Assembly: GCA_002686995.1 (NCBI GenBank)
Contig: NYZC01000403.1
Location: 20,109 to 84,108 of the forward strand
Length of the DNA: 64,000 bases
Source of the DNA: Phycisphaeraceae bacterium
GTDB lineage: Bacteria > Planctomycetota > Phycisphaerae > Phycisphaerales > Phycisphaeraceae
Direction of reading: 5' to 3'
Shown: positions 1 through 64,000 of the stretch, one piece after another
How positions within the stretch are numbered: the stretch's first letter is position 1
Layout of the letters: every line of letters begins with the position of its first letter
Made by a program: the position numbers and the translations under genes
The notes under the pieces: generated by a model
Database searches by the model: none
Seen by the model: the letters and a program-made list of their open reading frames with translations, nothing else
Told to the model about the DNA's origin: nothing

Positions 1-132
1 ACGCGTGGTCCGTTGCCGCGACCGGAAAGAGGGGCACGAGATCGGGATCCAGTTCCAACAGAAGAACGCAGCCTGAAATAGAAGAAAGATGCCGTGCTGG
101 GGCCTTCAGGGGCCATGGGAAAAGAGCAGGTC

Positions 133-170
133 AGCGATACCGTGATTCAGGCCCCGGTATCGCTTTTTCT
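133..170 (+). terminator. Rho-independent terminator-like hairpin
   Basis: Perfect 10-bp stem AGCGATACCG (133-142) / CGGTATCGCT (155-164) with a 12-nt loop, followed by TTTTCTT. It lies downstream of a short open frame that runs from the window edge to TAG at 79-81. Confidence 0.5.
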
Positions 171-226
171 TGCGCCGTCCACGTACGCGGCGAACCGCGC
201 TCTCGCAGTCCCGCTGCCCCACTGTT

Positions 227-751
227 CTATTCCCCCATGTCCTTCAGCGTCGCCTCCAGCCGCGCGAAGCTCTGCTCCAGCGCTTCGGGCACGACGCGAA
301 CCTGGCCCACCGTCTCGATGAAGTTCGTGTCGCCGCTCCACCTGGGAATGACGTGCACGTGCAGATGACCCGGCAGCCCGGCGCCGGCGCAACGTCCGAT
401 GTTGATGCCGACGTTGAAACCCTGCGGGTTGACGGCGCGGCGAAGGACCTGCTCGCCGAGCATCGCAAGCTCCATCAGATCGCGCCGGCCGTCGGCGTCC
501 AGGTCCGGTAGATCGGCCCGGTGCGCGACCGGCGCGGCGAGCAGATGCCCGTTCGTGTAGGGGTAGCGGTTGAGCATCAGCAGGCCCCGAGCATCGTTGA
601 CCAGCACAAGACGGCTGCGTGCCGCGTCCGTCCCGGTTTTACAGGACGCAGCCTCGCACAAGAAGCACGGCGCCGGGCGATCGGCGTGCTCCTGCCGGCC
701 CAACTGCTCCATGTACGCCATCCGCCACGGCGCCCAGAGGTTATCACGCAT
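227..751 (-). CDS. HIT (histidine triad) family nucleotide hydrolase/transferase
   Basis: Histidine-triad motif GHLHVHVIPRW, plus NRYPYTNGHLL and N-terminal WAPWRMAY typical of the Ap4A-phosphorylase/GalT-like HIT branch. The start is placed at the internal ATG (MRDNLWAPW). The track ORF extends to 853. Confidence 0.8.
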   Translation of the reverse strand: MRDNLWAPWRMAYMEQLGRQEHADRPAPCFLCEAASCKTGTDAARSRLVLVNDARGLLMLNRYPYTNGHLLAAPVAHRADLPDLDADGRRDLMELAMLGEQVLRRAVNPQGFNVGINIGRCAGAGLPGHLHVHVIPRWSGDTNFIETVGQVRVVPEALEQSFARLEATLKDMGE

Positions 752-1279
752 CACTTCTGACCCGCTTGCTGAGGCCCTCCCAGCGGGTCTCAGCCTATCC
801 GAACCCCCCTGTGAAGCAACCATGCGCGCCCACCGGCGCGCCCACGGCGCCACGTTCGCAAGGCGTGAACGACGTTCAATCTGTCCTCGAGGAACGCGCC
901 CGCCAGGGAGCTGGCTGGCACTCGTCGGTCTTGATCTGGCAGGCGCGGACGCCCGGAGATGGATGGTCGAGCGGGCCCGCGATGAACTCTACGCCTTACA
1001 GCTGCGCCAGCCGCCATGTTGAGCAGACCAGATGATGCCCTTGTCCTTACGTCCGGCGCGACATGGCCGCGGCCTGGCGCGAGATGCACGAGGAGCCTTC
1101 CCCGTGACGCTGGGACCGTATCTGCTCTTCGCGGCATGGCTTCTGCTACCCGAGGCGGGGATGCAACCTCCGGCCTGGTCAATCATTGATTTTCCCTTCG
1201 GCCTGCGTCTGGGTGGACAACTGAACGGAGTCATCGATGGGATTTCAGGTTGCAGGCAATGGCCACGTCCGCGGCGTTA

Positions 1280-3061
1280 TCAGCTCGCGGAACGCACTTG
1301 GAATTGATCGACGACATTCTGCAATTCCTCCGACTTCCGTGACAACTGTGTAGCCGCTTGGGATGCTTGTTCGCTGCCCTCCGCGCTCTCTTCGGTCAAA
1401 TTGCGGATCGCCTCCACGCTTTTTGTGATCTGCTGGGCGGCCACTGCCTGTTCTTGTGTCGCCGCCGCAATCGACTGGATGATGCTGGAGACCTGCTCTG
1501 CGCCACCTACGATCGTTTTCAACGACTCGCCCGCTTCGGTCGCCAGTCTGACGCCGTCGCCAACGTGCTCTGTGCCACTACCAACCTGCTCCACGACCTT
1601 CTTGGTCTCCTCCTGGATGGACTTGATCGACTCGGTCACTTCACTGGTCGACTGCGTTGTCCGCTCGGCTAGATTCCTGACCTCGTCGGCTACGACTGCG
1701 AATCCCCTCCCATGTTCACCCGCCCGAGCGGCCTCTATTGCCGCATTCAGAGCCAATAGATTCGTCTGCTCCGCGATGTCATTGATGACCTCGATAATGT
1801 TTCCAATCTGCTCGCCCCGCTCACCCAACGTCGTGATCGCCGCCGCCGCCTGATTCACCACCTGTTCGATGCTCCGCATTGAGTCGACTGTTCTTGTGAC
1901 GGCCTGACCCCCATCGCTCGCCTGCTTCCCCGCGTCGTCGGCGTTCGTCGACGCGTTCGTACTCATCTGTGATACTTCCGCTACTGATGCGGCGGTCTGT
2001 TCAATTGCGGCCGCCACCTGCGCCGTCTGGCCATGCTGCTGTCGCATGCCTTCGGCCGTCTGTTCGCTTGTCGCTGCAATTTCCGCAGCTGCCGACGCAA
2101 CGTCCTGCGTCGAAGTACTCACCTCGGTGATCACGCCCTGAAGCGTCTGAATGAAGTCGTTGAAGCACCCACCGATCTGACCGATCTCGTCGTGACTGTG
2201 GACATCGACTCGTTGGGTGAGATCTTTGGTGCTTTGGATCACACGGATCCTGTCTATCATACTTCTGATCGGCTTCGAGATGATTGCGCGGAAGAACCAC
2301 ACGAAGAGACCAAGCACTACTACCAGCACAGGCACCGTCCACGAGATTCCGGCCCAGACAAACGCTGCAACCTGTTCATCCAACGGATCCAAAGGCGTTG
2401 TGACATGGAACGCGCCGTGCATTTCACCGATCTGCCAGCCCTCCATGCTGAAACCGATTGGATCCTTCCCGTCGCCATCCGTGTCGTACTCATTTCCGGG
2501 TTGTCCGTGACACATCATGCAATTAGCACTCAACGTGATCGCGCGCATGTAGTGCAACGAGTTGGCCTGTTCGTCGACACTATACGCAACATCTTCGCCG
2601 CCGCTCTCAACCTGAGTTCTCAACTTTCTCAACAGATTTTCTTCAAAGGATCCGCTCTTCGGCAGGTTCCTCTTGTTTCGAGCGTCAAACGCTTTGACGT
2701 CGAACTGAATTTGCTCCCGGTTGGCTGCCTTCTCTGCCGCCTTCCATCCAGCAACGACTGGGATCGTGTTAAAAATCTTCGCCTCGTCATAGGGCCTGCC
2801 ACTCGAAAGCGTCCTTTTCAAATCTTCCAGCAATCCTTCTTGATCGAATGCACCGTCCCTATGCATCGCTACCGCGTGGTCCTTTGCCTCGTCCGCAACC
2901 GCAGTGAACGCTGCGGCTTTATCGATCAGATACCCAGTGGCACTGGCCCGATAACGCCGGGTGAACACGGCATAGCTCAAGGCTGTGATGACAACCACCA
3001 GAGTTACCACAACCACGATGGCACGCGTTCCGATAGGTATGGACCTGATACGACTCAACAC
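1280..3061 (-). CDS. Methyl-accepting chemotaxis protein with a periplasmic c-type-haem (CxxCH) sensor domain
   Basis: N-terminal TM helix, then a sensor region containing CMMCH (a CxxCH haem-c attachment motif, DUF3365/Tll0287-like). This is followed by a second TM helix, a HAMP domain, and the highly conserved MCP signalling core EQTNLLALNAAIEAARAGEHGRGFAVVADEVRNLAERT. Confidence 0.9.
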   Translation of the reverse strand: MLSRIRSIPIGTRAIVVVVTLVVVITALSYAVFTRRYRASATGYLIDKAAAFTAVADEAKDHAVAMHRDGAFDQEGLLEDLKRTLSSGRPYDEAKIFNTIPVVAGWKAAEKAANREQIQFDVKAFDARNKRNLPKSGSFEENLLRKLRTQVESGGEDVAYSVDEQANSLHYMRAITLSANCMMCHGQPGNEYDTDGDGKDPIGFSMEGWQIGEMHGAFHVTTPLDPLDEQVAAFVWAGISWTVPVLVVVLGLFVWFFRAIISKPIRSMIDRIRVIQSTKDLTQRVDVHSHDEIGQIGGCFNDFIQTLQGVITEVSTSTQDVASAAAEIAATSEQTAEGMRQQHGQTAQVAAAIEQTAASVAEVSQMSTNASTNADDAGKQASDGGQAVTRTVDSMRSIEQVVNQAAAAITTLGERGEQIGNIIEVINDIAEQTNLLALNAAIEAARAGEHGRGFAVVADEVRNLAERTTQSTSEVTESIKSIQEETKKVVEQVGSGTEHVGDGVRLATEAGESLKTIVGGAEQVSSIIQSIAAATQEQAVAAQQITKSVEAIRNLTEESAEGSEQASQAATQLSRKSEELQNVVDQFQVRSAS

Positions 3062-3310
3062 AGGTATCCTCCATTCGCAGTAGTCATTGATTGATTCGTT
3101 TATCGGTGAGCATCATGACCCGATCCATCCTGGGCCATCGGATTGCTACAGATTTCAATTGCTCCGATGAGGTCACGATTCCGGGAGCGACGGAGCCAGC
3201 TAGGGGCCTTCAGCATCCCGCCTTACATACGTTTCGATTGATGCGATAGAATCCAGCGTGGTCGGTTCACGCCGACGCTCCCTGCCCATCGGCCGGGCAA
3301 GGAGCGCGCC

Positions 3311-3490
3311 GTGCACCGCCGGATCCTGACTGCTTTGCTCACCGTGGCTGTCCTGGCCGCGGGCTGCACCACCATCCATATAAGGAAAGACGCCCAGGGT
3401 TGGGAGGCCACCGTCGATCTCCCGATCCTCGAGGACCGGGAGATCGGCCGCCTCGAGGTCACGATCCCGGGCGAGAAGGATGGGGAATAG
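3311..3490 (+). CDS. Possible small lipoprotein (59 aa, GTG start)
   Basis: My own translation gives VHRRILTALLTVAVLAAGCTTIHIRKD..., a basic n-region, hydrophobic core and LAAGC lipobox. It is below the length cut-off of the ORF track. It overlaps the 5' extension of the pentapeptide ORF in another frame. Confidence 0.35.
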   Translation: MHRRILTALLTVAVLAAGCTTIHIRKDAQGWEATVDLPILEDREIGRLEVTIPGEKDGE

Positions 3491-3822
3491 AAAGGGCAGA
3501 CCTCGCGGGAGCGCACTTGGAAGCGGCGCACCTCTTCTTTTCTCATTTGGAAGGGGCGAACCTTGAGGGAGCTTTTTTAGAAAGGGCGAATCTCAGGGGA
3601 ACGCACTTGGAAATGGCGCACCTCCACGATGCTCGCCTGGCAGGGGCGAAGCTCCTGCAAGCCAATCTGGACAATGCGATCCTCGACCAAGCTGACCTCG
3701 GAAGTGTGACTTATTGGAAGATGATCGCTGGAATACGAAGAGCGAGCATCAGCGACCTTGAGAACCCACCGGACGGATTTGTCGAGTGGGCGAAGGAACA
3801 CGGAGCGGTCGCCGACACCTGA
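3400..3822 (+). CDS. Pentapeptide-repeat protein
   Basis: Consecutive A(D/N)LxG-type pentapeptides: ADLAGAHLEAAHLFFSHLEGANLEGAFLERANLRGTHLEMAHLHDARLAGAKLLQANLDNAILDQADL. The true start is uncertain. The first 90 nt overlap the putative lipoprotein frame, and a later TTG is possible. Confidence 0.7.
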   Translation: MGGHRRSPDPRGPGDRPPRGHDPGREGWGIERADLAGAHLEAAHLFFSHLEGANLEGAFLERANLRGTHLEMAHLHDARLAGAKLLQANLDNAILDQADLGSVTYWKMIAGIRRASISDLENPPDGFVEWAKEHGAVADT

Positions 3823-4078
3823 ACCCCGTTCACGAACGCGGCGCGCCCACCGGCGCGCCCTTCGATTCTGAGAACCCCTGAAAAGTCCGGATAAAACGGT
3901 CCATGCCGAGTCTATCACGCACGGACTATAGAATACCGTCCTGTCCCGGCGGATAACTGCATGATGCGACGGGACTTGAGTCCCCGTGTCCCGCCGACCG
4001 ATTGATTGTAGATGCCAGCACGGCGCCGTCGCACGCACTGGAAGGACCGTTTGGTTGCTTGAACCGACCGTACAGCTG

Positions 4079-6796
4079 ATGCTCGCCATCTTCGCCCCGC
4101 TGATCTGCGGGGCGCTCAGCCTGCTGCTGCCGCGCGCGGCCATCGGAGCCCGGGTCAGCCTCGCGCTCGCCGGCCCCGTGCTCGCTCTCACCCTGCTCGG
4201 ACAGTTTGCCGCGGGCGCCGGGATCGGCGCGGAGCTGTCCACGATCGCCTGGATGCCCACGCTGCAGCTGAACATCCAGCTCAATGCCGACCACCTGGGC
4301 ATGTTCTTCGCATTCCTCGTCGCGGGGATCGGCCTTCTGATCGTGCTCTACGCCCGCGCCTACTTCGGGCCCGACGCCGACAGCCTCTATCGCTTCTACC
4401 CCAGCCTGCTGCTGTTCATGACCGCGATGCTCGGCGTGGCCCTGGCCGACGGATTCATGCTGCTGCTGCTGTTCTGGGAGATGACCTCCATCAGCTCGTT
4501 CCTGCTGATCGGCTGGGAGCGCGACAAGAAGGACGCGGTGCGCAAGGCCATGCAGGCGTTCATCGTCACGGGCGCCGGCGGCCTGGTCATGATGGGCGGG
4601 CTGATTCTGCTCGGCGTCCACACGTCCTGCTGGTCGTTCAGCGCCCTGCTCGCCCAGCGCGACACGCTGGCGTTCGACACCCTGACCGTCGCCTCCTTCA
4701 TCATGATCTTCGCGGGCGCCGCGGCGAAGAGCGCCCAGGTACCGCTGCACTTCTGGCTGCCCGGCGCGATGGCCGCCCCGACGCCCGTCTCGGCCTACCT
4801 GCACTCCGCGACGATGGTCAAGGCCGGCGTCTACCTGACCGGGCGCATGTGGCCGATCTTCGCCGTGTCGGTCGGCGCGTGGCCCGTGCTGATCGTGCCG
4901 CTCGGCGCCGTCACGATGGTGTACGGCGCCTTCATCGCGCTGCAGAAGACCGACCTCAAGCAGATCTTCGCCTACACGACGGTGAGCCAGCTGGGCTTGC
5001 TGATGACGATGTACGGTCTCGCAGGTTTCGAGTACCACCACGAGCCCAACCTGCTTTGGGACGTCACGCAGATCCTCAACCACGCCTTCTACAAAGCGCC
5101 CCTGTTCATTCTCGCCGGCGCGATCGGTCACGTCGCGTCGCGCGAGCTTCCGGAGCTGAAGGGGCTGTTCCATCGCGGCCGCACCGAGCGCATCATGACG
5201 ATCGTCCTGCTGCTCGCCGCCTACGGCCTGGCCGCCGGTCCGCTGACCGTCAGCTTCACCGCGAAGGAGCTCTTCTTCTACCAGATCGTCCACGCGAAGG
5301 AGGCGATGGGCGCCTGGACCTGGCCGCTCGTCGCCGCCGGCATCGCGACCGGCATGTTCAACGTCGCGATTCTCGTGCGCCTGGCGACGACGCTGCTCTC
5401 ACGATCGGCGACCGAGGCGCACGCCGAAGCCCATGGCCACGGCCACGGTCACGACGACCATCACGAATCCGGTCCGTGGCCGGCCTTCCTGTGGATCCCC
5501 GGCCTGGTCATCGTGTCGTTCCAGTTCGTGGGCGGCATCGTGCCCGGCGCCTGGGAGACGCTGTTCGGCTGGCTCGACCCGAGCCGCGGCCACTACGACT
5601 TCCACGCGTCGGTCGGCCACTTCCCGATGACCTGGGACGCGCTGCTGCGCCCGGGCCTGCCGCTGTACATGAGCTTCGCGGCGATCGCGCTCGGTCTCGG
5701 GCTCGGTTTCGCACCGCTGCTGAGGAAGACCTGGCACGATCCGTTCGACCACGCCTACCCCGGCTTCTACACGCTGTCGACCAGGGGCGGCGGCTGGCTG
5801 TTCAGCCGCTTCCAGACCGGCCACATGGGGCAGTACATCGCGATCGTCTTCGCGTCCATCGTGCTCCTGTTCGCATGGTCGATCGGGTTCGACTTCGCCG
5901 GCCTCCTGGATCGATGGCCGGCGACGTCGTCCCTGGACTCGAGTCACCCGATGGAGCTTCGCGCCGGCTATTTGATCACGGTGCTGGTGTGCATCGCCGC
6001 GGTGCTGCTTCCCGTCGTGCGCGACCGGGCGAGCCGCGTGCTCGTGCTCGGCACCGTCGGCTTCACGGTCACGGCCGTTTACTACCTGTACAAGGCACCG
6101 GACCTGGCCCTTACGCAGATCAGCATCGAGATCGTCTCGCTCATCCTGTTCCTGCTGGTGCTCTCACTGTTGCCCTCCGAGGCGCCCGGTCCGAACATCT
6201 GGATCGCGCCGCGCCTCGTTCTGTCGATCCTCGTCGGCGGCGTGATGTTCTGGATGACGCTGACCAGCTCGATCGGCGACCGGCCGCCGATGCCCTACTT
6301 CACGAAGACCGGCGAGCCGATCGCCCATCTCGGCCACTACTTCCTGCGCAACAGCCACCACGCGCAGGACACCATGGAAATGAACGCGCACGAGGTCTAC
6401 GGCGGCGTGGTCGACCGCGGCGCGGCGCACCAGCACAGCTTCGGCACGCACGGTGCCGGCGCCGCGCATGTCGGGCACGGCACCGCGAACGAGCTGGCCT
6501 CCGGACCGCCGCTCACCGCGCACAAGGGCGGCGGCGGGCGCAACGTCGTCAACGTGATTCTCGTCGACTTTCGAGGCTTCGACACGATGGGCGAGATCAC
6601 CGTCCTCGGCCTCGCCGCGCTCGGCGTCTGGTCGCTGCTGCGCCGTTCACGCAACGCCGCGGCGGCGGTCGGCCCTGCGGCCGAGACGACGGAGCGCGGC
6701 GGCGACCTCCGCGTCGACATCCCCGAGCCCGATGGCGGCCCCGATCCGGAAGACGAGGTCGTCGCGCGCCTGGCCGATCGGAGCAGCCCGGCATGA
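4079..6796 (+). CDS. mrpA: Na+/H+ antiporter subunit A (MrpA/MnhA, NuoL-like, with C-terminal MrpB-like domain)
   Basis: Multi-TM NuoL/MrpA-type sequence (WMPTLQLNIQLNADHLG, SATMVKAGVYL, FAYTTVSQLG) and a C-terminal NVVNVILVDFRGFDTMGEITVL module. It is the first gene of a seven-gene mrp operon. The start is set at MLAIFAPL; the track ORF begins at the 3986 GTG. Confidence 0.9.
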   Translation: MLAIFAPLICGALSLLLPRAAIGARVSLALAGPVLALTLLGQFAAGAGIGAELSTIAWMPTLQLNIQLNADHLGMFFAFLVAGIGLLIVLYARAYFGPDADSLYRFYPSLLLFMTAMLGVALADGFMLLLLFWEMTSISSFLLIGWERDKKDAVRKAMQAFIVTGAGGLVMMGGLILLGVHTSCWSFSALLAQRDTLAFDTLTVASFIMIFAGAAAKSAQVPLHFWLPGAMAAPTPVSAYLHSATMVKAGVYLTGRMWPIFAVSVGAWPVLIVPLGAVTMVYGAFIALQKTDLKQIFAYTTVSQLGLLMTMYGLAGFEYHHEPNLLWDVTQILNHAFYKAPLFILAGAIGHVASRELPELKGLFHRGRTERIMTIVLLLAAYGLAAGPLTVSFTAKELFFYQIVHAKEAMGAWTWPLVAAGIATGMFNVAILVRLATTLLSRSATEAHAEAHGHGHGHDDHHESGPWPAFLWIPGLVIVSFQFVGGIVPGAWETLFGWLDPSRGHYDFHASVGHFPMTWDALLRPGLPLYMSFAAIALGLGLGFAPLLRKTWHDPFDHAYPGFYTLSTRGGGWLFSRFQTGHMGQYIAIVFASIVLLFAWSIGFDFAGLLDRWPATSSLDSSHPMELRAGYLITVLVCIAAVLLPVVRDRASRVLVLGTVGFTVTAVYYLYKAPDLALTQISIEIVSLILFLLVLSLLPSEAPGPNIWIAPRLVLSILVGGVMFWMTLTSSIGDRPPMPYFTKTGEPIAHLGHYFLRNSHHAQDTMEMNAHEVYGGVVDRGAAHQHSFGTHGAGAAHVGHGTANELASGPPLTAHKGGGGRNVVNVILVDFRGFDTMGEITVLGLAALGVWSLLRRSRNAAAAVGPAAETTERGGDLRVDIPEPDGGPDPEDEVVARLADRSSPA

Positions 6797-7206
6797 GCAG
6801 CATCATCCTCAAGACGGCAGCGCGAATCATCGTGCCCCTGAGCCTGGTGTTCGCGATGTTCATCTATTTCAAGGGTCACCAGAGCCCGGGCGGCGGGTTC
6901 GTCGCGGGCCTCGTCGCGTCGGTCGCCCTGATCGTGCACCGCATGAGCTTCGGCGGCGACAGCCTGCAGGCGATGCTGCCGTTCACGGAGCGCACGTTCA
7001 TCGCCCTCGGCCTGCTGATGGCCGGCGGCACCGGCGCCGCGGCGCTGATGCTCGGGCTGCCGTTTCTGACGTCCAACCACGGTCACGATCCGCTGCCCGG
7101 CGGTTACGAATGGGCCACGGTGATGGTGTTCGACCTCGGCGTCTTCTTCGTGGTCACCGGCGTCGTGGTCGGCATGATCGACGCGCTGTCGAGGGAGATG
7201 GAATGA
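6793..7206 (+). CDS. mrpB: Na+/H+ antiporter subunit B (MrpB/MnhB)
   Basis: The C-terminal part of track ORF 4849..7206 from the ATG at 6793 reads MSSIILKTAARIIVPLSLVFAMFIYFKGHQSPGGGFVAGL, a typical MnhB sequence. Its start overlaps the mrpA stop by 4 nt (ATGA). Confidence 0.85.
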   Translation: MSSIILKTAARIIVPLSLVFAMFIYFKGHQSPGGGFVAGLVASVALIVHRMSFGGDSLQAMLPFTERTFIALGLLMAGGTGAAALMLGLPFLTSNHGHDPLPGGYEWATVMVFDLGVFFVVTGVVVGMIDALSREME

Positions 7207-7261
7207 AGCCGGAGCACCACGAGCCGAGGGCCGCGGGATTCGGTGTCAGGGAGCATCGTGC

Positions 7262-7597
7262 ATGACGTTTCTGACTGCCATCATGGTCGGCGTGATCTTC
7301 GCCTCGGCCACGTTCCTGATGCTCGGCCGTGAGCTGAAGGGCGTGTGCATGGGCGTGTTCCTGCTCGGGCACGGCGCCAACCTGGCGATCATCTCGTCGA
7401 GCACGTCGCCGCTGGGCAGGATCGCGCCCGTGCTCGGAGACGGCATCGACCTCGGCCAGTACGCCGATCCGCTGCCCCAGGCGCTGATCCTCACCGCGAT
7501 CGTCATCGGCTTCGCCGTGCAGGCATTCCTGCTGACCCTGCTGGTGCTGACCTGGCGCCGGGCCCAGACCCTCGAGCTGTCCGAACTGTCCTCATGA
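7262..7597 (+). CDS. mrpC: Na+/H+ antiporter subunit C (MrpC/MnhC, NuoK-like)
   Basis: 111-aa protein with three TM helices, of NuoK/MnhC type, at the expected operon position. Confidence 0.9.
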   Translation: MTFLTAIMVGVIFASATFLMLGRELKGVCMGVFLLGHGANLAIISSSTSPLGRIAPVLGDGIDLGQYADPLPQALILTAIVIGFAVQAFLLTLLVLTWRRAQTLELSELSS

Positions 7598-9243
7598 ACC
7601 CACACCTGATCATCCTGTTCGTGCTTGTTCCGATGACGGCCGGCGTCGTGACGCTGCTGCTGCACCGCCACAAGCCGGCGCAGCGGGTCATCGGACTGTT
7701 CTTCCTGCTGTTCAACGTGATCACGTCGCTGTCGGCGCTGTACCACGTCTACGCCGGCGCCGACCGCGCCGGGCGGATCCTCGTCTCGCAGATGGGCAAC
7801 TGGCCCGCGCCGTTCGGCATCACGATCGCCGTCGATCCGCTCGCGGCGATCATGCTGGCGGTGTGCTCGATCGTGTGCCTGGCCGTGTTCATCTACTGCG
7901 TGAGTCAACTCAAGGACAACATCGCCGGTGGATACTTCCACCCGCTGTATCACCTTCTGATCTTCGGCGTCCAGTGGAGCTTCATCACCGGCGACCTATT
8001 CAACCTGTTCGTCGCGTTCGAGATCATGCTCATGGCGTCGTACGCGATGTTCTGCCTGGGCACGACGCGCGACCAGATGCGCCAGGCGTACAAGTACGTG
8101 CTGCTCAACCTGGTGGGTTCCACCCTGTTCGTGACCTGCGCCGGCATGCTGTACGGCCAGCTCGGCACGCTGAACATGGCCGACATGGCCCGCATCGCCC
8201 TGCAGGGACAGCTGCCCACGGCGGCCGTGCCGGTGGTCGCGATGCTGCTGGTCGTGTTCGGCTTGAAGACCGCGATCTTCCCGATCTGGTTCTGGCTGCC
8301 CGACTCCTACTACACGATGCCGGCGGCCATCGGCGGCCTGTTCGCGGGCCTGCTGACCAAGGTCGGCGCCTACGTGATGATCCGGGTCTTCGTGATGATG
8401 TTCGGCACGGCCGAGGCCGTCACGCAGGTCGTGGCGCCCGTGATCCTGGTCTCGGCGGCGGTGACGATGTTCTTCGGCGTGCTCGGCGCGGTCTCGATGC
8501 ACACGGTGCGCCGCATCCTGTCGATCCACATCATCAGCCAGGTGGGGTACATGATCTTCGGCGTCGGCCTGGCGATCGGCGCCGGGCTGAGCGAAGAGGT
8601 CCGGATGATGGCGGCGGCCGGAGCCATCTTCTTCATCATCCACAACATGGCCGTCAAGTGCTGCCTGTTCCTCTGCGGCGGCCTGATGGTGGAGCACGCG
8701 GGCAGCGACGACCTCGAGAAGATCGGCGGCCTGCTGCCGCGGGCCCCGTGGCTCGCAGCACTGTTCCTGGTCGCGGCGCTTTCGCTCGCGGGCCTTCCGC
8801 CGCTCTCGGGCTTCTTCGGCAAGTGGGTGCTCATCAAGGAAGGCTGGACGGCGGGTCACTACGTGATCACGGGATTCGCGATCGCCACGAGCCTGCTCAC
8901 GCTGCTGTCGATGCTCAAGATCTGGAGCTACGGATTCTGGAACCCGCCGCGCGGCCACCACGTCGATCGGCCGCACGACACGCCGCGGACCTCCGGCGGC
9001 ATCGTCGCCATCGCGATGCTCGTCTTCGTCGCCCTGTCGATGGGGTTCGGGGCCCAGGCGTGGTTCGACGTCTGCCGGGGCGCCGCCCGCTCGCTCATCG
9101 ACCCGAAACCCTACATCACCGCCGTCCTCGGACCGCGCGTCCTCGATGACTACGGTCTGCACCAGCGGATCGCGGCCCGCGATCTGCATGAGGCGCATCG
9201 CGAGGTGCATCACGCGGCGCATCACGAGGAGGTGACGCGATGA
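7594..9243 (+). CDS. mrpD: Na+/H+ antiporter subunit D (MrpD/MnhD, NuoN/M-like)
   Basis: ATG at 7594 overlaps the mrpC stop (ATGA). Proton-pumping NuoM/N-type polytopic sequence (FNLFVAFEIMLMASY, WLPDSYYTMPAAIGGLFAGLLTKVG). Confidence 0.9.
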   Translation: MNPHLIILFVLVPMTAGVVTLLLHRHKPAQRVIGLFFLLFNVITSLSALYHVYAGADRAGRILVSQMGNWPAPFGITIAVDPLAAIMLAVCSIVCLAVFIYCVSQLKDNIAGGYFHPLYHLLIFGVQWSFITGDLFNLFVAFEIMLMASYAMFCLGTTRDQMRQAYKYVLLNLVGSTLFVTCAGMLYGQLGTLNMADMARIALQGQLPTAAVPVVAMLLVVFGLKTAIFPIWFWLPDSYYTMPAAIGGLFAGLLTKVGAYVMIRVFVMMFGTAEAVTQVVAPVILVSAAVTMFFGVLGAVSMHTVRRILSIHIISQVGYMIFGVGLAIGAGLSEEVRMMAAAGAIFFIIHNMAVKCCLFLCGGLMVEHAGSDDLEKIGGLLPRAPWLAALFLVAALSLAGLPPLSGFFGKWVLIKEGWTAGHYVITGFAIATSLLTLLSMLKIWSYGFWNPPRGHHVDRPHDTPRTSGGIVAIAMLVFVALSMGFGAQAWFDVCRGAARSLIDPKPYITAVLGPRVLDDYGLHQRIAARDLHEAHREVHHAAHHEEVTR

Positions 9244-9725
9244 GAGTGCGGCTTCTGCTGCTGAACATCCTGCTCGCGGTGCTGTGGATGTTCATGTGGA
9301 ACGCGATCGACATCTTCACGCTCCTGTTCGGGTTCGCGCTCGGATACCTCCTGCTCGGCGTCATCAGCCGGGTCACGGTGCAGGACAAGGACGGATACGG
9401 CGTCAAGGGCTGGCGGCTGTTCTCGTTCGCGTTCTACTTCATGAGGATCCTGGTGATCGCCAACCTCCAGGTCGCCCGCGAGATCGTGACGCCGGGCTTC
9501 GGCATGTCGCCGGGCATCCTCCGCTACGATGTCTCGGGCATGACCGAGCTGCAGATCACCAGCCTTGCGAACGCGATCACGCTGACGCCGGGCACCCTGT
9601 CGGTCGACGTTTCCGACGAGGGCGATGCGCTCTTCGTGCACTGCATGTACGCCAGTGACCGCGACGCCACGATTCGCGAGCTGGACGAGCTGCGCGACCG
9701 GCTCATGAAGGAGGTCTTCGGATGA
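9240..9725 (+). CDS. mrpE: Na+/H+ antiporter subunit E (MrpE/MnhE)
   Basis: 161 aa with MnhE-like features (LLLNILLAVLWMFMW..., ANAITLTPGTLSVDV). Its start overlaps the mrpD stop by 4 nt. Confidence 0.85.
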   Translation: MRVRLLLLNILLAVLWMFMWNAIDIFTLLFGFALGYLLLGVISRVTVQDKDGYGVKGWRLFSFAFYFMRILVIANLQVAREIVTPGFGMSPGILRYDVSGMTELQITSLANAITLTPGTLSVDVSDEGDALFVHCMYASDRDATIRELDELRDRLMKEVFG

Positions 9726-10102
9726 CCGTTTCCCTCGCGCTCGGCGCGGCGTCCGCCGCCGCCGGGACGGCTCCGACGTGGAGCGGACAGCTCGTCGCCT
9801 GGACCGTGCACATCGGAATCATCGTGATCGCCATCGCGATGTTCCTCTGCATCCTGCGCCTGATCATCGGGCCTCATCTCGCCGACCGCGCGTTGGCAGT
9901 CGACACGCTGGGCGTCATGCTGATCGGGCTCGTCGTCCTGCTGACGATGCAGCTCAAGACCCTGATGTTCTTCGACGGCATCCTGGTGCTGTCGCTGCTC
10001 GGTTTCGCCGGCACCGTGGCCATGGCCCAGTACATCGGGCGGCCGCACCGAAAGCCGCAGACGCGCGGCGAGGTCAGCGGAACCACGGACGGACACGGAT
10101 GA
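9722..10102 (+). CDS. mrpF: Na+/H+ antiporter subunit F (MrpF/MnhF)
   Basis: Small three-TM protein with IIGPHLADRALAVDTLGVMLIGLVVLL, an MnhF hallmark. Overlaps the mrpE stop. Confidence 0.8.
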   Translation: MTVSLALGAASAAAGTAPTWSGQLVAWTVHIGIIVIAIAMFLCILRLIIGPHLADRALAVDTLGVMLIGLVVLLTMQLKTLMFFDGILVLSLLGFAGTVAMAQYIGRPHRKPQTRGEVSGTTDGHG

Positions 10103-10151
10103 ACGCGGATGGCCCGGCTCGCCGCCGGTCCACCGGATCCGGAAACACGAC

Positions 10152-10514
10152 ATGACCATCAATCTCACGACGATCAACGACCTCGCCACCGTGCTCTTCC
10201 TCGTGTCCGGACTCTTCTTCATGCTCGTGGCGACGGTCGGCCTCTGGCGCCTGCCGGACTTCTACCACCGGATGCACGCCGCGACGAAGGGGGTCACTCT
10301 CGGCATCGTCGGCATGCTCGTCGCCGCCCTGCTCTACGTCCCGCATCACATGGAGGCGACCTTCATCGCCGTCTTCACGAAGGTCGTCCTCGCGATCATG
10401 TTCCAGTTCATCGCCAACCCGGTCGGCGCCCACCTGCTTTCCAAGGCCGCGCACCTTGACGGCTGCCCGAAGTGGGATCAGACCGTGTTCGATGATCTCG
10501 AGAAGTCGCGATAG
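10152..10514 (+). CDS. mrpG: Na+/H+ antiporter subunit G (MrpG/MnhG)
   Basis: VATVGLWRLPDFYHRMHAATKGVTLG is the conserved MnhG N-terminal signature. Last gene of the operon. Confidence 0.85.
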   Translation: MTINLTTINDLATVLFLVSGLFFMLVATVGLWRLPDFYHRMHAATKGVTLGIVGMLVAALLYVPHHMEATFIAVFTKVVLAIMFQFIANPVGAHLLSKAAHLDGCPKWDQTVFDDLEKSR

Positions 10515-10544
10515 TCAGATCAGGTCAAGCTCAATCTTCCCGTC

Positions 10545-11126
10545 TCACCTGCGCGATGATCTGTATCGCGCACAATACCGGTCGGAGCGCGCCACCGGAC
10601 GACGGTCCTCCAGGTCCACGTCGTTGAAGCTCTTGCGATCGCCCCACGAGAAGATGCGCTCGAAGAGGGGGAACCATCGGGCGTCGCGGACGAGATCGAG
10701 AAAGTGCACCTCGTGCTCCTTCTCACGGATGCCCATCTCGTAGAGCATCTCGTCGTGCTCGGTGATGTCCAGCTCGTGAAAGTACCGGATCATCACGAAG
10801 TACTCGCAGACGTTGCCGCTCTCGAGCCGGCCCGCGAAGAAGTAAGGCATGAATCGCCCGATGAGGTGGCAACTGAGACCGAGCAGCTTTCCGATGACGT
10901 GGTACTTGATCTCGTACCAGCGCGAAACCTCGATGTCGTGGCGGCGCATGATCTCCAGAACGTTGCGGCGGTGGTCCCACTCGTCCTGCTCGATGCGCTG
11001 CACCGCCGCCTTCTCCCGGGGATCCTTCAATGATGCCGCGTGCCCGATGTAAGCGAAGGACGCCGCCTTTTCGGCGGAATACGCCTTGCGAAGCGAATCG
11101 ACCAGTCTGGGGTGATCCAGGCTCAT
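10545..11126 (-). CDS. Ferritin-like di-iron carboxylate protein (COQ7/rubrerythrin-like four-helix bundle)
   Basis: Two ExxH-containing helices (EQDEWDH, REKEHEVH) plus upstream Glu-containing helices (AEKAASFAY, ESGNVCEY). Transcribed divergently from queD and the NRPS. Confidence 0.6.
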   Translation of the reverse strand: MSLDHPRLVDSLRKAYSAEKAASFAYIGHAASLKDPREKAAVQRIEQDEWDHRRNVLEIMRRHDIEVSRWYEIKYHVIGKLLGLSCHLIGRFMPYFFAGRLESGNVCEYFVMIRYFHELDITEHDEMLYEMGIREKEHEVHFLDLVRDARWFPLFERIFSWGDRKSFNDVDLEDRRPVARSDRYCARYRSSRR

Positions 11127-11445
11127 GAGATCTCTGGTCCGACCTGATCCTGCTCGGCACGGATTTCGCGGAGCCTTTTAGATCGGGTACGCGCTGCCGA
11201 GCCGGGCCGTTCGCGGCCGGGTTCGAATCAAGTTCGCGGCTCACGCACTCGATAGGGTCAGGGGGACGCGCTCCCGATCGACGATCAAGCCGGTGCCGTT
11301 CCACCTGACCTGTTAAATCGGCACGACCCTCGTCATCGTTCGGATCGCCATCAAGGTCCCTTGGTCCTGCCAGGAGACGACGCGGAGGCAATCGAGGCGC
11401 CTCACGTGACGCTTGAGACGAGATTCCCGGAACGTGGAACAGGAC

Positions 11446-11808
11446 ATGGAAATCTACAAGGAGTTCACCTTCGAGGCCGCTCACCGCCTGCCGAACGTCC
11501 CGCCAGGTCACAAGTGCGGGCGTCTGCACGGGCATTCGTTCAAGGCGATCGTCCATGTCAGCGGCCCGATCGGCGACGATTCCGGCTGGGTCATGGATTT
11601 CGCCGACATCAAGCGGCTCTTCGAACCGATCCGGGATCAGCTGGACCATCACTATCTGAACGAGATCGAGGGATTGGAGAACCCCACCAGCGAGATCATC
11701 GCCCGCTGGATCTGGCAGCGCCTGCGCGCCGATCTGGCCAACCTCTCCAGCGTCGTCGTCAACGAGACATGCACGTCCGGCTGCATCTACCGGGGCGAGG
11801 ACGACTGA
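11446..11808 (+). CDS. queD: 6-carboxy-5,6,7,8-tetrahydropterin synthase / 6-pyruvoyl-tetrahydropterin synthase family (QueD-like)
   Basis: MEIYKEFTFEAAHRLPNVPPGHKCGRLHGHSF...VMDFADIK...LDHHYLN matches the PTPS/QueD zinc and catalytic signature (AAH, C-x3-HGH). The stop lies 4 nt before the NRPS start. Confidence 0.85.
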   Translation: MEIYKEFTFEAAHRLPNVPPGHKCGRLHGHSFKAIVHVSGPIGDDSGWVMDFADIKRLFEPIRDQLDHHYLNEIEGLENPTSEIIARWIWQRLRADLANLSSVVVNETCTSGCIYRGEDD

Positions 11809-11812
11809 GCCG

Positions 11813-14800
11813 ATGGTGCACGGCGAACGATACACACCGCCTCCCGATATCGCGTGCGTTCATCAGTGTTTCGAGCAACGGGCGGCGGAAGCGCCGGACG
11901 CGATCGCGATCGTCTTCAACGACACGTCGTTGAGCTACCGCGAACTGAACGAGCGAGCCAACCGGCTGGCTCACCATCTTCAGCATCTTGGCGTAGGACC
12001 CGACGTGCTTGTCGGATCGTGCCTGCCCCGTTCGTGCGAGCTGATCGTCTGCATCCTGGGCATTCTGAAGGCTGGAGGTACGTACGTGCCCCTGGATCCT
12101 GCATATCCCCACGCGCGTCTTGCGTCGATGCTGGAGGACGCGCGGCCTCCCGTTCTGGTCACGACAAGCGATCTGCGTGACCAGCTTCCCGGGACGGGCG
12201 CGACGGTGGTGTCCCTCGATACTGACTGGTCCGCGATCAGCGGTCAGCCTCCTGACACGCCGGACTGCCGCGCGACGGGTGACGACCTGATGTACGTGAT
12301 CTTCACCTCGGGATCCACGGGGCCGCCGAAGGGCGTGATGGTCACGCATCGGAACGTGGTTCACCTCTATCGGGGCCTGCCCCCGTCCCTCTGCTTCGAC
12401 GCCACCGACATCTGGACCATGTTCCATTCCTGCGCCTTCGGGTTCTCGGTGTGGGAGATCTGGGGGGCGCTGATTCACGGGGGCCGCCTCATCGTTCTGC
12501 CGACGGAAAGCTGCCTGTCGCCGTCAGCCCTGCTTGACGAGCTCTGCCGCCGGCGCGTGACGGTCCTCAGCCAGACGCCGTCCGCGTTCCGCCAGCTTCT
12601 GCTGCCGGAAGTGCCGACGGAAACCGCCGACAGGCTGTGCCTCCGCATGATCGTGTTCAGCGGCGAGCCGGTCGTATCGGGGGATCTCAGGCGATGGTTC
12701 GACCGCGCGCGGGGACGCGCGGTGCAACTGATCGATACCTACGCGATCACCGAGGCGGGCGGGCAGATTGCGTGCCGGCTCATCGAACCTTCCGATATCG
12801 ACGATTCAGGTACCCTCGACATCGGAGACATCCTGTCCGGCACGACCGTGCACATTCTGGATGAGCAGCTGAGGCCCGTTCCGACGGGCTCGACCGGCGA
12901 GCTGCACGTGGCCGGCCCCGGACTGGCTCGTGGCTACCTCAATCGACCGGCGCTCACGCGCGACCGGTTCCCCGACGACCCGTTCAGCAGGACAGATGGA
13001 GGTCGCCTGTACCGAACCGGCGATCGCGCACGAATCCTGCCCGACGGAAGAATTGCCCTGATCGGGCGCGTCGATGACCAGGTCAAGATTCGCGGTTATC
13101 GGGTGGAGCCCGGCGAGATCGAAGCCGCGTTGAGCGATCACGACGCCGTGCACGAATCCGCGGTCGTATGCCGCCGCGATGCCTCCGGTGACAATCGGCT
13201 GTTCGGCTACGTCGTGCCGATTCCCGAATACGCAGACGCACCGAAGAAGCAATCGACCGCGAACGCGGACGATCACGACCGCATCGAACTCTGGCCGTCG
13301 CTGGGCGAGCACCAGCTCTACGACGAGGTTCTTTACGACCTGATGGCCGCGGATCCGGTTCGTCTCGACCAGTACCGGAAGGCCATCGATCAACATGTAC
13401 GAGACAGGGTCGTGGTCGACATCGGCACCGGGCAGGACGCGCTGCTCGCACGATTCTGCGTCGAGGCCGGGGCGAGAAAGGTCTACGCGATCGAGATCAT
13501 CGACGAGGCCTTTCGAAGAGCCAGGTCGCTCGTCGAGTCGCTCGGCCTGGCAGACCGGATCGATGTCATCCACGGCGACGCCACGCGCCTGCAGTTGCCC
13601 GAACCTGCCGAAGTCTGCGTCCACGGACTGTTCGGCAACATCGGCAGCGCCGACGGCATCGTGCCGATCATGAACGACGCACGGCGGTTTCTGAAGCCGG
13701 AAGCCGTGACCATTCCGCCTCGCTGCATCACCAGGATCGCTCCCGTCCAGATCCCTCCAGACCTGAAAACGCAGCCGTCGTTCCGCGGGCTCGCCCGTAC
13801 CTACGTCAAACGGGTCTTTCAGCATGTCGGCCGGAGATCCGATCTCCGCCTCTGCGTCAGGAACTTCCCACGGGATCACCTGATCGCGAACGCAGGCACG
13901 TTCGAAGAGCTGGACTTCTCGGATTTCATCGCTCCGGAGCGGACCGGTCGGAGCGAGTTCGCGGTGACCGACGATGCGCGACTTGACGCGTTCCTGCTCT
14001 GGGTGCAGGTGCACATCACGGATGACGCGCCCATCGACTACCTCGAGCACTCGCACGGCTGGTTGCCCGTCATCTTTCCGATCTCCGACACCGGCATCAG
14101 TGTCTCGCGAGGCGACCGGATCAGCGCGACGTGGACGTGCACCGTCTCCGCGAACGGACGCAACCCCGATTACGCCATCTGCGGCCAGGTCGTTCGATCA
14201 CGCGCCCGTGACGTCGCCTTCGCATACGCGTCACCGCACCGTGTGCGTGCATACCGAAGCACCGCGATTCATCGACTGCTGTTCGACGACCTGGATCGGG
14301 CGGACCTGTCGGTCACGAGCCTTCAGTCGCACCTGCGGCGCACACTGCCGGATTACATGATCCCGTCCGACATCATGGTCGTCGACGAAATGCCGCGCAC
14401 GCCGAGTGGCAAGCTCGATCGATCCGCTCTTCCGTCGCCCGACAGCGCGACCCGGGTTCCCTCCACGCCCTTCGTCGATCCCGCGACACCGCTTCAGCGA
14501 AGGATCGCCGCCATCTGGGAGAGCGTCCTGGACCGCGACGCGGTGGGCATCGATCAGGAATTCCTGGAAGCGGGCGGCCACTCACTCGCCGCGGCTCAGA
14601 TACTCGCGCGACTGCGCGTCAAGGAAGGTGTCGAACTACCGCCGTCGGCGGTCTTCGATCACCCCACGGTTCGGCAGCTGTCCGCCCTGATATCAGGTTG
14701 CCGGCGGATTCCGAAGTCGCAGCACGTCGCCGATCCGCACGTCGAGACAACGCCCGGATCGGCGGACGACAGGAAGTTCATGCTGCTCGCGATCGAGCAG

Positions 14801-17800
14801 GCGTCCCGGGCACTCGACAAGGACGGCGTACCCTTCGGCGCCTGCATCACGCGAGCAGGATCGGTCGTGACGACGGTCCACAACAGCGTGCTGTTCGACG
14901 GTGATCCCACCGCTCACGCCGAAGTCTGTGCGATACGCCGCGCCTGCCGTGCGCTCGGCTCCCTGGACCTCGCCGATTGCGTGATGTACACGACGTGCGA
15001 GCCCTGTCCGATGTGCTATGCCGCATGCCACGAAGCGCACATCTCGCGGATCGTGTACGGCATTGGCCACGACGATGCAAACGCATTCGGCACCCCCAGC
15101 CTCGCCATCGGTGCCGCAAAGATGGGCGAGTTGGGACACGCCTCGATCGAGCTGACTCCGGACGTGCTGCGCGAGCAGGTCCTGGCGCTGTTCGAGCGAT
15201 GGTCGCTGCGCCGCGCCGAGACCGTCGCCGCCCGATCGCCGAAATCATCGCCGCATGCGACGCACACGGCGCCCCGGCAATCATTCGAGCGCATCGATCG
15301 TGCGAACGTCGATCACGTGCCGCTTTCGTATTCCCAGCAGCGCCTGTGGTTTCTCGATCGGATCGAAGACGATCTGACCGCCTACAACCATGCCGAAGCC
15401 TTCAGGATCGTGGGTGACCTGAAGGTGGAGGCCCTGCGCCGGTCGTTCGAGGCGGTCATTCATCGCCATGAGTCCCTGCGAACGAACTTTCGCGTGCACG
15501 AAGGGGAGGCGTTCCAGGTCATCCGGACGCCGGCGCCGTTCGACCTGCCCGTCGTCGACCTCCGGGAAGGCGCCACCCATCCGCAAGACGAGGAAATCTC
15601 CAGGCGCCGCGACCAGGAAGCGATGCGGACCTTCGATCTCACGCGCGATCTCATGCTGCGCGCGTCATTGCTTCGTCTGCGCCGTCATGAGCACATCCTG
15701 CTGCTGACCAATCACCATGCTGCAGCCGATGGCTGGTCGGAGCACGTGCTGTGGCGGGACGTTTCCGCCTTCTACGCAGCGCACGCGCGGAACGGGACCG
15801 CGAACCTGCCGGAGCTGACGATTCAGTACGCGGACTTTGCGGTCTGCCAGCGGAACGCACTCGAAGAAAGTCGACGCGACGATCTGCTGCGCTACTGGCG
15901 CAAGCAGCTCGAGGGGATCCCGGCGCTCGAGCTGCCCACCGATTCGCCTCGTCCTTCCGTCCTCACGCATTGCGGCGCACGGCACGACTTCGAATTGAAC
16001 GAAACACTCAGGGAGCGGCTGCAGTCGCTGGGTCAGTCGGAGGGGCTCACGCTTCACATGATGCTGCTTGCCGGGTTCAAGATCCTGCTGTCGCGCTACA
16101 GCCACCAGCTCGACGTGGCCGTAGGCACGCCGGTGGCAGCCCGGAGCGACCAGGTGCTGGAAGACCTCGTCGGGGTCTTCATCAACGTGGTCGTGCTCCG
16201 CACGGATCTCTCGGGGGACCCGACCGTCCGAGAGATCCTGCGACGCATCCGGGACGTGTCGCTGGCAGCGTACGACCATCAGGACCTGCCCTTCGAGAAG
16301 CTGGTCGAAGAGCTTCAACCGGAAAGACAGCTCAATCGCGACCCACTGATCCAGACGCTGTTCCAGCTGACGAACTTCCCGGAGCTCGACCCCGCGCTGG
16401 ACGGCGTCGATGTCTCGCGACTGACACCGCGCCACCACCCGGTACGGTTCGATCTGGATATGCACATCCGCCAGGGGCCTGGGGGATTCCGGGGCGCCGT
16501 AAGCTACAGCACGGACCTGTTCAATCCGGCGACGATCGAGCGCATGGTCGGACATTTCCTGACGCTGCTGGAATCCATCGTCACGAACCCGAACCAGAGA
16601 CTCGGCGCGTTGAGACTGCTCCCGGATGCGGAACGCCACCAGCAACTGGTGACGTGGAACCACATGACGACGGAGACGACGACGGACACCCCTCGCAACA
16701 AGTGCGTCCACGAGCTTTTCGAGGAGCAGGTTGAGCGGTCACCGGACGCGATCGCGCTGGTCTTCGGCGATCGGCAGCTGACGTATCGCGCATTGAACGA
16801 TCGGGCCGATCTGCTCGCGTCCCGCCTGCGAAACCAGGGCGTCGGGCCGGAGACGCTGGTGGGCCTCCATCTCGAGCGCTCACCGGAGCTGATCATCGGC
16901 GTCCTCGGAATCCTGAAGGCGGGCGGTGCGTACGTCCCACTCGACGTGGACGATCCGCCGTCACGAATCGAGGCCCTGCTTGGTGATGCGAAGATCGACA
17001 TCCTCGTCACGCAGGATCCTTCGCCGGGCGCCATGCCCGCCGGCTGCCGGGTCGTCCGCGCTGATGAGGACGACTCGCTCCTTCAGAACCTGCCTGGATC
17101 GAATTCGCCCGTCGATGTCGGAGAGGACAACCTTGCGTACGTCATGTTCACTTCAGGAACCACCGGGCGGCCGAAGGGTGTTGAAATCCGACATCGCTCG
17201 ATTGCCCGTCTCGTATTCGGTACCGATTACGCGAAATTCGGCCCGGATCGCGTTTTCGTGCACCTTGCTCCGATCTCGTTCGACGCTTCCACGTTCGAGC
17301 TGTGGGGCGCGCTGCTCCATGGCGCGAAGCTGGTCATCACGCCGCCCGGCGTTCCGGATCTCCGGCAACTGGAAAAGCTGCTCAAGCGCCATCGCGTGAC
17401 GACGCTCTGGCTCACCGCGACGCTGCTGAACCAGATCGTGGAGCATCGACCGCAGGTGCTGGGAGGCATCGACGAGGTGCTTACGGGCGGCGAGCCGCTT
17501 TCCGTGACGCACGTTCGGGCGGCGCAGTCCGCACTGGGGCCGCGACCGCGTTTCACGAACGCCTACGGGCCGACGGAATGCACGACGTTCGCGACCTGCT
17601 ACCGGTTGCCGCGGCGCCTGGCTCCGGATGTCGAATCAGTGCCGATCGGTCGTCCAATCGCGAATACGCAGGTCTTCGTTCTGGACGATCAGCGGCAGCC
17701 GGTTCCGATCGGCGTCAGGGGCGAGCTGTACATCGGCGGGTCGGGCCTGGCCCGAGGTTACCTGGACCAACCGGCGCTGACCGCCGCCAGGTTCGTGCCG

Positions 17801-19441
17801 AATCCGTTCGGCGGGGATCCCGATGCCAGGATGTATCGGACCGGCGACCTGGTTCGCTGGCGGGCGGACGGTGAGATCGAGTTCCTGGGCCGCGTGGACG
17901 ACCAAGTCAAGCTTCGCGGGTTTCGCATCGAACCCGGCGAGATCGAGTACGTCCTCACCGGGCATCCGGATGTCGCCCGGAGTGTCGTCACCGCAAGGGA
18001 AGATCGACCCGGCGAGAAGCGACTCGTGGCATACTTCGTGCCCGCGCGCGATGTGCAACCGAATGACGCGGATCTGGCCCGCCACGTGCGGAGACGGCTC
18101 CCGCGCTACATGGTGCCCACGGCGTTCGTGCGTCTCGACGCGCTGCCGCAACTTCCAGGCGGCAAGGTCGATCGACGCGCATTGCCGCCGCCGATTGCAC
18201 GTCGCTCGGAATGCGATCCCGAATCCGTCGCTCCACGCACGCCCACCGAGAAGCAGCTGGCGGCCATCTGGTGCGATCTGCTCGGCCTCGATCGCGTGGG
18301 CGCCGACGACCGCTTCTTCGAGCTCGGAGGCCATTCACTCATGGCCGTGCCGCTGTTCGATCGGATCGAGAAGATATTCGGCCGGAGCCTGCCGCTGGCC
18401 ACGTTGTACGAGCGTGACACGATCGGTCACCTCGCGACACTCCTTGACGAGCAGCCGGGTTCGGCCTCGACCGTCGCGTCGGCCATACCCCTGCGGGAAG
18501 GCGGCCAGGGTCGTCGCCTGTTTCTGTTTCCGTCGATCGGCGGTGAGCTGATGTACTTTCGCCACGTGCTCGAGAAGCTGGACCGACGTTTTCCGGTCAC
18601 GGGCATTCAACCCGACCCGACGCCCGAGAACGTGGAAGCGTTCCGGGACATTCCCACAACCGCGCATGCCTTCGTCGAGGCGGTGCAAGCGTGTCAGTCA
18701 TCCGGCCCCTACGCCCTGGCCGGCTTCTCTTATGGCGGGCTGATGGCCTACGAGGTGGCCTGCATGCTCGAGGGAACGGGGGAAGAGGTCGATCTGCTGG
18801 CCGTCATCGACACGGGGCCCGGTCCGGCGAATTCCGAATCGCGATCCACCCGGCCGGCGGTGCGCCTCGCATGGATCGCGATGAACCTTCCCTTCTGGCT
18901 GCGTGACGAGATTCGGCACGTCTCGGCACCACGATGGATCGAGCGCGTCCGTCGGACGATTCCTCGATGGTACCGCCACGTGGCATCGCACGGGCGAGCG
19001 CCGATCGAGTTTGATCACTTCATGGACATCAACCGCATCCCCTCGCGCCATCGGGAGCTGACGCGCACGGCCTTCGCCGCGTTTCGTGATTTCGCCCCCC
19101 GCCCCTATGCGGGCCGGCTGGTGCTCCTCCGCGCGAAGACCCAACCGCTTCTGAGCGACTGGCCGCGCGACCTTGGCTGGGGCCGTGTTGCCGGCGACGT
19201 GGAAATACGTCAGATCGACGGGAACCACGAGAGCATCGTGCATGGATCGCACGCCGGCGCATTGGCCGGCGAACTCGGCGCGCTGCTCGATGATCTTGAC
19301 CCGGCGGCGCCGCAGCCGTCGCTGACGCCGAATCCACCCCCAAGCGAAACCGTAAATGCCCCGAACGCGCGCAGCGCCTCGGCCGTTGGGCCCATGGGTG
19401 CAGCGCCGAAAATCGACCGCTACTTAAAGAAGAGAACGTAG
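11813..19441 (+). CDS. Two-module non-ribosomal peptide synthetase: A(interrupted by MT)-PCP-[CDA-fold deaminase]-C-A-PCP-TE
   Basis: 2,542 aa. A-domain core motifs occur twice (FTSGSTGPPKG / FTSGTTGRPKG, YRTGD, GRVDDQVKIRG). There are two GGHSL carrier motifs, the C-domain HHAAADGWS motif, and the TE motif GFSYGG. Confidence 0.95.
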   Translation: MVHGERYTPPPDIACVHQCFEQRAAEAPDAIAIVFNDTSLSYRELNERANRLAHHLQHLGVGPDVLVGSCLPRSCELIVCILGILKAGGTYVPLDPAYPHARLASMLEDARPPVLVTTSDLRDQLPGTGATVVSLDTDWSAISGQPPDTPDCRATGDDLMYVIFTSGSTGPPKGVMVTHRNVVHLYRGLPPSLCFDATDIWTMFHSCAFGFSVWEIWGALIHGGRLIVLPTESCLSPSALLDELCRRRVTVLSQTPSAFRQLLLPEVPTETADRLCLRMIVFSGEPVVSGDLRRWFDRARGRAVQLIDTYAITEAGGQIACRLIEPSDIDDSGTLDIGDILSGTTVHILDEQLRPVPTGSTGELHVAGPGLARGYLNRPALTRDRFPDDPFSRTDGGRLYRTGDRARILPDGRIALIGRVDDQVKIRGYRVEPGEIEAALSDHDAVHESAVVCRRDASGDNRLFGYVVPIPEYADAPKKQSTANADDHDRIELWPSLGEHQLYDEVLYDLMAADPVRLDQYRKAIDQHVRDRVVVDIGTGQDALLARFCVEAGARKVYAIEIIDEAFRRARSLVESLGLADRIDVIHGDATRLQLPEPAEVCVHGLFGNIGSADGIVPIMNDARRFLKPEAVTIPPRCITRIAPVQIPPDLKTQPSFRGLARTYVKRVFQHVGRRSDLRLCVRNFPRDHLIANAGTFEELDFSDFIAPERTGRSEFAVTDDARLDAFLLWVQVHITDDAPIDYLEHSHGWLPVIFPISDTGISVSRGDRISATWTCTVSANGRNPDYAICGQVVRSRARDVAFAYASPHRVRAYRSTAIHRLLFDDLDRADLSVTSLQSHLRRTLPDYMIPSDIMVVDEMPRTPSGKLDRSALPSPDSATRVPSTPFVDPATPLQRRIAAIWESVLDRDAVGIDQEFLEAGGHSLAAAQILARLRVKEGVELPPSAVFDHPTVRQLSALISGCRRIPKSQHVADPHVETTPGSADDRKFMLLAIEQASRALDKDGVPFGACITRAGSVVTTVHNSVLFDGDPTAHAEVCAIRRACRALGSLDLADCVMYTTCEPCPMCYAACHEAHISRIVYGIGHDDANAFGTPSLAIGAAKMGELGHASIELTPDVLREQVLALFERWSLRRAETVAARSPKSSPHATHTAPRQSFERIDRANVDHVPLSYSQQRLWFLDRIEDDLTAYNHAEAFRIVGDLKVEALRRSFEAVIHRHESLRTNFRVHEGEAFQVIRTPAPFDLPVVDLREGATHPQDEEISRRRDQEAMRTFDLTRDLMLRASLLRLRRHEHILLLTNHHAAADGWSEHVLWRDVSAFYAAHARNGTANLPELTIQYADFAVCQRNALEESRRDDLLRYWRKQLEGIPALELPTDSPRPSVLTHCGARHDFELNETLRERLQSLGQSEGLTLHMMLLAGFKILLSRYSHQLDVAVGTPVAARSDQVLEDLVGVFINVVVLRTDLSGDPTVREILRRIRDVSLAAYDHQDLPFEKLVEELQPERQLNRDPLIQTLFQLTNFPELDPALDGVDVSRLTPRHHPVRFDLDMHIRQGPGGFRGAVSYSTDLFNPATIERMVGHFLTLLESIVTNPNQRLGALRLLPDAERHQQLVTWNHMTTETTTDTPRNKCVHELFEEQVERSPDAIALVFGDRQLTYRALNDRADLLASRLRNQGVGPETLVGLHLERSPELIIGVLGILKAGGAYVPLDVDDPPSRIEALLGDAKIDILVTQDPSPGAMPAGCRVVRADEDDSLLQNLPGSNSPVDVGEDNLAYVMFTSGTTGRPKGVEIRHRSIARLVFGTDYAKFGPDRVFVHLAPISFDASTFELWGALLHGAKLVITPPGVPDLRQLEKLLKRHRVTTLWLTATLLNQIVEHRPQVLGGIDEVLTGGEPLSVTHVRAAQSALGPRPRFTNAYGPTECTTFATCYRLPRRLAPDVESVPIGRPIANTQVFVLDDQRQPVPIGVRGELYIGGSGLARGYLDQPALTAARFVPNPFGGDPDARMYRTGDLVRWRADGEIEFLGRVDDQVKLRGFRIEPGEIEYVLTGHPDVARSVVTAREDRPGEKRLVAYFVPARDVQPNDADLARHVRRRLPRYMVPTAFVRLDALPQLPGGKVDRRALPPPIARRSECDPESVAPRTPTEKQLAAIWCDLLGLDRVGADDRFFELGGHSLMAVPLFDRIEKIFGRSLPLATLYERDTIGHLATLLDEQPGSASTVASAIPLREGGQGRRLFLFPSIGGELMYFRHVLEKLDRRFPVTGIQPDPTPENVEAFRDIPTTAHAFVEAVQACQSSGPYALAGFSYGGLMAYEVACMLEGTGEEVDLLAVIDTGPGPANSESRSTRPAVRLAWIAMNLPFWLRDEIRHVSAPRWIERVRRTIPRWYRHVASHGRAPIEFDHFMDINRIPSRHRELTRTAFAAFRDFAPRPYAGRLVLLRAKTQPLLSDWPRDLGWGRVAGDVEIRQIDGNHESIVHGSHAGALAGELGALLDDLDPAAPQPSLTPNPPPSETVNAPNARSASAVGPMGAAPKIDRYLKKRT
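11860..13220 (+). other. NRPS domain: adenylation domain 1, N-terminal part (motifs A1-A8)
   Basis: LSYRELNERANRLA, FTSGSTGPPKG, YRTGD, GRVDDQVKIRGYRVEPGEIE. The A4 region reads AFGFSVWEIW, so Gly replaces the usual Asp235. Confidence 0.8.
13220..14310 (+). other. NRPS domain: SAM-dependent methyltransferase inserted between A8 and A9 of A1
   Basis: About 360 aa lie between RLFGYVVP and LPDYMIP (A9). It contains the Rossmann motif I VVVDIGTGQDALLARF followed by KVYAIE...VIHGD. The layout resembles protein-arginine-methyltransferase-type class I MTs; this comparison is from memory. Confidence 0.6.
14483..14698 (+). other. NRPS domain: peptidyl carrier protein 1
   Basis: LQRRIAAIWESVL...FLEAGGHSLAAAQI, which includes the phosphopantetheinyl Ser motif. 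Confidence 0.8.
14767..15215 (+). other. NRPS-embedded cytidine/guanine-deaminase-fold (CDA) zinc deaminase domain
   Basis: FMLLAIEQA...PFGACI...DPTAHAEVCAIRRAC...CVMYTTCEPCPMCYAAC carries the H-A-E ... P-C-x-x-C zinc signature. It is closest in look to guanine deaminase (GuaD) or TadA-type enzymes. Confidence 0.8.
15318..16640 (+). other. NRPS domain: condensation domain
   Basis: PLSYSQQRLWFL (C1) and HHAAADGWS (C3, HHxxxDG). Confidence 0.8.
16713..18190 (+). other. NRPS domain: adenylation domain 2 (alpha-amino-acid type, Asp235 present)
   Basis: LTYRALNDRADLLA, FTSGTTGRPKG, SFDASTFELWGAL, NAYGPTE, YRTGD, GRVDDQVKLRGFRIEPGEIE, PGGKVDRRAL. Confidence 0.85.
18240..18455 (+). other. NRPS domain: peptidyl carrier protein 2
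   Basis: EKQLAAIWCDLLG...FFELGGHSLMAV. Confidence 0.8.
18508..19295 (+). other. NRPS domain: type I thioesterase
   Basis: LFLFPSIGGE ... ALAGFSYGGLMAYE (GxSxG), an alpha/beta-hydrolase layout at the C-terminus. Confidence 0.75.
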
Positions 19442-19865
19442 GTACCGAAAATGATAAAACCGACATAGAGGCCGTTGAGGATCGTGCCCGTGACGGCGTA
19501 AGGCAGCACGCCGTCATGCCCCCGCCTTTTCACGATCGCGATCAGACCCAGGCCGAAGCCCCCGGCCGCGAGGACGATCGGGAGCAGTGCATAGACGATC
19601 CTGCTGATTTGAACTAACGGATCCACGGCTTCCGGAATCGAATCGGGAAACGTGCAGCAGCTCAAGATCACGGAGGCTGCGAAACACACGCAGCTCGCCT
19701 TGGCGGCGCGCAATGGATACGCCGCGCCGATGGCATCCTCGTTCGCTGCTGGTGACGTGATCGTCGACCGGTCAGGCGCTTCAGTGACGTTCCTTCCGCA
19801 ATGCGGACAGGTACCGTCGGCATCGGCGAACACCCGGGTGCCGCAATGCGGACACGGCTGGCTCA

Positions 19866-19869
<4 letters not shown>
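19420..19869 (-). CDS. Small zinc-ribbon membrane protein (149 aa)
   Basis: MMSQPCPHCGTRVFADADGTCPHCG (a CxxC...CxxC ribbon) followed by three predicted TM helices. Its ATGATG start overlaps the TGA stop of the upstream ribB-type gene (ATGATGA). The rest of track ORF 19420..20508 is an artefactual extension. Confidence 0.6.
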
Positions 19870-21212
<1,343 letters not shown>

Positions 21213-21240
21213 GATCGTTCATGGGTGCAGGCACCATCCA

Positions 21241-22458
21241 TCACGGGCCGAGGCGCGCGACCGTGCGGGGCTGGAAGGGGTAGGCCGTCATCAGGTCGCG
21301 CACGTCGTCGACGGTGACCGCCATGAGCTGCTCGATCTCCTCGGCCAGCGATACGTATCGGCCCAGGTAGGTCCATTGCAGACCGATCGCGCGCATGCGC
21401 CCGCCGGGGCTTTCGCCCGCGAGCGTGTCGTCGGTCGCGATCTTGTTCTTGGCGCGCTCGATCTCGCCCGCATCGATGCGCTGCGCGTAGCCGTCAAGCG
21501 TCTCGAGAAGGATCTGCTCCACCTGCTGTGCGCGTCCGGGATCGCACGAGGCATACGCGAGGTAGCATCCGGTTCGATCCTGCGTGTTGATCGAAATGTC
21601 CGCCTCGTCCGCGAGGCCCGGATCGATCAGCGCCCAGTACAGGCGGGAGCCGTCCGCGGCGCCGAGCACGTCGGTGAGCACCGCGGCCGCGTAGCGTCGC
21701 GGATCCTGCGCCGTGGGGCCGGGGCAGATCATCGCGACGTAGTGGCGACTCAGCTTGGGATCCTGCAGTGCATGGTCGCGCGATTCGAGCGACGGCGGAT
21801 CGTAGCGGCGCTCGGTGCCGGTGGGCGCCCATGCCGCGCAGCGCTGTTTCACGTCCTCGACGAGACGGCCGAAGTCGAGTTTGCCCGCTGCCGCGACGGT
21901 AACGTTGTCCGGACTATAGCGCTCGGAGAAATAGTCGCGCATCTGGTCGACGCAGAGCGCCTTGATCGAGTCGGTCGTGCCGAGGATGCGGTACGACATC
22001 GGGTGGTCGCCGAAGTGCACTTCGCAAAGGCTGTCGTGAAGCCGCCACTGGGGGCGATCCTCGTACATGCCGATCTCTTCGAGAATGACGTTCTTCTCGA
22101 TGTCGAAGTCCTCGTCGCGCAGGGCCGGCCGCAGCATGTCGCCGATCAGATCGACGGCGAGCGGCAGCTTTTCCGGCAGCACCCGGGCCCAGTAGACCGT
22201 GTTCTCCTCGCTCGTATAGGCGTTGTTGCTGGCGCCCATCGCGTCGAACTCGCGATTGACCTCGTCGGCGGTGCGCTGCGCCGTCCCCTTGAACATCATG
22301 TGCTCGAGAAAGTGGCTGACGCCCATGACGGGACGCTCCTCATCCCGCGCCCCCGTGCGCACGAAGAAGCCGACCGCCGCCGTATGGGCGCCGGTGTTCT
22401 CCTCGGCCACCACGGTCAGGCCGTTGGGGAGCGTCTCCTTGTGGAACCGGAGGGCCAT
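21241..22458 (-). CDS. M16 (pitrilysin/insulinase) family zinc peptidase
   Basis: N-terminal LPNGLTVV...GVSHFLEHMMFKGT with the inverted zinc motif HxxEH (HFLEH). Confidence 0.85.
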   Translation of the reverse strand: MALRFHKETLPNGLTVVAEENTGAHTAAVGFFVRTGARDEERPVMGVSHFLEHMMFKGTAQRTADEVNREFDAMGASNNAYTSEENTVYWARVLPEKLPLAVDLIGDMLRPALRDEDFDIEKNVILEEIGMYEDRPQWRLHDSLCEVHFGDHPMSYRILGTTDSIKALCVDQMRDYFSERYSPDNVTVAAAGKLDFGRLVEDVKQRCAAWAPTGTERRYDPPSLESRDHALQDPKLSRHYVAMICPGPTAQDPRRYAAAVLTDVLGAADGSRLYWALIDPGLADEADISINTQDRTGCYLAYASCDPGRAQQVEQILLETLDGYAQRIDAGEIERAKNKIATDDTLAGESPGGRMRAIGLQWTYLGRYVSLAEEIEQLMAVTVDDVRDLMTAYPFQPRTVARLGP

Positions 22459-22550
22459 CAGTGAAGATCAGTCTGGATCAGTCCGGAGCAGTCCGGAGCA
22501 GCAACGTGGCCGAGCGGCAACGCCAGGAACCACCGATGAACACGGAACAG

Positions 22551-22880
22551 CTAGACCGCCTTCTCGAGCTCGTCGGCGAACGTCTGCTTCGGGGTGACGC
22601 CTACGAACTTGCGCACGACCTGCCCGCCCTTGAACAGGATGATGGTCGGAATGGAGCTGATTTCGAAGCGCGAGGCGACTTCGCGATTGGAGTCGGTGTC
22701 GACCTTGCCGACCTTCACGCGGCCGCTGAAGTCGCTGGCCAGCTCGTCGATCGTCGGCGCAAGCATGCGGCAGGGCATGCACCATTCGGCCCAGAAGTCG
22801 ACCAGAACGGGCACGTCACTGTCCATCACCTCGGCGTCGAAGTTGTCGTCGGTCAGTTCAAGGACCTGTTCGCTGGCCAT
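22551..22880 (-). CDS. trxA: Thioredoxin
   Basis: 109 aa, VLVDFWAEWCMPCRMLAP...PTIILFKGG. The active site is WCMPC rather than the canonical WCGPC. Confidence 0.9.
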   Translation of the reverse strand: MASEQVLELTDDNFDAEVMDSDVPVLVDFWAEWCMPCRMLAPTIDELASDFSGRVKVGKVDTDSNREVASRFEISSIPTIILFKGGQVVRKFVGVTPKQTFADELEKAV

Positions 22881-23036
22881 CGTCGGGCTCCTGGTCTGTC
22901 GCTTCGCGGCTTCTACACATCGCAGTTCCGCATTTTAGAGGGTGCCGGGAGGCCGGGCAAACGCCAGCGTGGCGTCGCAGGTCGACAGGGTGCATGACGG
23001 CTGACGCGGGCATGATTCAGATTGCCCCAGAGGATT

Positions 23037-23064
23037 GGGTGGCTGGGGTCGAGCGCAGCCACCC
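23037..23064. repeat. REP-like family 1, third copy (self-complementary hairpin)
   Basis: GGGTGGCTGGGGTCGAGCGCAGC is identical to 21097-21119. GGGTGGCTG/CAGCCACCC forms a 9-bp stem. Located just downstream of the GT4 gene. Confidence 0.7.
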
Positions 23065-23120
23065 ACTCTGCGACCGATTCCAAAGGGACCCGCGGCAGCT
23101 GTCATGCACCCAGGTCGACA

Positions 23121-24392
23121 TCAGCCGACCTCCGGCGCCGAGGGACGTTTGAGGAAATCCTCGGGGATCGGGCGGGCCTTCCGCCCGGCGCTGACCGTCC
23201 GGTCGTACAGATCGAGCATGCGGGGAAGCACCGCGTCGAGGCTGTAGTCGCGCTGAATGAAGTCCATCGCGTTCTCGCGGATCGACCGGTACGCGGGCGG
23301 ATCCTCCAGGATCTCGACGACCCGCGCGGCGATCTGCTCGGGGTCGAAGAAGCTGACGAGAAAGCCGTTGCGGCCGTCGGTGATCATCTCGCGCACGGGC
23401 GCCGTGTCGGAGCCGACGACCGCCGCGCCGCAGGCGAGGGCATCCATCATCGACCAGCTCAGGACGAACGGGACCGTGAGGTAGATGTGGGCGTCGCCCA
23501 CCGAGAGGATCGCCGCCAGCTCGGCCGGCGTCTTCCACCCCACGAACATGAACTTCGACAGGTCGTACTGGTCCCGGCTCAGGACGTAGTGCCGCAGCGA
23601 CTTCGCGTCGCCGATCTGCTCCTCGTCGCCGCCGTAGCAGATGCGATCCGTGCCGACGACGAGGAACACCACGTCGGGGTAGCGCTCGTAGATGATCCGG
23701 GCCGCCTGCATGAACATGTCGAAGCCGCGCATGCGCTCGAACCCGCGGGCGCAATAGGTGACGATGCGCGTCTGCGGGCCGATCGTCCGGTCGAGGTAAC
23801 GCCGCGGCGGATCCGCCACCCGGTGGTAGACGCCCGTGTCGACGCCGTCGAAGACGACCTCGAGCTTGGGCTGAAAGATCCCGGGAAACACGCTCTTCTG
23901 GAACCCGGTCGGCACGTAGCCGGCGTCGCAGTTCACCAGGTCGAGCTGGATCATCGCGTTGCGGATGCTCGAGCGGAGGATCTTCTGCTCGTTGATCGGG
24001 GCGTCGTGGCGGTAATCCATGTCCGAGTGTCGCGAGTGGTAGTAGTACTCGAACATGTTGATGATCGGGCAGTCGTGCAGTTCCGGAAGGAAGATCGTCG
24101 AGCCGAATCCTGAATGGCCGACGATGAGGTCGGGCTTGACGTCGCTCCGTGCCTTCAGCGCCCGGTAGACGCCTTCGGCGTGCGCCACCGCCGTCTCGAA
24201 CGTCCGGGTGTAGTAGGAGTTGTGCTTCGTCGCCCCGCCGCGAGTGATGTACTGAATGCGCTCGATGCCGTCGAACAGCCCGGGATCGCGCTCCGACACA
24301 AACGTGCAGCGCCACCCCTTCTCGCGGACGAGGTGCGCCGCGATATGGCCGAACTGGGCCGGGAAGTTCTGATGGACGTAAAGAACGTGCAT
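23121..24392 (-). CDS. Glycosyltransferase family 4 (GT-B, group 1)
   Basis: MHVLYVHQNFPAQFGH... N-domain. The C-domain has FVGW...PFVLSWSMMDALACGAAVVGSDTAPVREMITDGRNGFLV, typical of GT4. Confidence 0.85.
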   Translation of the reverse strand: MHVLYVHQNFPAQFGHIAAHLVREKGWRCTFVSERDPGLFDGIERIQYITRGGATKHNSYYTRTFETAVAHAEGVYRALKARSDVKPDLIVGHSGFGSTIFLPELHDCPIINMFEYYYHSRHSDMDYRHDAPINEQKILRSSIRNAMIQLDLVNCDAGYVPTGFQKSVFPGIFQPKLEVVFDGVDTGVYHRVADPPRRYLDRTIGPQTRIVTYCARGFERMRGFDMFMQAARIIYERYPDVVFLVVGTDRICYGGDEEQIGDAKSLRHYVLSRDQYDLSKFMFVGWKTPAELAAILSVGDAHIYLTVPFVLSWSMMDALACGAAVVGSDTAPVREMITDGRNGFLVSFFDPEQIAARVVEILEDPPAYRSIRENAMDFIQRDYSLDAVLPRMLDLYDRTVSAGRKARPIPEDFLKRPSAPEVG

Positions 24393-24432
24393 AAGGGAAG
24401 GGAGCGAGGAGCAGGGCGCGGCGAGGGGAGCG

Positions 24433-25848
24433 CTAGACGCGGCTCGTCACCTTCGGAACCGGTTCGAGCCGGGGCGGAGGGTGGGGGTTCCAGGTCGACG
24501 GCCGGGGCGGGTATCGATGCCCCTGCGCCTGGAACAGTCGACGGCCGAGCGTCACCGCGCCCGGCACGATCGGGTCGGACTTATGGCCGCGACCGGCCAG
24601 CATCTGCCGAAGGGCCCCGTCGAAGATGTCGAGCAGCTTCTTCGTGAGGTTCGGGTTCTCCGCCGCGATGTTCCGGGTCTCCCCGGGATCGTCCAGCAGG
24701 TCGAAGAGCACGACGGGCGGGCTCGAGCGGTAGTCGCACTCGCGCGACACGATGAGCTTGTACTCGCTCGTGCGCAGGGCCCAGGCCGCCTGCCAGGTCG
24801 ACTCGCAGGCGATCAGCTTGTGGTTCCAGTGCGACATCGTCGTCTCGCCGCGAGCCAGGGGCAGCATCGACCGCCCCTCGATCAGGTCCTCGCGCAACGA
24901 TTCCCCGACGGCTTCGACCACGGTCGCGGCGAGATCCTGGTGCTGCGTCAGGGCCTGGACGCGCCGCCCCCCCTTCAGCCCGGAAGGCCAGTGCAGAATC
25001 AGGGGCACGTGCAGGCTCGCGTCATGCAGGCCATGGGCGTCGAAATAGACGCCGTGCTCGCCCAGTTGCTCCCCGTGGTTGCCGTAGACGATCAGAAGCG
25101 TGTCGTCGAGCCGGCCCACCCGCTCGAGGGCGTCGCACAGGACGCCCACGGCGTCGTCCACGGCACGGACCTGGGCGTCGTACTGGGCGGCGATGAAGTC
25201 GATGTCCTCGATACGCTGCCCGGATGTGCTCGGCCAGCGCTGCAGGAGGTCGCCAAACCACTGCTTCGGCCAGTTCTCGCCCGTCGGACGGCGGTAGAAC
25301 TCGTCGAGGCTGCCGACGTTCGTCGTCGTCGGATCGGCGTCGTAGAACAGCCCCATGCGATCGTCAGCCGGCATGTACGGCGCGTGCGCGTCCGGATAAT
25401 GCATGTGCATGAAGAAAGGCGCGTCGCGCCCGGTCTCGATCCATTCGATCGCCAGATCGTTCACGTTCGCCGCCGTGGTCCGCTCACCGCGGCGGCGGGG
25501 ATTCAGGTAGTAGCGATAGCCGCGCGCGAACCAGGTCCGATGGTCGACGAGATCGTCGACCGCGACGGCGTCGATGCCGTGGTGACGCATCAGCAGGGAC
25601 AACCAGGTGATCTTCGGGTTGAGCCCGGACGACGCGTCCTGGTTCAGGATCAGGTGCGTCAGCGGGTGGGTCCCGCTGAACACCGTCGTCATCGCCGGCA
25701 TCGTCCCCGTGATCGGCGTGAAGTGGCGCTCGAACAGGACGCCGCCGGCCGCCAGGGCGTCGAGTCGCGGTGACGTGGAACGCGGGTAGCCGTAGCAGGA
25801 AAGGTGATCGGCGCGGACCGCGTCGAGCGCGATCATCACGACGTTCAT
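24433..25848 (-). CDS. Sulfatase-like alkaline-phosphatase-superfamily hydrolase/transferase (Thr in the nucleophile position)
   Basis: NVVMIALDAVRADHLSCYGYP...TSPRLDALAAGGVLF is a sulfatase-fold N-terminus. The C/S-x-P-x-R motif is replaced by T-M-P-A-M. No signal peptide or TM helix is visible. Confidence 0.8.
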   Translation of the reverse strand: MNVVMIALDAVRADHLSCYGYPRSTSPRLDALAAGGVLFERHFTPITGTMPAMTTVFSGTHPLTHLILNQDASSGLNPKITWLSLLMRHHGIDAVAVDDLVDHRTWFARGYRYYLNPRRRGERTTAANVNDLAIEWIETGRDAPFFMHMHYPDAHAPYMPADDRMGLFYDADPTTTNVGSLDEFYRRPTGENWPKQWFGDLLQRWPSTSGQRIEDIDFIAAQYDAQVRAVDDAVGVLCDALERVGRLDDTLLIVYGNHGEQLGEHGVYFDAHGLHDASLHVPLILHWPSGLKGGRRVQALTQHQDLAATVVEAVGESLREDLIEGRSMLPLARGETTMSHWNHKLIACESTWQAAWALRTSEYKLIVSRECDYRSSPPVVLFDLLDDPGETRNIAAENPNLTKKLLDIFDGALRQMLAGRGHKSDPIVPGAVTLGRRLFQAQGHRYPPRPSTWNPHPPPRLEPVPKVTSRV

Positions 25849-25885
25849 GCAGCGTCTCCTGGCGGGAAGGCCGCGGATTATAGCA

Positions 25886-25920
25886 CAGTCCGCGCGGTTC
25901 CTGTGGAGCCGCGCGGACTG
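25886..25920 (-). terminator. Strong hairpin downstream of the RTX gene (possible U-tract-less terminator or stabiliser)
   Basis: Perfect 12-bp stem CAGTCCGCGCGG / CCGCGCGGACTG with an 11-nt loop, 46 nt after the RTX stop. No U-tract follows on the minus strand. Confidence 0.35.
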
Positions 25921-25965
25921 GTGGGTGCACAGGTTGTCGGCCGCAGGTCGGCCGTTCGATCCGGA

Positions 25966-28900
25966 TCAGGCGATGAGACCGAGGTTCGCGATGAAGCCCT
26001 CGATCGAGCTCACGCCACCCGGGTCGGCGATGACGTCGTCCTCGCTGAAGACCATCATGTCGCCCGTAGGCGAGTTCGTGCCGCCGTCGATGAAGTCGGA
26101 GCGCCGGCCGCCGTCGATCAGGTCGTCGCCGCCGAGACCGAAGATCGAGTCGGAAGCGTTTCCGCCGCGAAGCGCGTCGTTCAGGTTCGTGCCGACGATG
26201 GCCTCGAAGTTCCGGACGCTTTCGATCAGGAAGATGCCGGAAGGCGTGCTTCTCGCCATCTTCGCCGCGAGGTCGACGTAGACGCCGGTCGACGTCAGCA
26301 GGCTGAAGTCGATCGAGTCGCCCCTGCCGCCGCCGCCGGAGATCTTCGTGTTGGTCGTCGTCGGCCCGATGTCGACGATCTGGATGATGTCGTCGCCACC
26401 GCCACCGTCGATCTGGTTGCCGTCCGAGCCTTCGAAGTCGACCATGATCAGGTCGTTGCCCGAGCCGCCCTTGACGCGGTTCTTGTCGCCGTCGATCTCG
26501 ACGTCGATGTCGTCGTTGCCGGAACCGCCGTCGACGATGTTGTTGTCGCCTTCGATGTCGGCGTCGATGTCGTCATCGCCGGAGCCGCCGGCGATGCGAG
26601 ACCTGTCGATGTCGGTGTTGACGTTGATGTCGTCGTCACCACGGCCGCCGTCGACCCGGATGCGCTCGCCGTCACCGACGTTGATCACGTCATCGCCCCG
26701 GTCGCCCTTGGCGATGCTGCGATCGCCCTCAATCGTGAGGACGTCGTTGCCGTCCTTTCCGTTGAGGTTGTCGCGACCGCCGTTACCGTCGACGACGTTG
26801 TCCTGGCTGTCGCCCGTGAACCGGTCGTCACGCGGCGTCAGGATGAAGTCCGTGACACCGCTCACCTCCACCCTCGTACCGTCGGAGAGCGTGAGGCGTC
26901 CGGGTCGGTTCGGGTTCTTGCTCAGCGAGATGACCACGCCCCGGCTGGGACGTCTCGGATCCGCAGGATCGCCCGAGAGGTCCATCGTGCCGCCCGGAAT
27001 GTCGAGCGTGTCTCTGCCGGGACTCGAGTTCACCGTGAGGCCGGTGCCGGCGAGGATGTCGTCGAAAGGCGATCCCGTGACGCCGCCGACAGGACCGTTG
27101 AAGTCGAGCGTGCTGCCGCCCGACACCGGGCCGGGGCCAACGGTGTCGCCATCGAAGGTCACGCCGGACACGGAGTTCGAGAAGTCGACGAGGTTGTTGC
27201 CGCCGCTGTCGTTGATGACGTTGGCGTCCGTCCCGCCCGGCTCGATGATGTGCGTGTCGTCACCGAGGCCGGTGTTGATCGTGTCGCTGCCCGCCGAAGA
27301 CCGGATCGTGTTGTTGCCTTCGCCGGCGCCGATCAGGTTGTTGCCGGACGTGCCGGTGATGTTGTCGTCACCGCTGCCGGTGAAGAGGTTCTCAATCGAA
27401 TTCGGCGCCAGCGTGTTGTTGCCGATCTCGGCACTGTCGAACAGCGTGCCTGCCGCCAGGTCCGCCGTAATGGGCAGGGTGGTGAAGGCGGCGTCGATGT
27501 CGTCCGTGCCGGTGCCCCCGTCGATGTTGTCATCGCCGAGACCGGCCAGGAAGGTGTCGTTGCCGCCACCGCCGTCGAGGTCATCGTTGCCGTCGCCGCC
27601 GATGATGTCGTCGTTGCCGTCGCCGCCGTCGATCACGTCGTCTCCGCCGGCACCGTCGATGTTGTCATTACCGGGGCTGCCGGTCAGCGTGTCATTGCCG
27701 GGCCCGCCGGTGAGCGTGAGCCCGCCGCCTGCACCGGAACCGTCGATGTTGTCATCGCCGGAGCCGCCGATGATGTTCTGAATGTTGGAATGGGTGTAGT
27801 TGAAGGTGGTGCCCGTGGCGGTCGTCGCCGTCACGGTGACCGGATCCGTCTGGTTCGACATGTCGAGCGTGTTGCTGCCGCCGTCGCCGTCGAGCGTGTC
27901 GTTGCCGGTATTGCTGACGAAGAACGTGTTGTCGTTGGCATCGCCGGCAAGATTGTCGTCGCCGCTGCCGCCGGTCAGGTCCTCGAAGTTCGCCAGCTGG
28001 TCGACGCCGGGGCCGGCGCCGAGGCCGCTGCCGATGCCGGGCGCGATGCCGTCGAGATCGACGGTCACGCCGGTGGCATTGGACTCGTAGCTGGCAAGGT
28101 CGGTGCCGCTGCGACCGTCCATCGTGTCGCCGGCGACGTCATGGCCGCCGCCGTCGATCTTGTTGTCGCCGCCGTCACCGCTGAGGATGTCGTCCTGCGG
28201 GCTGCCGAGGATGTCCTCGATGTCCACGATCGCGATCGTCATGCCCGGCACCACCGTGCCCGGCCGGTTCGTGTTGGCCGTGCCCTCCCCCGCGTCCAGG
28301 TCGACCTGGACGCCGGTCGTGAAGCCGCTGTAGTCCACCTGGTCGGCGTCGCTGTCGCCGCCGACGATGCGCTCGATGTTAGTCAGGCCGTTGGCGTCAT
28401 CGGCATGGGTCACGCTGTTGCCGAGGCCGTCCGTCGCCGTGACGCTGTTGATACCGAAGTTGATCGCGGACGTCGCCGCGAAGTTCGTGAAGTCGTCGGC
28501 CGTCAGGCCCAGCAGGTCGAGATCGGCCTGCACGAGGTCCGTCGGAGCGAACAGGCCGAAGCTCATCGTGTCCTCGTCTCCAGCCTGGAACGACTCGGAG
28601 GCCTCGTCGACCACGATGTCGTTGCCGAAGCCGTCGGAGAAGAAGAAGTCGTCTTCGTCGGTGCCGCCCGTCAGGCTGTCGTCGCCGCCTCCGCCGATCA
28701 GCGTGTCCCGGCCGCCGTCGCCATTGAGCGTGTCGTTGCCGTCGGCGCCGAGCAGCAGGTCGGACCCGCCGCCGCCGAGCAGGGTGTCGTTCATGGGACC
28801 GCCGACGAGCGTGTCGGCGCCGAGACCGCCGGTCAGGGTGTAGGGGCCGCCCGTGCCGCCGTACAGAATGTCGGGGAACGCACTGCCGACCACGCCCTCC

Positions 28901-31900
28901 ACGTTCGCGTAGGTGTCGGTGCCGCCGGTGCCGTCCTCGGACGAACCGGCGTCCACGCGGACGCGGACGCCCGTGGGCGCTCCGGCGAAGCTGACCTGGT
29001 CGATGCCGTCACCACCGTCGATCTCGTCGTCACCGTCGTTGCCGCCGCCGCCGCCGAAGCCGCCGCCGGCAACCGTGTCGTTGGCGGCCTCGCCGAGCAG
29101 CGTGTCGTCGCCGAGCCCGCCGTTGATCGACTGGGCCTGGCCGTCGCCGCGAAGCGAGTCGCTGCCGTCACCGCCGATGATGTCACGAATGTTGTCGATG
29201 CCGCCGGATCGCACCAGGTCCACCGTCGTCACACCGATGCCAAGATCGCTGTCGAAGCTGGCGTCGCCGGTGGTCAGGTCGACCTGAACGTCGAACGCAG
29301 TCGTCGAGGGGAAGATGCCGGACGTGATCACGTCGGAGAAGTCGATCGTGTTGATGCCGCCGGCACCGTCGATCGATCCCGTGCCGCGTGCCAGCGGGTT
29401 GAGGATGCCCGACCCGTTGGGATTGTTCCGATGGAGCCACTCGAACACGTCGTTGGCCGTGCCGCCGGTGATGTTCTCGAGGTCGTCGCCGCCATGCGTG
29501 ATGGAGTCGCCGGCCGAGGTCGCGGTGACGCTCGCCATGGTGACCGTGATGGCGCTGTTGATCGCGCTCGGGTTGAACGCTCCGCCGAAATCGGGCGGAA
29601 GCGTCGGCCCGGCGAAGCCGTTGAAGGTCAGGGCGTCCTCGCCTTCGTCCTCGGCCTCTACGATCGTGTTGGCCGCGCCGAAGCCGCCATCGCTGGTCGA
29701 GTCGGTCACGACGTACAGGTCGTCGTCGCCGCCGCCGTTCAGCGTGTCGTTGCCGGCACCGGCCACGAGCGTGTCGTCGCCCTGGCCGCCTTCGAGCGTG
29801 TCACCGTTGGCGCCGACGCCGCGGGCGATCAGCAGATCGTTGCCCTGGTCACCGAAGAGGTTGTCCAGACCGCTGCCGCCGGTGTCGCCGGCGTCGAGCA
29901 CGTCGTCGTCATCGCCGCCGCGAAGGGTGTCGTCGTCATCGTCCGAGCCGCCGTGCAGGCTGTCATCGCCCTGCAGACCCTGGATCGAGTCGTCGCCGAC
30001 GAGACCGCGCAGGATGTTGGCGAACTCGTCACCGGTGATCACGTCGTTGTTCGGCGTGCCGGTTACGTTCTCGATGTTGTGCGGCACGTTGGCCGTCACG
30101 GTCGTGCGGTTGACAGGTGCAATGGTTCCGTCGTGCTGCGTCTGCAGCGTCGGGGTGGTGCTGAGGTCAGCGACCAGCGTGTCGAAGCCGGGACCCCCGC
30201 CCTGGAGGACGCGCGAACTGTCCAGCGTGTCGTCACCGCCGCCGGGCTGCTCGTCGACCGTGTCGATTTCGCCACCCGTCGTGATCGAGTCTGACTGGTA
30301 GGTGTCGTCGCCCGCGCCGCCGACCAGCAGGTCGTCGTCGGTGGCCAGCACGGCGATGCCGTTGCCGTTGAGCGTGTCGTTGCCGTCGAGACCCGTGAGG
30401 GTGTCGTCGCCGGCATTGCCGAGGAGGCTGTCGTCCGCCGTCGAGCCGGTGATGTCATCCGGACCGGGCGTGCCCACGACACCTTCGATGTTCGCGATGC
30501 TGTCGACGCCCTGATGCACGCCGGTGCCGAGGTTGATCACCTGGCCGGTGCTGCCATCGGGATCGACGTTGCGATAGTCGATGCTGTCGACCGTTCCGGC
30601 GGGGCTGCTGCCGCCGTCGAACGAGCCGAGACCGGCGGGCGCCTCGGTGCCGAACGGGATGGGCATGTCGGCGCCGTTGTCCGTGAAGCGGAAGAAGTCC
30701 GTGCCGCTGCCGGTCAGGATCGACTCGATGAAGTCGCCGGCCGCATTAAGGAATTCCGAGCCGTCGGTGACGTTGATGGACGAGAGCGTCACGACCAGGT
30801 CTTCGCTCAGTGCCGACATGTCGAGCACGTCAGCGGTGCCTTCGCCCGTCAACTCGGTGATGACGTCGCCGCCGCCAGCCGAGAAGTTGTTCTGCACGTA
30901 CTCGTACGTGTCGTTACCGGTGTTGCCGATCAGTGTGTCGTCGCCGTCGCGACCGGTGATCGTGTCATCGCCGGCGTTGCCGGTCAGCACGTTGGCGCCG
31001 TTGTCGCCGATGAGGATGTCGGCATCCGCACCGCCGATGGCGTTCTCCATGGTTCTGGTGGTCACGGCGCCCGTGATGGTGCCACCCGTGTCGGCCTGGC
31101 CGGAGCCGGTGAATGCAGCCGCAAAATCTTCGCCGGTGAAATCGACGGTCACGACCGTGCCGACGGCCTGGCCTGCGTAGTTCAGCGTGTCGCCGGCGCC
31201 GGTGTCGGCGCCGCCGGTGATGTCGAGCGGCGAGCTCTGGGTCGGCGTGAACGTATCGTCGCCGGCATTGCCGTCGACCGTGATGCCCGCGTTCGCCGCG
31301 ACGATCTCGATCGGAACCAGGCCGCCGACCGCGACGCGCGTCGTGCCCGGCGCGCCGTCGCTGATGCCGATGGCGTCGTCGCCACCCGTCGCCTCGACGA
31401 CCACGGCGTCGGTGCCGTCACCGGTGTCGAGCGTCAGGGTGGTGACGTTGAACTGCGTGATCTCGAAGTCGACTTCCTCCTCGAAGCCGTTGCCGGGAAC
31501 GCTGTCGGCATCGGTGTCGACATCCAGCGTGGAGGTGCCGGCGCTCGGGTCGGCCGGGGTAAAGACCGCGCTGTCGTCCGAGGACGTCAGGTTCACGACG
31601 ATGTCATCGGCATCGTTGTTGTCGGTATCGCCGCCGTCCAGGAAGAACTCCGTGACATCCGAGGTCGCGTCACCCACGCCGTTGACGGTGACCGTCTCGT
31701 CCGAATCTTCCTGGCCGTTGATCTCGACCTCTTCGATGCCCGTGAGGGCGATCGGACCGCCCACGACGCCCGTGATCTGGTCGGTCGTGAGATCCACGGT
31801 CACGCTGTCGTCCGGATCGAGATTGACCGTGATTCGATCGCTGGCGGTGGGCGGACCGCCGTCGAAGGTGATGCCACCGGTGAAGATCGCGAGATTGGTC

Positions 31901-34900
31901 CCGTCGATGGTGAGCGTGTCGTCCTCGCCGCCTGTCGCGCCGCCACCGAAGTCAAGGTTGTTGATCCCAACGAGCGTCACCTCGTCGCCGTCGAGCGTCA
32001 CGGTCGGGTCAGGTGCGGCGTTCGCGTCGATCGTCCAGTCGTCGTTGTCCGTGTCGTCGCCGACGAACTGCACCTGGTCGGTGCCGCCGTTGCCGTTGAT
32101 GGTCACGTCGTCGTCGAGCTGCGTGCTGTCGACGAGGACCACGTCGTCGCCGGCCGAGCCGTTGAGGGTGTCCTCACCGCCGCCGCCGTTGACGACGATG
32201 CCGGGCGCCAGCGCGAGCGTGTCGTCGCCGGTCGAGCCGATGACCGTTTCCATCACGCCGGTGACGGCGAGCGTGTCGCCGCCGTTGATGTTCTGAACCT
32301 GCCCGGCGGTCTGGCCGACGTCGAAGGTCACGCCCCCGCCGAAGAACTCGAAGCTCAGCGAGTCGTCGCCGCTCGAGTCGTTGATCACGTCGGCCGATCC
32401 CGGCTCCTCGAAGTACTGGTCGTTGCCGTCGCCGCCGTCCATCGAGTCGTCGCCGGCCAGACCCTGAAGCTGGTCGTTGCCGTCGCCGCCGATGAGGTCG
32501 TTGTCCGCGGCACTCCCCAACAGCACGTCGTCCAGCGTGGTGCCCGTGACGTTCTCGACGAGACCGTCGCCGGAAATGCTGTTGGTGACGTCGTTGCCGT
32601 CCGTGACGGTGCCGGCGTCGAGATCGACGGTCACGCCGGCCGTCGGCGTCCCGATACCGGTGTTGGTGGCCAGCGAGAAGTCGAGTGCGTCGTCCGTACC
32701 GCCGCCGCCGTTGACCGTGTTGACACCCCAGGCATCGCCGATGAACCGGAAGGTGTCGTCACCGGCGCTGCCGTTCAGCACGTTCGATTCGTTGTTTGCC
32801 GTGAAGTCGTCGTCGCCGTCGCCGCCGAACAGCTGCTGAATATTGGCGATGCCGCCCGCGGCGCCGCCGTTGACGTTGGTGGCCGAACCGTCGTTCAGGT
32901 TGACCGTCACGTCTGTCGTGAAGTTCGACGTCAGACCGTAGTCGCCGCCGTCGTAGCGCAGCTGGTTCGTGCCGGTGCCGCCGTCAATCGTGCCGTTGAG
33001 GAAGTCGCCGTCTTCGTCGAAGGCGATGATGTCGTTGAAGCTGAAGCCGACCTGCGTGTCGAGAATGATGTTCTCGACGTTGTCGTCGATGTGCTGCACG
33101 ATCGTCGTGGCGTTGGCGCCCGGCGTGCCGGGATCGCTGTCGACGGTGATCGAGCCGAGGATGACCTCGACCGCCTGGCCGATCGTGGACAAGTCGATCG
33201 TGTCGTTGCCCTCGCCCGTGCCTTCGTTGACGTCGTCGGTCGTCGCGGCGTCGGTGATAACGAAGGTGTCGTCGCCCGTGCCGCCGGTCAGGGCGTCGGC
33301 GCCCGCGAGGCCGCTCAGGGTGTCGTTGCCGCCCTGGCCGATGAGCGCGTTGACGCCACCGTCGCCGGTGAGCGTGTCGGCAAAGGCGCTGCCGGTCGCA
33401 TTTTCGAAGAGAATGATGCCGCCCGTGCCGGTGGCCGTCGGCGTCGGGACGACCGAGAGATCCACGGCGACCGCGGAGGCATAGTTGGTGTAGTTGATGG
33501 TATCGCTGCCGGCGTTGCCGGTGATGATTCCAGCGCCGCCGCCGAACACCGCCGCGCCGCTCAGGCTGACCAGGTCGTCGCCGCTGCCCAATCGCATCAC
33601 GAGGAACCCGTCGCCGGTGTGCGTGATCGTGTGAGTGGCGTCAGCGATCGTGAAGCTTGCCGTGATGTCGACCGTCAGGTTGTTGGTCGTCGCGGATAGA
33701 TCCACGACGTCGCCACCGGATCCGGAGATCACGTCGTTGCCGAGCGCCACGCCGGCCGGGTAGAGCAGTGTGTCGGTGCCGGCGCCACCGTTCAGCACGT
33801 CGTCGCCCTCGTTGCCCTGGATCGTGTCGTTGCCCACGCCGCCGGTCAGCGTGTCGGCCTGCGTGCCGCCCTCGAGCACCTCGAAGTTGAGGATCGACGA
33901 GACGATCGCCGTCAGGTCGGCCTTGGCCGCCGCGCCGCCGAGCGTCGCCGAGACGCCCTGCGTCGTGTAGTTGAAGGTCAGCGTATCGGACGTGACATGC
34001 CCGCCGCCGTCGATGACCGTGCCGGCGCCGCCGATCACCACGTTGTCCGCGACGTTGAACTGATCGTCGTCCGCGGTGCCGATGATGACCTCGACGTCGT
34101 TCGCCGCATGGGTGACCGTGTTGCCGCCCTGGGTCACCGTCACGGACGCGAAGTTGGCGGTGATGCCGCCGGCCGTCACGTTCGAGAAGTCCATCGTGTC
34201 GACGTCCGCGCCGACGGCCTCGGACACCGTGTCGGTGCCCCAGGCGTCGAGGAACACGAAGTTGTCGCTGCCGGCGCCGCCGTCCAGCGAGTCGTTGCCG
34301 GTTCCGCCGTCGATCGTGTCGTTGCCGCCCCCGCCAGCGAGCGTCTCGTCGGCCGCGCTGCCGGTCAGGCTGTCTGCACCGTCGCCGCCCGTCACGTTGA
34401 CGAACTCACCGCCGCCGAACGTCGAAAGCGTGATTCCCGCGGCGCTGATCGTGCCGGCGCCCAGGTCCACCGTGGCCGCGGCCGCGACACCGGCGAACGT
34501 CATGATGTTCGCCTGGCCGTTCGCCGCGTCGAGGATGCCGACGCTGTTGACGCCCTGGATGACGCCGCCGCCGCCTTCAGTGATTTCACCGCCGTTCGTA
34601 CCGGCGGCGTAGGTGATCACCACGCCGATGTCGTCCACTTCGAGCGTGTCGGCGCCGCCGCTGCCGATGATGCTGTCGGTGCCTTCGGCCGCGGCAATGT
34701 CATAGATGTCGGCACCGCCGCCGCCGGTGATCGTGTCGTTGCCCCCACCGGGAATGAACGTCTCGGCCGCGGAGGTGCCGACGAAGGTGTCGGCGGCGGC
34801 CGTGCCGATCGCGATGGTGAAGCCGCTGACCGACGTCGGGAAGTTCGGCGTCACGACGCCGGTCGCGAAGTTGACCGTCTCGGGGCCGGCCTCGCCGGAG

Positions 34901-36501
34901 AGGTCGACGGTGTTGGCCTGCGCCGGATTCACGTCCAGATCCGTCGCGCCGTTGATGCCCGTCACGGTGAATACACCGTCGTCCACGGTGTCGGCCGCGG
35001 AGTCGTAGGTCAGGTCGCGCGTGACGCCGGTCATGTTGACGATGTCGCCGGCGCCGGTCGTCAGCACGTCGTCGCCGGGGTTGGCGCCCTGAAAGATCAA
35101 TTCGTCCGCGTCGGCCTCACCGTCGATCGTGTCGGCGCCGTCGCCGCCCTCGATCGTGTCGGCCCCGGCGCCGCCGGCGATCGTGTCGTCGCCGTCACCG
35201 CCGCGGATGTCGTTCGCCGCGGTGCTGCCGGTCAGGTCGTCCGCGTTGGCCGAACCAATGATGTTCTGGAAGTTGTCGGCGTTCTCGGTGTTGCCGTCGC
35301 CGTCGTCGGTAATCTCGTTCGCGGCGGAAAGATCGACCGTGACCGCGGCGGAGCCGTTGGCCAGGCTCAGGGTGTTGGTGCCGGTGCCACCGTCGAGCGT
35401 GTCCGTGCCGTCGCCACCCTCGATCGTGTCGTCGCCACCGCCGCCGACGAGCGACTCGCCCGTGCCGTCGTCGTCGCCGCGGATGTCGTCATCGCCCGAG
35501 CCGCCGGTGATCGTGTCGAAGTTGTCGAGCGTGTCGGCGATCGAGTTGTCTAGGTTGTCGGTCAGGTCCAGGTTGAGGCCGGTGGTGTACGCAGTCGCGT
35601 CCAAGGTGTTGGCGCCGGCACCGCCGTCGAGCGTGCCCGTGCCATTGCCCAGCTCGAGCCCGTTGCCGATCGTCACCGTGTCGTTCGCGCTACCCAGCAG
35701 GACCGACTCGATGGTGTTCGCGGTGTTGGTGATGGTCTGCGCCGTCACGGTGTCCGTGATCACCAGGCCGCCGCCGGTCAGGCCGACGGTCGTCACGTTG
35801 GGCACGGCGGTCCCGGTGTACAGACCGGTGGCGCCGATCGTCGCGCCCTGCAGGTCGACCGTATCGGTCCCGCCGTCGTCGATGATCGTGTCGTTGCCGT
35901 CGCCCGCCTCGTAGAGGAACACGTCGTCGTTCAATCCCGGATCGAACGGCTCCGCGTCGCCGCGCAGCGTGTCGGTGCCGATGTGGCCGCCGAGCACGTC
36001 GTCACCGTCGCCGCCGATGATCGAGTCGTCGCCGACGCCGCCGATGATCGTGTCGTTGCCGTTGCCGCCTTCGATCGTGATGCCGTAGGCCACGCCGTCG
36101 CCGGGCGCAGCGGTGCCGACGTTCACGATGTTCGCGGCGGTGGTGAAGCTGTCGTCGTCGTCACCGAGCTGAACGAGGATCTCGTTGACGTTGTCGAACG
36201 TCGGGCCGGCGCCATTGAGAATGTCGCCCGCTCCGTCCGCGACCGTCACGCGACCGTCCGTGCCGTCACTCGAAAGCGCGACCGCGTTGGCCTCGTTCGC
36301 CTGGTCGATCAGCTCGAGCCGGAACCCGCCGCCGGGCAGCGGCACCAGCGTCGCGTCGAGCAGCACGCGCGGCTCGAGCGCTTCGACGGCGAAATCGCGC
36401 TGCGAAGGCACGAACTCGCTGCGCGTCCTGGCGCGACGGCGCGAACGCTGACGACGGTTGACTTCATGCTTCTGATGCCTCTTTTGGCGCCGCTTGGACA
36501 T
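25966..36501 (-). CDS. Giant RTX-type (haemolysin-type Ca2+-binding GGxGxD repeat) secreted protein/adhesin, 3,511 aa
   Basis: More than 100 GGxGxDx(L/I/F) nonapeptide units, e.g. GGNGNDTIIGGVGDDSIIGGDGDDVLGG. The protein is extremely Gly/Asp/Thr/Asn-rich and I saw no Cys. The N-terminus is highly basic, followed by ALEPRVLLDA. The C-terminus is an RTX block followed by an acidic tail. Confidence 0.9.
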   Translation of the reverse strand: MSKRRQKRHQKHEVNRRQRSRRRARTRSEFVPSQRDFAVEALEPRVLLDATLVPLPGGGFRLELIDQANEANAVALSSDGTDGRVTVADGAGDILNGAGPTFDNVNEILVQLGDDDDSFTTAANIVNVGTAAPGDGVAYGITIEGGNGNDTIIGGVGDDSIIGGDGDDVLGGHIGTDTLRGDAEPFDPGLNDDVFLYEAGDGNDTIIDDGGTDTVDLQGATIGATGLYTGTAVPNVTTVGLTGGGLVITDTVTAQTITNTANTIESVLLGSANDTVTIGNGLELGNGTGTLDGGAGANTLDATAYTTGLNLDLTDNLDNSIADTLDNFDTITGGSGDDDIRGDDDGTGESLVGGGGDDTIEGGDGTDTLDGGTGTNTLSLANGSAAVTVDLSAANEITDDGDGNTENADNFQNIIGSANADDLTGSTAANDIRGGDGDDTIAGGAGADTIEGGDGADTIDGEADADELIFQGANPGDDVLTTGAGDIVNMTGVTRDLTYDSAADTVDDGVFTVTGINGATDLDVNPAQANTVDLSGEAGPETVNFATGVVTPNFPTSVSGFTIAIGTAAADTFVGTSAAETFIPGGGNDTITGGGGADIYDIAAAEGTDSIIGSGGADTLEVDDIGVVITYAAGTNGGEITEGGGGVIQGVNSVGILDAANGQANIMTFAGVAAAATVDLGAGTISAAGITLSTFGGGEFVNVTGGDGADSLTGSAADETLAGGGGNDTIDGGTGNDSLDGGAGSDNFVFLDAWGTDTVSEAVGADVDTMDFSNVTAGGITANFASVTVTQGGNTVTHAANDVEVIIGTADDDQFNVADNVVIGGAGTVIDGGGHVTSDTLTFNYTTQGVSATLGGAAAKADLTAIVSSILNFEVLEGGTQADTLTGGVGNDTIQGNEGDDVLNGGAGTDTLLYPAGVALGNDVISGSGGDVVDLSATTNNLTVDITASFTIADATHTITHTGDGFLVMRLGSGDDLVSLSGAAVFGGGAGIITGNAGSDTINYTNYASAVAVDLSVVPTPTATGTGGIILFENATGSAFADTLTGDGGVNALIGQGGNDTLSGLAGADALTGGTGDDTFVITDAATTDDVNEGTGEGNDTIDLSTIGQAVEVILGSITVDSDPGTPGANATTIVQHIDDNVENIILDTQVGFSFNDIIAFDEDGDFLNGTIDGGTGTNQLRYDGGDYGLTSNFTTDVTVNLNDGSATNVNGGAAGGIANIQQLFGGDGDDDFTANNESNVLNGSAGDDTFRFIGDAWGVNTVNGGGGTDDALDFSLATNTGIGTPTAGVTVDLDAGTVTDGNDVTNSISGDGLVENVTGTTLDDVLLGSAADNDLIGGDGNDQLQGLAGDDSMDGGDGNDQYFEEPGSADVINDSSGDDSLSFEFFGGGVTFDVGQTAGQVQNINGGDTLAVTGVMETVIGSTGDDTLALAPGIVVNGGGGEDTLNGSAGDDVVLVDSTQLDDDVTINGNGGTDQVQFVGDDTDNDDWTIDANAAPDPTVTLDGDEVTLVGINNLDFGGGATGGEDDTLTIDGTNLAIFTGGITFDGGPPTASDRITVNLDPDDSVTVDLTTDQITGVVGGPIALTGIEEVEINGQEDSDETVTVNGVGDATSDVTEFFLDGGDTDNNDADDIVVNLTSSDDSAVFTPADPSAGTSTLDVDTDADSVPGNGFEEEVDFEITQFNVTTLTLDTGDGTDAVVVEATGGDDAIGISDGAPGTTRVAVGGLVPIEIVAANAGITVDGNAGDDTFTPTQSSPLDITGGADTGAGDTLNYAGQAVGTVVTVDFTGEDFAAAFTGSGQADTGGTITGAVTTRTMENAIGGADADILIGDNGANVLTGNAGDDTITGRDGDDTLIGNTGNDTYEYVQNNFSAGGGDVITELTGEGTADVLDMSALSEDLVVTLSSINVTDGSEFLNAAGDFIESILTGSGTDFFRFTDNGADMPIPFGTEAPAGLGSFDGGSSPAGTVDSIDYRNVDPDGSTGQVINLGTGVHQGVDSIANIEGVVGTPGPDDITGSTADDSLLGNAGDDTLTGLDGNDTLNGNGIAVLATDDDLLVGGAGDDTYQSDSITTGGEIDTVDEQPGGGDDTLDSSRVLQGGGPGFDTLVADLSTTPTLQTQHDGTIAPVNRTTVTANVPHNIENVTGTPNNDVITGDEFANILRGLVGDDSIQGLQGDDSLHGGSDDDDDTLRGGDDDDVLDAGDTGGSGLDNLFGDQGNDLLIARGVGANGDTLEGGQGDDTLVAGAGNDTLNGGGDDDLYVVTDSTSDGGFGAANTIVEAEDEGEDALTFNGFAGPTLPPDFGGAFNPSAINSAITVTMASVTATSAGDSITHGGDDLENITGGTANDVFEWLHRNNPNGSGILNPLARGTGSIDGAGGINTIDFSDVITSGIFPSTTAFDVQVDLTTGDASFDSDLGIGVTTVDLVRSGGIDNIRDIIGGDGSDSLRGDGQAQSINGGLGDDTLLGEAANDTVAGGGFGGGGGNDGDDEIDGGDGIDQVSFAGAPTGVRVRVDAGSSEDGTGGTDTYANVEGVVGSAFPDILYGGTGGPYTLTGGLGADTLVGGPMNDTLLGGGGSDLLLGADGNDTLNGDGGRDTLIGGGGDDSLTGGTDEDDFFFSDGFGNDIVVDEASESFQAGDEDTMSFGLFAPTDLVQADLDLLGLTADDFTNFAATSAINFGINSVTATDGLGNSVTHADDANGLTNIERIVGGDSDADQVDYSGFTTGVQVDLDAGEGTANTNRPGTVVPGMTIAIVDIEDILGSPQDDILSGDGGDNKIDGGGHDVAGDTMDGRSGTDLASYESNATGVTVDLDGIAPGIGSGLGAGPGVDQLANFEDLTGGSGDDNLAGDANDNTFFVSNTGNDTLDGDGGSNTLDMSNQTDPVTVTATTATGTTFNYTHSNIQNIIGGSGDDNIDGSGAGGGLTLTGGPGNDTLTGSPGNDNIDGAGGDDVIDGGDGNDDIIGGDGNDDLDGGGGNDTFLAGLGDDNIDGGTGTDDIDAAFTTLPITADLAAGTLFDSAEIGNNTLAPNSIENLFTGSGDDNITGTSGNNLIGAGEGNNTIRSSAGSDTINTGLGDDTHIIEPGGTDANVINDSGGNNLVDFSNSVSGVTFDGDTVGPGPVSGGSTLDFNGPVGGVTGSPFDDILAGTGLTVNSSPGRDTLDIPGGTMDLSGDPADPRRPSRGVVISLSKNPNRPGRLTLSDGTRVEVSGVTDFILTPRDDRFTGDSQDNVVDGNGGRDNLNGKDGNDVLTIEGDRSIAKGDRGDDVINVGDGERIRVDGGRGDDDINVNTDIDRSRIAGGSGDDDIDADIEGDNNIVDGGSGNDDIDVEIDGDKNRVKGGSGNDLIMVDFEGSDGNQIDGGGGDDIIQIVDIGPTTTNTKISGGGGRGDSIDFSLLTSTGVYVDLAAKMARSTPSGIFLIESVRNFEAIVGTNLNDALRGGNASDSIFGLGGDDLIDGGRRSDFIDGGTNSPTGDMMVFSEDDVIADPGGVSSIEGFIANLGLIA

Positions 36502-36946
36502 GGTGGAGTACCCCTAGGAGCACTTGGACTGGGGTCGCGTCGACCCGAGACCTGCATTGCTCTGCGCTGCTCTGCGACTTGGTGTGCGCGAATACAGAAT
36601 ACGAAAGTTCCAAAATGGCCGGATATTCCGTCGCAGGACGGCTTATCGGGACCACACAAGTTCAGACTTTAGATTACTGAGCCAATTTCTCAACTTCAAA
36701 GCGCGGCGCTTCGACGCATCGTCAACGACCGATATTGCGTCGCCGCGTGGTGCTGGCGGTCTCATCGTGCCGCATCGCACCGACAGGATTTCCAGTAACG
36801 ACTCCGATAGCGTCGTTGTTGTCGGTGATGTTCAGGGGGAGCGTCCTTGCGAAGATCTCTGGTTCTATTGTCCCGAAACCGGGACGAGTCCTGATACGTC
36901 CCGATCTGCCCTGGCTCGCGCCAGCTCCGTCGAACCGGCCGGGAGT

Positions 36947-39094
36947 CTAACCGAGCGGCATCGTCCGGTCCAGCCAGTCGTCTCGCCGAACCAGCGAGCG
37001 CCGGATGTCGCCGGCCCGCGTCCGAATCCGCCGACGCGCCCATCCGATCAGAGCCCGCGAGACGATTCGCGGCGATGAAACACGGCCGGACTCGGCCTTG
37101 GCGCCGGCAGCATACATGCGGCGCAAACACTTTACAACCCAGGATGCCTCCCATGTGTAAAAAAGGTCCTCCAAACTTATAAAAAGCTGACAGGAATTCG
37201 ACGGCCCGTTCCTGGCGGCACGACCGATAAGTCGCTCGGCGTCACGCACCGCCGAGGGTTCGTGCCCGACGACGATGACCTGCACCGATGCGTCGATCGC
37301 GTCTCGCTCATCGGCCGCCGCGCCGAGGCGCCCGCCCTGCCCGCCGACCACCGTGATCGCGCCGGGCACTGCGAGCCGATCCAGCGCCGACGCTTCGCGG
37401 TCGGGCTGCACGCCGGTCACCTGCCCGGCGTCCATCCCGCGCTCTGTCAGCAGGTCGCCGATGCTACGCACGCCGGCAGCCGAGCCCGTCACGACCAGGA
37501 CCGGCATCCCTTCCCGATAACACCTCTCGGCCTCGTCCGCGACAAGGCCGTGCATGCGCGCCGTGGCGGCGACGAGGCGCGGGGTCGCCGCGAACGTGCG
37601 GTCCCGTCTTGCCGTAAACCCCCGAAGAATAAGACCATACATCTGCGATAACTCCCGCCGACGGAGGCGGCACGACGTGGAGGACACGCCGCAAAGTACG
37701 CGGTAGAGGCGGAAGAACCGCTGGAGGCTCAGGCTTGCCAGCGTCCTGCGCTCCGCCGTGATCTCGAGCCCCTCCTTCGCCTCGATCGCCTGCTCGACGC
37801 CGAACTGACGTCGACGGTCGGGCAGATAGGTCTGGCCCGTGGACGGGTCGATCATGATCACGCGATCCTCGATGACGTCGTAGTCGCGTCCCCGCTCGTA
37901 GCAGATGGAGGCGGCGAGAGCCCGCTCGACCACCTCGCGGCGCCGGCGGTCGCCGTGCCAGAACGCCGTGTCGATGCCGGCCTCGTCGGGCTCGTCGATC
38001 TCGGCCAGGCGAATCCACCCCTCGTCCGTCAGCCGGACGATCCGGCGATCGGAGTGCACTATATAGTCCACGTCCGCCACCAGGTCCCCGGCCAGTCGGA
38101 CCGCCCGGCGCAGGACGTCCGGCGCGGTATGGGGCCCGGGGACGGTGGAAATGACCAGCGGGGAGATCGCATCGTCCAGCAGCGTGCCGTCGATGTCGTC
38201 CACGATCGCGGCGTGCAGGCCCGGCACGGTGATGCGCTCCGTGGCGGCCGCGGATGCCGCGACCGGGGTCATGTGCTCGATGACCGCCTCCCGCGCCGGG
38301 CCGAGACGAATCTGGTCGCGCAGCCAGTCGCCGATCAGTTGGCGCGCCGCCACGTACACCACCGGGTGGCGGTAGGCCGCAAGCTTCCGGTCCCGGGGCT
38401 GGCCCGCCTCGACGTGGGCCGCCGCAAGCCCGGCCCGGCGCAACAGCGGCGCCATCGCGCCGCCGTCCCGCGCCGCCTGGAAATCATTCGCCACCACCAC
38501 GTGCACCGATGGATGCGACCACCCGGCAAGCACGGCGGCGAGCGCGACGACCGGAGCCCGTGGCGTCGCGCCCGCCAGCGCCGCGGCCTGCCCGTGAAAA
38601 AGAGCCAGCGCCGCCGCCACCTGCGTGTCGTGAGGTCTCTGACCGATCTCTCTCGCGGCCATCTCCCGCACGCACGCCATCGCCTCGGTCAGCGACGACG
38701 GCGACACGGGTCGGCGGGCGAATGCTTCGCGCAGCCGCGCGGCGCGCTCGTCGAGCTCGGGCTCGGACAGGTCCTGATATTGCGGGCCGAGCCGGTCGAC
38801 CTGCGCGGCGAGCTGCCGGCAGCGCCGAACGCGGCCCGGAACCTGTCGCATTCGCGTCACCCATCTTCCCACCAGACCGTCGAGACCCCATGCCACCGGC
38901 GCGCGGCGACGCCGGGTCGTAAAAGACCACCACATGGCGTCGTAGCGTCCGATTGCCTGCGTCATCAGCCTGCTCCCGCCTTGCCGGTGCGTCGCCCGGG
39001 CGGCGGCCCCGGAATTGTTAATTAATGCACAGGATACAGGAACCGGGCCGCGATGCAAGTCCGGCGCGGGAAGGAGACGGAGGATTCGGGGCAT
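36947..39094 (-). CDS. SecA-like protein with degenerate ATPase motifs
   Basis: Collinear with SecA across the DEAD motor and preprotein-binding regions (LSEPELDERAARLREAF; VHVVVANDFQAARD; IVDDIDGTLLDDAISPLVIS; QFGVEQAIEAKEGLEITAERRTLASLSLQRFFRLY; PVLVVTGS). Walker A, Walker B and motif III are not conserved. An alternative start is the ATG at 38965. Confidence 0.8.
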   Translation of the reverse strand: MPRILRLLPAPDLHRGPVPVSCALINNSGAAARATHRQGGSRLMTQAIGRYDAMWWSFTTRRRRAPVAWGLDGLVGRWVTRMRQVPGRVRRCRQLAAQVDRLGPQYQDLSEPELDERAARLREAFARRPVSPSSLTEAMACVREMAAREIGQRPHDTQVAAALALFHGQAAALAGATPRAPVVALAAVLAGWSHPSVHVVVANDFQAARDGGAMAPLLRRAGLAAAHVEAGQPRDRKLAAYRHPVVYVAARQLIGDWLRDQIRLGPAREAVIEHMTPVAASAAATERITVPGLHAAIVDDIDGTLLDDAISPLVISTVPGPHTAPDVLRRAVRLAGDLVADVDYIVHSDRRIVRLTDEGWIRLAEIDEPDEAGIDTAFWHGDRRRREVVERALAASICYERGRDYDVIEDRVIMIDPSTGQTYLPDRRRQFGVEQAIEAKEGLEITAERRTLASLSLQRFFRLYRVLCGVSSTSCRLRRRELSQMYGLILRGFTARRDRTFAATPRLVAATARMHGLVADEAERCYREGMPVLVVTGSAAGVRSIGDLLTERGMDAGQVTGVQPDREASALDRLAVPGAITVVGGQGGRLGAAADERDAIDASVQVIVVGHEPSAVRDAERLIGRAARNGPSNSCQLFISLEDLFYTWEASWVVKCLRRMYAAGAKAESGRVSSPRIVSRALIGWARRRIRTRAGDIRRSLVRRDDWLDRTMPLG

Positions 39095-39153
39095 CGCAGG
39101 GCGCCCGTAGCTGAAGTCGCCGGATTTCAGCTACGGGGCCGGGGCCTCGGCCC

Positions 39154-41289
39154 TCACGCCGTATCGACCGCCTGCAGGAACCGGCGCCACCAGCGTGCGG
39201 CGAGGCTCGTCCGCCCGAACGTGAAGCGGACCTTCGCCCGCTGCCCGGGCTGAACCGCGACGTCGTCCGGCAGGCTGATGCGGACCTCGAACACGGATTC
39301 CGCCGCCTCGAAGCCCCGCGCGTCGGTGCGGAGCGAGCCGCCGCCGTAGTAGCCAAACATCCGGTGACGAAGCTGCTGCGTGCCGGAGGGGCTCACGCGC
39401 TCGACCTTTCCGTCCAGAACCTGGTCGATCCGCCCGATCGGTCGCAGCTGCACCGCCGGGGCGGCGCTCTCGCCGAACAGCAGCGAATTGTGCTTCTGGT
39501 CGATGATCGCGATCGCCACGAGCCGCTCGTTCCCGGCGTGGACGCGCCCAAGCACCTCGCCCCGCTCGAGGTACTGGCCCTGGAGCACGCTGAGCGCCGG
39601 GGCGACGAGCTGACCGGCGCCCGGGCTCGTCAGCGTCAGATCCTGAATCCTGCGGTCCACCTCCGCGAGCTGGCCTTCCAGCGACGCAAGACGGGCGAGC
39701 GCCTTGTCCTTTTCGTCATGAAAGCCCTCGCCGCCGGCGGCGTCCGCGAGCAGCTTCTCGTGGACCATCTTCGCGACGAGCCGCTCCCGCTCCAGCGCAA
39801 GGTCGCGGTTGGTCGCCTCGAGAATGACCTGGTCCGCGTCGACCGGCTGCCCGTCGTCCAGCGCCACGCGCTCGACGAAGCCGTCGACGGACATGACGAG
39901 CTCCATCCAGTCCTCCGGCTCGATCACGGCGTCGACGTACGCGTGACGCCCGACCGGAAGAAGCCCCACGACCGCGACGACGCCCGCCACGGCGCCGCAC
40001 GTCGACGCCCAGGCACGACCGCGCCGACCATGCAGCATCGGGCTCACCGCGAGGAACCGCGTCAGCTTCGCGAGTGGCACGATCACCCAGGTCAGCAGCA
40101 GGATCGTCACGAGCAGGACGCCGAGCCCGAAGAACAGGCGCGACACGAACCACGCGATCGCGACCATGATGAACGCGCGATAGGTCCAGGCCGAGACCGC
40201 ATAGGTCAGCAGCCAGGACCGCTCGGTGCGGCTGTGGGCCACGGGGCGCAGGTCGCGCAGACCGTAGAAACATCGCTGGAGGACCTGCTGGAGCTGCGCG
40301 TTGGCGTTCTTCAGCAGGTTGGGAATGTCCAGCAGGTCGGTCAGCACGTAGTAGCCGTCGAAGCGGAGCAGCGGGTTGGCGTTGAACAGCAGCGTCGCGA
40401 CGCCCGACACGAAGATGGTCCGATGGGCCAGCTCGTTCACGACGCCGGGCGCCGTGCCCGCCCAGACGAACACCGCCAGCGCGGCGACCGCGGTCTCGAC
40501 GATGATCCCCGCCAGGCCGACGAGCGCCCGCTGCAACCGGCTCTCGAGCCCCCAGCTGCTCGTCGCATCGCAATACGGCACCGGCGCGAACACCAGCAGC
40601 ATCACGCCCATCTCGTGCACCTGCCCGCCGAACCGCCGGCACATCAGGCCGTGCCCGAACTCGTGGACCACCTTGATGAGAACGAACAGCACGCCGAGCC
40701 AAAGCACGTTGCCCGGCCGGATCATCAGCGTGGTTTGCTCCCAGAGCGTCGACCAGCGCGGCGCCAGCCGGACCAGGGCCGCCAGCAGCAACGCGATCCA
40801 GGCCAGCAGCCCCCACCGGCTCAGCAGCGGACGGACCACCGGCAGCAGCGCATCGATCGCCGCCGCGGGGTCGAACAGCGGCACCTTGACGAACAGGAAG
40901 CTCGACCACTGCTTCCGGCGCATCACCGACCGCCGGCGCTGCATGCGCTTGAACAGCTGCGCGGCGTCGGTCGTCCCGTCGACGGTCACGAGGCTGGTCT
41001 GGTAGAGCTGGCTGATCAGGGCGAACACCTCGCCCTGCGTCGGCGCGCGGTCGCCGAACTGCTCCATGCAGAGCGTCCACGCCTGCTCGACCGTGCGCCG
41101 CCCGTCGAACAGGGCGACGAGGTGGTAGGTCACCGGATCGAGGCGATAGAACTGGTTGGCGGCCGGGTCGGAGAGGACGTAGCCGCGGCGGCGGCGGAAG
41201 TGCCGGCGCCGCACGACGACGGAGCTGCGCAGCCGCACGCGCAACGACGCGATCCGGTCCCATTCATGGCTGTGGGTCGCACGTTCCAT
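39154..41289 (-). CDS. M50 (site-2-protease family) zinc metalloprotease fused to a C-terminal HlyD-like periplasmic adaptor, with a PqqD/RRE-like N-terminal domain
   Basis: HEFGH (HExxH, nt 40651-40665) sits in a polytopic membrane core, with a later NPLLRFDGYY motif. The C-terminal about 250 aa are HlyD-like (coiled coil plus beta-barrel). N-terminal residues about 35-100 read YVLSDPAANQFYRLDPVTYHLVALFDGRRTVEQAW...EVFALISQL. Confidence 0.85.
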   Translation of the reverse strand: MERATHSHEWDRIASLRVRLRSSVVVRRRHFRRRRGYVLSDPAANQFYRLDPVTYHLVALFDGRRTVEQAWTLCMEQFGDRAPTQGEVFALISQLYQTSLVTVDGTTDAAQLFKRMQRRRSVMRRKQWSSFLFVKVPLFDPAAAIDALLPVVRPLLSRWGLLAWIALLLAALVRLAPRWSTLWEQTTLMIRPGNVLWLGVLFVLIKVVHEFGHGLMCRRFGGQVHEMGVMLLVFAPVPYCDATSSWGLESRLQRALVGLAGIIVETAVAALAVFVWAGTAPGVVNELAHRTIFVSGVATLLFNANPLLRFDGYYVLTDLLDIPNLLKNANAQLQQVLQRCFYGLRDLRPVAHSRTERSWLLTYAVSAWTYRAFIMVAIAWFVSRLFFGLGVLLVTILLLTWVIVPLAKLTRFLAVSPMLHGRRGRAWASTCGAVAGVVAVVGLLPVGRHAYVDAVIEPEDWMELVMSVDGFVERVALDDGQPVDADQVILEATNRDLALERERLVAKMVHEKLLADAAGGEGFHDEKDKALARLASLEGQLAEVDRRIQDLTLTSPGAGQLVAPALSVLQGQYLERGEVLGRVHAGNERLVAIAIIDQKHNSLLFGESAAPAVQLRPIGRIDQVLDGKVERVSPSGTQQLRHRMFGYYGGGSLRTDARGFEAAESVFEVRISLPDDVAVQPGQRAKVRFTFGRTSLAARWWRRFLQAVDTA

Positions 41290-41295
41290 CCGCAG

Positions 41296-43182
41296 CTACC
41301 ACCAGAGGGCCAGGCGCAGGAAGTCGACGAGCTTGTGGGTCATGATCCAGATGACGCGGCGCGACGCGACGTCGATCTTCGCCACGCCCTCGAAGCCCGG
41401 GCGCATCCAGTCCTCCTCGCGCTCCAGCTCGCAGTAGACCGGGAAGAAGGTTCCGCCCTCGTGAGCGACGCCCACGGGCACCACGCGCGTCACCGTGAAG
41501 TTCACGGTGACCGACGGGTTGCCTCGGGCGGCGAGTGCGCCCGTGCCGCCGAGACGCACCTGGTCGATATCGCGCTCGTCGACCCGGATCATCGCCCGCA
41601 GCAGCGGACGGCCGTCCTCGCTGCCGTGCAGCGGCGCGACCTCGAACAGCGTCTGGCCCAGCTCGACCCGCACGCCCTTGCGCTCCTGCCAGTCGCCCGT
41701 CACGACCACGCCGTCCTCGACGGCCACGATGTGCGCGTCGGCGATCTGCCGGGCGTAGAGATCGCGCTCGACCTCGTACACGCGCATCATCGCCTTGTAA
41801 CGCTCGGCGTCGTCGGGCGATCCGCCCAGGGAGCGCCGGTGATCGATGATCGCCACGGCCAGCTGGCTCTCGGCGCCGTCCCGCATCAGCTCCAGCGGCC
41901 GCGCATCCATGCGCACCAGCGGATCGCCGGCCTTCACCGGGTCGCCGTTGCGGGCGAACACCTCCTCGATGTGCCCGGTGTAAGGCGACGCGTAGACCCG
42001 CTTCTCGCGCGCCTCGAAGACGAACGGCGCCTCGACTCGGTAGTTCCATTTCACGAAGCACGACGCGATCAGCAGCACGCTCACGGTGAGCGCGACCAGC
42101 TTCAAGCCGACGTGCTCGGGACCGATGACGCGCCCCGCGAGCGTGCGCAGGTCCTGCCAGAGCTGGACCGCGGCGGGGCGGTCTCCGCGATGCCGGTCCG
42201 CCAGCGCGGGCGCGACCAGGTCGGCGATCACCTGGAACTGCGTGACGTCCGAGCCTTCGAACGGCCGGCTGCGGGGGCGCTCCGCGGTCAGCACCCCCCC
42301 GATCTCGTCGCCGTGACGAAGCGGCACGGACACGACGCCCTCCTGCTCGGTCGCCAGCTCGTGATGACAACGGCTGACCACCTGCTGCAGCCACTGGTCT
42401 TCGCCCTGGAAGTGATCGGCCGGCGCCGCCACGGCCCGGCCCTGGTCCATGCACTCCTCCATCGCCGACGCGATGGCCTCGCTCAGCTCCTGGCGCCGAT
42501 CGACGTTGTCCGTGTCGCTCATCGCCACGAGCCGGATCGAGCTGCCGCGCGCCCACCCGATCGCGACGCGCGACGCGTTCAGCTCGACGGACAGGGCATT
42601 GCACACCGCCATGCACGACTCGTGAAACCGGCCCGCCTGCTGCGCGGCGGTGAGCACGCTGAGCGCGCGGCGGGCGCCGGCGTTCTCGCGCAGCTGGCGC
42701 CGAAGACCCCGGGAGGAAAGGTGCAGCTTGTAGAGGCGGGCCGCCCACTGCAGGTGCGCGAGGAAGGGCTGAATCCGCTCCTGGTCCTGGTCAGGGGCCA
42801 GGACGACCGCGATGCCGTCGGTCGCGGTTTCGGACTCGAGCGGCGTGCAGATCGCGTGATAGACGCTGTTGCCCATCGCGATGCGGTAGACGCTGAGCTG
42901 CCCGGCCTTCTCGCACCGCTGCACGCAGTCGCGCAGGATCTCCACGCGGTCGGGCTCGACCTGCACGTGCCGACCGGGCGCCATGGGATAGACGGTGACG
43001 AGGCGCGACGGCTGGTCCTCGCGAAGCACGAACACGGCGCCGGAGACGCCGCCGACCAGCTTCGCCATCAGTTCGATGAGCAGCGTGAGAAACGGCAGGT
43101 CCTGGCCGGCCGCCGCCTCGACCTGGGCCGCAAGCTGCTGAAGCTGATCGTTGGTCACCTTGGTTGCCGTCGCCGGAGGCAT
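41296..43182 (-). CDS. Tandem-GAF-domain protein fused to an HlyD-family membrane-fusion (periplasmic adaptor) domain
   Basis: Two GAF-like cytoplasmic modules, a single TM helix (LKLVALTVSVLLIASCFV), then HlyD-type lipoyl and beta-barrel segments (YASPYTGHIEEVFARNGDPVKAGDPLVRMD). The stop lies 6 nt before the next gene's start. The start is set at the ATG at 43182; the track ORF extends to 43272, into a repeat. Confidence 0.8.
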   Translation of the reverse strand: MPPATATKVTNDQLQQLAAQVEAAAGQDLPFLTLLIELMAKLVGGVSGAVFVLREDQPSRLVTVYPMAPGRHVQVEPDRVEILRDCVQRCEKAGQLSVYRIAMGNSVYHAICTPLESETATDGIAVVLAPDQDQERIQPFLAHLQWAARLYKLHLSSRGLRRQLRENAGARRALSVLTAAQQAGRFHESCMAVCNALSVELNASRVAIGWARGSSIRLVAMSDTDNVDRRQELSEAIASAMEECMDQGRAVAAPADHFQGEDQWLQQVVSRCHHELATEQEGVVSVPLRHGDEIGGVLTAERPRSRPFEGSDVTQFQVIADLVAPALADRHRGDRPAAVQLWQDLRTLAGRVIGPEHVGLKLVALTVSVLLIASCFVKWNYRVEAPFVFEAREKRVYASPYTGHIEEVFARNGDPVKAGDPLVRMDARPLELMRDGAESQLAVAIIDHRRSLGGSPDDAERYKAMMRVYEVERDLYARQIADAHIVAVEDGVVVTGDWQERKGVRVELGQTLFEVAPLHGSEDGRPLLRAMIRVDERDIDQVRLGGTGALAARGNPSVTVNFTVTRVVPVGVAHEGGTFFPVYCELEREEDWMRPGFEGVAKIDVASRRVIWIMTHKLVDFLRLALWW

Positions 43183-43262
43183 GAATCGACAAGAATAACA
43201 TGCGGGGCCGGGGGCCGGGTATCGGGTTCCGGGGCGCGGCGTTGCGATGCCGCCGTCATAGC

Positions 43263-43316
43263 GCAGCCGCACGTTCGACCCGTGGGCTGACGCTGGCTGA
43301 CGCCCACGGTACGCAG
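43263..43316. repeat. REP-like family 2 copy (GGCTGACGCC / CCCRCGGGT units)
   Basis: GCAGCCGCACGTTCGACCCGTGGGCTGACGCTGGCTGACGCCCACGGTACGCAGCG is nearly identical to the reverse complement of 51665-51716. Confidence 0.75.
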
Positions 43317-43431
43317 CGTCTCGGGGTCCGAGGTCCCGCCCGGAGCCGGGGGATTGGTGGTTCCCGATCCGTTATCCGATATTGGTTGTTTGCGCCGTCC
43401 TTCCGGAACCCGAACCCCGGAACCCGAACCC

Positions 43432-44754
43432 ATGGCCGACGCCAACGAGTCCCCGGCACGCGGGCGGGCGGTCCGGATCGTCCGCACGCTCCAGGAGCAG
43501 GGCCACGTCGCCTATCTCGCCGGCGGGTGCGTGCGCGATCGCCTCCTGGGCCTCGATCCGAAGGACTACGACGTGGCGACCGACGCCACGCCCGAGCGGG
43601 TTCGGCAGCTGTTTCCGCGCACGCGGTTCGTCGGCGAGGCCTTCGGCGTCGTGCTCGTCTTCGAGCAGGGTCACCCGTTCGAGGTCGCGACGTTCCGCAG
43701 CGAGTGGGGCTACGAGGACGGCCGCCGGCCCGACCACGTCCGGTTCTCGGACGCCGACCAGGATGCGCAGCGCCGCGACTTCACGGTCAACGGCCTGTTC
43801 GAGGATCCGATCGCCGAGCGGATCATCGATCACGTCGGCGGGCGGGACGACCTCGCAGCGCGGGTGATCCGGGCGATCGGCGAGCCCGGTCAGCGCTTCG
43901 GCGAGGACTATCTGCGGCTGCTCCGGGCCGTGCGTTTCGCCGCCCAGCTCGACTTCGAGATCGAGCCGGACACCGCCGGCGCAATCGCGCGGCACGCGCC
44001 GCAGCTCGAGCGCATCAGTCGCGAGCGGATCGGCATGGAGATGCAGGCGATGCTGAGCGGCCCGCGCCCGGCCCGGGCGGCGACGCTGCTCCAGTCGCTC
44101 GGACTCGACGCGCCCGCCCTGAAGGAGCCGGCGCTGACGGCCGACCTGCCGACCCTGAGCCGACTGGGTCCGTCGCCGGATCTCGTTGCGGCGCTGGGCG
44201 CCTGGGCGCTGGATCGCCACCTGCTTCCCGGACTTCCGCCGGGCGCCGCGGCCGGAGACCTTGCGGGCCCGCTCGATCGGTTCGCGGACGCCGCCGGGAC
44301 GCTGGTCCGCCGGTGGCGCCGGGCCCTGTGCCTGACCAACCAGCAGCGCGATGCCCTGCGCCACTGCCTCGCCACGCTTCCCACGCTGCTCGCCTGGCCC
44401 GCGCTGCGCGTCGCGCATCGCAAGCGGCTGATGGCGCGCCCCCAGTGGCCGGACTGCATCCGCGTGTTCGCCTGCCTCGAGATCGAGGGTCTGGATGCCT
44501 TGCGCCGCGCGATCGACGACGAAGGGACACGCCTCGAGGCGGAAGGCATCGCTCCCGCCCCCCTCCTCACCGGCGACGACCTGATTGTTACGGGACGCAA
44601 GCCCGGCCCCCGGTTCAGCCGATTACTTGATCTGGTTTACGACGCACAACTCGAGGGAACGGTCCGCACGCGGGACGAGGCCCTCGAATGGCTGGATCGT
44701 GAGGCGAAACCGGGAGAAGGTCCCGCCCCGCCGTGGCCGCGCGGGCTCAGGTAA
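43432..44754 (+). CDS. cca: CCA-adding tRNA nucleotidyltransferase / poly(A) polymerase family
   Basis: YLAGGCVRDRLLGLDPKDYDVATDATPERV...FGVVLV...EVATFR...RRDFTVNGLF, a class II nucleotidyltransferase head. The start is placed at MADANE. Confidence 0.85.
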   Translation: MADANESPARGRAVRIVRTLQEQGHVAYLAGGCVRDRLLGLDPKDYDVATDATPERVRQLFPRTRFVGEAFGVVLVFEQGHPFEVATFRSEWGYEDGRRPDHVRFSDADQDAQRRDFTVNGLFEDPIAERIIDHVGGRDDLAARVIRAIGEPGQRFGEDYLRLLRAVRFAAQLDFEIEPDTAGAIARHAPQLERISRERIGMEMQAMLSGPRPARAATLLQSLGLDAPALKEPALTADLPTLSRLGPSPDLVAALGAWALDRHLLPGLPPGAAAGDLAGPLDRFADAAGTLVRRWRRALCLTNQQRDALRHCLATLPTLLAWPALRVAHRKRLMARPQWPDCIRVFACLEIEGLDALRRAIDDEGTRLEAEGIAPAPLLTGDDLIVTGRKPGPRFSRLLDLVYDAQLEGTVRTRDEALEWLDREAKPGEGPAPPWPRGLR

Positions 44755-44774
44755 GCAATAATGAGAAGCCAGGG

Positions 44775-45473
44775 ATGAATGAACTGCTCGACAGCCTGCT
44801 GCAGAGCGACGCCGACGTCGGCGCCGTGGTCGCCTACGCGATCATCTGCGGCATGCTGCTCGTGAGCGGACTCGGCGTGCCCATCCCCGAGGACATCCCC
44901 CTGCTGACCGGCGGCCTCCTGTGCCAGCAGGGCATCACGGACCTTGGGCCGATGATCGTCCTGACCTTCGTGTCGGTGACGGGCGCCGACCTGGTGCTCT
45001 TCGGCCTGGGTCGCCGTTACGGGCACCACGTCCCGCGGCTTCCCATGCTGCGATACTTCCTCAACGAGCAGCGAATCGCCAGGGCCGAGCGCTATTTCGA
45101 GGATCACGGCGGCAAGACGCTGTTCATTGCCCGGTTTCTTCCCGGCCTTCGGGCCCCGGTCTACTTCAGCGCCGGCGCATGCCGCATTCCAGCCTGGAAG
45201 ATGATCGCCTACGACGGATCCGCGGCGCTGATCAGCGCGCCGACGCTCGTCGTGCTCGGCTATATTGGCGCGCACCAGTTCGATCGAGTGAAGGAACTGG
45301 CGCTGATCGGCCAGATCCTCATCGCCGCGGCGATCGTCATCGCGATCGCCGGCCTGATCACCTACAAGGTGATGCGCCAAAAAAAAATCGAGCCCTTGAA
45401 TCATCAGGGCGTTAAGCCGGCGAACCGGTCGGCGATCAAACCGTCGGGACCGTCGCGCGCGCCGATGGCCTGA
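44775..45473 (+). CDS. dedA: DedA family (SNARE-associated) membrane protein
   Basis: GLGVPIPEDIPLLTGG ... LFIARFLPGLRAPVYFSAG, the DedA signature. Confidence 0.8.
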   Translation: MNELLDSLLQSDADVGAVVAYAIICGMLLVSGLGVPIPEDIPLLTGGLLCQQGITDLGPMIVLTFVSVTGADLVLFGLGRRYGHHVPRLPMLRYFLNEQRIARAERYFEDHGGKTLFIARFLPGLRAPVYFSAGACRIPAWKMIAYDGSAALISAPTLVVLGYIGAHQFDRVKELALIGQILIAAAIVIAIAGLITYKVMRQKKIEPLNHQGVKPANRSAIKPSGPSRAPMA

Positions 45474-45516
45474 TTTCCTGCTGGCTTCACGGTCCGGCCT
45501 GCACTATGATGCAGAC

Positions 45517-46284
45517 ATGGGAGCCGTAGCCGCATCACATCAGTTGCGTGACGCTTACCGTCGCGTCATGGATCGCGTCGGGGAAGCATGCGCGCGCAGC
45601 GCCATTCATCGCGGCGACCAGCCGATGGTCGTCGCGGTGACCAAGACCGCCAGTCCGGACCAGATCCGAACGCTCGTCGAGATGGGGCACGTCGATCTCG
45701 CCGAGAATCGCGTCCAGCACCTGATTCAGCGCGAAGCGCAGCTTGCGGAGTTTCTCAACCGCAAGCGCACGCTCGGCCGCGCGGCACAGGAGGATCCGCA
45801 GCGCCAATACGAGGTGCGCTGGCACATGGTCGGCCACCTGCAGCGCAACAAGGTCAAGCCGGTCATTCCCCTCGTGAAGCTCATCCACAGCGTGGACAGC
45901 CTGCGCCTCGCCGAGGAGATCCAGGCCGTCGCCATGAAGTCCGACCAGGTCGTCGACGTCCTGCTCCAGGTCAACATGAGCGGCGAAGCCGGCAAGCACG
46001 GCGTCGCCGCTCCGGCCGCGCAACACCTCGCCGAGCAGATCGACACCATGATGCACCTGCGCATGCGCGGGCTCATGACCATGGCGCCGATCTGCGACGA
46101 TCCGGAGACGTCGCGGCCGGTGTTCTCCCGCACCGCCGAGATCTTCGAGGACGTGCGCAAGGACCGGATCGGCGGCGACCACTTCAATATCCTGTCGATG
46201 GGCATGAGCGCCGACTTCGAAGTCGCCATCGAGGAAGGCGCCAACCTGGTCCGCATCGGAAGGGCGCTCTTCGGGGAGACTTGA
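45517..46284 (+). CDS. yggS: YggS-family pyridoxal-5'-phosphate homeostasis protein
   Basis: VVAVTKTASPDQI...LAENRVQ...WHMVGHLQRNKV...LSMGMSADFEVAIEEGANLVRIGRALFG. Confidence 0.9.
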   Translation: MGAVAASHQLRDAYRRVMDRVGEACARSAIHRGDQPMVVAVTKTASPDQIRTLVEMGHVDLAENRVQHLIQREAQLAEFLNRKRTLGRAAQEDPQRQYEVRWHMVGHLQRNKVKPVIPLVKLIHSVDSLRLAEEIQAVAMKSDQVVDVLLQVNMSGEAGKHGVAAPAAQHLAEQIDTMMHLRMRGLMTMAPICDDPETSRPVFSRTAEIFEDVRKDRIGGDHFNILSMGMSADFEVAIEEGANLVRIGRALFGET

Positions 46285-48645
46285 TTGTCCGGCCTGTTCC
46301 CGTCTGAGGGGCCGTCTCCCGTCGCGTTCGCCCGCGTGGCCCTCGAACAAGGCATCGACGTCTCGCCGGAAGGGCTCACCTACGGCGTGCCCGCGTCGCT
46401 GCGGGACCTGCGGGTGGGCGAGCGCGTCGTCGTGCCGCTCGGTCGCGGCGACAAGCCGGCGACCGGTTTCGTCACCGCCATCTCGGGGCACTGCGAGCTC
46501 GACGAGGTCAAGCTCGTCCGTGGCCGCGACCCCGGGTCGGTCTCGCTGACGCCCGACCTGATCGAGCTGGCGCGCTGGCTCGCCTCCTACTACTGCTGCC
46601 CGCTCGGCATGGTGTTCGCGACGATGCTCCCCGCCGCGGTGAAGCGCGGCACGGGATCGGTGACGCTGAAGGAGGTGCGCGCCGCGCCGCCGCCACCGGC
46701 CGAAGGCGACGCGGCGGCGCCGGCGGGTCCGAAGCTCACGAAGCTCCAGCAGTCCGTGCTCGACGCCGCCCGTGCGCAGACCGAGCGCGGCAAACCATGG
46801 ACGGAGGTGAAGCGACTCGCCGACCTCGGATCGGCGCGCACGGTGCGCCCGGTCCAGCAGCTGATCGCGAAGGGGATGCTGGAAACGCGCGAGCAGACCG
46901 CGGTGCGCGCCGACCCGTTCATCGATCCGCCCGGCACGCCCGCGTCGCCCGTCACGATGAGCGCCGCGCAGCAGACTGCCGTGGACCGACTGAGCCGCAG
47001 CCTCGACGCCGGCTTCGGCATCTTCCTGCTGCACGGCGTGACCGGAAGCGGCAAGACCGAGGTTTACCTGCAGCTCATCGAGCGGCTTGTTCGGATGCCG
47101 GGCGAGCGCGGCGCGATCGTCCTGGTGCCCGAGATCGCGCTGACGCCGCAAACGACGGCGCGGTTTCTTCAGCGCTTCGAGCGCGTCGCGGTGCTTCACT
47201 CGGGCCTGCGCGCCAGCCAGCGGCACGAGCAGTGGCGTCGCATCCGCACCGGCGATGCGCGCATCGTCGTCGGGGCCCGCTCCGCGATCTTCGCGCCGCT
47301 GAGCTCGATCGGCGCGATCATCGTCGACGAGGAGCACGAGCAGAGCTACAAGCAGGATCAGCTGCCGCGCTACCATGCGCGCGACGTCGCCATCCGACGG
47401 GCGCAGATTCTCGGCGTGCCCGTCGTACTTGGCTCGGCAACGCCCAGCCTCGAAAGCTATTACAACGCGACGGAGCCCATCGTCGCTCCGAAGGCGGGCA
47501 CGCCGGCCGCGCGGGGCCGATCGGCGCCCCGCTACGAACTGATCGAGCTTCCGGACCGCGTCACCGGCCTGACGCTCCCGCGCGTGCAGGTCATCGACAT
47601 GATCGCCGAGCGACGGCGCCGCCGCGGCATCCATCTGCTCAGCGGACGCCTCGAGGACCTGCTCCGGCACGTGCTGCGACACCGGGGCCAGGCGATGCTC
47701 CTGCTCAATCGGCGGGGCTATGCGAACTACGTCGCCTGCCCCGATCACCACTGCGGGTGGCAGAAGATCTGCACCTACTGCGACGCAGCCGCCGTCTACC
47801 ATCGCGACCAGGCGCTGCCGACCGGCGGCGTCATGCGCTGTCATCACTGCGACGCGGAGCAGATGCTCGAGCGCCTCTGCCCGACGTGCGGCCGGAAGGT
47901 GACGCTGTTCGGCCTGGGCACGCAGCGCGTCGAGGAGGAGCTGTCGCGCAAGCTGCCCCAGATGCGGTACCAGCGCATGGACTCCGACACGATGCGCACC
48001 GGGCGCGACTACCTGCAGACGCTCGACCGCTTCGGCGCCGGCGAGATCGACGTGCTCATCGGCACGCAGATGATCGCCAAGGGGCTGGACTACCCGAACG
48101 TGCGCCTCGTCGGCGTGATCAGCGCCGACACCGCGCTGCACCTCCCCGACTTCCGCGCCGCCGAGCGCACGTTCTCGCTCATCGCGCAGGTCGCCGGCCG
48201 GGCCGGACGCGGCGACGAGCCGGGCATCGTCGTCGTGCAGACGTACAGCCCGGAGGACGTCACGATCGACTTGGCCAGCCGCCACGACTACGCGGGCTTC
48301 GCGCAGCGCGAGCTGGCGATCCGCCGCGAGGTGGGCCTGCCGCCGGTCACGCGCATGGCCCGCATCGTCGTGCGCCACCTCGACCTCGATAAGGCGAGAC
48401 AGACGGCGCAGGCGCTCGCCGACACGCTCGCCCTGCACAACCGCCACCTCGACGAGCGCGTCGAGCTGGGCGGCCCCTCGCCCTGCCCGATCGCGCGCAT
48501 TGCCGAGCACCACCGCCTGCAGATCGAGATGACCGCGCCGGACGCGGCGACGCTGCAGCGCCTGCTCACCTCGGTCCGCAACGAAAAGCTCCTCCGCGCC
48601 GACCAGCACACGGCGATCGACATCGATCCGCTGGCCATGATGTGA
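46285..48645 (+). CDS. priA: Primosomal protein N' (replication restart helicase PriA)
   Basis: Walker A in LLHGVTGSGKTEVY, DEEH box (IIVDEEHEQSY), and a Cys-rich zinc-binding insertion (CPDHHCGWQKICTYCD...CHHCD...CPTCG). The TTG start directly abuts the yggS stop. Confidence 0.9.
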   Translation: MSGLFPSEGPSPVAFARVALEQGIDVSPEGLTYGVPASLRDLRVGERVVVPLGRGDKPATGFVTAISGHCELDEVKLVRGRDPGSVSLTPDLIELARWLASYYCCPLGMVFATMLPAAVKRGTGSVTLKEVRAAPPPPAEGDAAAPAGPKLTKLQQSVLDAARAQTERGKPWTEVKRLADLGSARTVRPVQQLIAKGMLETREQTAVRADPFIDPPGTPASPVTMSAAQQTAVDRLSRSLDAGFGIFLLHGVTGSGKTEVYLQLIERLVRMPGERGAIVLVPEIALTPQTTARFLQRFERVAVLHSGLRASQRHEQWRRIRTGDARIVVGARSAIFAPLSSIGAIIVDEEHEQSYKQDQLPRYHARDVAIRRAQILGVPVVLGSATPSLESYYNATEPIVAPKAGTPAARGRSAPRYELIELPDRVTGLTLPRVQVIDMIAERRRRRGIHLLSGRLEDLLRHVLRHRGQAMLLLNRRGYANYVACPDHHCGWQKICTYCDAAAVYHRDQALPTGGVMRCHHCDAEQMLERLCPTCGRKVTLFGLGTQRVEEELSRKLPQMRYQRMDSDTMRTGRDYLQTLDRFGAGEIDVLIGTQMIAKGLDYPNVRLVGVISADTALHLPDFRAAERTFSLIAQVAGRAGRGDEPGIVVVQTYSPEDVTIDLASRHDYAGFAQRELAIRREVGLPPVTRMARIVVRHLDLDKARQTAQALADTLALHNRHLDERVELGGPSPCPIARIAEHHRLQIEMTAPDAATLQRLLTSVRNEKLLRADQHTAIDIDPLAMM

Positions 48646-48705
48646 CCAGGGCACACGGGCTTCATGACGGCGGCGCGCGGCGCGAAGGCGACCGACGGAC
48701 CGTGG

Positions 48706-48734
48706 CGAACCGCGCGGCGTAAGCCCGCGGGTCG
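48706..48734. repeat. REP-like family 2, partial copy
   Basis: CGAACCGCGCGGCGTAAGCCCGCGGGTCG matches the reverse complement of 51624-51652 with one mismatch. Confidence 0.6.
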
Positions 48735-48798
48735 ATTGGGCCACGGCGCAGGGGTACCTCGGGCTCGACGGAACCGGGTGTGCAGTCCACCCGCCGCC

Positions 48799-48888
48799 CG
48801 ACCTTCGACCTTCGACCTTCCGACCTTCCGACCTTCGACCTTCCGACCTTCGACCTTCCGACCTTCGACCTTCCGACCTTCGACCTTC
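48799..48888. repeat. Tandem repeat, 12 copies of CGACCTT(C) (7/8 bp; 15-bp higher-order unit)
   Basis: Unit lengths read directly are 7,7,8,8,7,8,7,8,7,8,7,8, totalling 90 bp. It is intergenic, ending 24 nt upstream of the mutS ATG. Confidence 0.95.
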
Positions 48889-48912
48889 AACGCCCGACGT
48901 TAGAATCCCCCC

Positions 48913-51564
48913 ATGTCCCCCGCCCGCGCTACCAGTGACACGCCCGCGATGCGGCAGTACCGGCGCTTCAAGGAGGCGCATCCGCACTGCATCCTGTTCT
49001 TCCGGATGGGGGACTTCTACGAACTGTTCTTCGAAGACGCGAAGATCGCCCACAAGGTGCTCGGCGTCACGCTGACGCAGCGCACCAAGGGCGTGCCGAT
49101 GGCCGGGGTGCCGTATCACGCCGTCGAGAACTACCTGCGCCGCATCATCGTCGCGGGATACCGCGTCGCGGTCTGCGACCAGGTCGAGGATCCGCGCACC
49201 GCCAAGGGCATCGTCCGGCGCGACGTCACGCGCGTCATCACGCCGGGGACGCTGACCGACGATGCGATGCTCGAGGAGTCCGAGGAGAACCCGCTCGCCG
49301 CGGTGACCCTCGACGACGACTCGGCGGAGCTGGCCTGGGCCGACCTGAGCACCGGCTCGTTCCACGTCGCACGGCTCGCGCTGCGCGACCTGCCGGACGA
49401 GGTCGCCCGCGTGGCGCCGCGCGAGCTGCTTTTCGCCGAGACCGCGGACGGCGGCGTGCCGAAGTCCATCCAGGCGCTGATCGACGCGCGCGGATGCGCC
49501 TCGATGGCGCGGCCCGCGTGGCAGTTCGGCGCCCGCGAAGCGCAGGAGATCCTGCAGCGCCAGTTCGAGGTGAAGACGCTCGAGGGATTCGGGTTCGAGG
49601 AACGCGACCCGGTGCTGCGCCCGGCCGCGGCGATCGTGCACTACCTGCTCGAGACGCAGGTGCGCGGCGAGGCCGGCGAGGGCCGCATCCCGCACCTGCG
49701 ACCGCCCCGCCAATTCACGCGCAGTGACCATCTCGTCGTCGACCAGGTTTCGCTGCGCAGCCTCGAGGTCGAACGGACGATCCGTTCCGAGCAGGTCAGC
49801 GGCAGCCTGCTCGGCGTGCTCCAGGACTGCCGCACGCCGATGGGCAAACGGCTGCTGCGCCACTGGCTCTGCTACCCGCTCGCGCGCCGCGACGCGATCG
49901 AGCAGAGGCAGAGCGTCGTCGCGGCCCTCGTCGAGGACGCGACATTCCTGGACGGCCTGGTCGCCGTGCTCAATGACATCCAGGACGTGCAGCGCATGAT
50001 CGGACGCATCGCGGTCGGCCGCGCGTCGCCGCGCGACCTCGTCGCACTGTGCACCAGCGCGGGCACCGCCGCGCAGCTGGCCGACCTCGTCGCCGATCGC
50101 CCCACCGTTGCCGCATACCACCGACGTCTCGACCCGATCGTGGGGCCGCTGGGCGAGTTGGCCTCGACGGTGGCGGCCGCGTGCGTCGAAGCTCCGCCCG
50201 GCCACCTGCGCGAAGGGGGCCTGTTCCGCGACGGACACGACGCGGAGCTCGACGAGTACCGCATGCTCCAGCGCGACAGCGACACGTGGCTGGCGAACTA
50301 CCAGAAGCAGCTGACGGAGCAGACCGGCATCGCCAGCCTCAAGGTGGGCTACAACAAGGTGTTCGGCTTCTACATCGAGCTGACCGCCGCCAACCGCGAC
50401 CGCGCCCCCGCCGACTGGACGCGCAAGCAGACGCTCAAGAACGCCGAGCGCTTCATCACGCCGCAGCTGAAGGAGTACGAAGGCAAGGTGCTCTCCGCCC
50501 GTGAACGGGCCGTGCAGCGCGAGCTCGACCTGTTCGCCGAGCTTTGCGCCCTGACCCAGGACCACCTGCACCATCTTCACGAGTTCGGGCAGGTGACCGC
50601 GGAGCTCGACGTGCTCGCCTGCTTCGCCCGCCGGGCCGTGCGCCACCGCTACGTGCGACCGCGCATCGTCGACGAGCCGGTGCTCCACGTCGACGGCGGA
50701 CGACACCCGGTGCTCGACGAGGTGCTCGGCGACCGGTTCGTGCCCAACGACGTGCGGCTCGGGCGCGACGAGGCGTCCGAAGACGCCGAGGCGCCGTCGC
50801 TCGCGCTGATCACCGGCCCCAACATGGCCGGCAAGTCGACCTACATCCGCCAGACCGCACTGATCGTGCTGCTCGCCCACACCGGCAGCTTCGTGCCCGC
50901 GGACCGCGCGGTCGTCGGTCGCTGCGACCGAATCTTCACGCGCATCGGCGCCAGTGACGAACTGCACACCGGGCAGTCGACGTTCATGGTCGAGATGATC
51001 GAGACGGCGAACCTCTGCCATCACGCCAGTGCGCACAGCCTCGTGATCCTGGACGAGATCGGCCGCGGCACGAGCACGCTCGACGGCCTGGCCCTGGCGT
51101 GGGCGATCACCGAAGCGCTCGCGGCGCGCGGATGCCGCACGCTGTTCGCGACGCACTACCACGAGCTGACGTCGCTCGCGGAGCAGTTCGAGCAGGTCGT
51201 GAACCTCAACGTCACGGTGCGCGAGTGGGAGGACCAGATCGTCTTCCTGCACCGGATCGTGCCGGGAGCGACGGACCGCAGCTACGGCATTCACGTGGCG
51301 AAGATCGCGGGACTGCCGTCGTCGATCGTGGATCGCGCCAATGAAGTGCTCGCGAGGCTGCAGGTGAGTCACGAGGCGCCGGTGACGCCGGGCGAAGCGT
51401 CGGCCGCCGCGTCGCCACCGCGCGACGGGCAGATGTCACTGTTTACCGAGTATCTCGATCATCCGGTGGTGGTCGAGCTGCGCGAGATGGATCTGAACCG
51501 CATCAACCCGATGGACGCGTTCGATGCGCTGCGACGCCTGCGCCAAGCGCTGGAGCGGGAGTAG
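48913..51564 (+). CDS. mutS: DNA mismatch repair protein MutS
   Basis: TPAMRQYRRFKEAHPHCILFFRMGDFYELF (mismatch-binding N-terminus), GPNMAGKSTYIRQ (Walker A), and DEIGRGTST. Confidence 0.95.
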   Translation: MSPARATSDTPAMRQYRRFKEAHPHCILFFRMGDFYELFFEDAKIAHKVLGVTLTQRTKGVPMAGVPYHAVENYLRRIIVAGYRVAVCDQVEDPRTAKGIVRRDVTRVITPGTLTDDAMLEESEENPLAAVTLDDDSAELAWADLSTGSFHVARLALRDLPDEVARVAPRELLFAETADGGVPKSIQALIDARGCASMARPAWQFGAREAQEILQRQFEVKTLEGFGFEERDPVLRPAAAIVHYLLETQVRGEAGEGRIPHLRPPRQFTRSDHLVVDQVSLRSLEVERTIRSEQVSGSLLGVLQDCRTPMGKRLLRHWLCYPLARRDAIEQRQSVVAALVEDATFLDGLVAVLNDIQDVQRMIGRIAVGRASPRDLVALCTSAGTAAQLADLVADRPTVAAYHRRLDPIVGPLGELASTVAAACVEAPPGHLREGGLFRDGHDAELDEYRMLQRDSDTWLANYQKQLTEQTGIASLKVGYNKVFGFYIELTAANRDRAPADWTRKQTLKNAERFITPQLKEYEGKVLSARERAVQRELDLFAELCALTQDHLHHLHEFGQVTAELDVLACFARRAVRHRYVRPRIVDEPVLHVDGGRHPVLDEVLGDRFVPNDVRLGRDEASEDAEAPSLALITGPNMAGKSTYIRQTALIVLLAHTGSFVPADRAVVGRCDRIFTRIGASDELHTGQSTFMVEMIETANLCHHASAHSLVILDEIGRGTSTLDGLALAWAITEALAARGCRTLFATHYHELTSLAEQFEQVVNLNVTVREWEDQIVFLHRIVPGATDRSYGIHVAKIAGLPSSIVDRANEVLARLQVSHEAPVTPGEASAAASPPRDGQMSLFTEYLDHPVVVELREMDLNRINPMDAFDALRRLRQALERE

Positions 51565-51620
51565 GGGTGGGGTATGGGGGGCGCGCATGCGCGGCGCTCA
51601 CTGTAGATTATCGTGACCGC

Positions 51621-51716
51621 GTGCCACCCGCGGGCTGACGCCGCGCGGTTCGCAGGGCCGGCTGGCGTACCGTGGGCGTCAGCCGGCGTCAGCCCACGGG
51701 TCGGACGTGCAGCGGC
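51621..51716. repeat. REP-like family 2, composite copy with internal inverted repeats
   Basis: ACCCGCGGGCTGACGCC ... GGCGTCAGCC GGCGTCAGCCCACGGGT. It is in inverted orientation relative to the copy at 43263-43316. Confidence 0.75.
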
Positions 51717-51747
51717 GCGAGGACGGCGGCGCGCTCGATACGAGCAA

Positions 51748-51787
51748 CAAAAAAACCGGCCCGCCGACAGTACTATCCGGCGGACCG
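51748..51787 (-). terminator. Terminator-like hairpin oriented for the minus strand
   Basis: On the minus strand, CCGGTCCGCCG / CGGCGGGCCGG (11 bp, one mismatch) with a 10-nt loop is followed by seven U. No annotated minus-strand gene lies upstream of it. Confidence 0.3.
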
Positions 51788-51971
51788 GGAGGGGGAGGCT
51801 TGGGTGGAGGTCCACCTGAACAATGTTGTCAGGGGCGTCAGGTATTCCATCGAGGCCGAAATGTTTGCAGGATGTTCGCACGGTCCGGCGGCGGAGGTTC
51901 CAACGTGTTGCCGTGCCATTACTTGCGGGGATCGCGGCCGACACGCCAATGCAATAGGATCTGTCCCAGTG

Positions 51972-52466
51972 ATGCCCGCACCCCATACCCCCCCGCAGGC
52001 GGCCGCCGGCAGTTCGGCCCGCATCGAGACCGGTCTCCAGGCGGGTCCGGTCGCCCAGGGTGATCTGCCCTGGCCCGACGACTGCGGCGGCGAGGCATGC
52101 TTCGTCGGGCGCACGCGCGGCGAGGATCATCCCGAGTACGGACCACTCGTCCGCCTGGAATACGAAGCCTACGCGCCGATGGCAGAGCGCGTGCTGCGCG
52201 ACATGGCCGAAACCGCGGCGCGCCGATTCGGGCTCGGAGCCGTCCGCATGATCCATTCGATCGGCGCCGTCGATCCGGGTGAAGGCAGTGTCATCATCCA
52301 GGTCGCCGCGCCGCACCGCGCCGAAGCGTTCGACGGTTGCCGATATCTCATCGACACGCTCAAGCGTGCGCTGCCCGTGTGGAAACGCGAGATCTGGCAG
52401 CGCGGCGAAACGTTCGTCGAGGGCTGCCCCGCACATCCGGAAGACCGGGGGGAGCGCGATGCGTAG
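51972..52466 (+). CDS. moaE: Molybdopterin synthase catalytic subunit MoaE
   Basis: CFVGRTRGE...LEYEAYAPMAE...HSIGAVDPGEGSVIIQVAAPHRAEAFDGCRYLIDTLKRALPVWKRE. The start is set at the ATG at 51972, and the upstream part of the track ORF is ignored. Confidence 0.85.
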   Translation: MPAPHTPPQAAAGSSARIETGLQAGPVAQGDLPWPDDCGGEACFVGRTRGEDHPEYGPLVRLEYEAYAPMAERVLRDMAETAARRFGLGAVRMIHSIGAVDPGEGSVIIQVAAPHRAEAFDGCRYLIDTLKRALPVWKREIWQRGETFVEGCPAHPEDRGERDA

Positions 52467-53148
52467 TCTTACCTCCTGGCGACTCGTCCAGGGCTTCTAC
52501 TGGCTGGCCGCCGGGACCTGGTTCGGAGCGCTCGTCATGCTCTGCATCGTGGCGCCGACCACGTTCCGCACGATCTACGAGCAGAAGCCCGTGATGCCCG
52601 CGTTCTCGAAGCTCGACCCCGCCGCCATCGCGGCCGGTGGCGCCGGCGAGGGTTTCCAGTCGATGATGCAGACGACGTCGGTCGAGTCCATGAACCGTCT
52701 CGCCGGCTCGATCGTCGGGCGGTCCATCGACGGCCTTCGCCGCCTTCAGTGGATCTGCGCGGTCGTGATCGTCCTGGCCGTCCTCCTGCATCACACCGTC
52801 TTCGCCCGCAGAATGCCGTCGCGCGGTCTCGTCCAGTGGCTGAACAACCTCCGCGTGACCCTGATCCTCGTGCCGGTCCTGGTGCTCGCCGCCGACTCGT
52901 TCTGGATAAGCCCGCAGATGAAGGCGGCCCGCGCGGTGAAGAACGACCCGGCCCAGGCCGAGGAGGCGGTGGCGCGTGCCGAGAGGTCGTTCGACCGATA
53001 CCATGGGCTCAGCGAAAGGTTGATCAGCGTACAGATCGCGATGCTTGGCGCGGCGATTCTCGCCTCGGGCTTCGCGCTGCACGGAACGGCCGGCGATCCG
53101 GCCGAACAGGGCATGGAGCATGCAGGAACCGCAGAGCATCGAGCTTGA
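52459..53148 (+). CDS. Hypothetical polytopic membrane protein (DUF4149/TMEM205-like look)
   Basis: MRSLTSWRLVQGFYWLAAGTWFGALVMLCIVAP... with four predicted TM helices. The ATG overlaps the moaE stop. Confidence 0.55.
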   Translation: MRSLTSWRLVQGFYWLAAGTWFGALVMLCIVAPTTFRTIYEQKPVMPAFSKLDPAAIAAGGAGEGFQSMMQTTSVESMNRLAGSIVGRSIDGLRRLQWICAVVIVLAVLLHHTVFARRMPSRGLVQWLNNLRVTLILVPVLVLAADSFWISPQMKAARAVKNDPAQAEEAVARAERSFDRYHGLSERLISVQIAMLGAAILASGFALHGTAGDPAEQGMEHAGTAEHRA

Positions 53149-53671
53149 AATCTGTGTCGCGGCCCGGGAACTGTGGCTGCGCGGCCTCATCGCCGGATGC
53201 GACGGGCTGATCAGCGTCGAGCACCATCGCCGGCGCTACGTCGCCACGCCGCCCGCGCGCCGCCTGAGCTCGCTCGAACCGACCGAGCTGCTGACGGTCG
53301 ACGTGGGCGGCCTGTCGGTCGAGTCGAACGTCGGCATCGACCAGGCGGACTGGCTGCCGCATCGCCTCGCCTACCAGAAGCGCGTCGACAACGGCGCCGA
53401 CGCCGTGCGCTCGACGGTGATGGCCTGCCCGCCGATGACGCTCGCCCTGATTCGAAAGCGCGGGCGCGGCCAGCCGCTGAGCCTTCCTCACCAGCCCGAC
53501 GTCGCGATGGCCGAAGGCGACGAGGCGTCGATCCGCCAGGCGATCGCCGATCACCGCGTCACCGTGGTCGCCGACCGCGGCGTGCTCGTCACCGGTCGCG
53601 ATCTCGCCGAGGCGTTGAACACGCTCGAGCAGATCGAGCACGCGGCCACGGTGGAGCTTGCGTGCCTGTAG
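53120..53671 (+). CDS. Class II aldolase/adducin N-terminal-domain-like protein
   Basis: ARELWLRGLIAGCDGLISVE ... LLTVDVGG ... VVADRGVLVTGRDLAEALNTLEQIEHAA follows the class II aldolase fold pattern. The canonical His metal ligands are not obvious. Confidence 0.55.
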   Translation: MQEPQSIELEICVAARELWLRGLIAGCDGLISVEHHRRRYVATPPARRLSSLEPTELLTVDVGGLSVESNVGIDQADWLPHRLAYQKRVDNGADAVRSTVMACPPMTLALIRKRGRGQPLSLPHQPDVAMAEGDEASIRQAIADHRVTVVADRGVLVTGRDLAEALNTLEQIEHAATVELACL

Positions 53672-54399
53672 CCGGTGCTCCGATAGCGCCGAAGCTCAGA
53701 AGCCAGAATTCAGAAGTGCCCGACTCGACTCCGAAGAGCTCACGGAAGAAGCTGCCGCGCACGACGGCGGCGGCGCGCGAGAAGGCCGACCGGATCTACA
53801 GGGAGCTGGAAGCGCTCTACCCGGACGCGACCTGCGCCCTGAAGCACCGGGGCCCGTTTCAGCTGCTGATCGCGACGATCCTTTCGGCGCAGTGCACCGA
53901 CGTCCGCGTCAACATGGTGACGCCGGCGCTTTTCCGGCGCTTTCCGACACCGCGGCGCATGGCCGACGCCGGCCGGGACGAGCTCGAGGAGCTGGTGCGC
54001 ACGACCGGCTTCTTTCGCAACAAGGCGAAGTCGATCAAGGGCGCCAGCACGCGCATCACCGACCTTCACGGCGGGCGCGTGCCGAAGGCGATGGACGAGC
54101 TCCTGCAGCTTCCGGGCGTGGCGCGCAAGACCGCGAACGTCGTGCTGGGCAACGCCTTCGGGATCAACGAGGGCGTCGTGGTGGACACCCACGTCGGCCG
54201 GCTCAGCCGTCGCCTCGGCCTCACCCGCCAGAAGGATCCGGTCCGGATCGAGCGCGACCTCATGGTCCGGTTCGATGCGTCGCGCTGGACCATGCTCGCG
54301 CACCTGCTCATCTACCACGGCCGCCAGGTCTGCGCCGCGCGCAAGCCTAAATGTGAAGACTGCGCGCTGGCGGAGCTGTGCCCGAAGGTCGGGGTGTGA
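53662..54399 (+). CDS. nth: Endonuclease III (DNA glycosylase/AP lyase)
   Basis: FQLLIATILSAQCTDVRVN, LPGVARKTANVVL (HhH), VDTHVGR, and the 4Fe-4S cluster CAARKPKCEDCALAELC. A GTG start at 53662 is assumed. Confidence 0.85.
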   Translation: MPVAGAPIAPKLRSQNSEVPDSTPKSSRKKLPRTTAAAREKADRIYRELEALYPDATCALKHRGPFQLLIATILSAQCTDVRVNMVTPALFRRFPTPRRMADAGRDELEELVRTTGFFRNKAKSIKGASTRITDLHGGRVPKAMDELLQLPGVARKTANVVLGNAFGINEGVVVDTHVGRLSRRLGLTRQKDPVRIERDLMVRFDASRWTMLAHLLIYHGRQVCAARKPKCEDCALAELCPKVGV

Positions 54400-54494
54400 A
54401 GCGCGCCATGGCAGGACGAGCTCCCGCGAGGCCGCGACACCGGATGTCGTGCTGAACACTTGACACTCCCCCGCCCCCTCCCCACACTCGCCGC

Positions 54495-55826
54495 ATGGCC
54501 CTCCACCTCAAGGCGTCGCGAGCGCGCATCAATCGCCACTGGCATGTCCTCTGCAGCGAGATCGGAGAGCGCTACGCCGGCACGCGCGGCGAGCAGGACG
54601 CCGCCGACTACATCGAAGGCCAGATGCGGCGCCTGGGCCTGGCCGGCACGCATCAGCAGCCGTTCGAGTTTCCCAACTGGAGCTACTCCCAGTGCGCGCT
54701 GCGCGTCGGCAAGCGCAGGCCGACGCGCCGCATCGAAGCCCGGCCGAACGCGTACTCCTCCGCGACGCCCGATCGCGGCGTGTCGGGCCCCTTGATCAAC
54801 CTTCAGGGCGGGCACAAGTGGGACCTGGCGCAGCCGATGAAGGGGAAGATCGGCGTGCTCGTCGGATCGCTGCTGCTCGGTGATCCCGACGTAAGAAACC
54901 AGCTGGTCCGCTCCGGCATCAAGGCGCTGCTCGCCGTCGACGCGCGCATCCCGTTCGAGTGGATCACCAGCAACGGCAACTGCCCGGCCTGGATGAACGG
55001 TTACCACGTCCCGACCGTCGGGATCGCGTACATGGACGCGATACGGCTGCTCAAGCAGATGCCGGCGCGGGCGCACCTGAAGGTCAAGGCGCGCAGCTTT
55101 CCCGCCATGAGCCAGAACGTCATCGGCGAGATTCCCGGGTCGCGTCATCCCGACCAGGTGATCGTCGTCTCGGCGCATCACGATGCCGTCTGGGGCAACG
55201 TCGGCGCCGACGACAACGCATCCGGCGTCGTATTCCTGCTCGAGATGGCGCGCCTGTTCGCACGCCGCCGCCCGAAACGCACGATCCGCTTCATCAGCTA
55301 CGGTGTCGAGGAACGACTCAGCGTCGGAGCCTATCTCTACGCGCAGTCCCTCACGCCAGCGGAGCGCCGACGCATCGTCTTCGGCATCAACGCCGACTCG
55401 ATCGCAACCACGATCGGCAGCGACATGGTCGGCGTGACCGGCACGCCGCAGCTGGCCCGGTTCGTCGAGCGCATCTGGAACGCGCGCCGGCACGCCGTCC
55501 ACATCGAACGCATGGTGACCCCCTACTCCGATCATTTTCCGCTCAACGCGATCGGCGTTCCGACGGTCTGGATGACCCGTCCCAGCATCGGCACCGGCAG
55601 CTACTGGCAGCTTCACAGCGTTCACGACAACCTCGAGAACGTGTCCGCCGCGCCGCTGTCGCGCACGATCGAGACGAACGCGATACTCCTGGACCAGGTC
55701 GCCAACGCGACGCGCCTGCCGTTTCCGCGGCGGCTGTCTCCGGAAGTCGCCCGCGAAGCACGCCGGCTTCACAAGAGCGAATACGGCCATCCCTGGTCGC
55801 CGGACAGCTTTGACTACGATCGGTGA
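54495..55826 (+). CDS. M28 family metallopeptidase (aminopeptidase)
   Basis: GTRGEQDAADYI..., VVSAHHDAVWGNVGADDNASGVVFLLEMARLF, and YGVEE, which are M28 zinc-ligand motifs. Confidence 0.8.
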   Translation: MALHLKASRARINRHWHVLCSEIGERYAGTRGEQDAADYIEGQMRRLGLAGTHQQPFEFPNWSYSQCALRVGKRRPTRRIEARPNAYSSATPDRGVSGPLINLQGGHKWDLAQPMKGKIGVLVGSLLLGDPDVRNQLVRSGIKALLAVDARIPFEWITSNGNCPAWMNGYHVPTVGIAYMDAIRLLKQMPARAHLKVKARSFPAMSQNVIGEIPGSRHPDQVIVVSAHHDAVWGNVGADDNASGVVFLLEMARLFARRRPKRTIRFISYGVEERLSVGAYLYAQSLTPAERRRIVFGINADSIATTIGSDMVGVTGTPQLARFVERIWNARRHAVHIERMVTPYSDHFPLNAIGVPTVWMTRPSIGTGSYWQLHSVHDNLENVSAAPLSRTIETNAILLDQVANATRLPFPRRLSPEVAREARRLHKSEYGHPWSPDSFDYDR

Positions 55827-55865
55827 CCTGACCTCCGCATCGCCGGCACGTACGGGAATCAAGCC

Positions 55866-56927
55866 ATGCCGCACCACACGAAGATCGTCCTCTGCGCGGT
55901 CCTGCTGATCGGGTCGGCGCTGACCGCCACCACGTCGGCGCAGAAAGCCCGAGCGCAGAAATGGAAGATGGCCACGTCCTGGCCGGGCGGCCCGCTGATG
56001 GATCACGGCGCCAAGGCGTTCGCGGAGCGCGTCGAGCTGCTCACCGACGGGCGGATCAGGATCCAGGTGTTCGCGGCGGGCGTCCTCGGCAAGCCGCTGA
56101 AGGTCAGCGACACCGTGCGTGCGGGCGTGGCGCAATGCGGTCATACGTGGATTGGATACGACTGGGGCAAGGACAGGACGGCGGTGCTCTTCGGCGGCTA
56201 CGCCGGCAGCTTCAACACCGAGGTCATGCTGCACTGGCTCTACGAGGGCGGCGGCGCCGAGTTGTGGGCGCAGTGGCGACAGGAGAATTTCAAGCTCGTC
56301 TCGCGGCCGCTGTACACGCGTACGGCCGAGGTGTTCCTTCACTCGCACAAGCGCGTCGAGACGCTCGAGGACCTGCAGGGCCTGAAGATCAGAACGGTCG
56401 GCGCCTGGCTCGAGATCGCCAAGCAGCTCGGCGCCTCGCCGCTGGCCTCGGCAGGCGGAGAGGTGTACCCGATGCTCGACCGCAAGGTCATCGACGCGAC
56501 CGAGTGGGGCACGCTCTGGGAGAACGTCTCGCCCGGGTTCCATCGCATCACGCGTTACGTGATCGTCCCGGGCGTCCATCAGCCCACCGCCCCGTTCGAG
56601 CTGGTCATCAACGGTCGGGCGTGGAAGAAGCTGACGCCGCGCGACCGGAAGCTCGTCGACCTCGCCGCGAAGATGGTGACGCTGGAGAGCTGGCTCAAGG
56701 TCGGGCACGAGGACATCGGCGCCTACCACTTCTTCAGGGACCAGGGCAACGAAATCGTCGTCCTGTCGCCGGAGGCGCAGCTGAAGGTCAAGCAGCTCGG
56801 CATCGAGTGGGCACAGCGCCAGGCGGAAGGCAACGACTGGTTCCGGAAGGTGTTCGACCATCAGCGCGCCTACGAAGAGAGGTGGAAGGACGCGCCGGCG
56901 TTTCGCAACCCGGTGACGGAGCCGTGA
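55866..56927 (+). CDS. dctP: TRAP transporter substrate-binding protein (DctP family)
   Basis: Signal peptide, then KWKMATSWPGGPLMDHGAKAFAERVELLTDGRIRIQVF, typical of the COG4663 DctP branch. The Q and M subunits follow. Confidence 0.85.
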   Translation: MPHHTKIVLCAVLLIGSALTATTSAQKARAQKWKMATSWPGGPLMDHGAKAFAERVELLTDGRIRIQVFAAGVLGKPLKVSDTVRAGVAQCGHTWIGYDWGKDRTAVLFGGYAGSFNTEVMLHWLYEGGGAELWAQWRQENFKLVSRPLYTRTAEVFLHSHKRVETLEDLQGLKIRTVGAWLEIAKQLGASPLASAGGEVYPMLDRKVIDATEWGTLWENVSPGFHRITRYVIVPGVHQPTAPFELVINGRAWKKLTPRDRKLVDLAAKMVTLESWLKVGHEDIGAYHFFRDQGNEIVVLSPEAQLKVKQLGIEWAQRQAEGNDWFRKVFDHQRAYEERWKDAPAFRNPVTEP

Positions 56928-57589
56928 GCGATACGACCATCGAGGTGGATGGCGTCCTGAACGCCCGGATTGCGGTGGATCAGCTTCATTCGTTCGGCAT
57001 CGACGCCTGGATCGAGTCGGATCGCCTGCCCGACGCACTCACCGAAGCCGTCGCGATCCCGATTCGAATCCGCGACGCGGCTCAGTGCCCGATGGCCAGG
57101 CGGCTTCTGGACCATGCATTCCAGGCCACGCGCCTCGATCGGGATGACGGCGAAGATCCGCTTTGCAAGGAGTGCCGTTACAACCTGCGCGGGCACACGG
57201 GCGATGGCGACTGCCCCGAATGCGGCTATCCCTATCGCACGTCGATCGCCGCGTCGGAGTCGCCGACACGATGCCCGGACTGCGGTGAGCAGGTCCCCGC
57301 GGGATTCGATCAGTGCTGGCAATGCGGCACGTCGTTGAGCGAGGCAGTCGACGCGATCATGGTGCCCGACGTCGAGACGGTCCGGTGTGCGCACTGTGGT
57401 TTTCTCTTCGGCCCTCGGCGCCTCGAGCAATGCCCTGCATGCGGGCAGGCGCAGGAGCCCGGGCAGACAACAGGGGGCCCCCAGGCAAATTCGCTTCCCA
57501 ACGGTTGCTGGGCGGTCATTCACCTGCTGCTGGTCCTGTCACTACTGTTCCTGATCATGATGATCATCGGGACGCTTGACGAAACCTGA
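56924..57589 (+). CDS. Hypothetical protein with multiple zinc-ribbon CxxC pairs and a C-terminal TM anchor
   Basis: GTG at 56924 overlaps the dctP stop (GTGA). Contains CKECRYN...CPECG, CPDCG...CWQCG, CAHCG...CPACG, then a hydrophobic tail WAVIHLLLVLSLLFLIMMIIG. Confidence 0.55.
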   Translation: MSDTTIEVDGVLNARIAVDQLHSFGIDAWIESDRLPDALTEAVAIPIRIRDAAQCPMARRLLDHAFQATRLDRDDGEDPLCKECRYNLRGHTGDGDCPECGYPYRTSIAASESPTRCPDCGEQVPAGFDQCWQCGTSLSEAVDAIMVPDVETVRCAHCGFLFGPRRLEQCPACGQAQEPGQTTGGPQANSLPNGCWAVIHLLLVLSLLFLIMMIIGTLDET

Positions 57590-57637
57590 TGATCACCCGC
57601 GCGGCACCGGCCCATCCGCACTCGAGACGCTACGCTG

Positions 57638-58168
57638 GTGCGCACCTTGAGGCTGCTGGCGTTCATTCAGAAACTGCTTGATCGACTCACCGGCGTCACC
57701 GGCGCCCTTGTCGGATGGCTCGTCCTGCCGCTCGTCGGCGTCACCGTCTACGAGGTGATCGCGAGGCACGTGTTCAACGCCCCCACGATCTGGACATACG
57801 AGCTTGGGTACATGCTCACCGGCAGCTACTTCATGCTGGGGTTCGCGTACGCCTTGCGCGAGAATGCGCACATCCGCATCGACGTGCTCTACAACCGCTT
57901 CTCGAAGAGCGGCAAGGCCGTCGCCGACCTGGTCGCGTTCGCGCTGATCGCGCTGCCCACCGTGGCGCTGATCGCGTGGCCGCTGTTCGGCTACGCCCAC
58001 GAGGCGTACGAAAGCGGTGAGCAGTCCGGTCAGACCGCGTGGAATCCCGTCCTCTGGCCGTTCCGCGCCATGTTCTTCCTCGGCTTCGCGCTCCTGGTGA
58101 TTCAATGCACCGCACAGGTCATTCGATCGCTGCTCGCGCTGTTCGGCCATCCGCGGACGGAGCGCTGA
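57638..58168 (+). CDS. dctQ: TRAP transporter small permease (DctQ)
   Basis: 176 aa with four TM helices, positioned between dctP and dctM, with the usual WxxE-type N-terminal region (VYEVIARHVFNAPTIWTYE). Confidence 0.8.
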   Translation: MRTLRLLAFIQKLLDRLTGVTGALVGWLVLPLVGVTVYEVIARHVFNAPTIWTYELGYMLTGSYFMLGFAYALRENAHIRIDVLYNRFSKSGKAVADLVAFALIALPTVALIAWPLFGYAHEAYESGEQSGQTAWNPVLWPFRAMFFLGFALLVIQCTAQVIRSLLALFGHPRTER

Positions 58169-58193
58169 GCTGGAAGCCTACCTGCCGCTGCTG

Positions 58194-59504
58194 ATGTTCC
58201 CGGTGCTGATCGGCCTGCTGCTGATGGGCGTCCCGGTCGGATTCGCCCTGATGGCGACGGCGCTCGCGTTCGGCTGGTACGCGTTCGGCGAGTTCGGCAC
58301 GGTCATGTACCTGTTCAGCTCGCAGATCGACGGGGTCGCGTCCAACTTCGTGCTCGCATCCGTGCCGCTTTTCGTCTTCATGGGATCGATGCTCGAGCGC
58401 TCCGGCATCGCCCGGAATCTCATCGAGGCGATGCACCTGTGGACCCACCGCGTTCCCGGCGGTCTCGCCCTTTCCACGATCGTGATGTGCGTGATCTTCG
58501 CGGCGTCCACGGGCGTCATCGGCGCGACCGAGATCGTGATCGGGCTGCTCGCCGTGCCCGCGATGATGAAGTACGGCTACAACCGATCGCTGATCAGCGG
58601 CACCATCTGCGCCGGCGGATCACTCGGGACGATCATTCCGCCGAGCGTCGTCGTGGTCATCCTCGGCCCGACCGCCGACCAGTCGGTCGCGGACCTGTTC
58701 GTCGCCATCATCCTGCCGGGCCTGCTGCTCGCCGGGCTCTACCTGCTCTACGTGCTTGCCCGCTGCACGATCTTTCCGAAGGACGGTCCGACGCTGCCGC
58801 GCGGCACCTTCGACGTGACCCTGGCGAAGAAGCTGAAGCTCACCGCGGTCGCGATGGTGCCGCCGATCGTCATGATCACCGCCGTCCTCGGTTCGATCGT
58901 GTTCGGCCTGGCCGCACCGACCGAAGCGGCAGGCCTGGGCGCCCTCGGCGCGATGCTGCTCGCGGCGTTTCAGCGGAGCCTGAGTCGACGCGTGTTCATC
59001 GAGGCGCTGCGCAACACGCTGAAGCTCACCTGCATGATCATGCTCATTCTCCTCGGCGGGAACATGTTCACGACCGTGTTCATCTCGGCGGGCGGCTCCG
59101 ACGTGACGACCGAATTGATCGAGGGGCTGAACTTCGGTCGATGGGGCACGCTCGTGCTGCTGCTGGCGATCTCGTTCGTCGCGGGCATGTTCCTCGACTG
59201 GGTCTCCATCATTCTGCTGTTCATTCCCCTGTTCATGCCGATCGTGATCGTGTCGGGATTCGATCCGATCTGGTTCTGCGTGCTGTTTCTCCTGATCATC
59301 CAGACGAGCTACCTGACGCCGCCGATGGCGCCGGCGATCTTCTACCTGCGCGGCATTGCGCCGCCGGAGATCACGCTTCGGGACATGTTTCGCGGCGTGG
59401 TGCCCTTCATCGTGATTCAGCTTATCGCGCTGGTGATCGTGGCGATGTTTCCCGCGCTGACGCTTTGGCTGCCGGATGTACTGCTGCGCGGCGCCCGGAT
59501 GTAG
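58194..59504 (+). CDS. dctM: TRAP transporter large permease (DctM)
   Basis: 436-aa polytopic protein (LLLMGVPVGFALM..., FVFMGSMLERSGIA, PPSVVVVILG). The start may lie slightly upstream at a non-ATG codon. Confidence 0.9.
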   Translation: MFPVLIGLLLMGVPVGFALMATALAFGWYAFGEFGTVMYLFSSQIDGVASNFVLASVPLFVFMGSMLERSGIARNLIEAMHLWTHRVPGGLALSTIVMCVIFAASTGVIGATEIVIGLLAVPAMMKYGYNRSLISGTICAGGSLGTIIPPSVVVVILGPTADQSVADLFVAIILPGLLLAGLYLLYVLARCTIFPKDGPTLPRGTFDVTLAKKLKLTAVAMVPPIVMITAVLGSIVFGLAAPTEAAGLGALGAMLLAAFQRSLSRRVFIEALRNTLKLTCMIMLILLGGNMFTTVFISAGGSDVTTELIEGLNFGRWGTLVLLLAISFVAGMFLDWVSIILLFIPLFMPIVIVSGFDPIWFCVLFLLIIQTSYLTPPMAPAIFYLRGIAPPEITLRDMFRGVVPFIVIQLIALVIVAMFPALTLWLPDVLLRGARM

Positions 59505-59527
59505 CTGCTAATGACTCCCCTTGGCCC

Positions 59528-60379
59528 TCAGCCGCGTCTCAACTGCAACACCCGAAGGGTGTCGCGCTCGATCATGGCGCGCATCGCCTTCTCGTCGAGG
59601 CGCGGCAGCGCCGTGCCTTCGAGCATCGCGTTGAGCCCGAGCAAACCTTCGATCGTGTCGTTCACCCTCGTGAACGGATAGTCGGTGCCGAACAGGAGCT
59701 TGTGCCACACGCCGTACTCCTGCACGAGCATCAGGCTCTGGTAAAGCTGAAACGGCCGGTAGTAGAGCGCGCTGACGTCCGCGTACACGTTCGGATGCTT
59801 GCGGATCATCGCGACGCATTCACCTTCATACGGGTGACCGAGATGCGCAAGGATGATGCGCACCTCGGGAAAGCGCGTCGCCACCGCATCGAGTCGGCGC
59901 GGCAGCGTCATCTCGAGCGGCCCCTGCGGCACGATCGTCGTGCCGGTATGCAGCAGCACCGGCAGACGATGACGTCCGGCGTAATGCCACATCGGATCGA
60001 GGCGCGAATCATCCGGCATGAAGCCGGCGTACATCGGCATCAGCTTGATCCCGCGCAGTCCGAGCGCATCGCGGCCGTGCCGCATCTCGTCGAGCCAGCC
60101 GTCCTGCGTGGGATCGAGTGCCATGAACGGCACGAGTCGCTTCGGATCCTGCGCCGCATAGCGCGCCACGTCCTGGTCATCGACCCAGATCCCCGCAAGC
60201 CGCGCCTTGCCGCCGAAAACGATCGAGATCGTCTGGTTCGGCGCGTGCGCACGGTAGTCCGCGTAGTCCGACACCAGCGCGTCGTTGCGAATGCCGGCCG
60301 CGCTCCTCAGAAGGGACGTGAACTGCCGCGAGAAATCGGTCTTCGCGTTCCAGGCGTGGGTGTGGACGTCGATGATCAT
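59528..60379 (-). CDS. Amidohydrolase-2 family metal-dependent hydrolase (TIM barrel)
   Basis: MIIDVHTHAW (HxH metal motif) ... ILAHLGHP ... LLFGTDYPF. Confidence 0.8.
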   Translation of the reverse strand: MIIDVHTHAWNAKTDFSRQFTSLLRSAAGIRNDALVSDYADYRAHAPNQTISIVFGGKARLAGIWVDDQDVARYAAQDPKRLVPFMALDPTQDGWLDEMRHGRDALGLRGIKLMPMYAGFMPDDSRLDPMWHYAGRHRLPVLLHTGTTIVPQGPLEMTLPRRLDAVATRFPEVRIILAHLGHPYEGECVAMIRKHPNVYADVSALYYRPFQLYQSLMLVQEYGVWHKLLFGTDYPFTRVNDTIEGLLGLNAMLEGTALPRLDEKAMRAMIERDTLRVLQLRRG

Positions 60380-60477
60380 GCGGCGTCAGCGCGCGGCCCG
60401 CGCAAATCCCCTGACAAAAACCTTACACGATAATAGTGTGAATTTTTTTCAAGAATCAGACGAATTAGGTGTTGCAT

Positions 60478-60505
60478 GATCCCATGAGGTGGGATACGAT
60501 CCCAT
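60478..60505. promoter_or_regulatory. Possible MraZ operator (TGGGA-type motifs)
   Basis: GATCCCAT (60478-60485), GTGGGAT (60489-60495) and GATCCCAT (60498-60505) give three TGGGA/TCCCA motifs within 28 bp, 25 nt upstream of the mraZ start. E. coli MraZ is known to bind TGGGN repeats. Confidence 0.3.
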
Positions 60506-60529
60506 TCATGGCGGCTTCGGGACACGACC

Positions 60530-61060
60530 TTGGTATTCACCGGAACCTACGAACACACGGTCGACAAGAAGAACCGTCTGTCGATTCCGGCGGACCTTCG
60601 TGTCCAGGTGCAGTCCGAGCAGGCGCGTCACCGCGCCCGCAAGTTCGCGGACCTCGCCGTGCCGCCCGACCCCGAAGCACTGTCGGCGCCACCGGTGTTC
60701 TTCATTCTTCCAGGCGAGAGCAAGGCGCTCTACCTGTACACCGAGAAAGACGTCGAGCAACGGGCGGAGGATCTGATCGACAGCGAAGTCGAGACGGAAG
60801 AGCTGCTGCTCTACGAGCGCATGTGGTTCAGCGCGGCGCGCCGCGTGGAGTTGGACGGCGCCGGGCGCATCACGATTCCCGGCGACCTTCGTAAGGACGT
60901 GAACCTGGAGAGCGAAGTGGTTCTGCTCGGCGTGCATGATCATCTGGAAGTTCGCAACCGACAGGACTGGTACGATTATAAGAAGCAGATCTTGACCGAA
61001 CAGCCGCAACTGATGATGGATCCGCGTCGCATGAAGCGCCATTCGGGCCGAGGCGCATGA
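60530..61060 (+). CDS. mraZ: Transcriptional regulator MraZ
   Basis: Two SpoVT/AbrB-like halves with the DxxxR signature: YEHTVDKKNRLSIPADLR and RVELDGAGRITIPGDLR. TTG start. Longer than usual (176 aa) because of an insertion between the halves. Confidence 0.85.
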   Translation: MVFTGTYEHTVDKKNRLSIPADLRVQVQSEQARHRARKFADLAVPPDPEALSAPPVFFILPGESKALYLYTEKDVEQRAEDLIDSEVETEELLLYERMWFSAARRVELDGAGRITIPGDLRKDVNLESEVVLLGVHDHLEVRNRQDWYDYKKQILTEQPQLMMDPRRMKRHSGRGA

Positions 61061-61084
61061 TCAGGAGACCGTAACGAACGGGCG

Positions 61085-61410
61085 TTCAGGGTTGACCATT
61101 CCGGGTCAACAAGTAACAACACATAACACCTACCACAGTAGCACCCAGTAGGAAAACCTGCGAAGGATGAACGGACTCGTCTTCTGCAATACGTACGACT
61201 CTCGCTGGATCTCAAACCGGTCACGGATGACTGGTGCAGGATCCGGTCGCCACGGTGAATCAGTGATCGGATGCTCGCGTGAGCGCGATAAATCCACCGC
61301 TGGCAAGGGTCGTTCGTGTTTGTGGAGCCTTCGCGGGTTTTTCCGCCGCGCGGCGCCGATGTAATCGCCGTCGGACCGCGCGGTTCCCGTGATGTTCTCT
61401 TTCTCCTCCG
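61085..61410 (+). ncRNA. Candidate structured non-coding RNA or leader (unclassified)
   Basis: About 330 nt with no credible ORF on either strand and lower GC than the flanks. It has several local hairpins (GTTGACC/GGTCAAC, TCGCG/CGCGA, CGGCG/CGCCG) and ends at a strong intrinsic terminator. I could not match it to RNase P, tmRNA, SRP or common riboswitch consensus sequences from memory. Confidence 0.25.
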
Positions 61411-61448
61411 CCATGCCCCCGGATTCCTCCCCGGGGGCATGGTTTTTT
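61411..61448 (+). terminator. Rho-independent terminator
   Basis: Perfect 12-bp stem CCATGCCCCCGG / CCGGGGGCATGG with an 8-nt loop, followed by TTTTTT. Confidence 0.75.
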
Positions 61449-61540
61449 GGGTCCGGGGTCCGGGATCCCGCTCGTCTGAATTCTGACTCCCTCACCCGTG
61501 CCTTGTCCCGATTCGCCGCTTCACCGACAATCCGGCCAAG

Positions 61541-62473
61541 ATGAAGCATGACGGCACGGCCGACGCGCGACCGAGGCTGCCCGTGGGCACGGGAGGGCTC
61601 GGCGCCGTCGTGCTGCTGCTCATCGCGGCGCCATGCTTCGTCACCCTGCCCTGGTCGGTGTCGCGCTACGAGGGGGAGGCCGGCGACGAGGCGTACGCTC
61701 GCTCCGCCCCGAGCATGCGCTTTCCGCTCGGCACGGACGGCCTCGGCCGCTCGCTGCTCTGGCGATGCCTGCTCGGCGGCGCGATCAGCCTCGGCATCGG
61801 CATCAGCGCCGCGCTGATCGCGCTGGTGATCGGAGTCTCCTGGGGCGCGGTCGCGGGCCTCGCGGGCGGGCGCGTCGACGCGACGATGATGCGCGTCGTG
61901 GACGTGCTGTACGGCCTTCCTTACATCCTTCTGGTCGTGCTCATCGACCTTGCGTTCTCGCCGGTCGTCGAAGACGCGCTGTCCTGGCTCGTGCCCGCCG
62001 GCTCCACGAAGACCGTCGCCAACGTCGTCACGCTGCTCGTCGCCATCGGCGGTCTGAGCTGGCTCACCATGGCCCGGGTGATACGCGGGCAGGTGCTGAG
62101 CCTGCGGCGGCAGCCGTTCGTCGAAGCGGCGCGCGCCTGCGGCGTCGGGGGCTTCGGCATCCTGCGCCGTCACCTCGTGCCCAACCTCATGGGTCCGATG
62201 ATCGTGTACGCGACGCTCACGGTGCCGTCGGCGATCCTCGCGGAGTCGACGCTGAGCTTTCTTGGTCTCGGCGTCCAGGCCCCGTTGCCGAGCTGGGGCA
62301 GCCTGGCCAGCGACGGCGTGCAGGAGCTTCACAACCTCGGGCTCGCCGGATCGGAAATGCGATGGTGGCTCATCCTCTGGCCCTGCGTCCTGCTCGGCGC
62401 GACCCTGCTCGCATTGAATCTCTACGGCGACGGCCTGCGCGAGCGCTTCGATCCGAAGAGCGTGAGGGTGTAG
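61541..62473 (+). CDS. ABC transporter permease, oligopeptide/dipeptide type (OppC/DppC-like)
   Basis: LGTDGLGRSLLWRCLLGGAISL (OppC N-terminal motif) and a BPD-type core (MRVVDVLYGLPYILLVVLI; EAARACG...ILRRHLVPN). No partner OppB, OppD, OppF or OppA genes are adjacent. Confidence 0.85.
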   Translation: MKHDGTADARPRLPVGTGGLGAVVLLLIAAPCFVTLPWSVSRYEGEAGDEAYARSAPSMRFPLGTDGLGRSLLWRCLLGGAISLGIGISAALIALVIGVSWGAVAGLAGGRVDATMMRVVDVLYGLPYILLVVLIDLAFSPVVEDALSWLVPAGSTKTVANVVTLLVAIGGLSWLTMARVIRGQVLSLRRQPFVEAARACGVGGFGILRRHLVPNLMGPMIVYATLTVPSAILAESTLSFLGLGVQAPLPSWGSLASDGVQELHNLGLAGSEMRWWLILWPCVLLGATLLALNLYGDGLRERFDPKSVRV

Positions 62474-62739
62474 CACGCTCGATTTCCGGCGTTCGTCAGA
62501 TCTCTCAGAACCAGTTCAAGCCCGGACACTCGCGCCATTCGATCGAAGCCGCCGGCGCACGGGACCTTTCAAAAGACACGAATGTCTCTATACTCAATGT
62601 GGTCCATTCACCGAGAGGGATGACCACGAAGACGAGACCCCGTGACGGCAGGCGATGGAGCGGAAGGATTCATGGCGAGCGCCTCGGAATCTGAACGTCA
62701 CCTCGAACGCATCACGCGCACCTTCACAGGAGACATCCC

Positions 62740-63165
62740 ATGCCGCTGCCAGCACAAAAAGTCGACGTATGGCACGCGACGATCGAGGACCGGCCGGGCG
62801 GACTCGCCGAGAAGCTCGCTCCGCTCGTCCAGGCGGGCGCCAACCTCGGCTTCGCGATCGCGCGCCGGTCCTCGGATCATCCTGAAACCGGCTTCGTGTG
62901 GATCGCGGGCCTGAAGGGAGCGAAGCAACTGGCCGCCGCCAGGGGGGCCGGATTCGCGAAGACGAGGGACCTGCACTCGGTCCGAGTCGAGGGCACCGAC
63001 AGGCCCGGCTTGATGTACAGGATCATGCAGACCCTGGCGGATGCGAATGTCAACGTTCGGGGTGTCTCGGCGGCCACGGTGGGCCGTCGATGTGTCAGCT
63101 ATCTGGCGCTGGACACGACGGCGGATGCGACGATGGCGGCGCGCCTCATCAGGAAGCTGAAGTAG
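62740..63165 (+). CDS. ACT-domain-containing protein (tandem ACT-like)
   Basis: Two beta-alpha-beta-beta-alpha-beta-like halves, each beginning V..I.DRPG (VWHATIEDRPGGLAEKL; VRVEGTDRPGLMYRIMQTLADANVNV). Confidence 0.6.
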   Translation: MPLPAQKVDVWHATIEDRPGGLAEKLAPLVQAGANLGFAIARRSSDHPETGFVWIAGLKGAKQLAAARGAGFAKTRDLHSVRVEGTDRPGLMYRIMQTLADANVNVRGVSAATVGRRCVSYLALDTTADATMAARLIRKLK

Positions 63166-63188
63166 AGGAGCGAACACGCGTGACCGCG

Positions 63189-64000
63189 ATGAACAGCCGA
63201 GAACGTCTCCTGACGGCACTGACCTGCGAAACGCCGGATCGCGTACCGGTCAATACCTATGAGCTGGACGGCCTGAATACACAGAGCTGGTACAACCAGC
63301 AGCCCAGCTACCAGGCGCTGATGAACTTCATCCGCGCTCACAGCGACTGCATCGCCAACTGGGACGCCGCGACCGGAGACCAGGTGCTCAGCGGCGACAA
63401 CACGTACATCCTCGGCTCATCGCATCCTGTGCCGATCGACTGCACCGTCGAGCGCGACGGGACGCGGGAACGTTCGACGTGGATGATGCACACGCCCAGG
63501 GGCGACCTTCGCCGCGTGCTCGAGCGCGACGACCGCGTGCAGACCACGTGGGTCATCGAGCACTGGTGCAAGTCCGTCGAGGATGTGGACAAGGCGCTGA
63601 GCGTGCGGTTCGAGCCGATCGAGTATGACGCCGGCGATTATCCGCGCATCAGGGAGGAGGTCGGGGACCGCGGGCTGATCATGTCGTCTCTGTCCGACCC
63701 GGCGTACCTGGCCGCAGACCTGATGTCGTTCCAGGATTACACGACGTGGGCGTACGAGCATCCCGACCATTTCGCGAGGGCGGTGGACGTGACGGCGCCA
63801 CGGGTGATGGAGAACCTTCGGCGAATGCTCGAGGCGTGCGTGGTGGATCTCTATCGCATCTGCGGGCCGGAGTACATGACGCCTCCCTATTTGCCGCCGG
63901 CCTACTTCGAAAGATTCATGTCCCCGCACATCACGGCCATGACGGAGATGATCCACCAGTTCGGGGGCTACGTGCGCCTGCATTGCCACGGGAGGATCAG
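63189..64000 (+). CDS. Uroporphyrinogen-decarboxylase (URO-D) family protein, 3'-truncated by the window end
   Basis: My own translation gives an open frame from the ATG at 63189 to the window end: MNSRERLLTALTCETPDRVPVNTYEL ... FERFMSPHITAMTEMIHQFGGYVRLHCHGRI. The N-terminal RERLL..L..E..DRVPV and the late HCHG are typical of URO-D/MtaA-like TIM barrels. It is not in the ORF track because no stop occurs within the window. Confidence 0.6.
   Translation, partial: MNSRERLLTALTCETPDRVPVNTYELDGLNTQSWYNQQPSYQALMNFIRAHSDCIANWDAATGDQVLSGDNTYILGSSHPVPIDCTVERDGTRERSTWMMHTPRGDLRRVLERDDRVQTTWVIEHWCKSVEDVDKALSVRFEPIEYDAGDYPRIREEVGDRGLIMSSLSDPAYLAADLMSFQDYTTWAYEHPDHFARAVDVTAPRVMENLRRMLEACVVDLYRICGPEYMTPPYLPPAYFERFMSPHITAMTEMIHQFGGYVRLHCHGRI

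Follow-up and report, generated by a model that had tools for sequence, protein, structure and literature searches.

A short SecA-like protein without intact ATPase motifs, encoded beside a giant LEPR-XLL/RTX protein in a Phycisphaeraceae bacterium

The 64-kb stretch of Phycisphaeraceae DNA analysed here, referred to below as the window, encodes a short relative of SecA in which none of the five ATPase motifs is intact. It groups with similarly degenerate sequences in a clade that has kept full-length reading frames, and its gene is followed by one encoding a giant protein with calcium-binding RTX repeats and an amino-terminal LEPR-XLL domain. SecA is the textbook ATP-driven motor of protein export; we give a slightly better than even chance to the reading in which this dead short SecA is maintained as a non-hydrolysing receptor or scaffold in an apparatus that exports giant LEPR-XLL proteins. 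The features discussed are listed in Table 1.

Table 1. Location of the short SecA-like gene, its motif relics and the neighbouring features in the window.
Feature	Position	Strand	Remarks
GAF + HlyD-type membrane-fusion protein	41296..43182	(-)	628 aa as called; ORF to 43272
PqqD/RRE-like + M50-type intramembrane metalloprotease + HlyD-like adaptor	39154..41289	(-)	711 aa
Strong stem-loop	39100..39140	(-)	-36.1 kcal/mol, z = -4.3
Degenerate short SecA-like gene	36947..38965	(-)	672 aa from M44; ORF to 39094, 715 aa
Walker A / motif I relic	38549..38584	(-)	AALAGATPRAPV where SecA has (L)AEMxTGEGKTL
Walker B / DEAD box relic	38186..38203	(-)	VDDIDG; DEVD/DEAD reads DDID
Preprotein cross-linking domain (PPXD)	37745..38140	(-)	residues ~276-407 of the 672-aa protein
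Motif III relic	37673..37690	(-)	GVSSTS where SecA has GMTGTA
NBD2	37166..37630	(-)	residues ~446-600 of the 672-aa protein
NBD2 motif relics V, GGLHV, VI	37196..37345	(-)	within NBD2
Motif V relic	37322-37345	(-)	GGQGGRLG where SecA has NMAGRGTD
Motif VI relic	37196-37225	(-)	GRAARNGPSN; GRxxRQGDPGS reads GRAARNGPSNS
Sigma-70-like promoter match	36666..36693	(-)	consensus match only; in the 445-nt gap of lower GC that precedes the giant gene
Giant RTX-repeat protein, presumed substrate	25966..36501	(-)	3,511 aa; directly downstream of the SecA-like gene

The product of the 715-residue open reading frame matches the Pfam families SecA_DEAD (E = 9.5e-55), SecA_PP_bind (3.2e-11) and, weakly, P-loop_SecA, and can be aligned to residues 16–604 of B. 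subtilis SecA (E = 4.7e-54), which confirms the initial annotation of the gene as a SecA homologue. The protein consists of an amino-terminal extension, NBD1, the PPXD, NBD2 and only the first helix of the scaffold. The alignment to the B. subtilis protein ends around residue 604–607, before the HWD, the two-helix finger (IRA1) and the C-tail, and a domain profile search with the window protein gave no match to SecA_SW or SEC-C. The alignment along the SecA motor and preprotein cross-linking domain that had been noted initially is real, but the protein is a shortened SecA lacking the SecY-interacting carboxy-terminal half, not a full SecA. Similarly, the uninterrupted 715-residue frame exists and contains no frame-shifting indels, but the gene probably starts 43 codons later, at Met44 (ATG at 38965). 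The longer version was dropped in favour of this start because the latter is chosen by gene callers, because relatives begin with the same MTQA, and because codon-position GC periodicity is absent from the 43 preceding codons; in addition, a GGGAG sequence is located 8 nt upstream of it. The AF2 model of the protein has a pLDDT of 77.9, lower across NBD2, and a pTM of 0.77. Its top Foldseek match is 1tf2 (E = 3.7e-35), while TMq values of up to 0.76 are reached against SecA structures (6itc_A, E = 7.2e-34), and the protein is predicted to keep the NBD1–PPXD–NBD2 fold of SecA.

In the alignment, the Walker A position occupied by MKTGEGKT in SecA reads LAGATPRA. The loss of Walker A, of the DEVD box and of motif III and the altered motif V had all been read correctly from the sequence, and motif VI turns out to be degraded as well: its arginines R582 and R585 are kept, while the Q/DPG part is lost. 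The Walker A relic, AALAGATPRAPV, begins at nucleotide 38549 as annotated initially, and ends at 38584 instead of 38587. Regular-expression searches for GK[ST] and [AG]xxxxGK[ST] gave no match anywhere in the window protein, so the refuting case set out initially, a functional P-loop elsewhere in the sequence, is not borne out. Of 115 family-conserved columns, 64 are kept, compared with 79–99% in intact members. We infer that the protein no longer hydrolyses ATP.

Its domains and gene context place the protein in the family of short "secondary SecA_DEAD domain proteins" described by Kamneva et al. in 2015 (PMC4452313). These authors proposed that the short SecA proteins take over the ATPase role that an ABC transporter would otherwise have, they name META1p2399-2402 of the cultivable Methylobacterium extorquens AM1 among the carriers of the cassette, and in their tree the short family is sister to actinobacterial SecA2; catalytic motifs and substrates were outside their analysis, and a link to LEPR-XLL proteins is absent from it. 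Like the members of that family, our protein combines SecA_DEAD with PP_bind and has no SecA_SW, its locus contains GAF-HlyD and Peptidase_M50-HlyD genes, and its source, a Phycisphaeraceae MAG, falls within the range of phyla described. Unlike them, it and its clade are without any ATPase motif.

In an NJ tree, the window protein is nested within the short SecA family, beside the intact proteins P0215 and P0032. The best 150 family representatives are all about 490–760 amino acids long. About 95% of the full-length representatives keep all or nearly all of the ATPase motifs, and only four of the best 150 have none of the five. The window protein forms a degenerate clade with P0031, P0214, P0033 and P0037 (bootstrap 92/100), the members of which have amino- and carboxy-terminal signatures in common. 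The tree shows this clade to be monophyletic, the motifs having been lost once and the full-length reading frames having persisted afterwards, although the grouping of fast-evolving sequences by NJ could partly reflect long-branch attraction. Scanning species-representative genomes with just the window protein yielded no match. An alignment-based scan of such genomes took the ATPase motifs as patterns and so returned mostly housekeeping SecA and excluded degenerate members by design; its useful loci were L010–L014 and L069 only.

Canonical SecA profiles give the window protein scores far under their cut-offs, 215.5 bits for TIGR00963 (cut-off 800), 229.4 for NF009538 (814) and 246.8 for NF006630 (862), and the SecA2 profiles TIGR03714, TIGR04221, TIGR04397 and NF012136 score 169–203 bits against cut-offs of 725–1100. 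With canonical SecA it has in common the predicted NBD1–PPXD–NBD2 fold and many scaffold residues (DxLRD, PLxIS, EAKEG and QRFF), but it is devoid of Walker A and B, the HWD, the two-helix finger and the carboxy-terminal linker and zinc tail, it contains a family-specific amino-terminal extension, and its gene does not adjoin secY. The accessory SecA2 of Actinobacteria and Firmicutes is comparable in being an additional SecA paralogue that has specialised in a small number of substrates; however, SecA2 still has its ATPase motifs along with the greater part of the scaffold and wing, and is found in a different gene context. Giant proteins of Omnitrophota and Actinobacteria contain SecA_DEAD/PP_bind modules without wing or scaffold (bioRxiv 10.1101/2023.11.21.568195). 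These modules are likewise truncated, fast-evolving SecA motors tied to giant-protein export, but they are fused into the giant protein, whereas the window SecA is encoded by a separate gene within an M50/HlyD cassette.

The order of genes in this cassette, GAF-HlyD followed by PqqD/M50-HlyD and then the short SecA, is the usual one of the family and is also present in L003, L004, L006, L008 and L091; the loci of degenerate relatives that have the same cassette are L090, L091 and L092. The M50-HlyD protein, with its RRE-like domain in residues 1–120, contains intact HExxH (HEFGH, at residue 209) and NxxPxxx[LF]DG (NANPLLRFDG, at residue 303) motifs, and matches the daptide_HExxH profile with 4e-51 (174 bits, cut-off 300) and Pfam M50 with 25.9 bits, below the cut-off of 27.2. 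The stem-loop lies in the 188-nt spacer between the stop codon of this gene and the start of the SecA-like gene. Neither a canonical secA nor an ABC transporter, a TolC-like/OEP gene or a small MFP was found among the ORFs scanned in the window. A small MFP and a TolC-like gene are often part of short-SecA cassettes, and OEP genes adjoin the cassette in L006 and L008.

Type I secretion with processing of an amino-terminal leader is performed by peptidase-containing ABC exporters together with an MFP and TolC. Such systems resemble the cassette in their MFP domains, in their RTX substrate, in the OEP genes that are adjacent in some loci, and in having a protease module that recognises the leader as part of the inner-membrane component, a role that would here fall to RRE/PqqD plus M50. 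The differences are the ABC transporter missing from the window ORFs scanned, the SecA-like and here dead nature of the cytoplasmic NTPase, and the presumed signal, which is amino-terminal (LEPR-XLL) and not the carboxy-terminal RTX signal.

The giant gene has an intact reading frame. Its product matches HemolysinCabind in 15 stretches (1.7e-76) and has a basic amino-terminus with a LEPR-XLL domain at residues 37–57 (nucleotides ~36331–36393; NF012209, 25.1 bits, cut-off 17). Giant proteins with this domain include those of the Chlorochromatium symbiosis. LEPR-XLL genes are located directly downstream in 7 of 15 short-SecA loci, covering three phyla, and in 1 of 74 control loci (p = 7e-6); the remaining 8 short-SecA loci have no such gene nearby. 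The association suggests that the SecA-like protein probably helps to export the neighbouring giant calcium-binding protein. A nearly identical LEPR-XLL/RTX gene also follows the gene of P0215, the intact relative closest to the window protein. The RTX cargo is therefore older than the loss of the ATPase, which weakens the idea of a specific tie between this loss and RTX cargo.

A dN/dS estimate among orthologues had been proposed in the initial annotation. P0214 and P0031 are the only degenerate pair close enough for it, and their ratio of 0.31 (0.23 for the adjacent M50 gene of the same pair) shows that purifying selection acts in this sister pair. The 90% cluster of the window protein has three members only, and the other copies of its gene (L001 and L002) are 99.995% identical over 19–22 kb, so there is no close orthologue, and selection on the window lineage has to be read from its relatives. 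Within the degenerate clade, the mean identity is 27% for NBD2 and 41–43% for the amino-terminal extension, NBD1 and the PPXD (43% for the latter). In intact family members NBD2 is better conserved than any other domain (56–59% identity), whereas here it is the least conserved one: it has decayed selectively, while the other three regions are retained. The window gene also retains codon-position GC periodicity. Its GC3 is 0.83, compared with 0.90–0.93 in the neighbouring genes, its GC2 is higher than theirs, and the highest GC3 within the gene, 0.90, is that of the PPXD. The lower GC3, together with a dN/dS above that of the M50 gene, indicates relaxed constraint on the short SecA. Divergence is accelerated in the SecA-like gene specifically: the window SecA scores 240–294 bits against the others, where intact inter-clade SecA pairs reach about 450 bits, while the window M50 protein scores 404–424 bits against 421–464 bits for comparison M50 pairs.

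A rival reading is a gene in slow decay: with its ATPase lost, the protein would be useless, and its frame would have stayed open merely through the scarcity of stop codons at about 70% GC. The many long spurious ORFs in the window would fit such slow decay, as would the shifted GC3 and GC2, the accelerated divergence and the poorly conserved NBD2 with its low-pLDDT segments, but the evidence against it weighs heavily and makes it quite improbable. Homology extends over the full length in a single frame; the degenerate clade has at least five members with a mutual identity of only 30–42%, and the five are all full length, at 663–693 amino acids; and 52 of 161 family-conserved columns are kept in all four lineages of the clade. 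The low dN/dS of the sister pair, the preserved codon periodicity, the GC3 of the PPXD and the intact partner and substrate genes point the same way. As far as sequences can tell, the initial proposal is supported: the protein keeps the SecA fold, is maintained without being an ATPase, and is no pseudogene.

SecA dimerises, and a maintained dead copy might be a regulatory or specificity subunit of an intact short or housekeeping SecA, encoded elsewhere, that hydrolyses ATP. The retention of NBD1, the PPXD and the amino-terminal extension next to a decayed NBD2 would suit such a binding-only subunit, and so would the purifying selection; moreover, the distinct degenerate lineages P0031 and P0037 come from one assembly, so that a community or genome may carry more than one copy. 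We consider this arrangement unlikely, however, as each cassette has exactly one SecA-like gene, and no second one is present in the window or in the degenerate loci L090–L092. It is very unlikely that the site still binds ATP, barely hydrolysing it, and makes the protein a nucleotide-gated latch instead of a motor. The substitutions in seven degenerate sequences, which represent two independent clades, are conservative, the catalytic Glu of the DEAD box being replaced by Asp in all seven and the Walker A Lys by Arg in most; P0033 retains a GxxGxGRT loop and GQGTDI, and the two motif VI arginines persist in the window protein. Against this, the whole glycine-rich loop of the window protein is gone, as are motifs III and V and part of VI, and half of the site is contributed by NBD2, the domain under the weakest constraint.

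In the favoured receptor or scaffold reading, the SecA-like protein would act without ATP hydrolysis; a possible receptor or chaperone role had also been suggested initially. The clamp formed by the PPXD and NBD1, together with the family-specific amino-terminal extension, would grip the basic LEPR-XLL amino-terminus of the giant substrate and dock it onto the M50-MFP membrane component. Recognition of the leader, and perhaps its cleavage, would fall to the RRE-like domain and intact HExxH site of that component. Export would then draw its energy from another source; candidates are the proton-motive force, extracellular folding of the RTX repeats driven by Ca2+, or an ATPase whose gene lies beyond the window. 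A more far-reaching and doubtful proposal is that RRE/PqqD-M50-MFP, GAF-MFP and short SecA constitute a distinct trans-envelope system for LEPR-XLL giants, which in the degenerate clade would have no dedicated ATPase, the dead SecA being only a receptor or clamp and Ca2+-dependent RTX folding and/or the proton-motive force driving export.

The short SecA/M50/HlyD cassette has so far been known from a single comparative-genomics paper (PMC4452313), in which the family and the cassette were already described; in the literature we found nothing relevant following it up, nor any report of a maintained SecA relative with a lost ATPase site. New here are the degenerate, ATPase-less clade and the link to LEPR-XLL proteins. 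A natural "ATPase-dead" clade would reveal which parts of the protein matter beyond hydrolysis, namely the amino-terminal extension, NBD1 and the PPXD, and, together with the LEPR-XLL giant proteins as a candidate class of cargo, it would make the cassette testable. If true, the cargo link would provide a route by which some of the largest proteins of bacteria are secreted, and would account for what the LEPR-XLL amino-terminal domain, so far an orphan, does.

The 715-residue SecA-like protein matches the Pfam families SecA_DEAD (E = 9.5e-55) and SecA_PP_bind (3.2e-11), with P-loop_SecA below threshold. All NCBIfam SecA and SecA2 models match it as well, far under their curated cut-offs (246.8 versus 862 bits and 203 versus 930, for example). 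Residues 89–709 align with residues 16–604 of Bacillus subtilis SecA (E = 4.7e-54, phmmer against PDB sequences), and the AlphaFold2 model (pLDDT 77.9, pTM 0.77) is matched by solved SecA structures, the top query-normalised TM-score being 0.76 for substrate-engaged SecA (6itc). The chain ends within the first scaffold helix and contains no wing domain, two-helix finger or C-tail; it is not a whole SecA. Its start is probably to be corrected to Met44, giving 672 residues. This is the start in gene calls from three sources, it has GGGAG 8 nucleotides upstream and it gives the MTQA beginning common to relatives; GC by codon position is flat in the 43 codons before it (0.70/0.61/0.70, versus 0.74/0.53/0.83 within the gene).

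Motifs were read from the phmmer alignment to B. subtilis SecA and from a 25-sequence family alignment. Across the short SecA family the ATPase motifs EMxTGEGKT, DEAD, GMTGTA, ATNMAGRGTDI and GRxxRQGDPGS are near-invariant. In the window protein the Walker A stretch MKTGEGKT reads LAGATPRA, DEVD/DEAD reads DDID, GMTGTA reads GVSSTS and NMAGRGTD reads GGQGGRLG. These four readings of the initial annotation recur in both alignments, with coordinates within one codon, and its view of a SecA homologue with lost catalytic motifs is borne out by Pfam, both alignments and the AlphaFold2 model with its TM-score. Beyond the motifs it listed, GRxxRQGDPGS reads GRAARNGPSNS. It had allowed for a P-loop surviving elsewhere; no GK[ST] was found in the entire window protein. 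When 1.84 billion proteins were searched exhaustively, only four of the best 150 representatives had none of the five motifs (the window protein and its homologues P0031, P0033 and P0037); degeneration is partial in a few others (P0051, P0093, P0117), and the remaining imperfect ones look like truncations. The window protein retains 64 of 115 family-conserved columns, versus 79–99% in intact members. The seven degenerate sequences (the window protein, P0031, P0033, P0037, P0051, P0028 and P0211) belong to two independent clades; in every one the DEAD glutamate is replaced by aspartate ([DE]DxD), and the Walker A lysine is mostly arginine. These are convergent conservative substitutions.

Database searches returned SecA-like proteins of about 650–700 residues sharing this truncation. 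On contigs of Planctomycetota, Verrucomicrobiota and Gammaproteobacteria their genes lie in a cassette, in the order (small membrane-fusion protein, MFP), GAF-MFP, PqqD/M50-MFP, short SecA and at times a TolC-like OEP gene, an arrangement also present in the window. The 2015 family paper (PMC4452313) proposed the SecA_DEAD protein as an ATPase replacing the ABC transporter and the M50 protein as the membrane pore; it does not cover catalytic motifs or substrates, nor does it mention LEPR-XLL, and later studies of the family did not turn up in a literature search. Both M50 motifs, HExxH and NxxPxxxFDG, are kept in the window and in all degenerate loci, and the rest of the export apparatus appears intact. 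The upstream partner, with its PqqD-like recognition element and intramembrane HExxH protease, is similar to enzymes that process RiPP leaders. The SecA-like start follows the M50-HlyD stop after a spacer of 188 nt containing a highly stable stem-loop (-36.1 kcal/mol, z = -4.3), unlike several intact cassettes, where the two genes overlap by 4–7 nt; transcription or translation of the dead SecA may thus not be coupled to that of its partner. The contig is from a marine metagenome assembly, and the NCBI copy of the protein is titled 'hypothetical protein, Phycisphaeraceae bacterium'. Elsewhere in the window, a 2,542-residue NRPS (A-PCP ... C-A-PCP-TE, with a methyltransferase-like insert) has a cytidine/dCMP-deaminase-type domain (residues 985–1083) embedded between carrier and condensation domains, an unusual tailoring domain.

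Coordinates of features in the window and in other short SecA loci (L numbers, fetched contigs)
Feature	Location	Strand	Remarks
NRPS gene	11813-19441	+	
Sulfatase and GT4 glycosyltransferase genes	23121-25848	-	3' of RTX gene
RTX-repeat protein gene	25966-36501	-	10.5 kb; N-terminus ~36331-36501
SecA-like frame	36947-39094	-	ATG of Met44 at 38965
DEVD/DEAD position	38186-38203		
Walker A position	38549-38584		
Stem-loop	39100-39140	-	
M50-HlyD gene	39154-41289		weak PqqD match, M50-type region (daptide_HExxH, 4e-51), HlyD domain
GAF+HlyD gene	41296-43182		
LEPR-XLL gene 3' of short SecA	L091:10792-11310		partial
LEPR-XLL gene 3' of short SecA	L092:4674-5003		partial
LEPR-XLL gene 3' of short SecA	L094:4237-6150		
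LEPR-XLL gene 3' of short SecA	L096:12888-21989		
LEPR-XLL gene 3' of short SecA	L013:4633-6066		Opitutaceae
LEPR-XLL gene 3' of short SecA	L014:12965-14020		gammaproteobacterial
DUF3467 gene	L096:12307-12666		small; between short SecA and LEPR-XLL giant
Genes on the P0211 contig	L093:1486-3411, 3422-4234, 4252-5310, 5371-6876		P0211 is next to small MFP, O-methyltransferase, tryptophan halogenase

The gene 3' of the window SecA encodes an unbroken 3,511-residue RTX-repeat protein, with a very basic amino-terminus and, after it, a LEPR-XLL domain (NF012209, 25.1 bits, cut-off 17). Homologous amino-termini (EFVPxQxDFxVxxLEPRVLLDA) are encoded 3' of the SecA gene in the degenerate loci L091 and L092, and also 3' of intact sister P0215 (L094/L095). 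In L013, L014 and L096 an intact short SecA likewise precedes a LEPR-XLL protein; in L096 this is a giant exceeding 4,078 residues, after P0216, and neither an M50 nor a GAF gene adjoins the SecA. A LEPR-XLL protein is directly downstream in 7 of 15 short SecA loci, from three phyla, versus 1 of the 74 other SecA loci retrieved alongside (Fisher p = 7e-6). This adjacency, together with the RiPP-like upstream partner, suggests that LEPR-XLL is an amino-terminal export or processing signal read by the short SecA/M50/HlyD cassette. No statement of such a link was found in the searchable literature; a Chlorochromatium preprint describes LEPRxLL domains on giant proteins as well as a secA gained by horizontal transfer, but draws no connection between the two. 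Since P0215 has RTX cargo too, such cargo is older than the loss of the ATPase, which it could have made possible but does not account for. The sulfatase and glycosyltransferase encoded 3' of the giant gene may modify cargo or envelope.

In a neighbour-joining tree the window protein groups with P0031, P0214, P0033 and P0037 in one clade (bootstrap 92/100, with long-branch attraction possible). It adjoins intact P0215 and P0032, and amino- and carboxy-terminal signatures are common to the clade and these two. All five clade members are full length (663–693 residues) despite 30–42% mutual identity, and the P0037, P0214 and P0031 genes are directly 3' of the M50-MFP gene, as in the window. P0028 and P0211 form a second, independent degenerate clade (bootstrap 100); the neighbourhood of P0211 gives a hint of a small-molecule or RiPP context, not a giant-protein one. 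P0037 and P0031 are on L090 and L092, contigs of equal coverage (5x) from assembly ERZ17293991, and may belong to two dead-SecA cassettes of a single genome. Among the domains of intact proteins, conservation is highest in NBD2 (56–59% identity), which ranks lowest in the degenerate clade (27%); there the N-extension, NBD1 and PPXD have 41–43%, at least the intact family-level values. Constraint has shifted between domains. All four degenerate lineages retain 52 of 161 intact-conserved columns. When distant intact cassettes are compared, SecA is the best conserved component (44% identity, about 450 bits), ahead of M50-MFP (36–38%) and GAF-MFP (about 30%). The window M50-MFP and GAF-MFP have the expected similarity to others (35%, 404–424 bits), while its SecA falls to 32–34% and 240–294 bits, so that accelerated divergence is confined to the SecA gene. 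Codon-position GC periodicity is kept in this gene, with its maximum in PPXD (GC3 0.90) and its minimum in NBD2 (0.81). Overall its GC3 is 0.83 and its GC2 0.53, versus 0.90–0.93 and 0.44–0.48 in the GAF-HlyD, M50-HlyD and RTX genes, consistent with drift to Ala/Arg/Gly codons under relaxed constraint.

The initial annotation took the gene for a maintained non-ATPase SecA-fold protein, not a pseudogene, and proposed dN/dS among orthologues as a check. The window gene has no close orthologue and selection was read from degenerate relatives: P0214 and P0031 (85.6% identical) give a dN/dS of 0.31 at a dS of 0.26, with 0.23 for the adjacent M50-MFP gene, and are under purifying selection, somewhat relaxed. 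Motif loss, SecA fold and retained columns support that interpretation; the full-length clade, the dN/dS, the domain pattern and the periodicity together argue against simple decay, and a slowly decaying relic is improbable. That the dead SecA is the inactive partner of an active paralogue we consider unlikely, and a switch binding nucleotide without hydrolysis very improbable. Most probably the dead SecA is a non-hydrolysing receptor or scaffold. In this role it would use its PPXD and NBD1 clamp and N-extension to hold the amino-terminal region of the cargo and dock on the M50-MFP component, with NBD2, freed from the ATPase cycle, left to drift. Energy could be supplied by the proton-motive force, by extracellular Ca2+-driven folding of the RTX repeats, a known ratchet for classical T1SS cargo, or by an ATPase encoded elsewhere. 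The short SecA family itself is known, though experimentally untouched; the catalytically dead clade, as defined by these comparisons, appears to be new. The LEPR-XLL cargo link, a by-product of the SecA analysis, is possibly the more useful lead.

Follow-up and report, generated by a model that had tools for sequence, protein, structure and literature searches.

Genes and features at the locus

The window, by which we mean the whole stretch of DNA that was analysed (64,000 nucleotides), carries on its minus strand a gene for a 711-aa fusion protein (P0001), which lies between a GAF-HlyD adaptor gene and a truncated SecA-like gene, with the gene of a giant RTX-repeat protein next to the latter. 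The features discussed below are as follows.

25966..36501, minus strand: candidate cargo, a 3,511-aa Cys-free RTX-repeat protein (from its ORF, repeats and leader)
36331..36393, minus strand: LEPR-XLL leader element of the cargo, residues 37-57 (NF012209)
36947..39094, minus strand: truncated SecA-like gene (Pfam SecA_DEAD and PP_bind)
39154..41289, minus strand: RRE-M50-MFP fusion gene encoding P0001 (open reading frame)
39157..39957, minus strand: membrane-fusion (HlyD/MacA-like) domain, predicted periplasmic, residues 445-711 (Pfam, PDB profile, Foldseek)
39958..40899, minus strand: M50 site-2-protease membrane core, residues ~131-444, with 7 predicted TM helices (Pfam, NF041824, hydropathy)
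40354..40383, minus strand: NxxPxxxxDG, the second M50 signature with the third zinc ligand (N303, P306, D311, G312; conservation)
40651..40665, minus strand: HEFGH zinc-binding/catalytic motif (H209, E210, H213; conservation)
40978..41241, minus strand: PqqD/RRE-type winged-helix domain, predicted cytoplasmic, residues ~17-104 (Pfam PqqD, AF2, Foldseek)
41296..43272, minus strand: GAF-HlyD adaptor gene, 6 nt upstream of the M50 gene (Pfam GAF and HlyD_3)

The fusion protein and its protease core

The original prediction, made from sequence alone, held that this gene joins an RRE-like N-terminus, an M50 core and an HlyD adaptor, and placed HEFGH at 40651-40665. Both claims held: the three-domain build is supported by Pfam, by AF2 (mean pLDDT of 88.7 for the full-length model) and by Foldseek, and the motif corresponds to residues 209-213. 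In Pfam searches of 52 homologues, PqqD was found in 36, M50 in 51 and HlyD_3 in 41. The combination of RRE, M50 and adaptor is a property of the whole family and not a chance match in a single protein. A search of PDB sequences with the full-length profile returned only adaptor proteins and a marginal match to the S2P MJ0392.

The Peptidase_M50 model matches residues 200-276 of P0001 (E = 7e-6; 25.9 bits, slightly below the gathering score of 27.2). HEFGH (HExxH) and NxxPxxxxDG are invariant in the 52 homologues and lie at the predicted cytoplasmic ends of TM2 and TM4, respectively, and the protein thus meets the definition of an M50 protease, HExxH in a TM helix together with NxxPxxxxDG. Hydropathy predicts 7 TM helices, and 26 K+R fall within the first 157 residues. 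The helix number and the positive-inside count suggest that the RRE and both zinc-ligand motifs, and hence the active site, are cytoplasmic and the adaptor domain periplasmic; this topology is a prediction.

The C-terminal domain meets the definition of a membrane fusion protein (HlyD/MFP). HlyD_3 matches residues 553-641 (24.0 bits, above the gathering score of 22.2) and HlyD_D23 residues 463-637, the PDB profile search finds EmrA and MacA (E = 1e-10), and the C-terminal 270 residues find MacA, AcrA and MexA in Foldseek (E ~1e-13). Residues 495-549 form a short coiled-coil hairpin within the domain.

The N-terminal domain has an RRE-type fold

Pfam PqqD (PF05402) matches residues 37-100 of P0001 (E = 2.9e-4) at 21.5 bits, slightly below the gathering score of 23.4, which a paralogue in the same genome exceeds (C446; 24.0 bits). 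The 36 family members with PqqD match it at E <= 0.01, the best at 5.6e-8. When the N-terminal profile was compared with PDB sequences, PqqD alone was found, weakly (3g2b, E = 0.033; 5sxy, E = 0.16). AF2 confidently assigns residues 17-104 a beta-beta-beta-alpha-alpha-alpha order, and a separate model of the N-terminus has a pLDDT of 83, rising above 90 across residues 11-100; a three-stranded sheet followed by three helices, as required of a winged helix-turn-helix, is present. In Foldseek the best matches of this model include the stand-alone, leader-bound RREs of TbiB1 (5v1u/5v1v; target-normalised TM 0.65-0.69) and the lasso B1 protein 6jx3_B (TM 0.75, rmsd 2.9 A), with further matches to TruD, MibB, CteB and MadB. 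All E-values of this search are modest (1e-3 to 1e-1, none below 1e-3), the best match of all is GdmN, which is not an annotated RRE, and the non-RRE protein NO66 is also matched.

Across the 52 homologues, N45, F47, R49 and L50 on the strand at residues 46-50 are invariant, as are P83, Q85, L91 and Q94 at or on the helix at residues 85-97. In established RRE structures, the canonical leader groove is formed by the third strand and the third helix. The invariant residues of the domain cluster at this groove, which is indirect evidence for leader binding; there are no binding data, and binding itself is inferred. The claim that the first ~100 aa resemble a PqqD-type RRE is thus upheld by fold. 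Two observations would have refuted it, the absence of a winged-helix RRE fold or an assignment of the family to a function unrelated to peptides; the fold is present in the AF2 model, and no such assignment was found.

Conservation of the cassette

The locus is a member of a cassette described by Kamneva, Poudel and Ward in 2015 (PMC4452313), who reported a secondary SecA_DEAD / Peptidase_M50-HlyD / GAF-HlyD / HlyD cassette and named no substrate. The synteny of GAF-HlyD, M50-HlyD and short SecA_DEAD genes that defines it is met here with identical gene set and order. These authors noted only weak M50 and HlyD similarity and suggested that the M50 protein might be a pore; the PqqD/RRE domain and the LEPR motif found here are absent from their paper. 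In the literature searched, we found nothing on the cassette later than that study and no paper on the combination of M50, HlyD and PqqD.

The synteny is widely conserved. The M50 gene is preceded by the GAF-HlyD gene in 83 of 86 loci, the SecA-like gene is syntenic in 72 of 86, and the order GAF-HlyD / M50-HlyD / SecA-like is kept in ~70 of 85 loci from ~ten phyla. In most cassettes the SecA-like protein is an intact ATPase that includes a preprotein-binding domain, and the source genome has an intact paralogous cassette elsewhere. At the window locus the ATPase motifs are degenerate (Walker A GEGKT to GATPRA, DEVD to DDID); without Walker A and DEVD in the SecA-like protein, the energy source for any export at this locus is unclear. 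No outer-membrane factor (TolC/OEP) and no ABC, RND or MFS pump or other obvious channel-forming transporter was found in the window cassette, and a dedicated ABC transporter partner was found neither there nor in the relatives examined. Some relatives' cassettes do contain their own TolC-like OEP (E = 1e-44 in L026) and a third adaptor.

The cassette is not uniform throughout the family. GGDEF-EAL genes adjoin it in two loci (L054 and L074), and some family members have neither a SecA-like gene nor a giant gene next to them; one of these, L001, lies beside a MacB-type permease. The ORF upstream of the GAF-HlyD gene (43372-44418, minus strand) was considered as a cassette member and rejected; it has no Pfam or NCBIfam match and is conserved in no other locus.

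Association with LEPR-XLL giant proteins

The candidate cargo contains 47 RTX nonapeptides. Its N-terminus is polybasic and is followed by a leader element that qualifies as LEPR-XLL, with NF012209 scoring 25-30 bits, above its cut-off of 17; LEPRVLL lies at nucleotides 36358-36378. The leader consensus is F-x-h-E-x-L-E-P-R-x-L-L-S-A. In a search of the leaders against NCBIfam (E <= 10), NF012209 was the sole match, and no daptide or other RiPP precursor model was found.

The window, L003, L004 and L005 each have a giant gene with a LEPR-XLL leader as the immediate neighbour of the cassette, and at least 13 further loci have one beside it; such a leader heads the cassette-adjoining giant gene in every close relative examined. 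In five non-planctomycete genomes, seven of the eight LEPR-XLL matches flank the cassette; these include the three matches of a Nitrospira genome and, in three genomes, the only match present. Five additional cassette-bearing genomes have 1-3 LEPR giants each. The link also holds genome-wide. Among 302 genomes sampled, the protease family is present in all 37 LEPR-XLL-positive genomes (19/19 and 18/18 in two profiles), and LEPR-XLL is found in none of the 218 protease-negative genomes (P = 2e-24, Fisher's exact test, uncorrected for relatedness). The sampled genomes are related, so these P values overstate the evidence. A LEPR match is lacking in 47 of the 84 protease-positive genomes, which mostly carry a more distant subfamily or are fragmented assemblies.

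The LEPR-XLL proteins linked to the protease family range from 1,000 to more than 14,000 aa. Of the 26 LEPR-XLL ORFs in the source genome, almost all encode proteins without Cys, and RTX repeats are missing from at least 20; these proteins are therefore not classical type I substrates in general. No processing or export partner for LEPR-XLL was found in the literature searched, where the term occurs in two passing mentions only. Studholme, Fuerst and Bateman (2004) reportedly may have noted an N-terminal planctomycete motif; a paper that cites them does not mention it.

Comparison with known systems

The closest known RRE-fused site-2 proteases are the daptide protease MpaP (Ren et al. 2023, PMC10036551) and the epipeptide proteases YydH/LiaK (NF058609). 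The daptide model NF041824 (daptide_HExxH) matches residues 37-407 of P0001 with E = 4e-51, at 174 bits against an equivalog cut-off of 300, and no daptide decarboxylase, aminotransferase or precursor gene was found nearby. P0001 is thus a homologue of the daptide intramembrane metalloprotease and not a member of that family. In both proteins an RRE at the N-terminus is joined to an intramembrane M50 protease, whereas P0001 adds a periplasmic adaptor domain of ~270 aa, and the substrates linked to it have thousands of residues instead of the ~40 aa of daptide-type peptides. The daptide-type enzyme class removes a leader with an ELExMEAP motif (PMC10036551), that is, an acidic motif of the form E-x-h-E-(A)-P; its resemblance to ExLEPR of the cargo is by eye only.

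The cassette also shares features with type I secretion (HlyB-HlyD-TolC; LapB-LapC-LapE with LapG/LapD), namely MFP-type adaptors and, in relatives, a TolC-like OEP, and its putative cargo resembles type I RTX and giant-adhesin cargo in being giant, acidic, Cys-free and sometimes rich in RTX repeats. Unlike type I systems, however, the cassette has a SecA-like protein in place of an ABC transporter, and its putative signal is N-terminal, not C-terminal. Peptidase-containing ABC transporters (PCATs) couple leader cleavage to export, as proposed here, but use a C39 cysteine protease rather than an RRE-guided M50 metalloprotease.

Proposed role in processing and export

The original prediction also suggested coupled cleavage and export, with the N-terminus of the RTX protein as a substrate. 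Comparative genomics strongly supports this pairing; binding, cleavage and export remain inferences. Our preferred reading, to which we assign a probability of roughly 0.6, is that P0001 is the substrate-recognising, leader-trimming inner-membrane subunit of an envelope-spanning system dedicated to LEPR-XLL proteins. The cytoplasmic RRE would bind the conserved leader element, which would probably lie as an additional strand along the third strand and third helix of the domain, by analogy with RiPP recognition elements holding leader peptides. The M50 site at the cytoplasmic membrane face would then cut the leader off, or cut within it; there is no biochemical or proteomic evidence of leader binding or cutting. 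The fused adaptor domain and its GAF-HlyD paralogue may form a periplasmic conduit through which the giant Cys-free cargo would leave, and the SecA-like partner may handle the cargo.

A bolder reading, which we consider slightly less likely than not, is that the RRE receives the signal in a new trans-envelope secretion pathway that works without an ABC transporter, serves the largest bacterial proteins, is entered via LEPR-XLL and occurs in ~ten phyla. Such a pathway would recognise, trim and export cargo of 1,000 to more than 14,000 aa with an RRE-M50-adaptor protein, a GAF-adaptor, a further adaptor, a TolC-like channel and a SecA-like motor. To our knowledge, no RRE has been described as a leader receptor outside small RiPP peptides. 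Hundreds of giant surface proteins from Planctomycetota, Verrucomicrobiota, Nitrospirota and Proteobacteria bear the orphan LEPR-XLL signal. If this reading is true, that signal would gain a receptor and a processing enzyme, a cassette of unknown role since 2015 would gain its cargo, and RiPP-style leader recognition would prove to have been recruited for protein secretion. The small soluble domain and a peptide of ~20 residues would also allow direct tests, which could help explain how the largest bacterial proteins are exported without a classical ABC-driven type I system.

Alternative explanations

The alternative that survives best, although we consider it unlikely, is that control of the giant protein, and not its export, is the task of the cassette. 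In this case an ABC/HlyD/TolC type I system would export the giant via a C-terminal signal, and the M50-adaptor protein with the GAF sensor would govern its anchoring, release or quality control by an N-terminal cut, in the style of LapD/LapG-LapA. In its favour, the window cargo has 47 RTX nonapeptides, the cassette lacks an ABC, RND or MFS pump, the SecA-like protein of the window is ATPase-dead, a GAF domain is found on the partner adaptor, and GGDEF-EAL genes lie beside the cassette in L054 and L074. Against it, RTX is absent from at least 20 of the 26 LEPR-XLL ORFs in the source genome, the RRE and active site are predicted to be cytoplasmic whereas LapG is periplasmic, most cassettes have an intact SecA-like ATPase with a preprotein-binding domain, and some have their own TolC-like OEP and third adaptor.

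It is much less plausible that the RRE-M50 part matures a small leader-bearing peptide which the adaptor exports, with the giant gene as a mere neighbour. The nearest characterised relatives (daptide MpaP, YydH/LiaK) do act on small peptides (PMC10036551), and L001, without a SecA-like gene or giant neighbour, lies next to a MacB-type permease. However, the 445 nt that separate the SecA-like gene from the giant gene contain no conserved short ORF and none common to L003 or L004, and alignment with these loci is confined to the ribosome-binding site and the beginning of the giant gene. The cassette contains no RiPP tailoring enzymes, and what the protease family is linked to genome-wide is the LEPR-XLL leader, found on proteins with 1,000-14,000 aa. 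A small-peptide substrate, which had been raised as an option at the outset, thus failed to gain support, the intergenic DNA having no conserved short ORF.

It is likewise very doubtful that the winged helix is merely a dimerisation or regulatory module of a protease performing regulated intramembrane proteolysis of a membrane protein that has no connection with the giant's leader. In favour of this, many proteins have winged-helix folds, and the Foldseek matches have weak E-values and include the non-RRE proteins GdmN and NO66. Against it, PqqD is the sole PDB match of the N-terminal sequence profile and is found by Pfam in 36 of 52 members, the conserved residues lie on the canonical leader-binding strand and helix, and the RRE+M50 module as a whole aligns to an RRE-dependent leader peptidase family.

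Domain Architecture and Predicted Structure of P0001

Four genes lie in a row on the minus strand, the second of which encodes the fusion protein P0001; their features and those of the protein are as follows.

Genes and protein domains at the window locus
41296-43272 (-), GAF-HlyD, first of the four genes
39154-41289 (-), P0001, open reading frame coding 711 aa
40651-40665 (-), HEFGH of P0001 (residues 209-213)
36947-39094 (-), truncated SecA-like protein, third gene
25966-36501 (-), 3,511-aa RTX-repeat protein, fourth gene
P0001 residues 37-100, PqqD (Pfam E = 2.9e-4; 21.5 bits, gathering score 23.4)
P0001 residues 200-276, Peptidase_M50 (Pfam 25.9 bits, gathering score 27.2)
P0001 residues 463-637, HlyD_D23 (Pfam)
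P0001 residues 553-641, HlyD_3 (Pfam 24.0 bits, gathering score 22.2)

The original prediction, made from sequence alone, had placed HEFGH at 40651-40665 and described a PqqD/RRE-like N-terminus, an M50 protease and an HlyD adaptor in one polypeptide; the position held exactly, and the three-part architecture held on Pfam, family and model evidence. Two of the Pfam scores are marginal for P0001 alone, yet the assignments are solid across the family: among 52 homologs of 34-56% identity, M50 is matched in 51, HlyD_3 in 41 and PqqD in 36 (best E = 5.6e-8). The PqqD score of the paralog in the same genome exceeds the gathering score. The NCBIfam model for the daptide intramembrane metalloprotease aligns with P0001 residues 37-407, that is, the RRE and the protease core (E = 4e-51, below the equivalog cut-off). 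HExxH (H209, E210, H213) and NxxPxxxxDG (N303, P306, D311, G312) are invariant in the homologs, and we therefore infer that the protease is active.

An AF2 model of P0001 built on the 52-sequence alignment (mean pLDDT 88.7) shows N-terminal strands at residues 25-31, 34-41 and 46-50 followed by helices at 52-59, 67-81 and 85-97, an order that corresponds to the RRE/PqqD winged-helix topology. In a Foldseek search, the isolated N-terminal model (pLDDT 83) matched the stand-alone leader-bound RREs of TbiB1 (5v1u/5v1v, TM 0.65-0.69 on the target), the lasso B1 protein 6jx3_B (TM 0.75, rmsd 2.9 A) and the RRE domains of TruD, MibB, CteB and MadB, with E-values of merely 1e-3 to 1e-1 and GdmN as the best match. 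PqqD is the only PDB match of the N-terminal sequence profile (3g2b, E = 0.033; 5sxy, E = 0.16). Lack of a winged-helix RRE fold had been named beforehand as a possible refutation; the fold test was passed, which alone does not prove homology. Invariant or nearly invariant RRE residues in the alignment lie, on the model, on the third strand (N45, F47, R49, L50) and at or on the third helix (P83, Q85, L91, Q94). The third strand and third helix form the leader-binding groove in solved RRE-leader complexes.

The helical membrane core includes a re-entrant hairpin (residues 227-240), and such hairpins are typical of site-2 proteases. Beyond the last transmembrane helix (423-443) lies a lipoyl/barrel domain that carries a short coiled-coil hairpin (495-549). 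By Foldseek, the last 270 residues match MacA, AcrA and MexA (E = 1e-13), and they match EmrA and MacA in PDB by sequence profile. Hydropathy gives seven transmembrane helices, the first 157 residues contain 26 Lys and Arg, and loop charges alternate. By the positive-inside rule, the N-terminus and both zinc-ligand motifs would be cytoplasmic and the adaptor domain periplasmic.

Conservation of the Cassette

Across the 85 loci retrieved, which span about ten phyla, tblastn places GAF-HlyD upstream of the protease gene in 83 and a SecA-like gene downstream in 72, the exceptions being mostly contig ends. Some relatives' cassettes further contain a third adaptor of ~300 aa and a TolC-like OEP. 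The window SecA-like protein lacks Walker A (GEGKT replaced by GATPRA) and DEVD (replaced by DDID); similar decay is found in L003, the locus of its closest relative, and the ATPase is intact in loci L004 and L005 and in the own-genome paralogous cassette on contig C446.

Kamneva, Poudel and Ward (2015; PMC4452313) described this cassette from bioinformatic data; they reported a weak resemblance to M50 and HlyD as well as the GAF domain, considered the M50 protein a possible pore, and named no RRE/PqqD domain, substrate or LEPR motif. Pfam annotations already show the fusion, and site-2 proteases carrying an RRE have been recognized since 2023. Within the literature we searched, no publication identifies the RRE in this cassette or links the cassette to LEPR-XLL giant proteins.

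Association with LEPR-XLL Giant Proteins

The N-terminus of the window giant carries a polybasic stretch followed by F-A-V-E-A-L-E-P-R-V-L-L and matches the LEPR-XLL model NF012209 above its cut-off. The same start is found on giants adjoining the cassette in L003, L004 and L005 (proteases 37-54% identical) and in at least 13 further loci, with the consensus F-x-h-E-x-L-E-P-R-x-L-L-S-A-D. Adjacency was checked across five whole non-planctomycete genomes. The single LEPR-XLL match adjoins the cassette in Marinobacter suaedae, an Opitutales MAG and a Limisphaerales MAG; a Chthoniobacteraceae MAG has two matches, the stronger one beside the cassette; and a Nitrospira MAG has its three LEPR-XLL genes in direct succession just upstream of GAF-HlyD, with M50-HlyD, SecA-like, HlyD and OEP genes following. 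This last locus (L026, record coordinates 375346-412354; giant open frames of 2,948, 4,548 and 1,574 aa) is the most complete cassette seen, with both the third adaptor and the TolC-like OEP. Five further cassette genomes without a leader in the 10-kb flanks carry one to three LEPR-XLL genes each (1,000-9,000 aa). In Motiliproteus, and probably Puniceibacterium, a giant ends just upstream of the cassette and its start, more than 10 kb off, explains the missing leader (comparable coordinates only).

The leader and the protease also co-occur across genomes.

Co-occurrence of LEPR-XLL and the protease in two profile samples
Order around Marinobacter: 151 genomes; LEPR-XLL in 19; protease in 41; LEPR-XLL with protease, 19/19
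Window's own phylum: 151 genomes; LEPR-XLL in 18; protease in 43; LEPR-XLL with protease, 18/18

No LEPR-XLL match was found in the 218 protease-negative genomes of both samples (P = 2e-24, Fisher's exact test; relatedness among the genomes makes this value overstate the evidence). Most of the 47 genomes with the protease and without the leader carry a protease of a more distant subfamily or have assemblies that are fragmented. This subfamily (~300-390 bits to the A1 profile; L093-L096 in genomes G092, G043, G067 and G031), where partnered, pairs with a leader variant, A-L-E-P-R-x-L-L-D-A-A-A-V, and receptor-leader co-variation is a possible explanation.

The own genome has 26 LEPR-XLL open reading frames and two cassettes. 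The second cassette, with an intact ATPase, is on contig C446 (locus L086).

Features on contig C446
1288-8115, GAF-HlyD / RRE-M50-HlyD / SecA-like cassette
2-937 (-), divergent open reading frame with the LEPR-like start L-E-S-R-L-L-L, running off the contig start

The latter is likely a giant gene broken by assembly. Nearly all 26 frames are Cys-free (0.0-0.5% Cys), acidic and Lys-poor. RTX nonapeptides are present in ~5 and absent from at least 20 of them, which means that the leader does not merely accompany classical type I substrates.

A Putative Leader Peptidase with a Proposed Role in Secretion

The architecture, conservation, synteny and co-occurrence are shown. On balance, we favor the view that P0001 is an intramembrane leader peptidase that is guided by its RRE, is fused to a secretion adaptor and acts on giant proteins; binding and cleavage are inferred. 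Among characterized proteins, its closest relatives are site-2 proteases fused to an RRE, which cleave off RiPP leaders. The daptide pathway provides an example: its RRE-dependent intramembrane peptidase, MpaP, takes off a leader with the conserved motif ELExMEAP (PMC10036551). This motif resembles the ExLEPR core by eye only, without support from profile matches of the leaders against NCBIfam.

In the order that we consider best supported (probability ~0.6), the LEPR-XLL element would be captured by the cytoplasmic RRE and the leader cleaved at the inner leaflet by the M50 site; the fused adaptor domain and the GAF-adaptor, elsewhere joined by the third adaptor and OEP, would couple cleavage to envelope passage, and the SecA-like protein would handle the unfolded cargo. 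Binding, cleavage, energy source and channel are all inferred here. The original prediction had also raised the RTX N-terminus as one of two options for the cleaved and exported substrate; leader adjacency and co-occurrence support this option, its binding, cleavage and export being inferred. A bolder reading, that the cassette is a new ABC-less secretion pathway, is possible and not excluded by the evidence.

The main alternative gives the cassette a role in regulating, anchoring or releasing the giant instead of exporting it. In its favor, the cassette has no pump, the SecA-like ATPase is dead at the window locus, the partner adaptor bears a GAF domain, and c-di-GMP genes adjoin the cassette in some loci, as in two gammaproteobacterial loci with PAS-GGDEF-EAL genes directly beside it.

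c-di-GMP genes beside the cassette
L054, 19450-22109, PAS-GGDEF-EAL
L074, 13263-16496, PAS-GGDEF-EAL

By analogy with LapD/LapG systems, these neighbors and the GAF domain hint at nucleotide-second-messenger control. We nevertheless consider this alternative unlikely. That the substrate is a small RiPP-like peptide, the other option originally raised, gained no support at the window locus and is very unlikely.

Apart from these readings, some family members (L001, 7103-14206) lack the SecA-like gene and a giant neighbor, and adjoin an extra small adaptor and a MacB-type FtsX permease instead.
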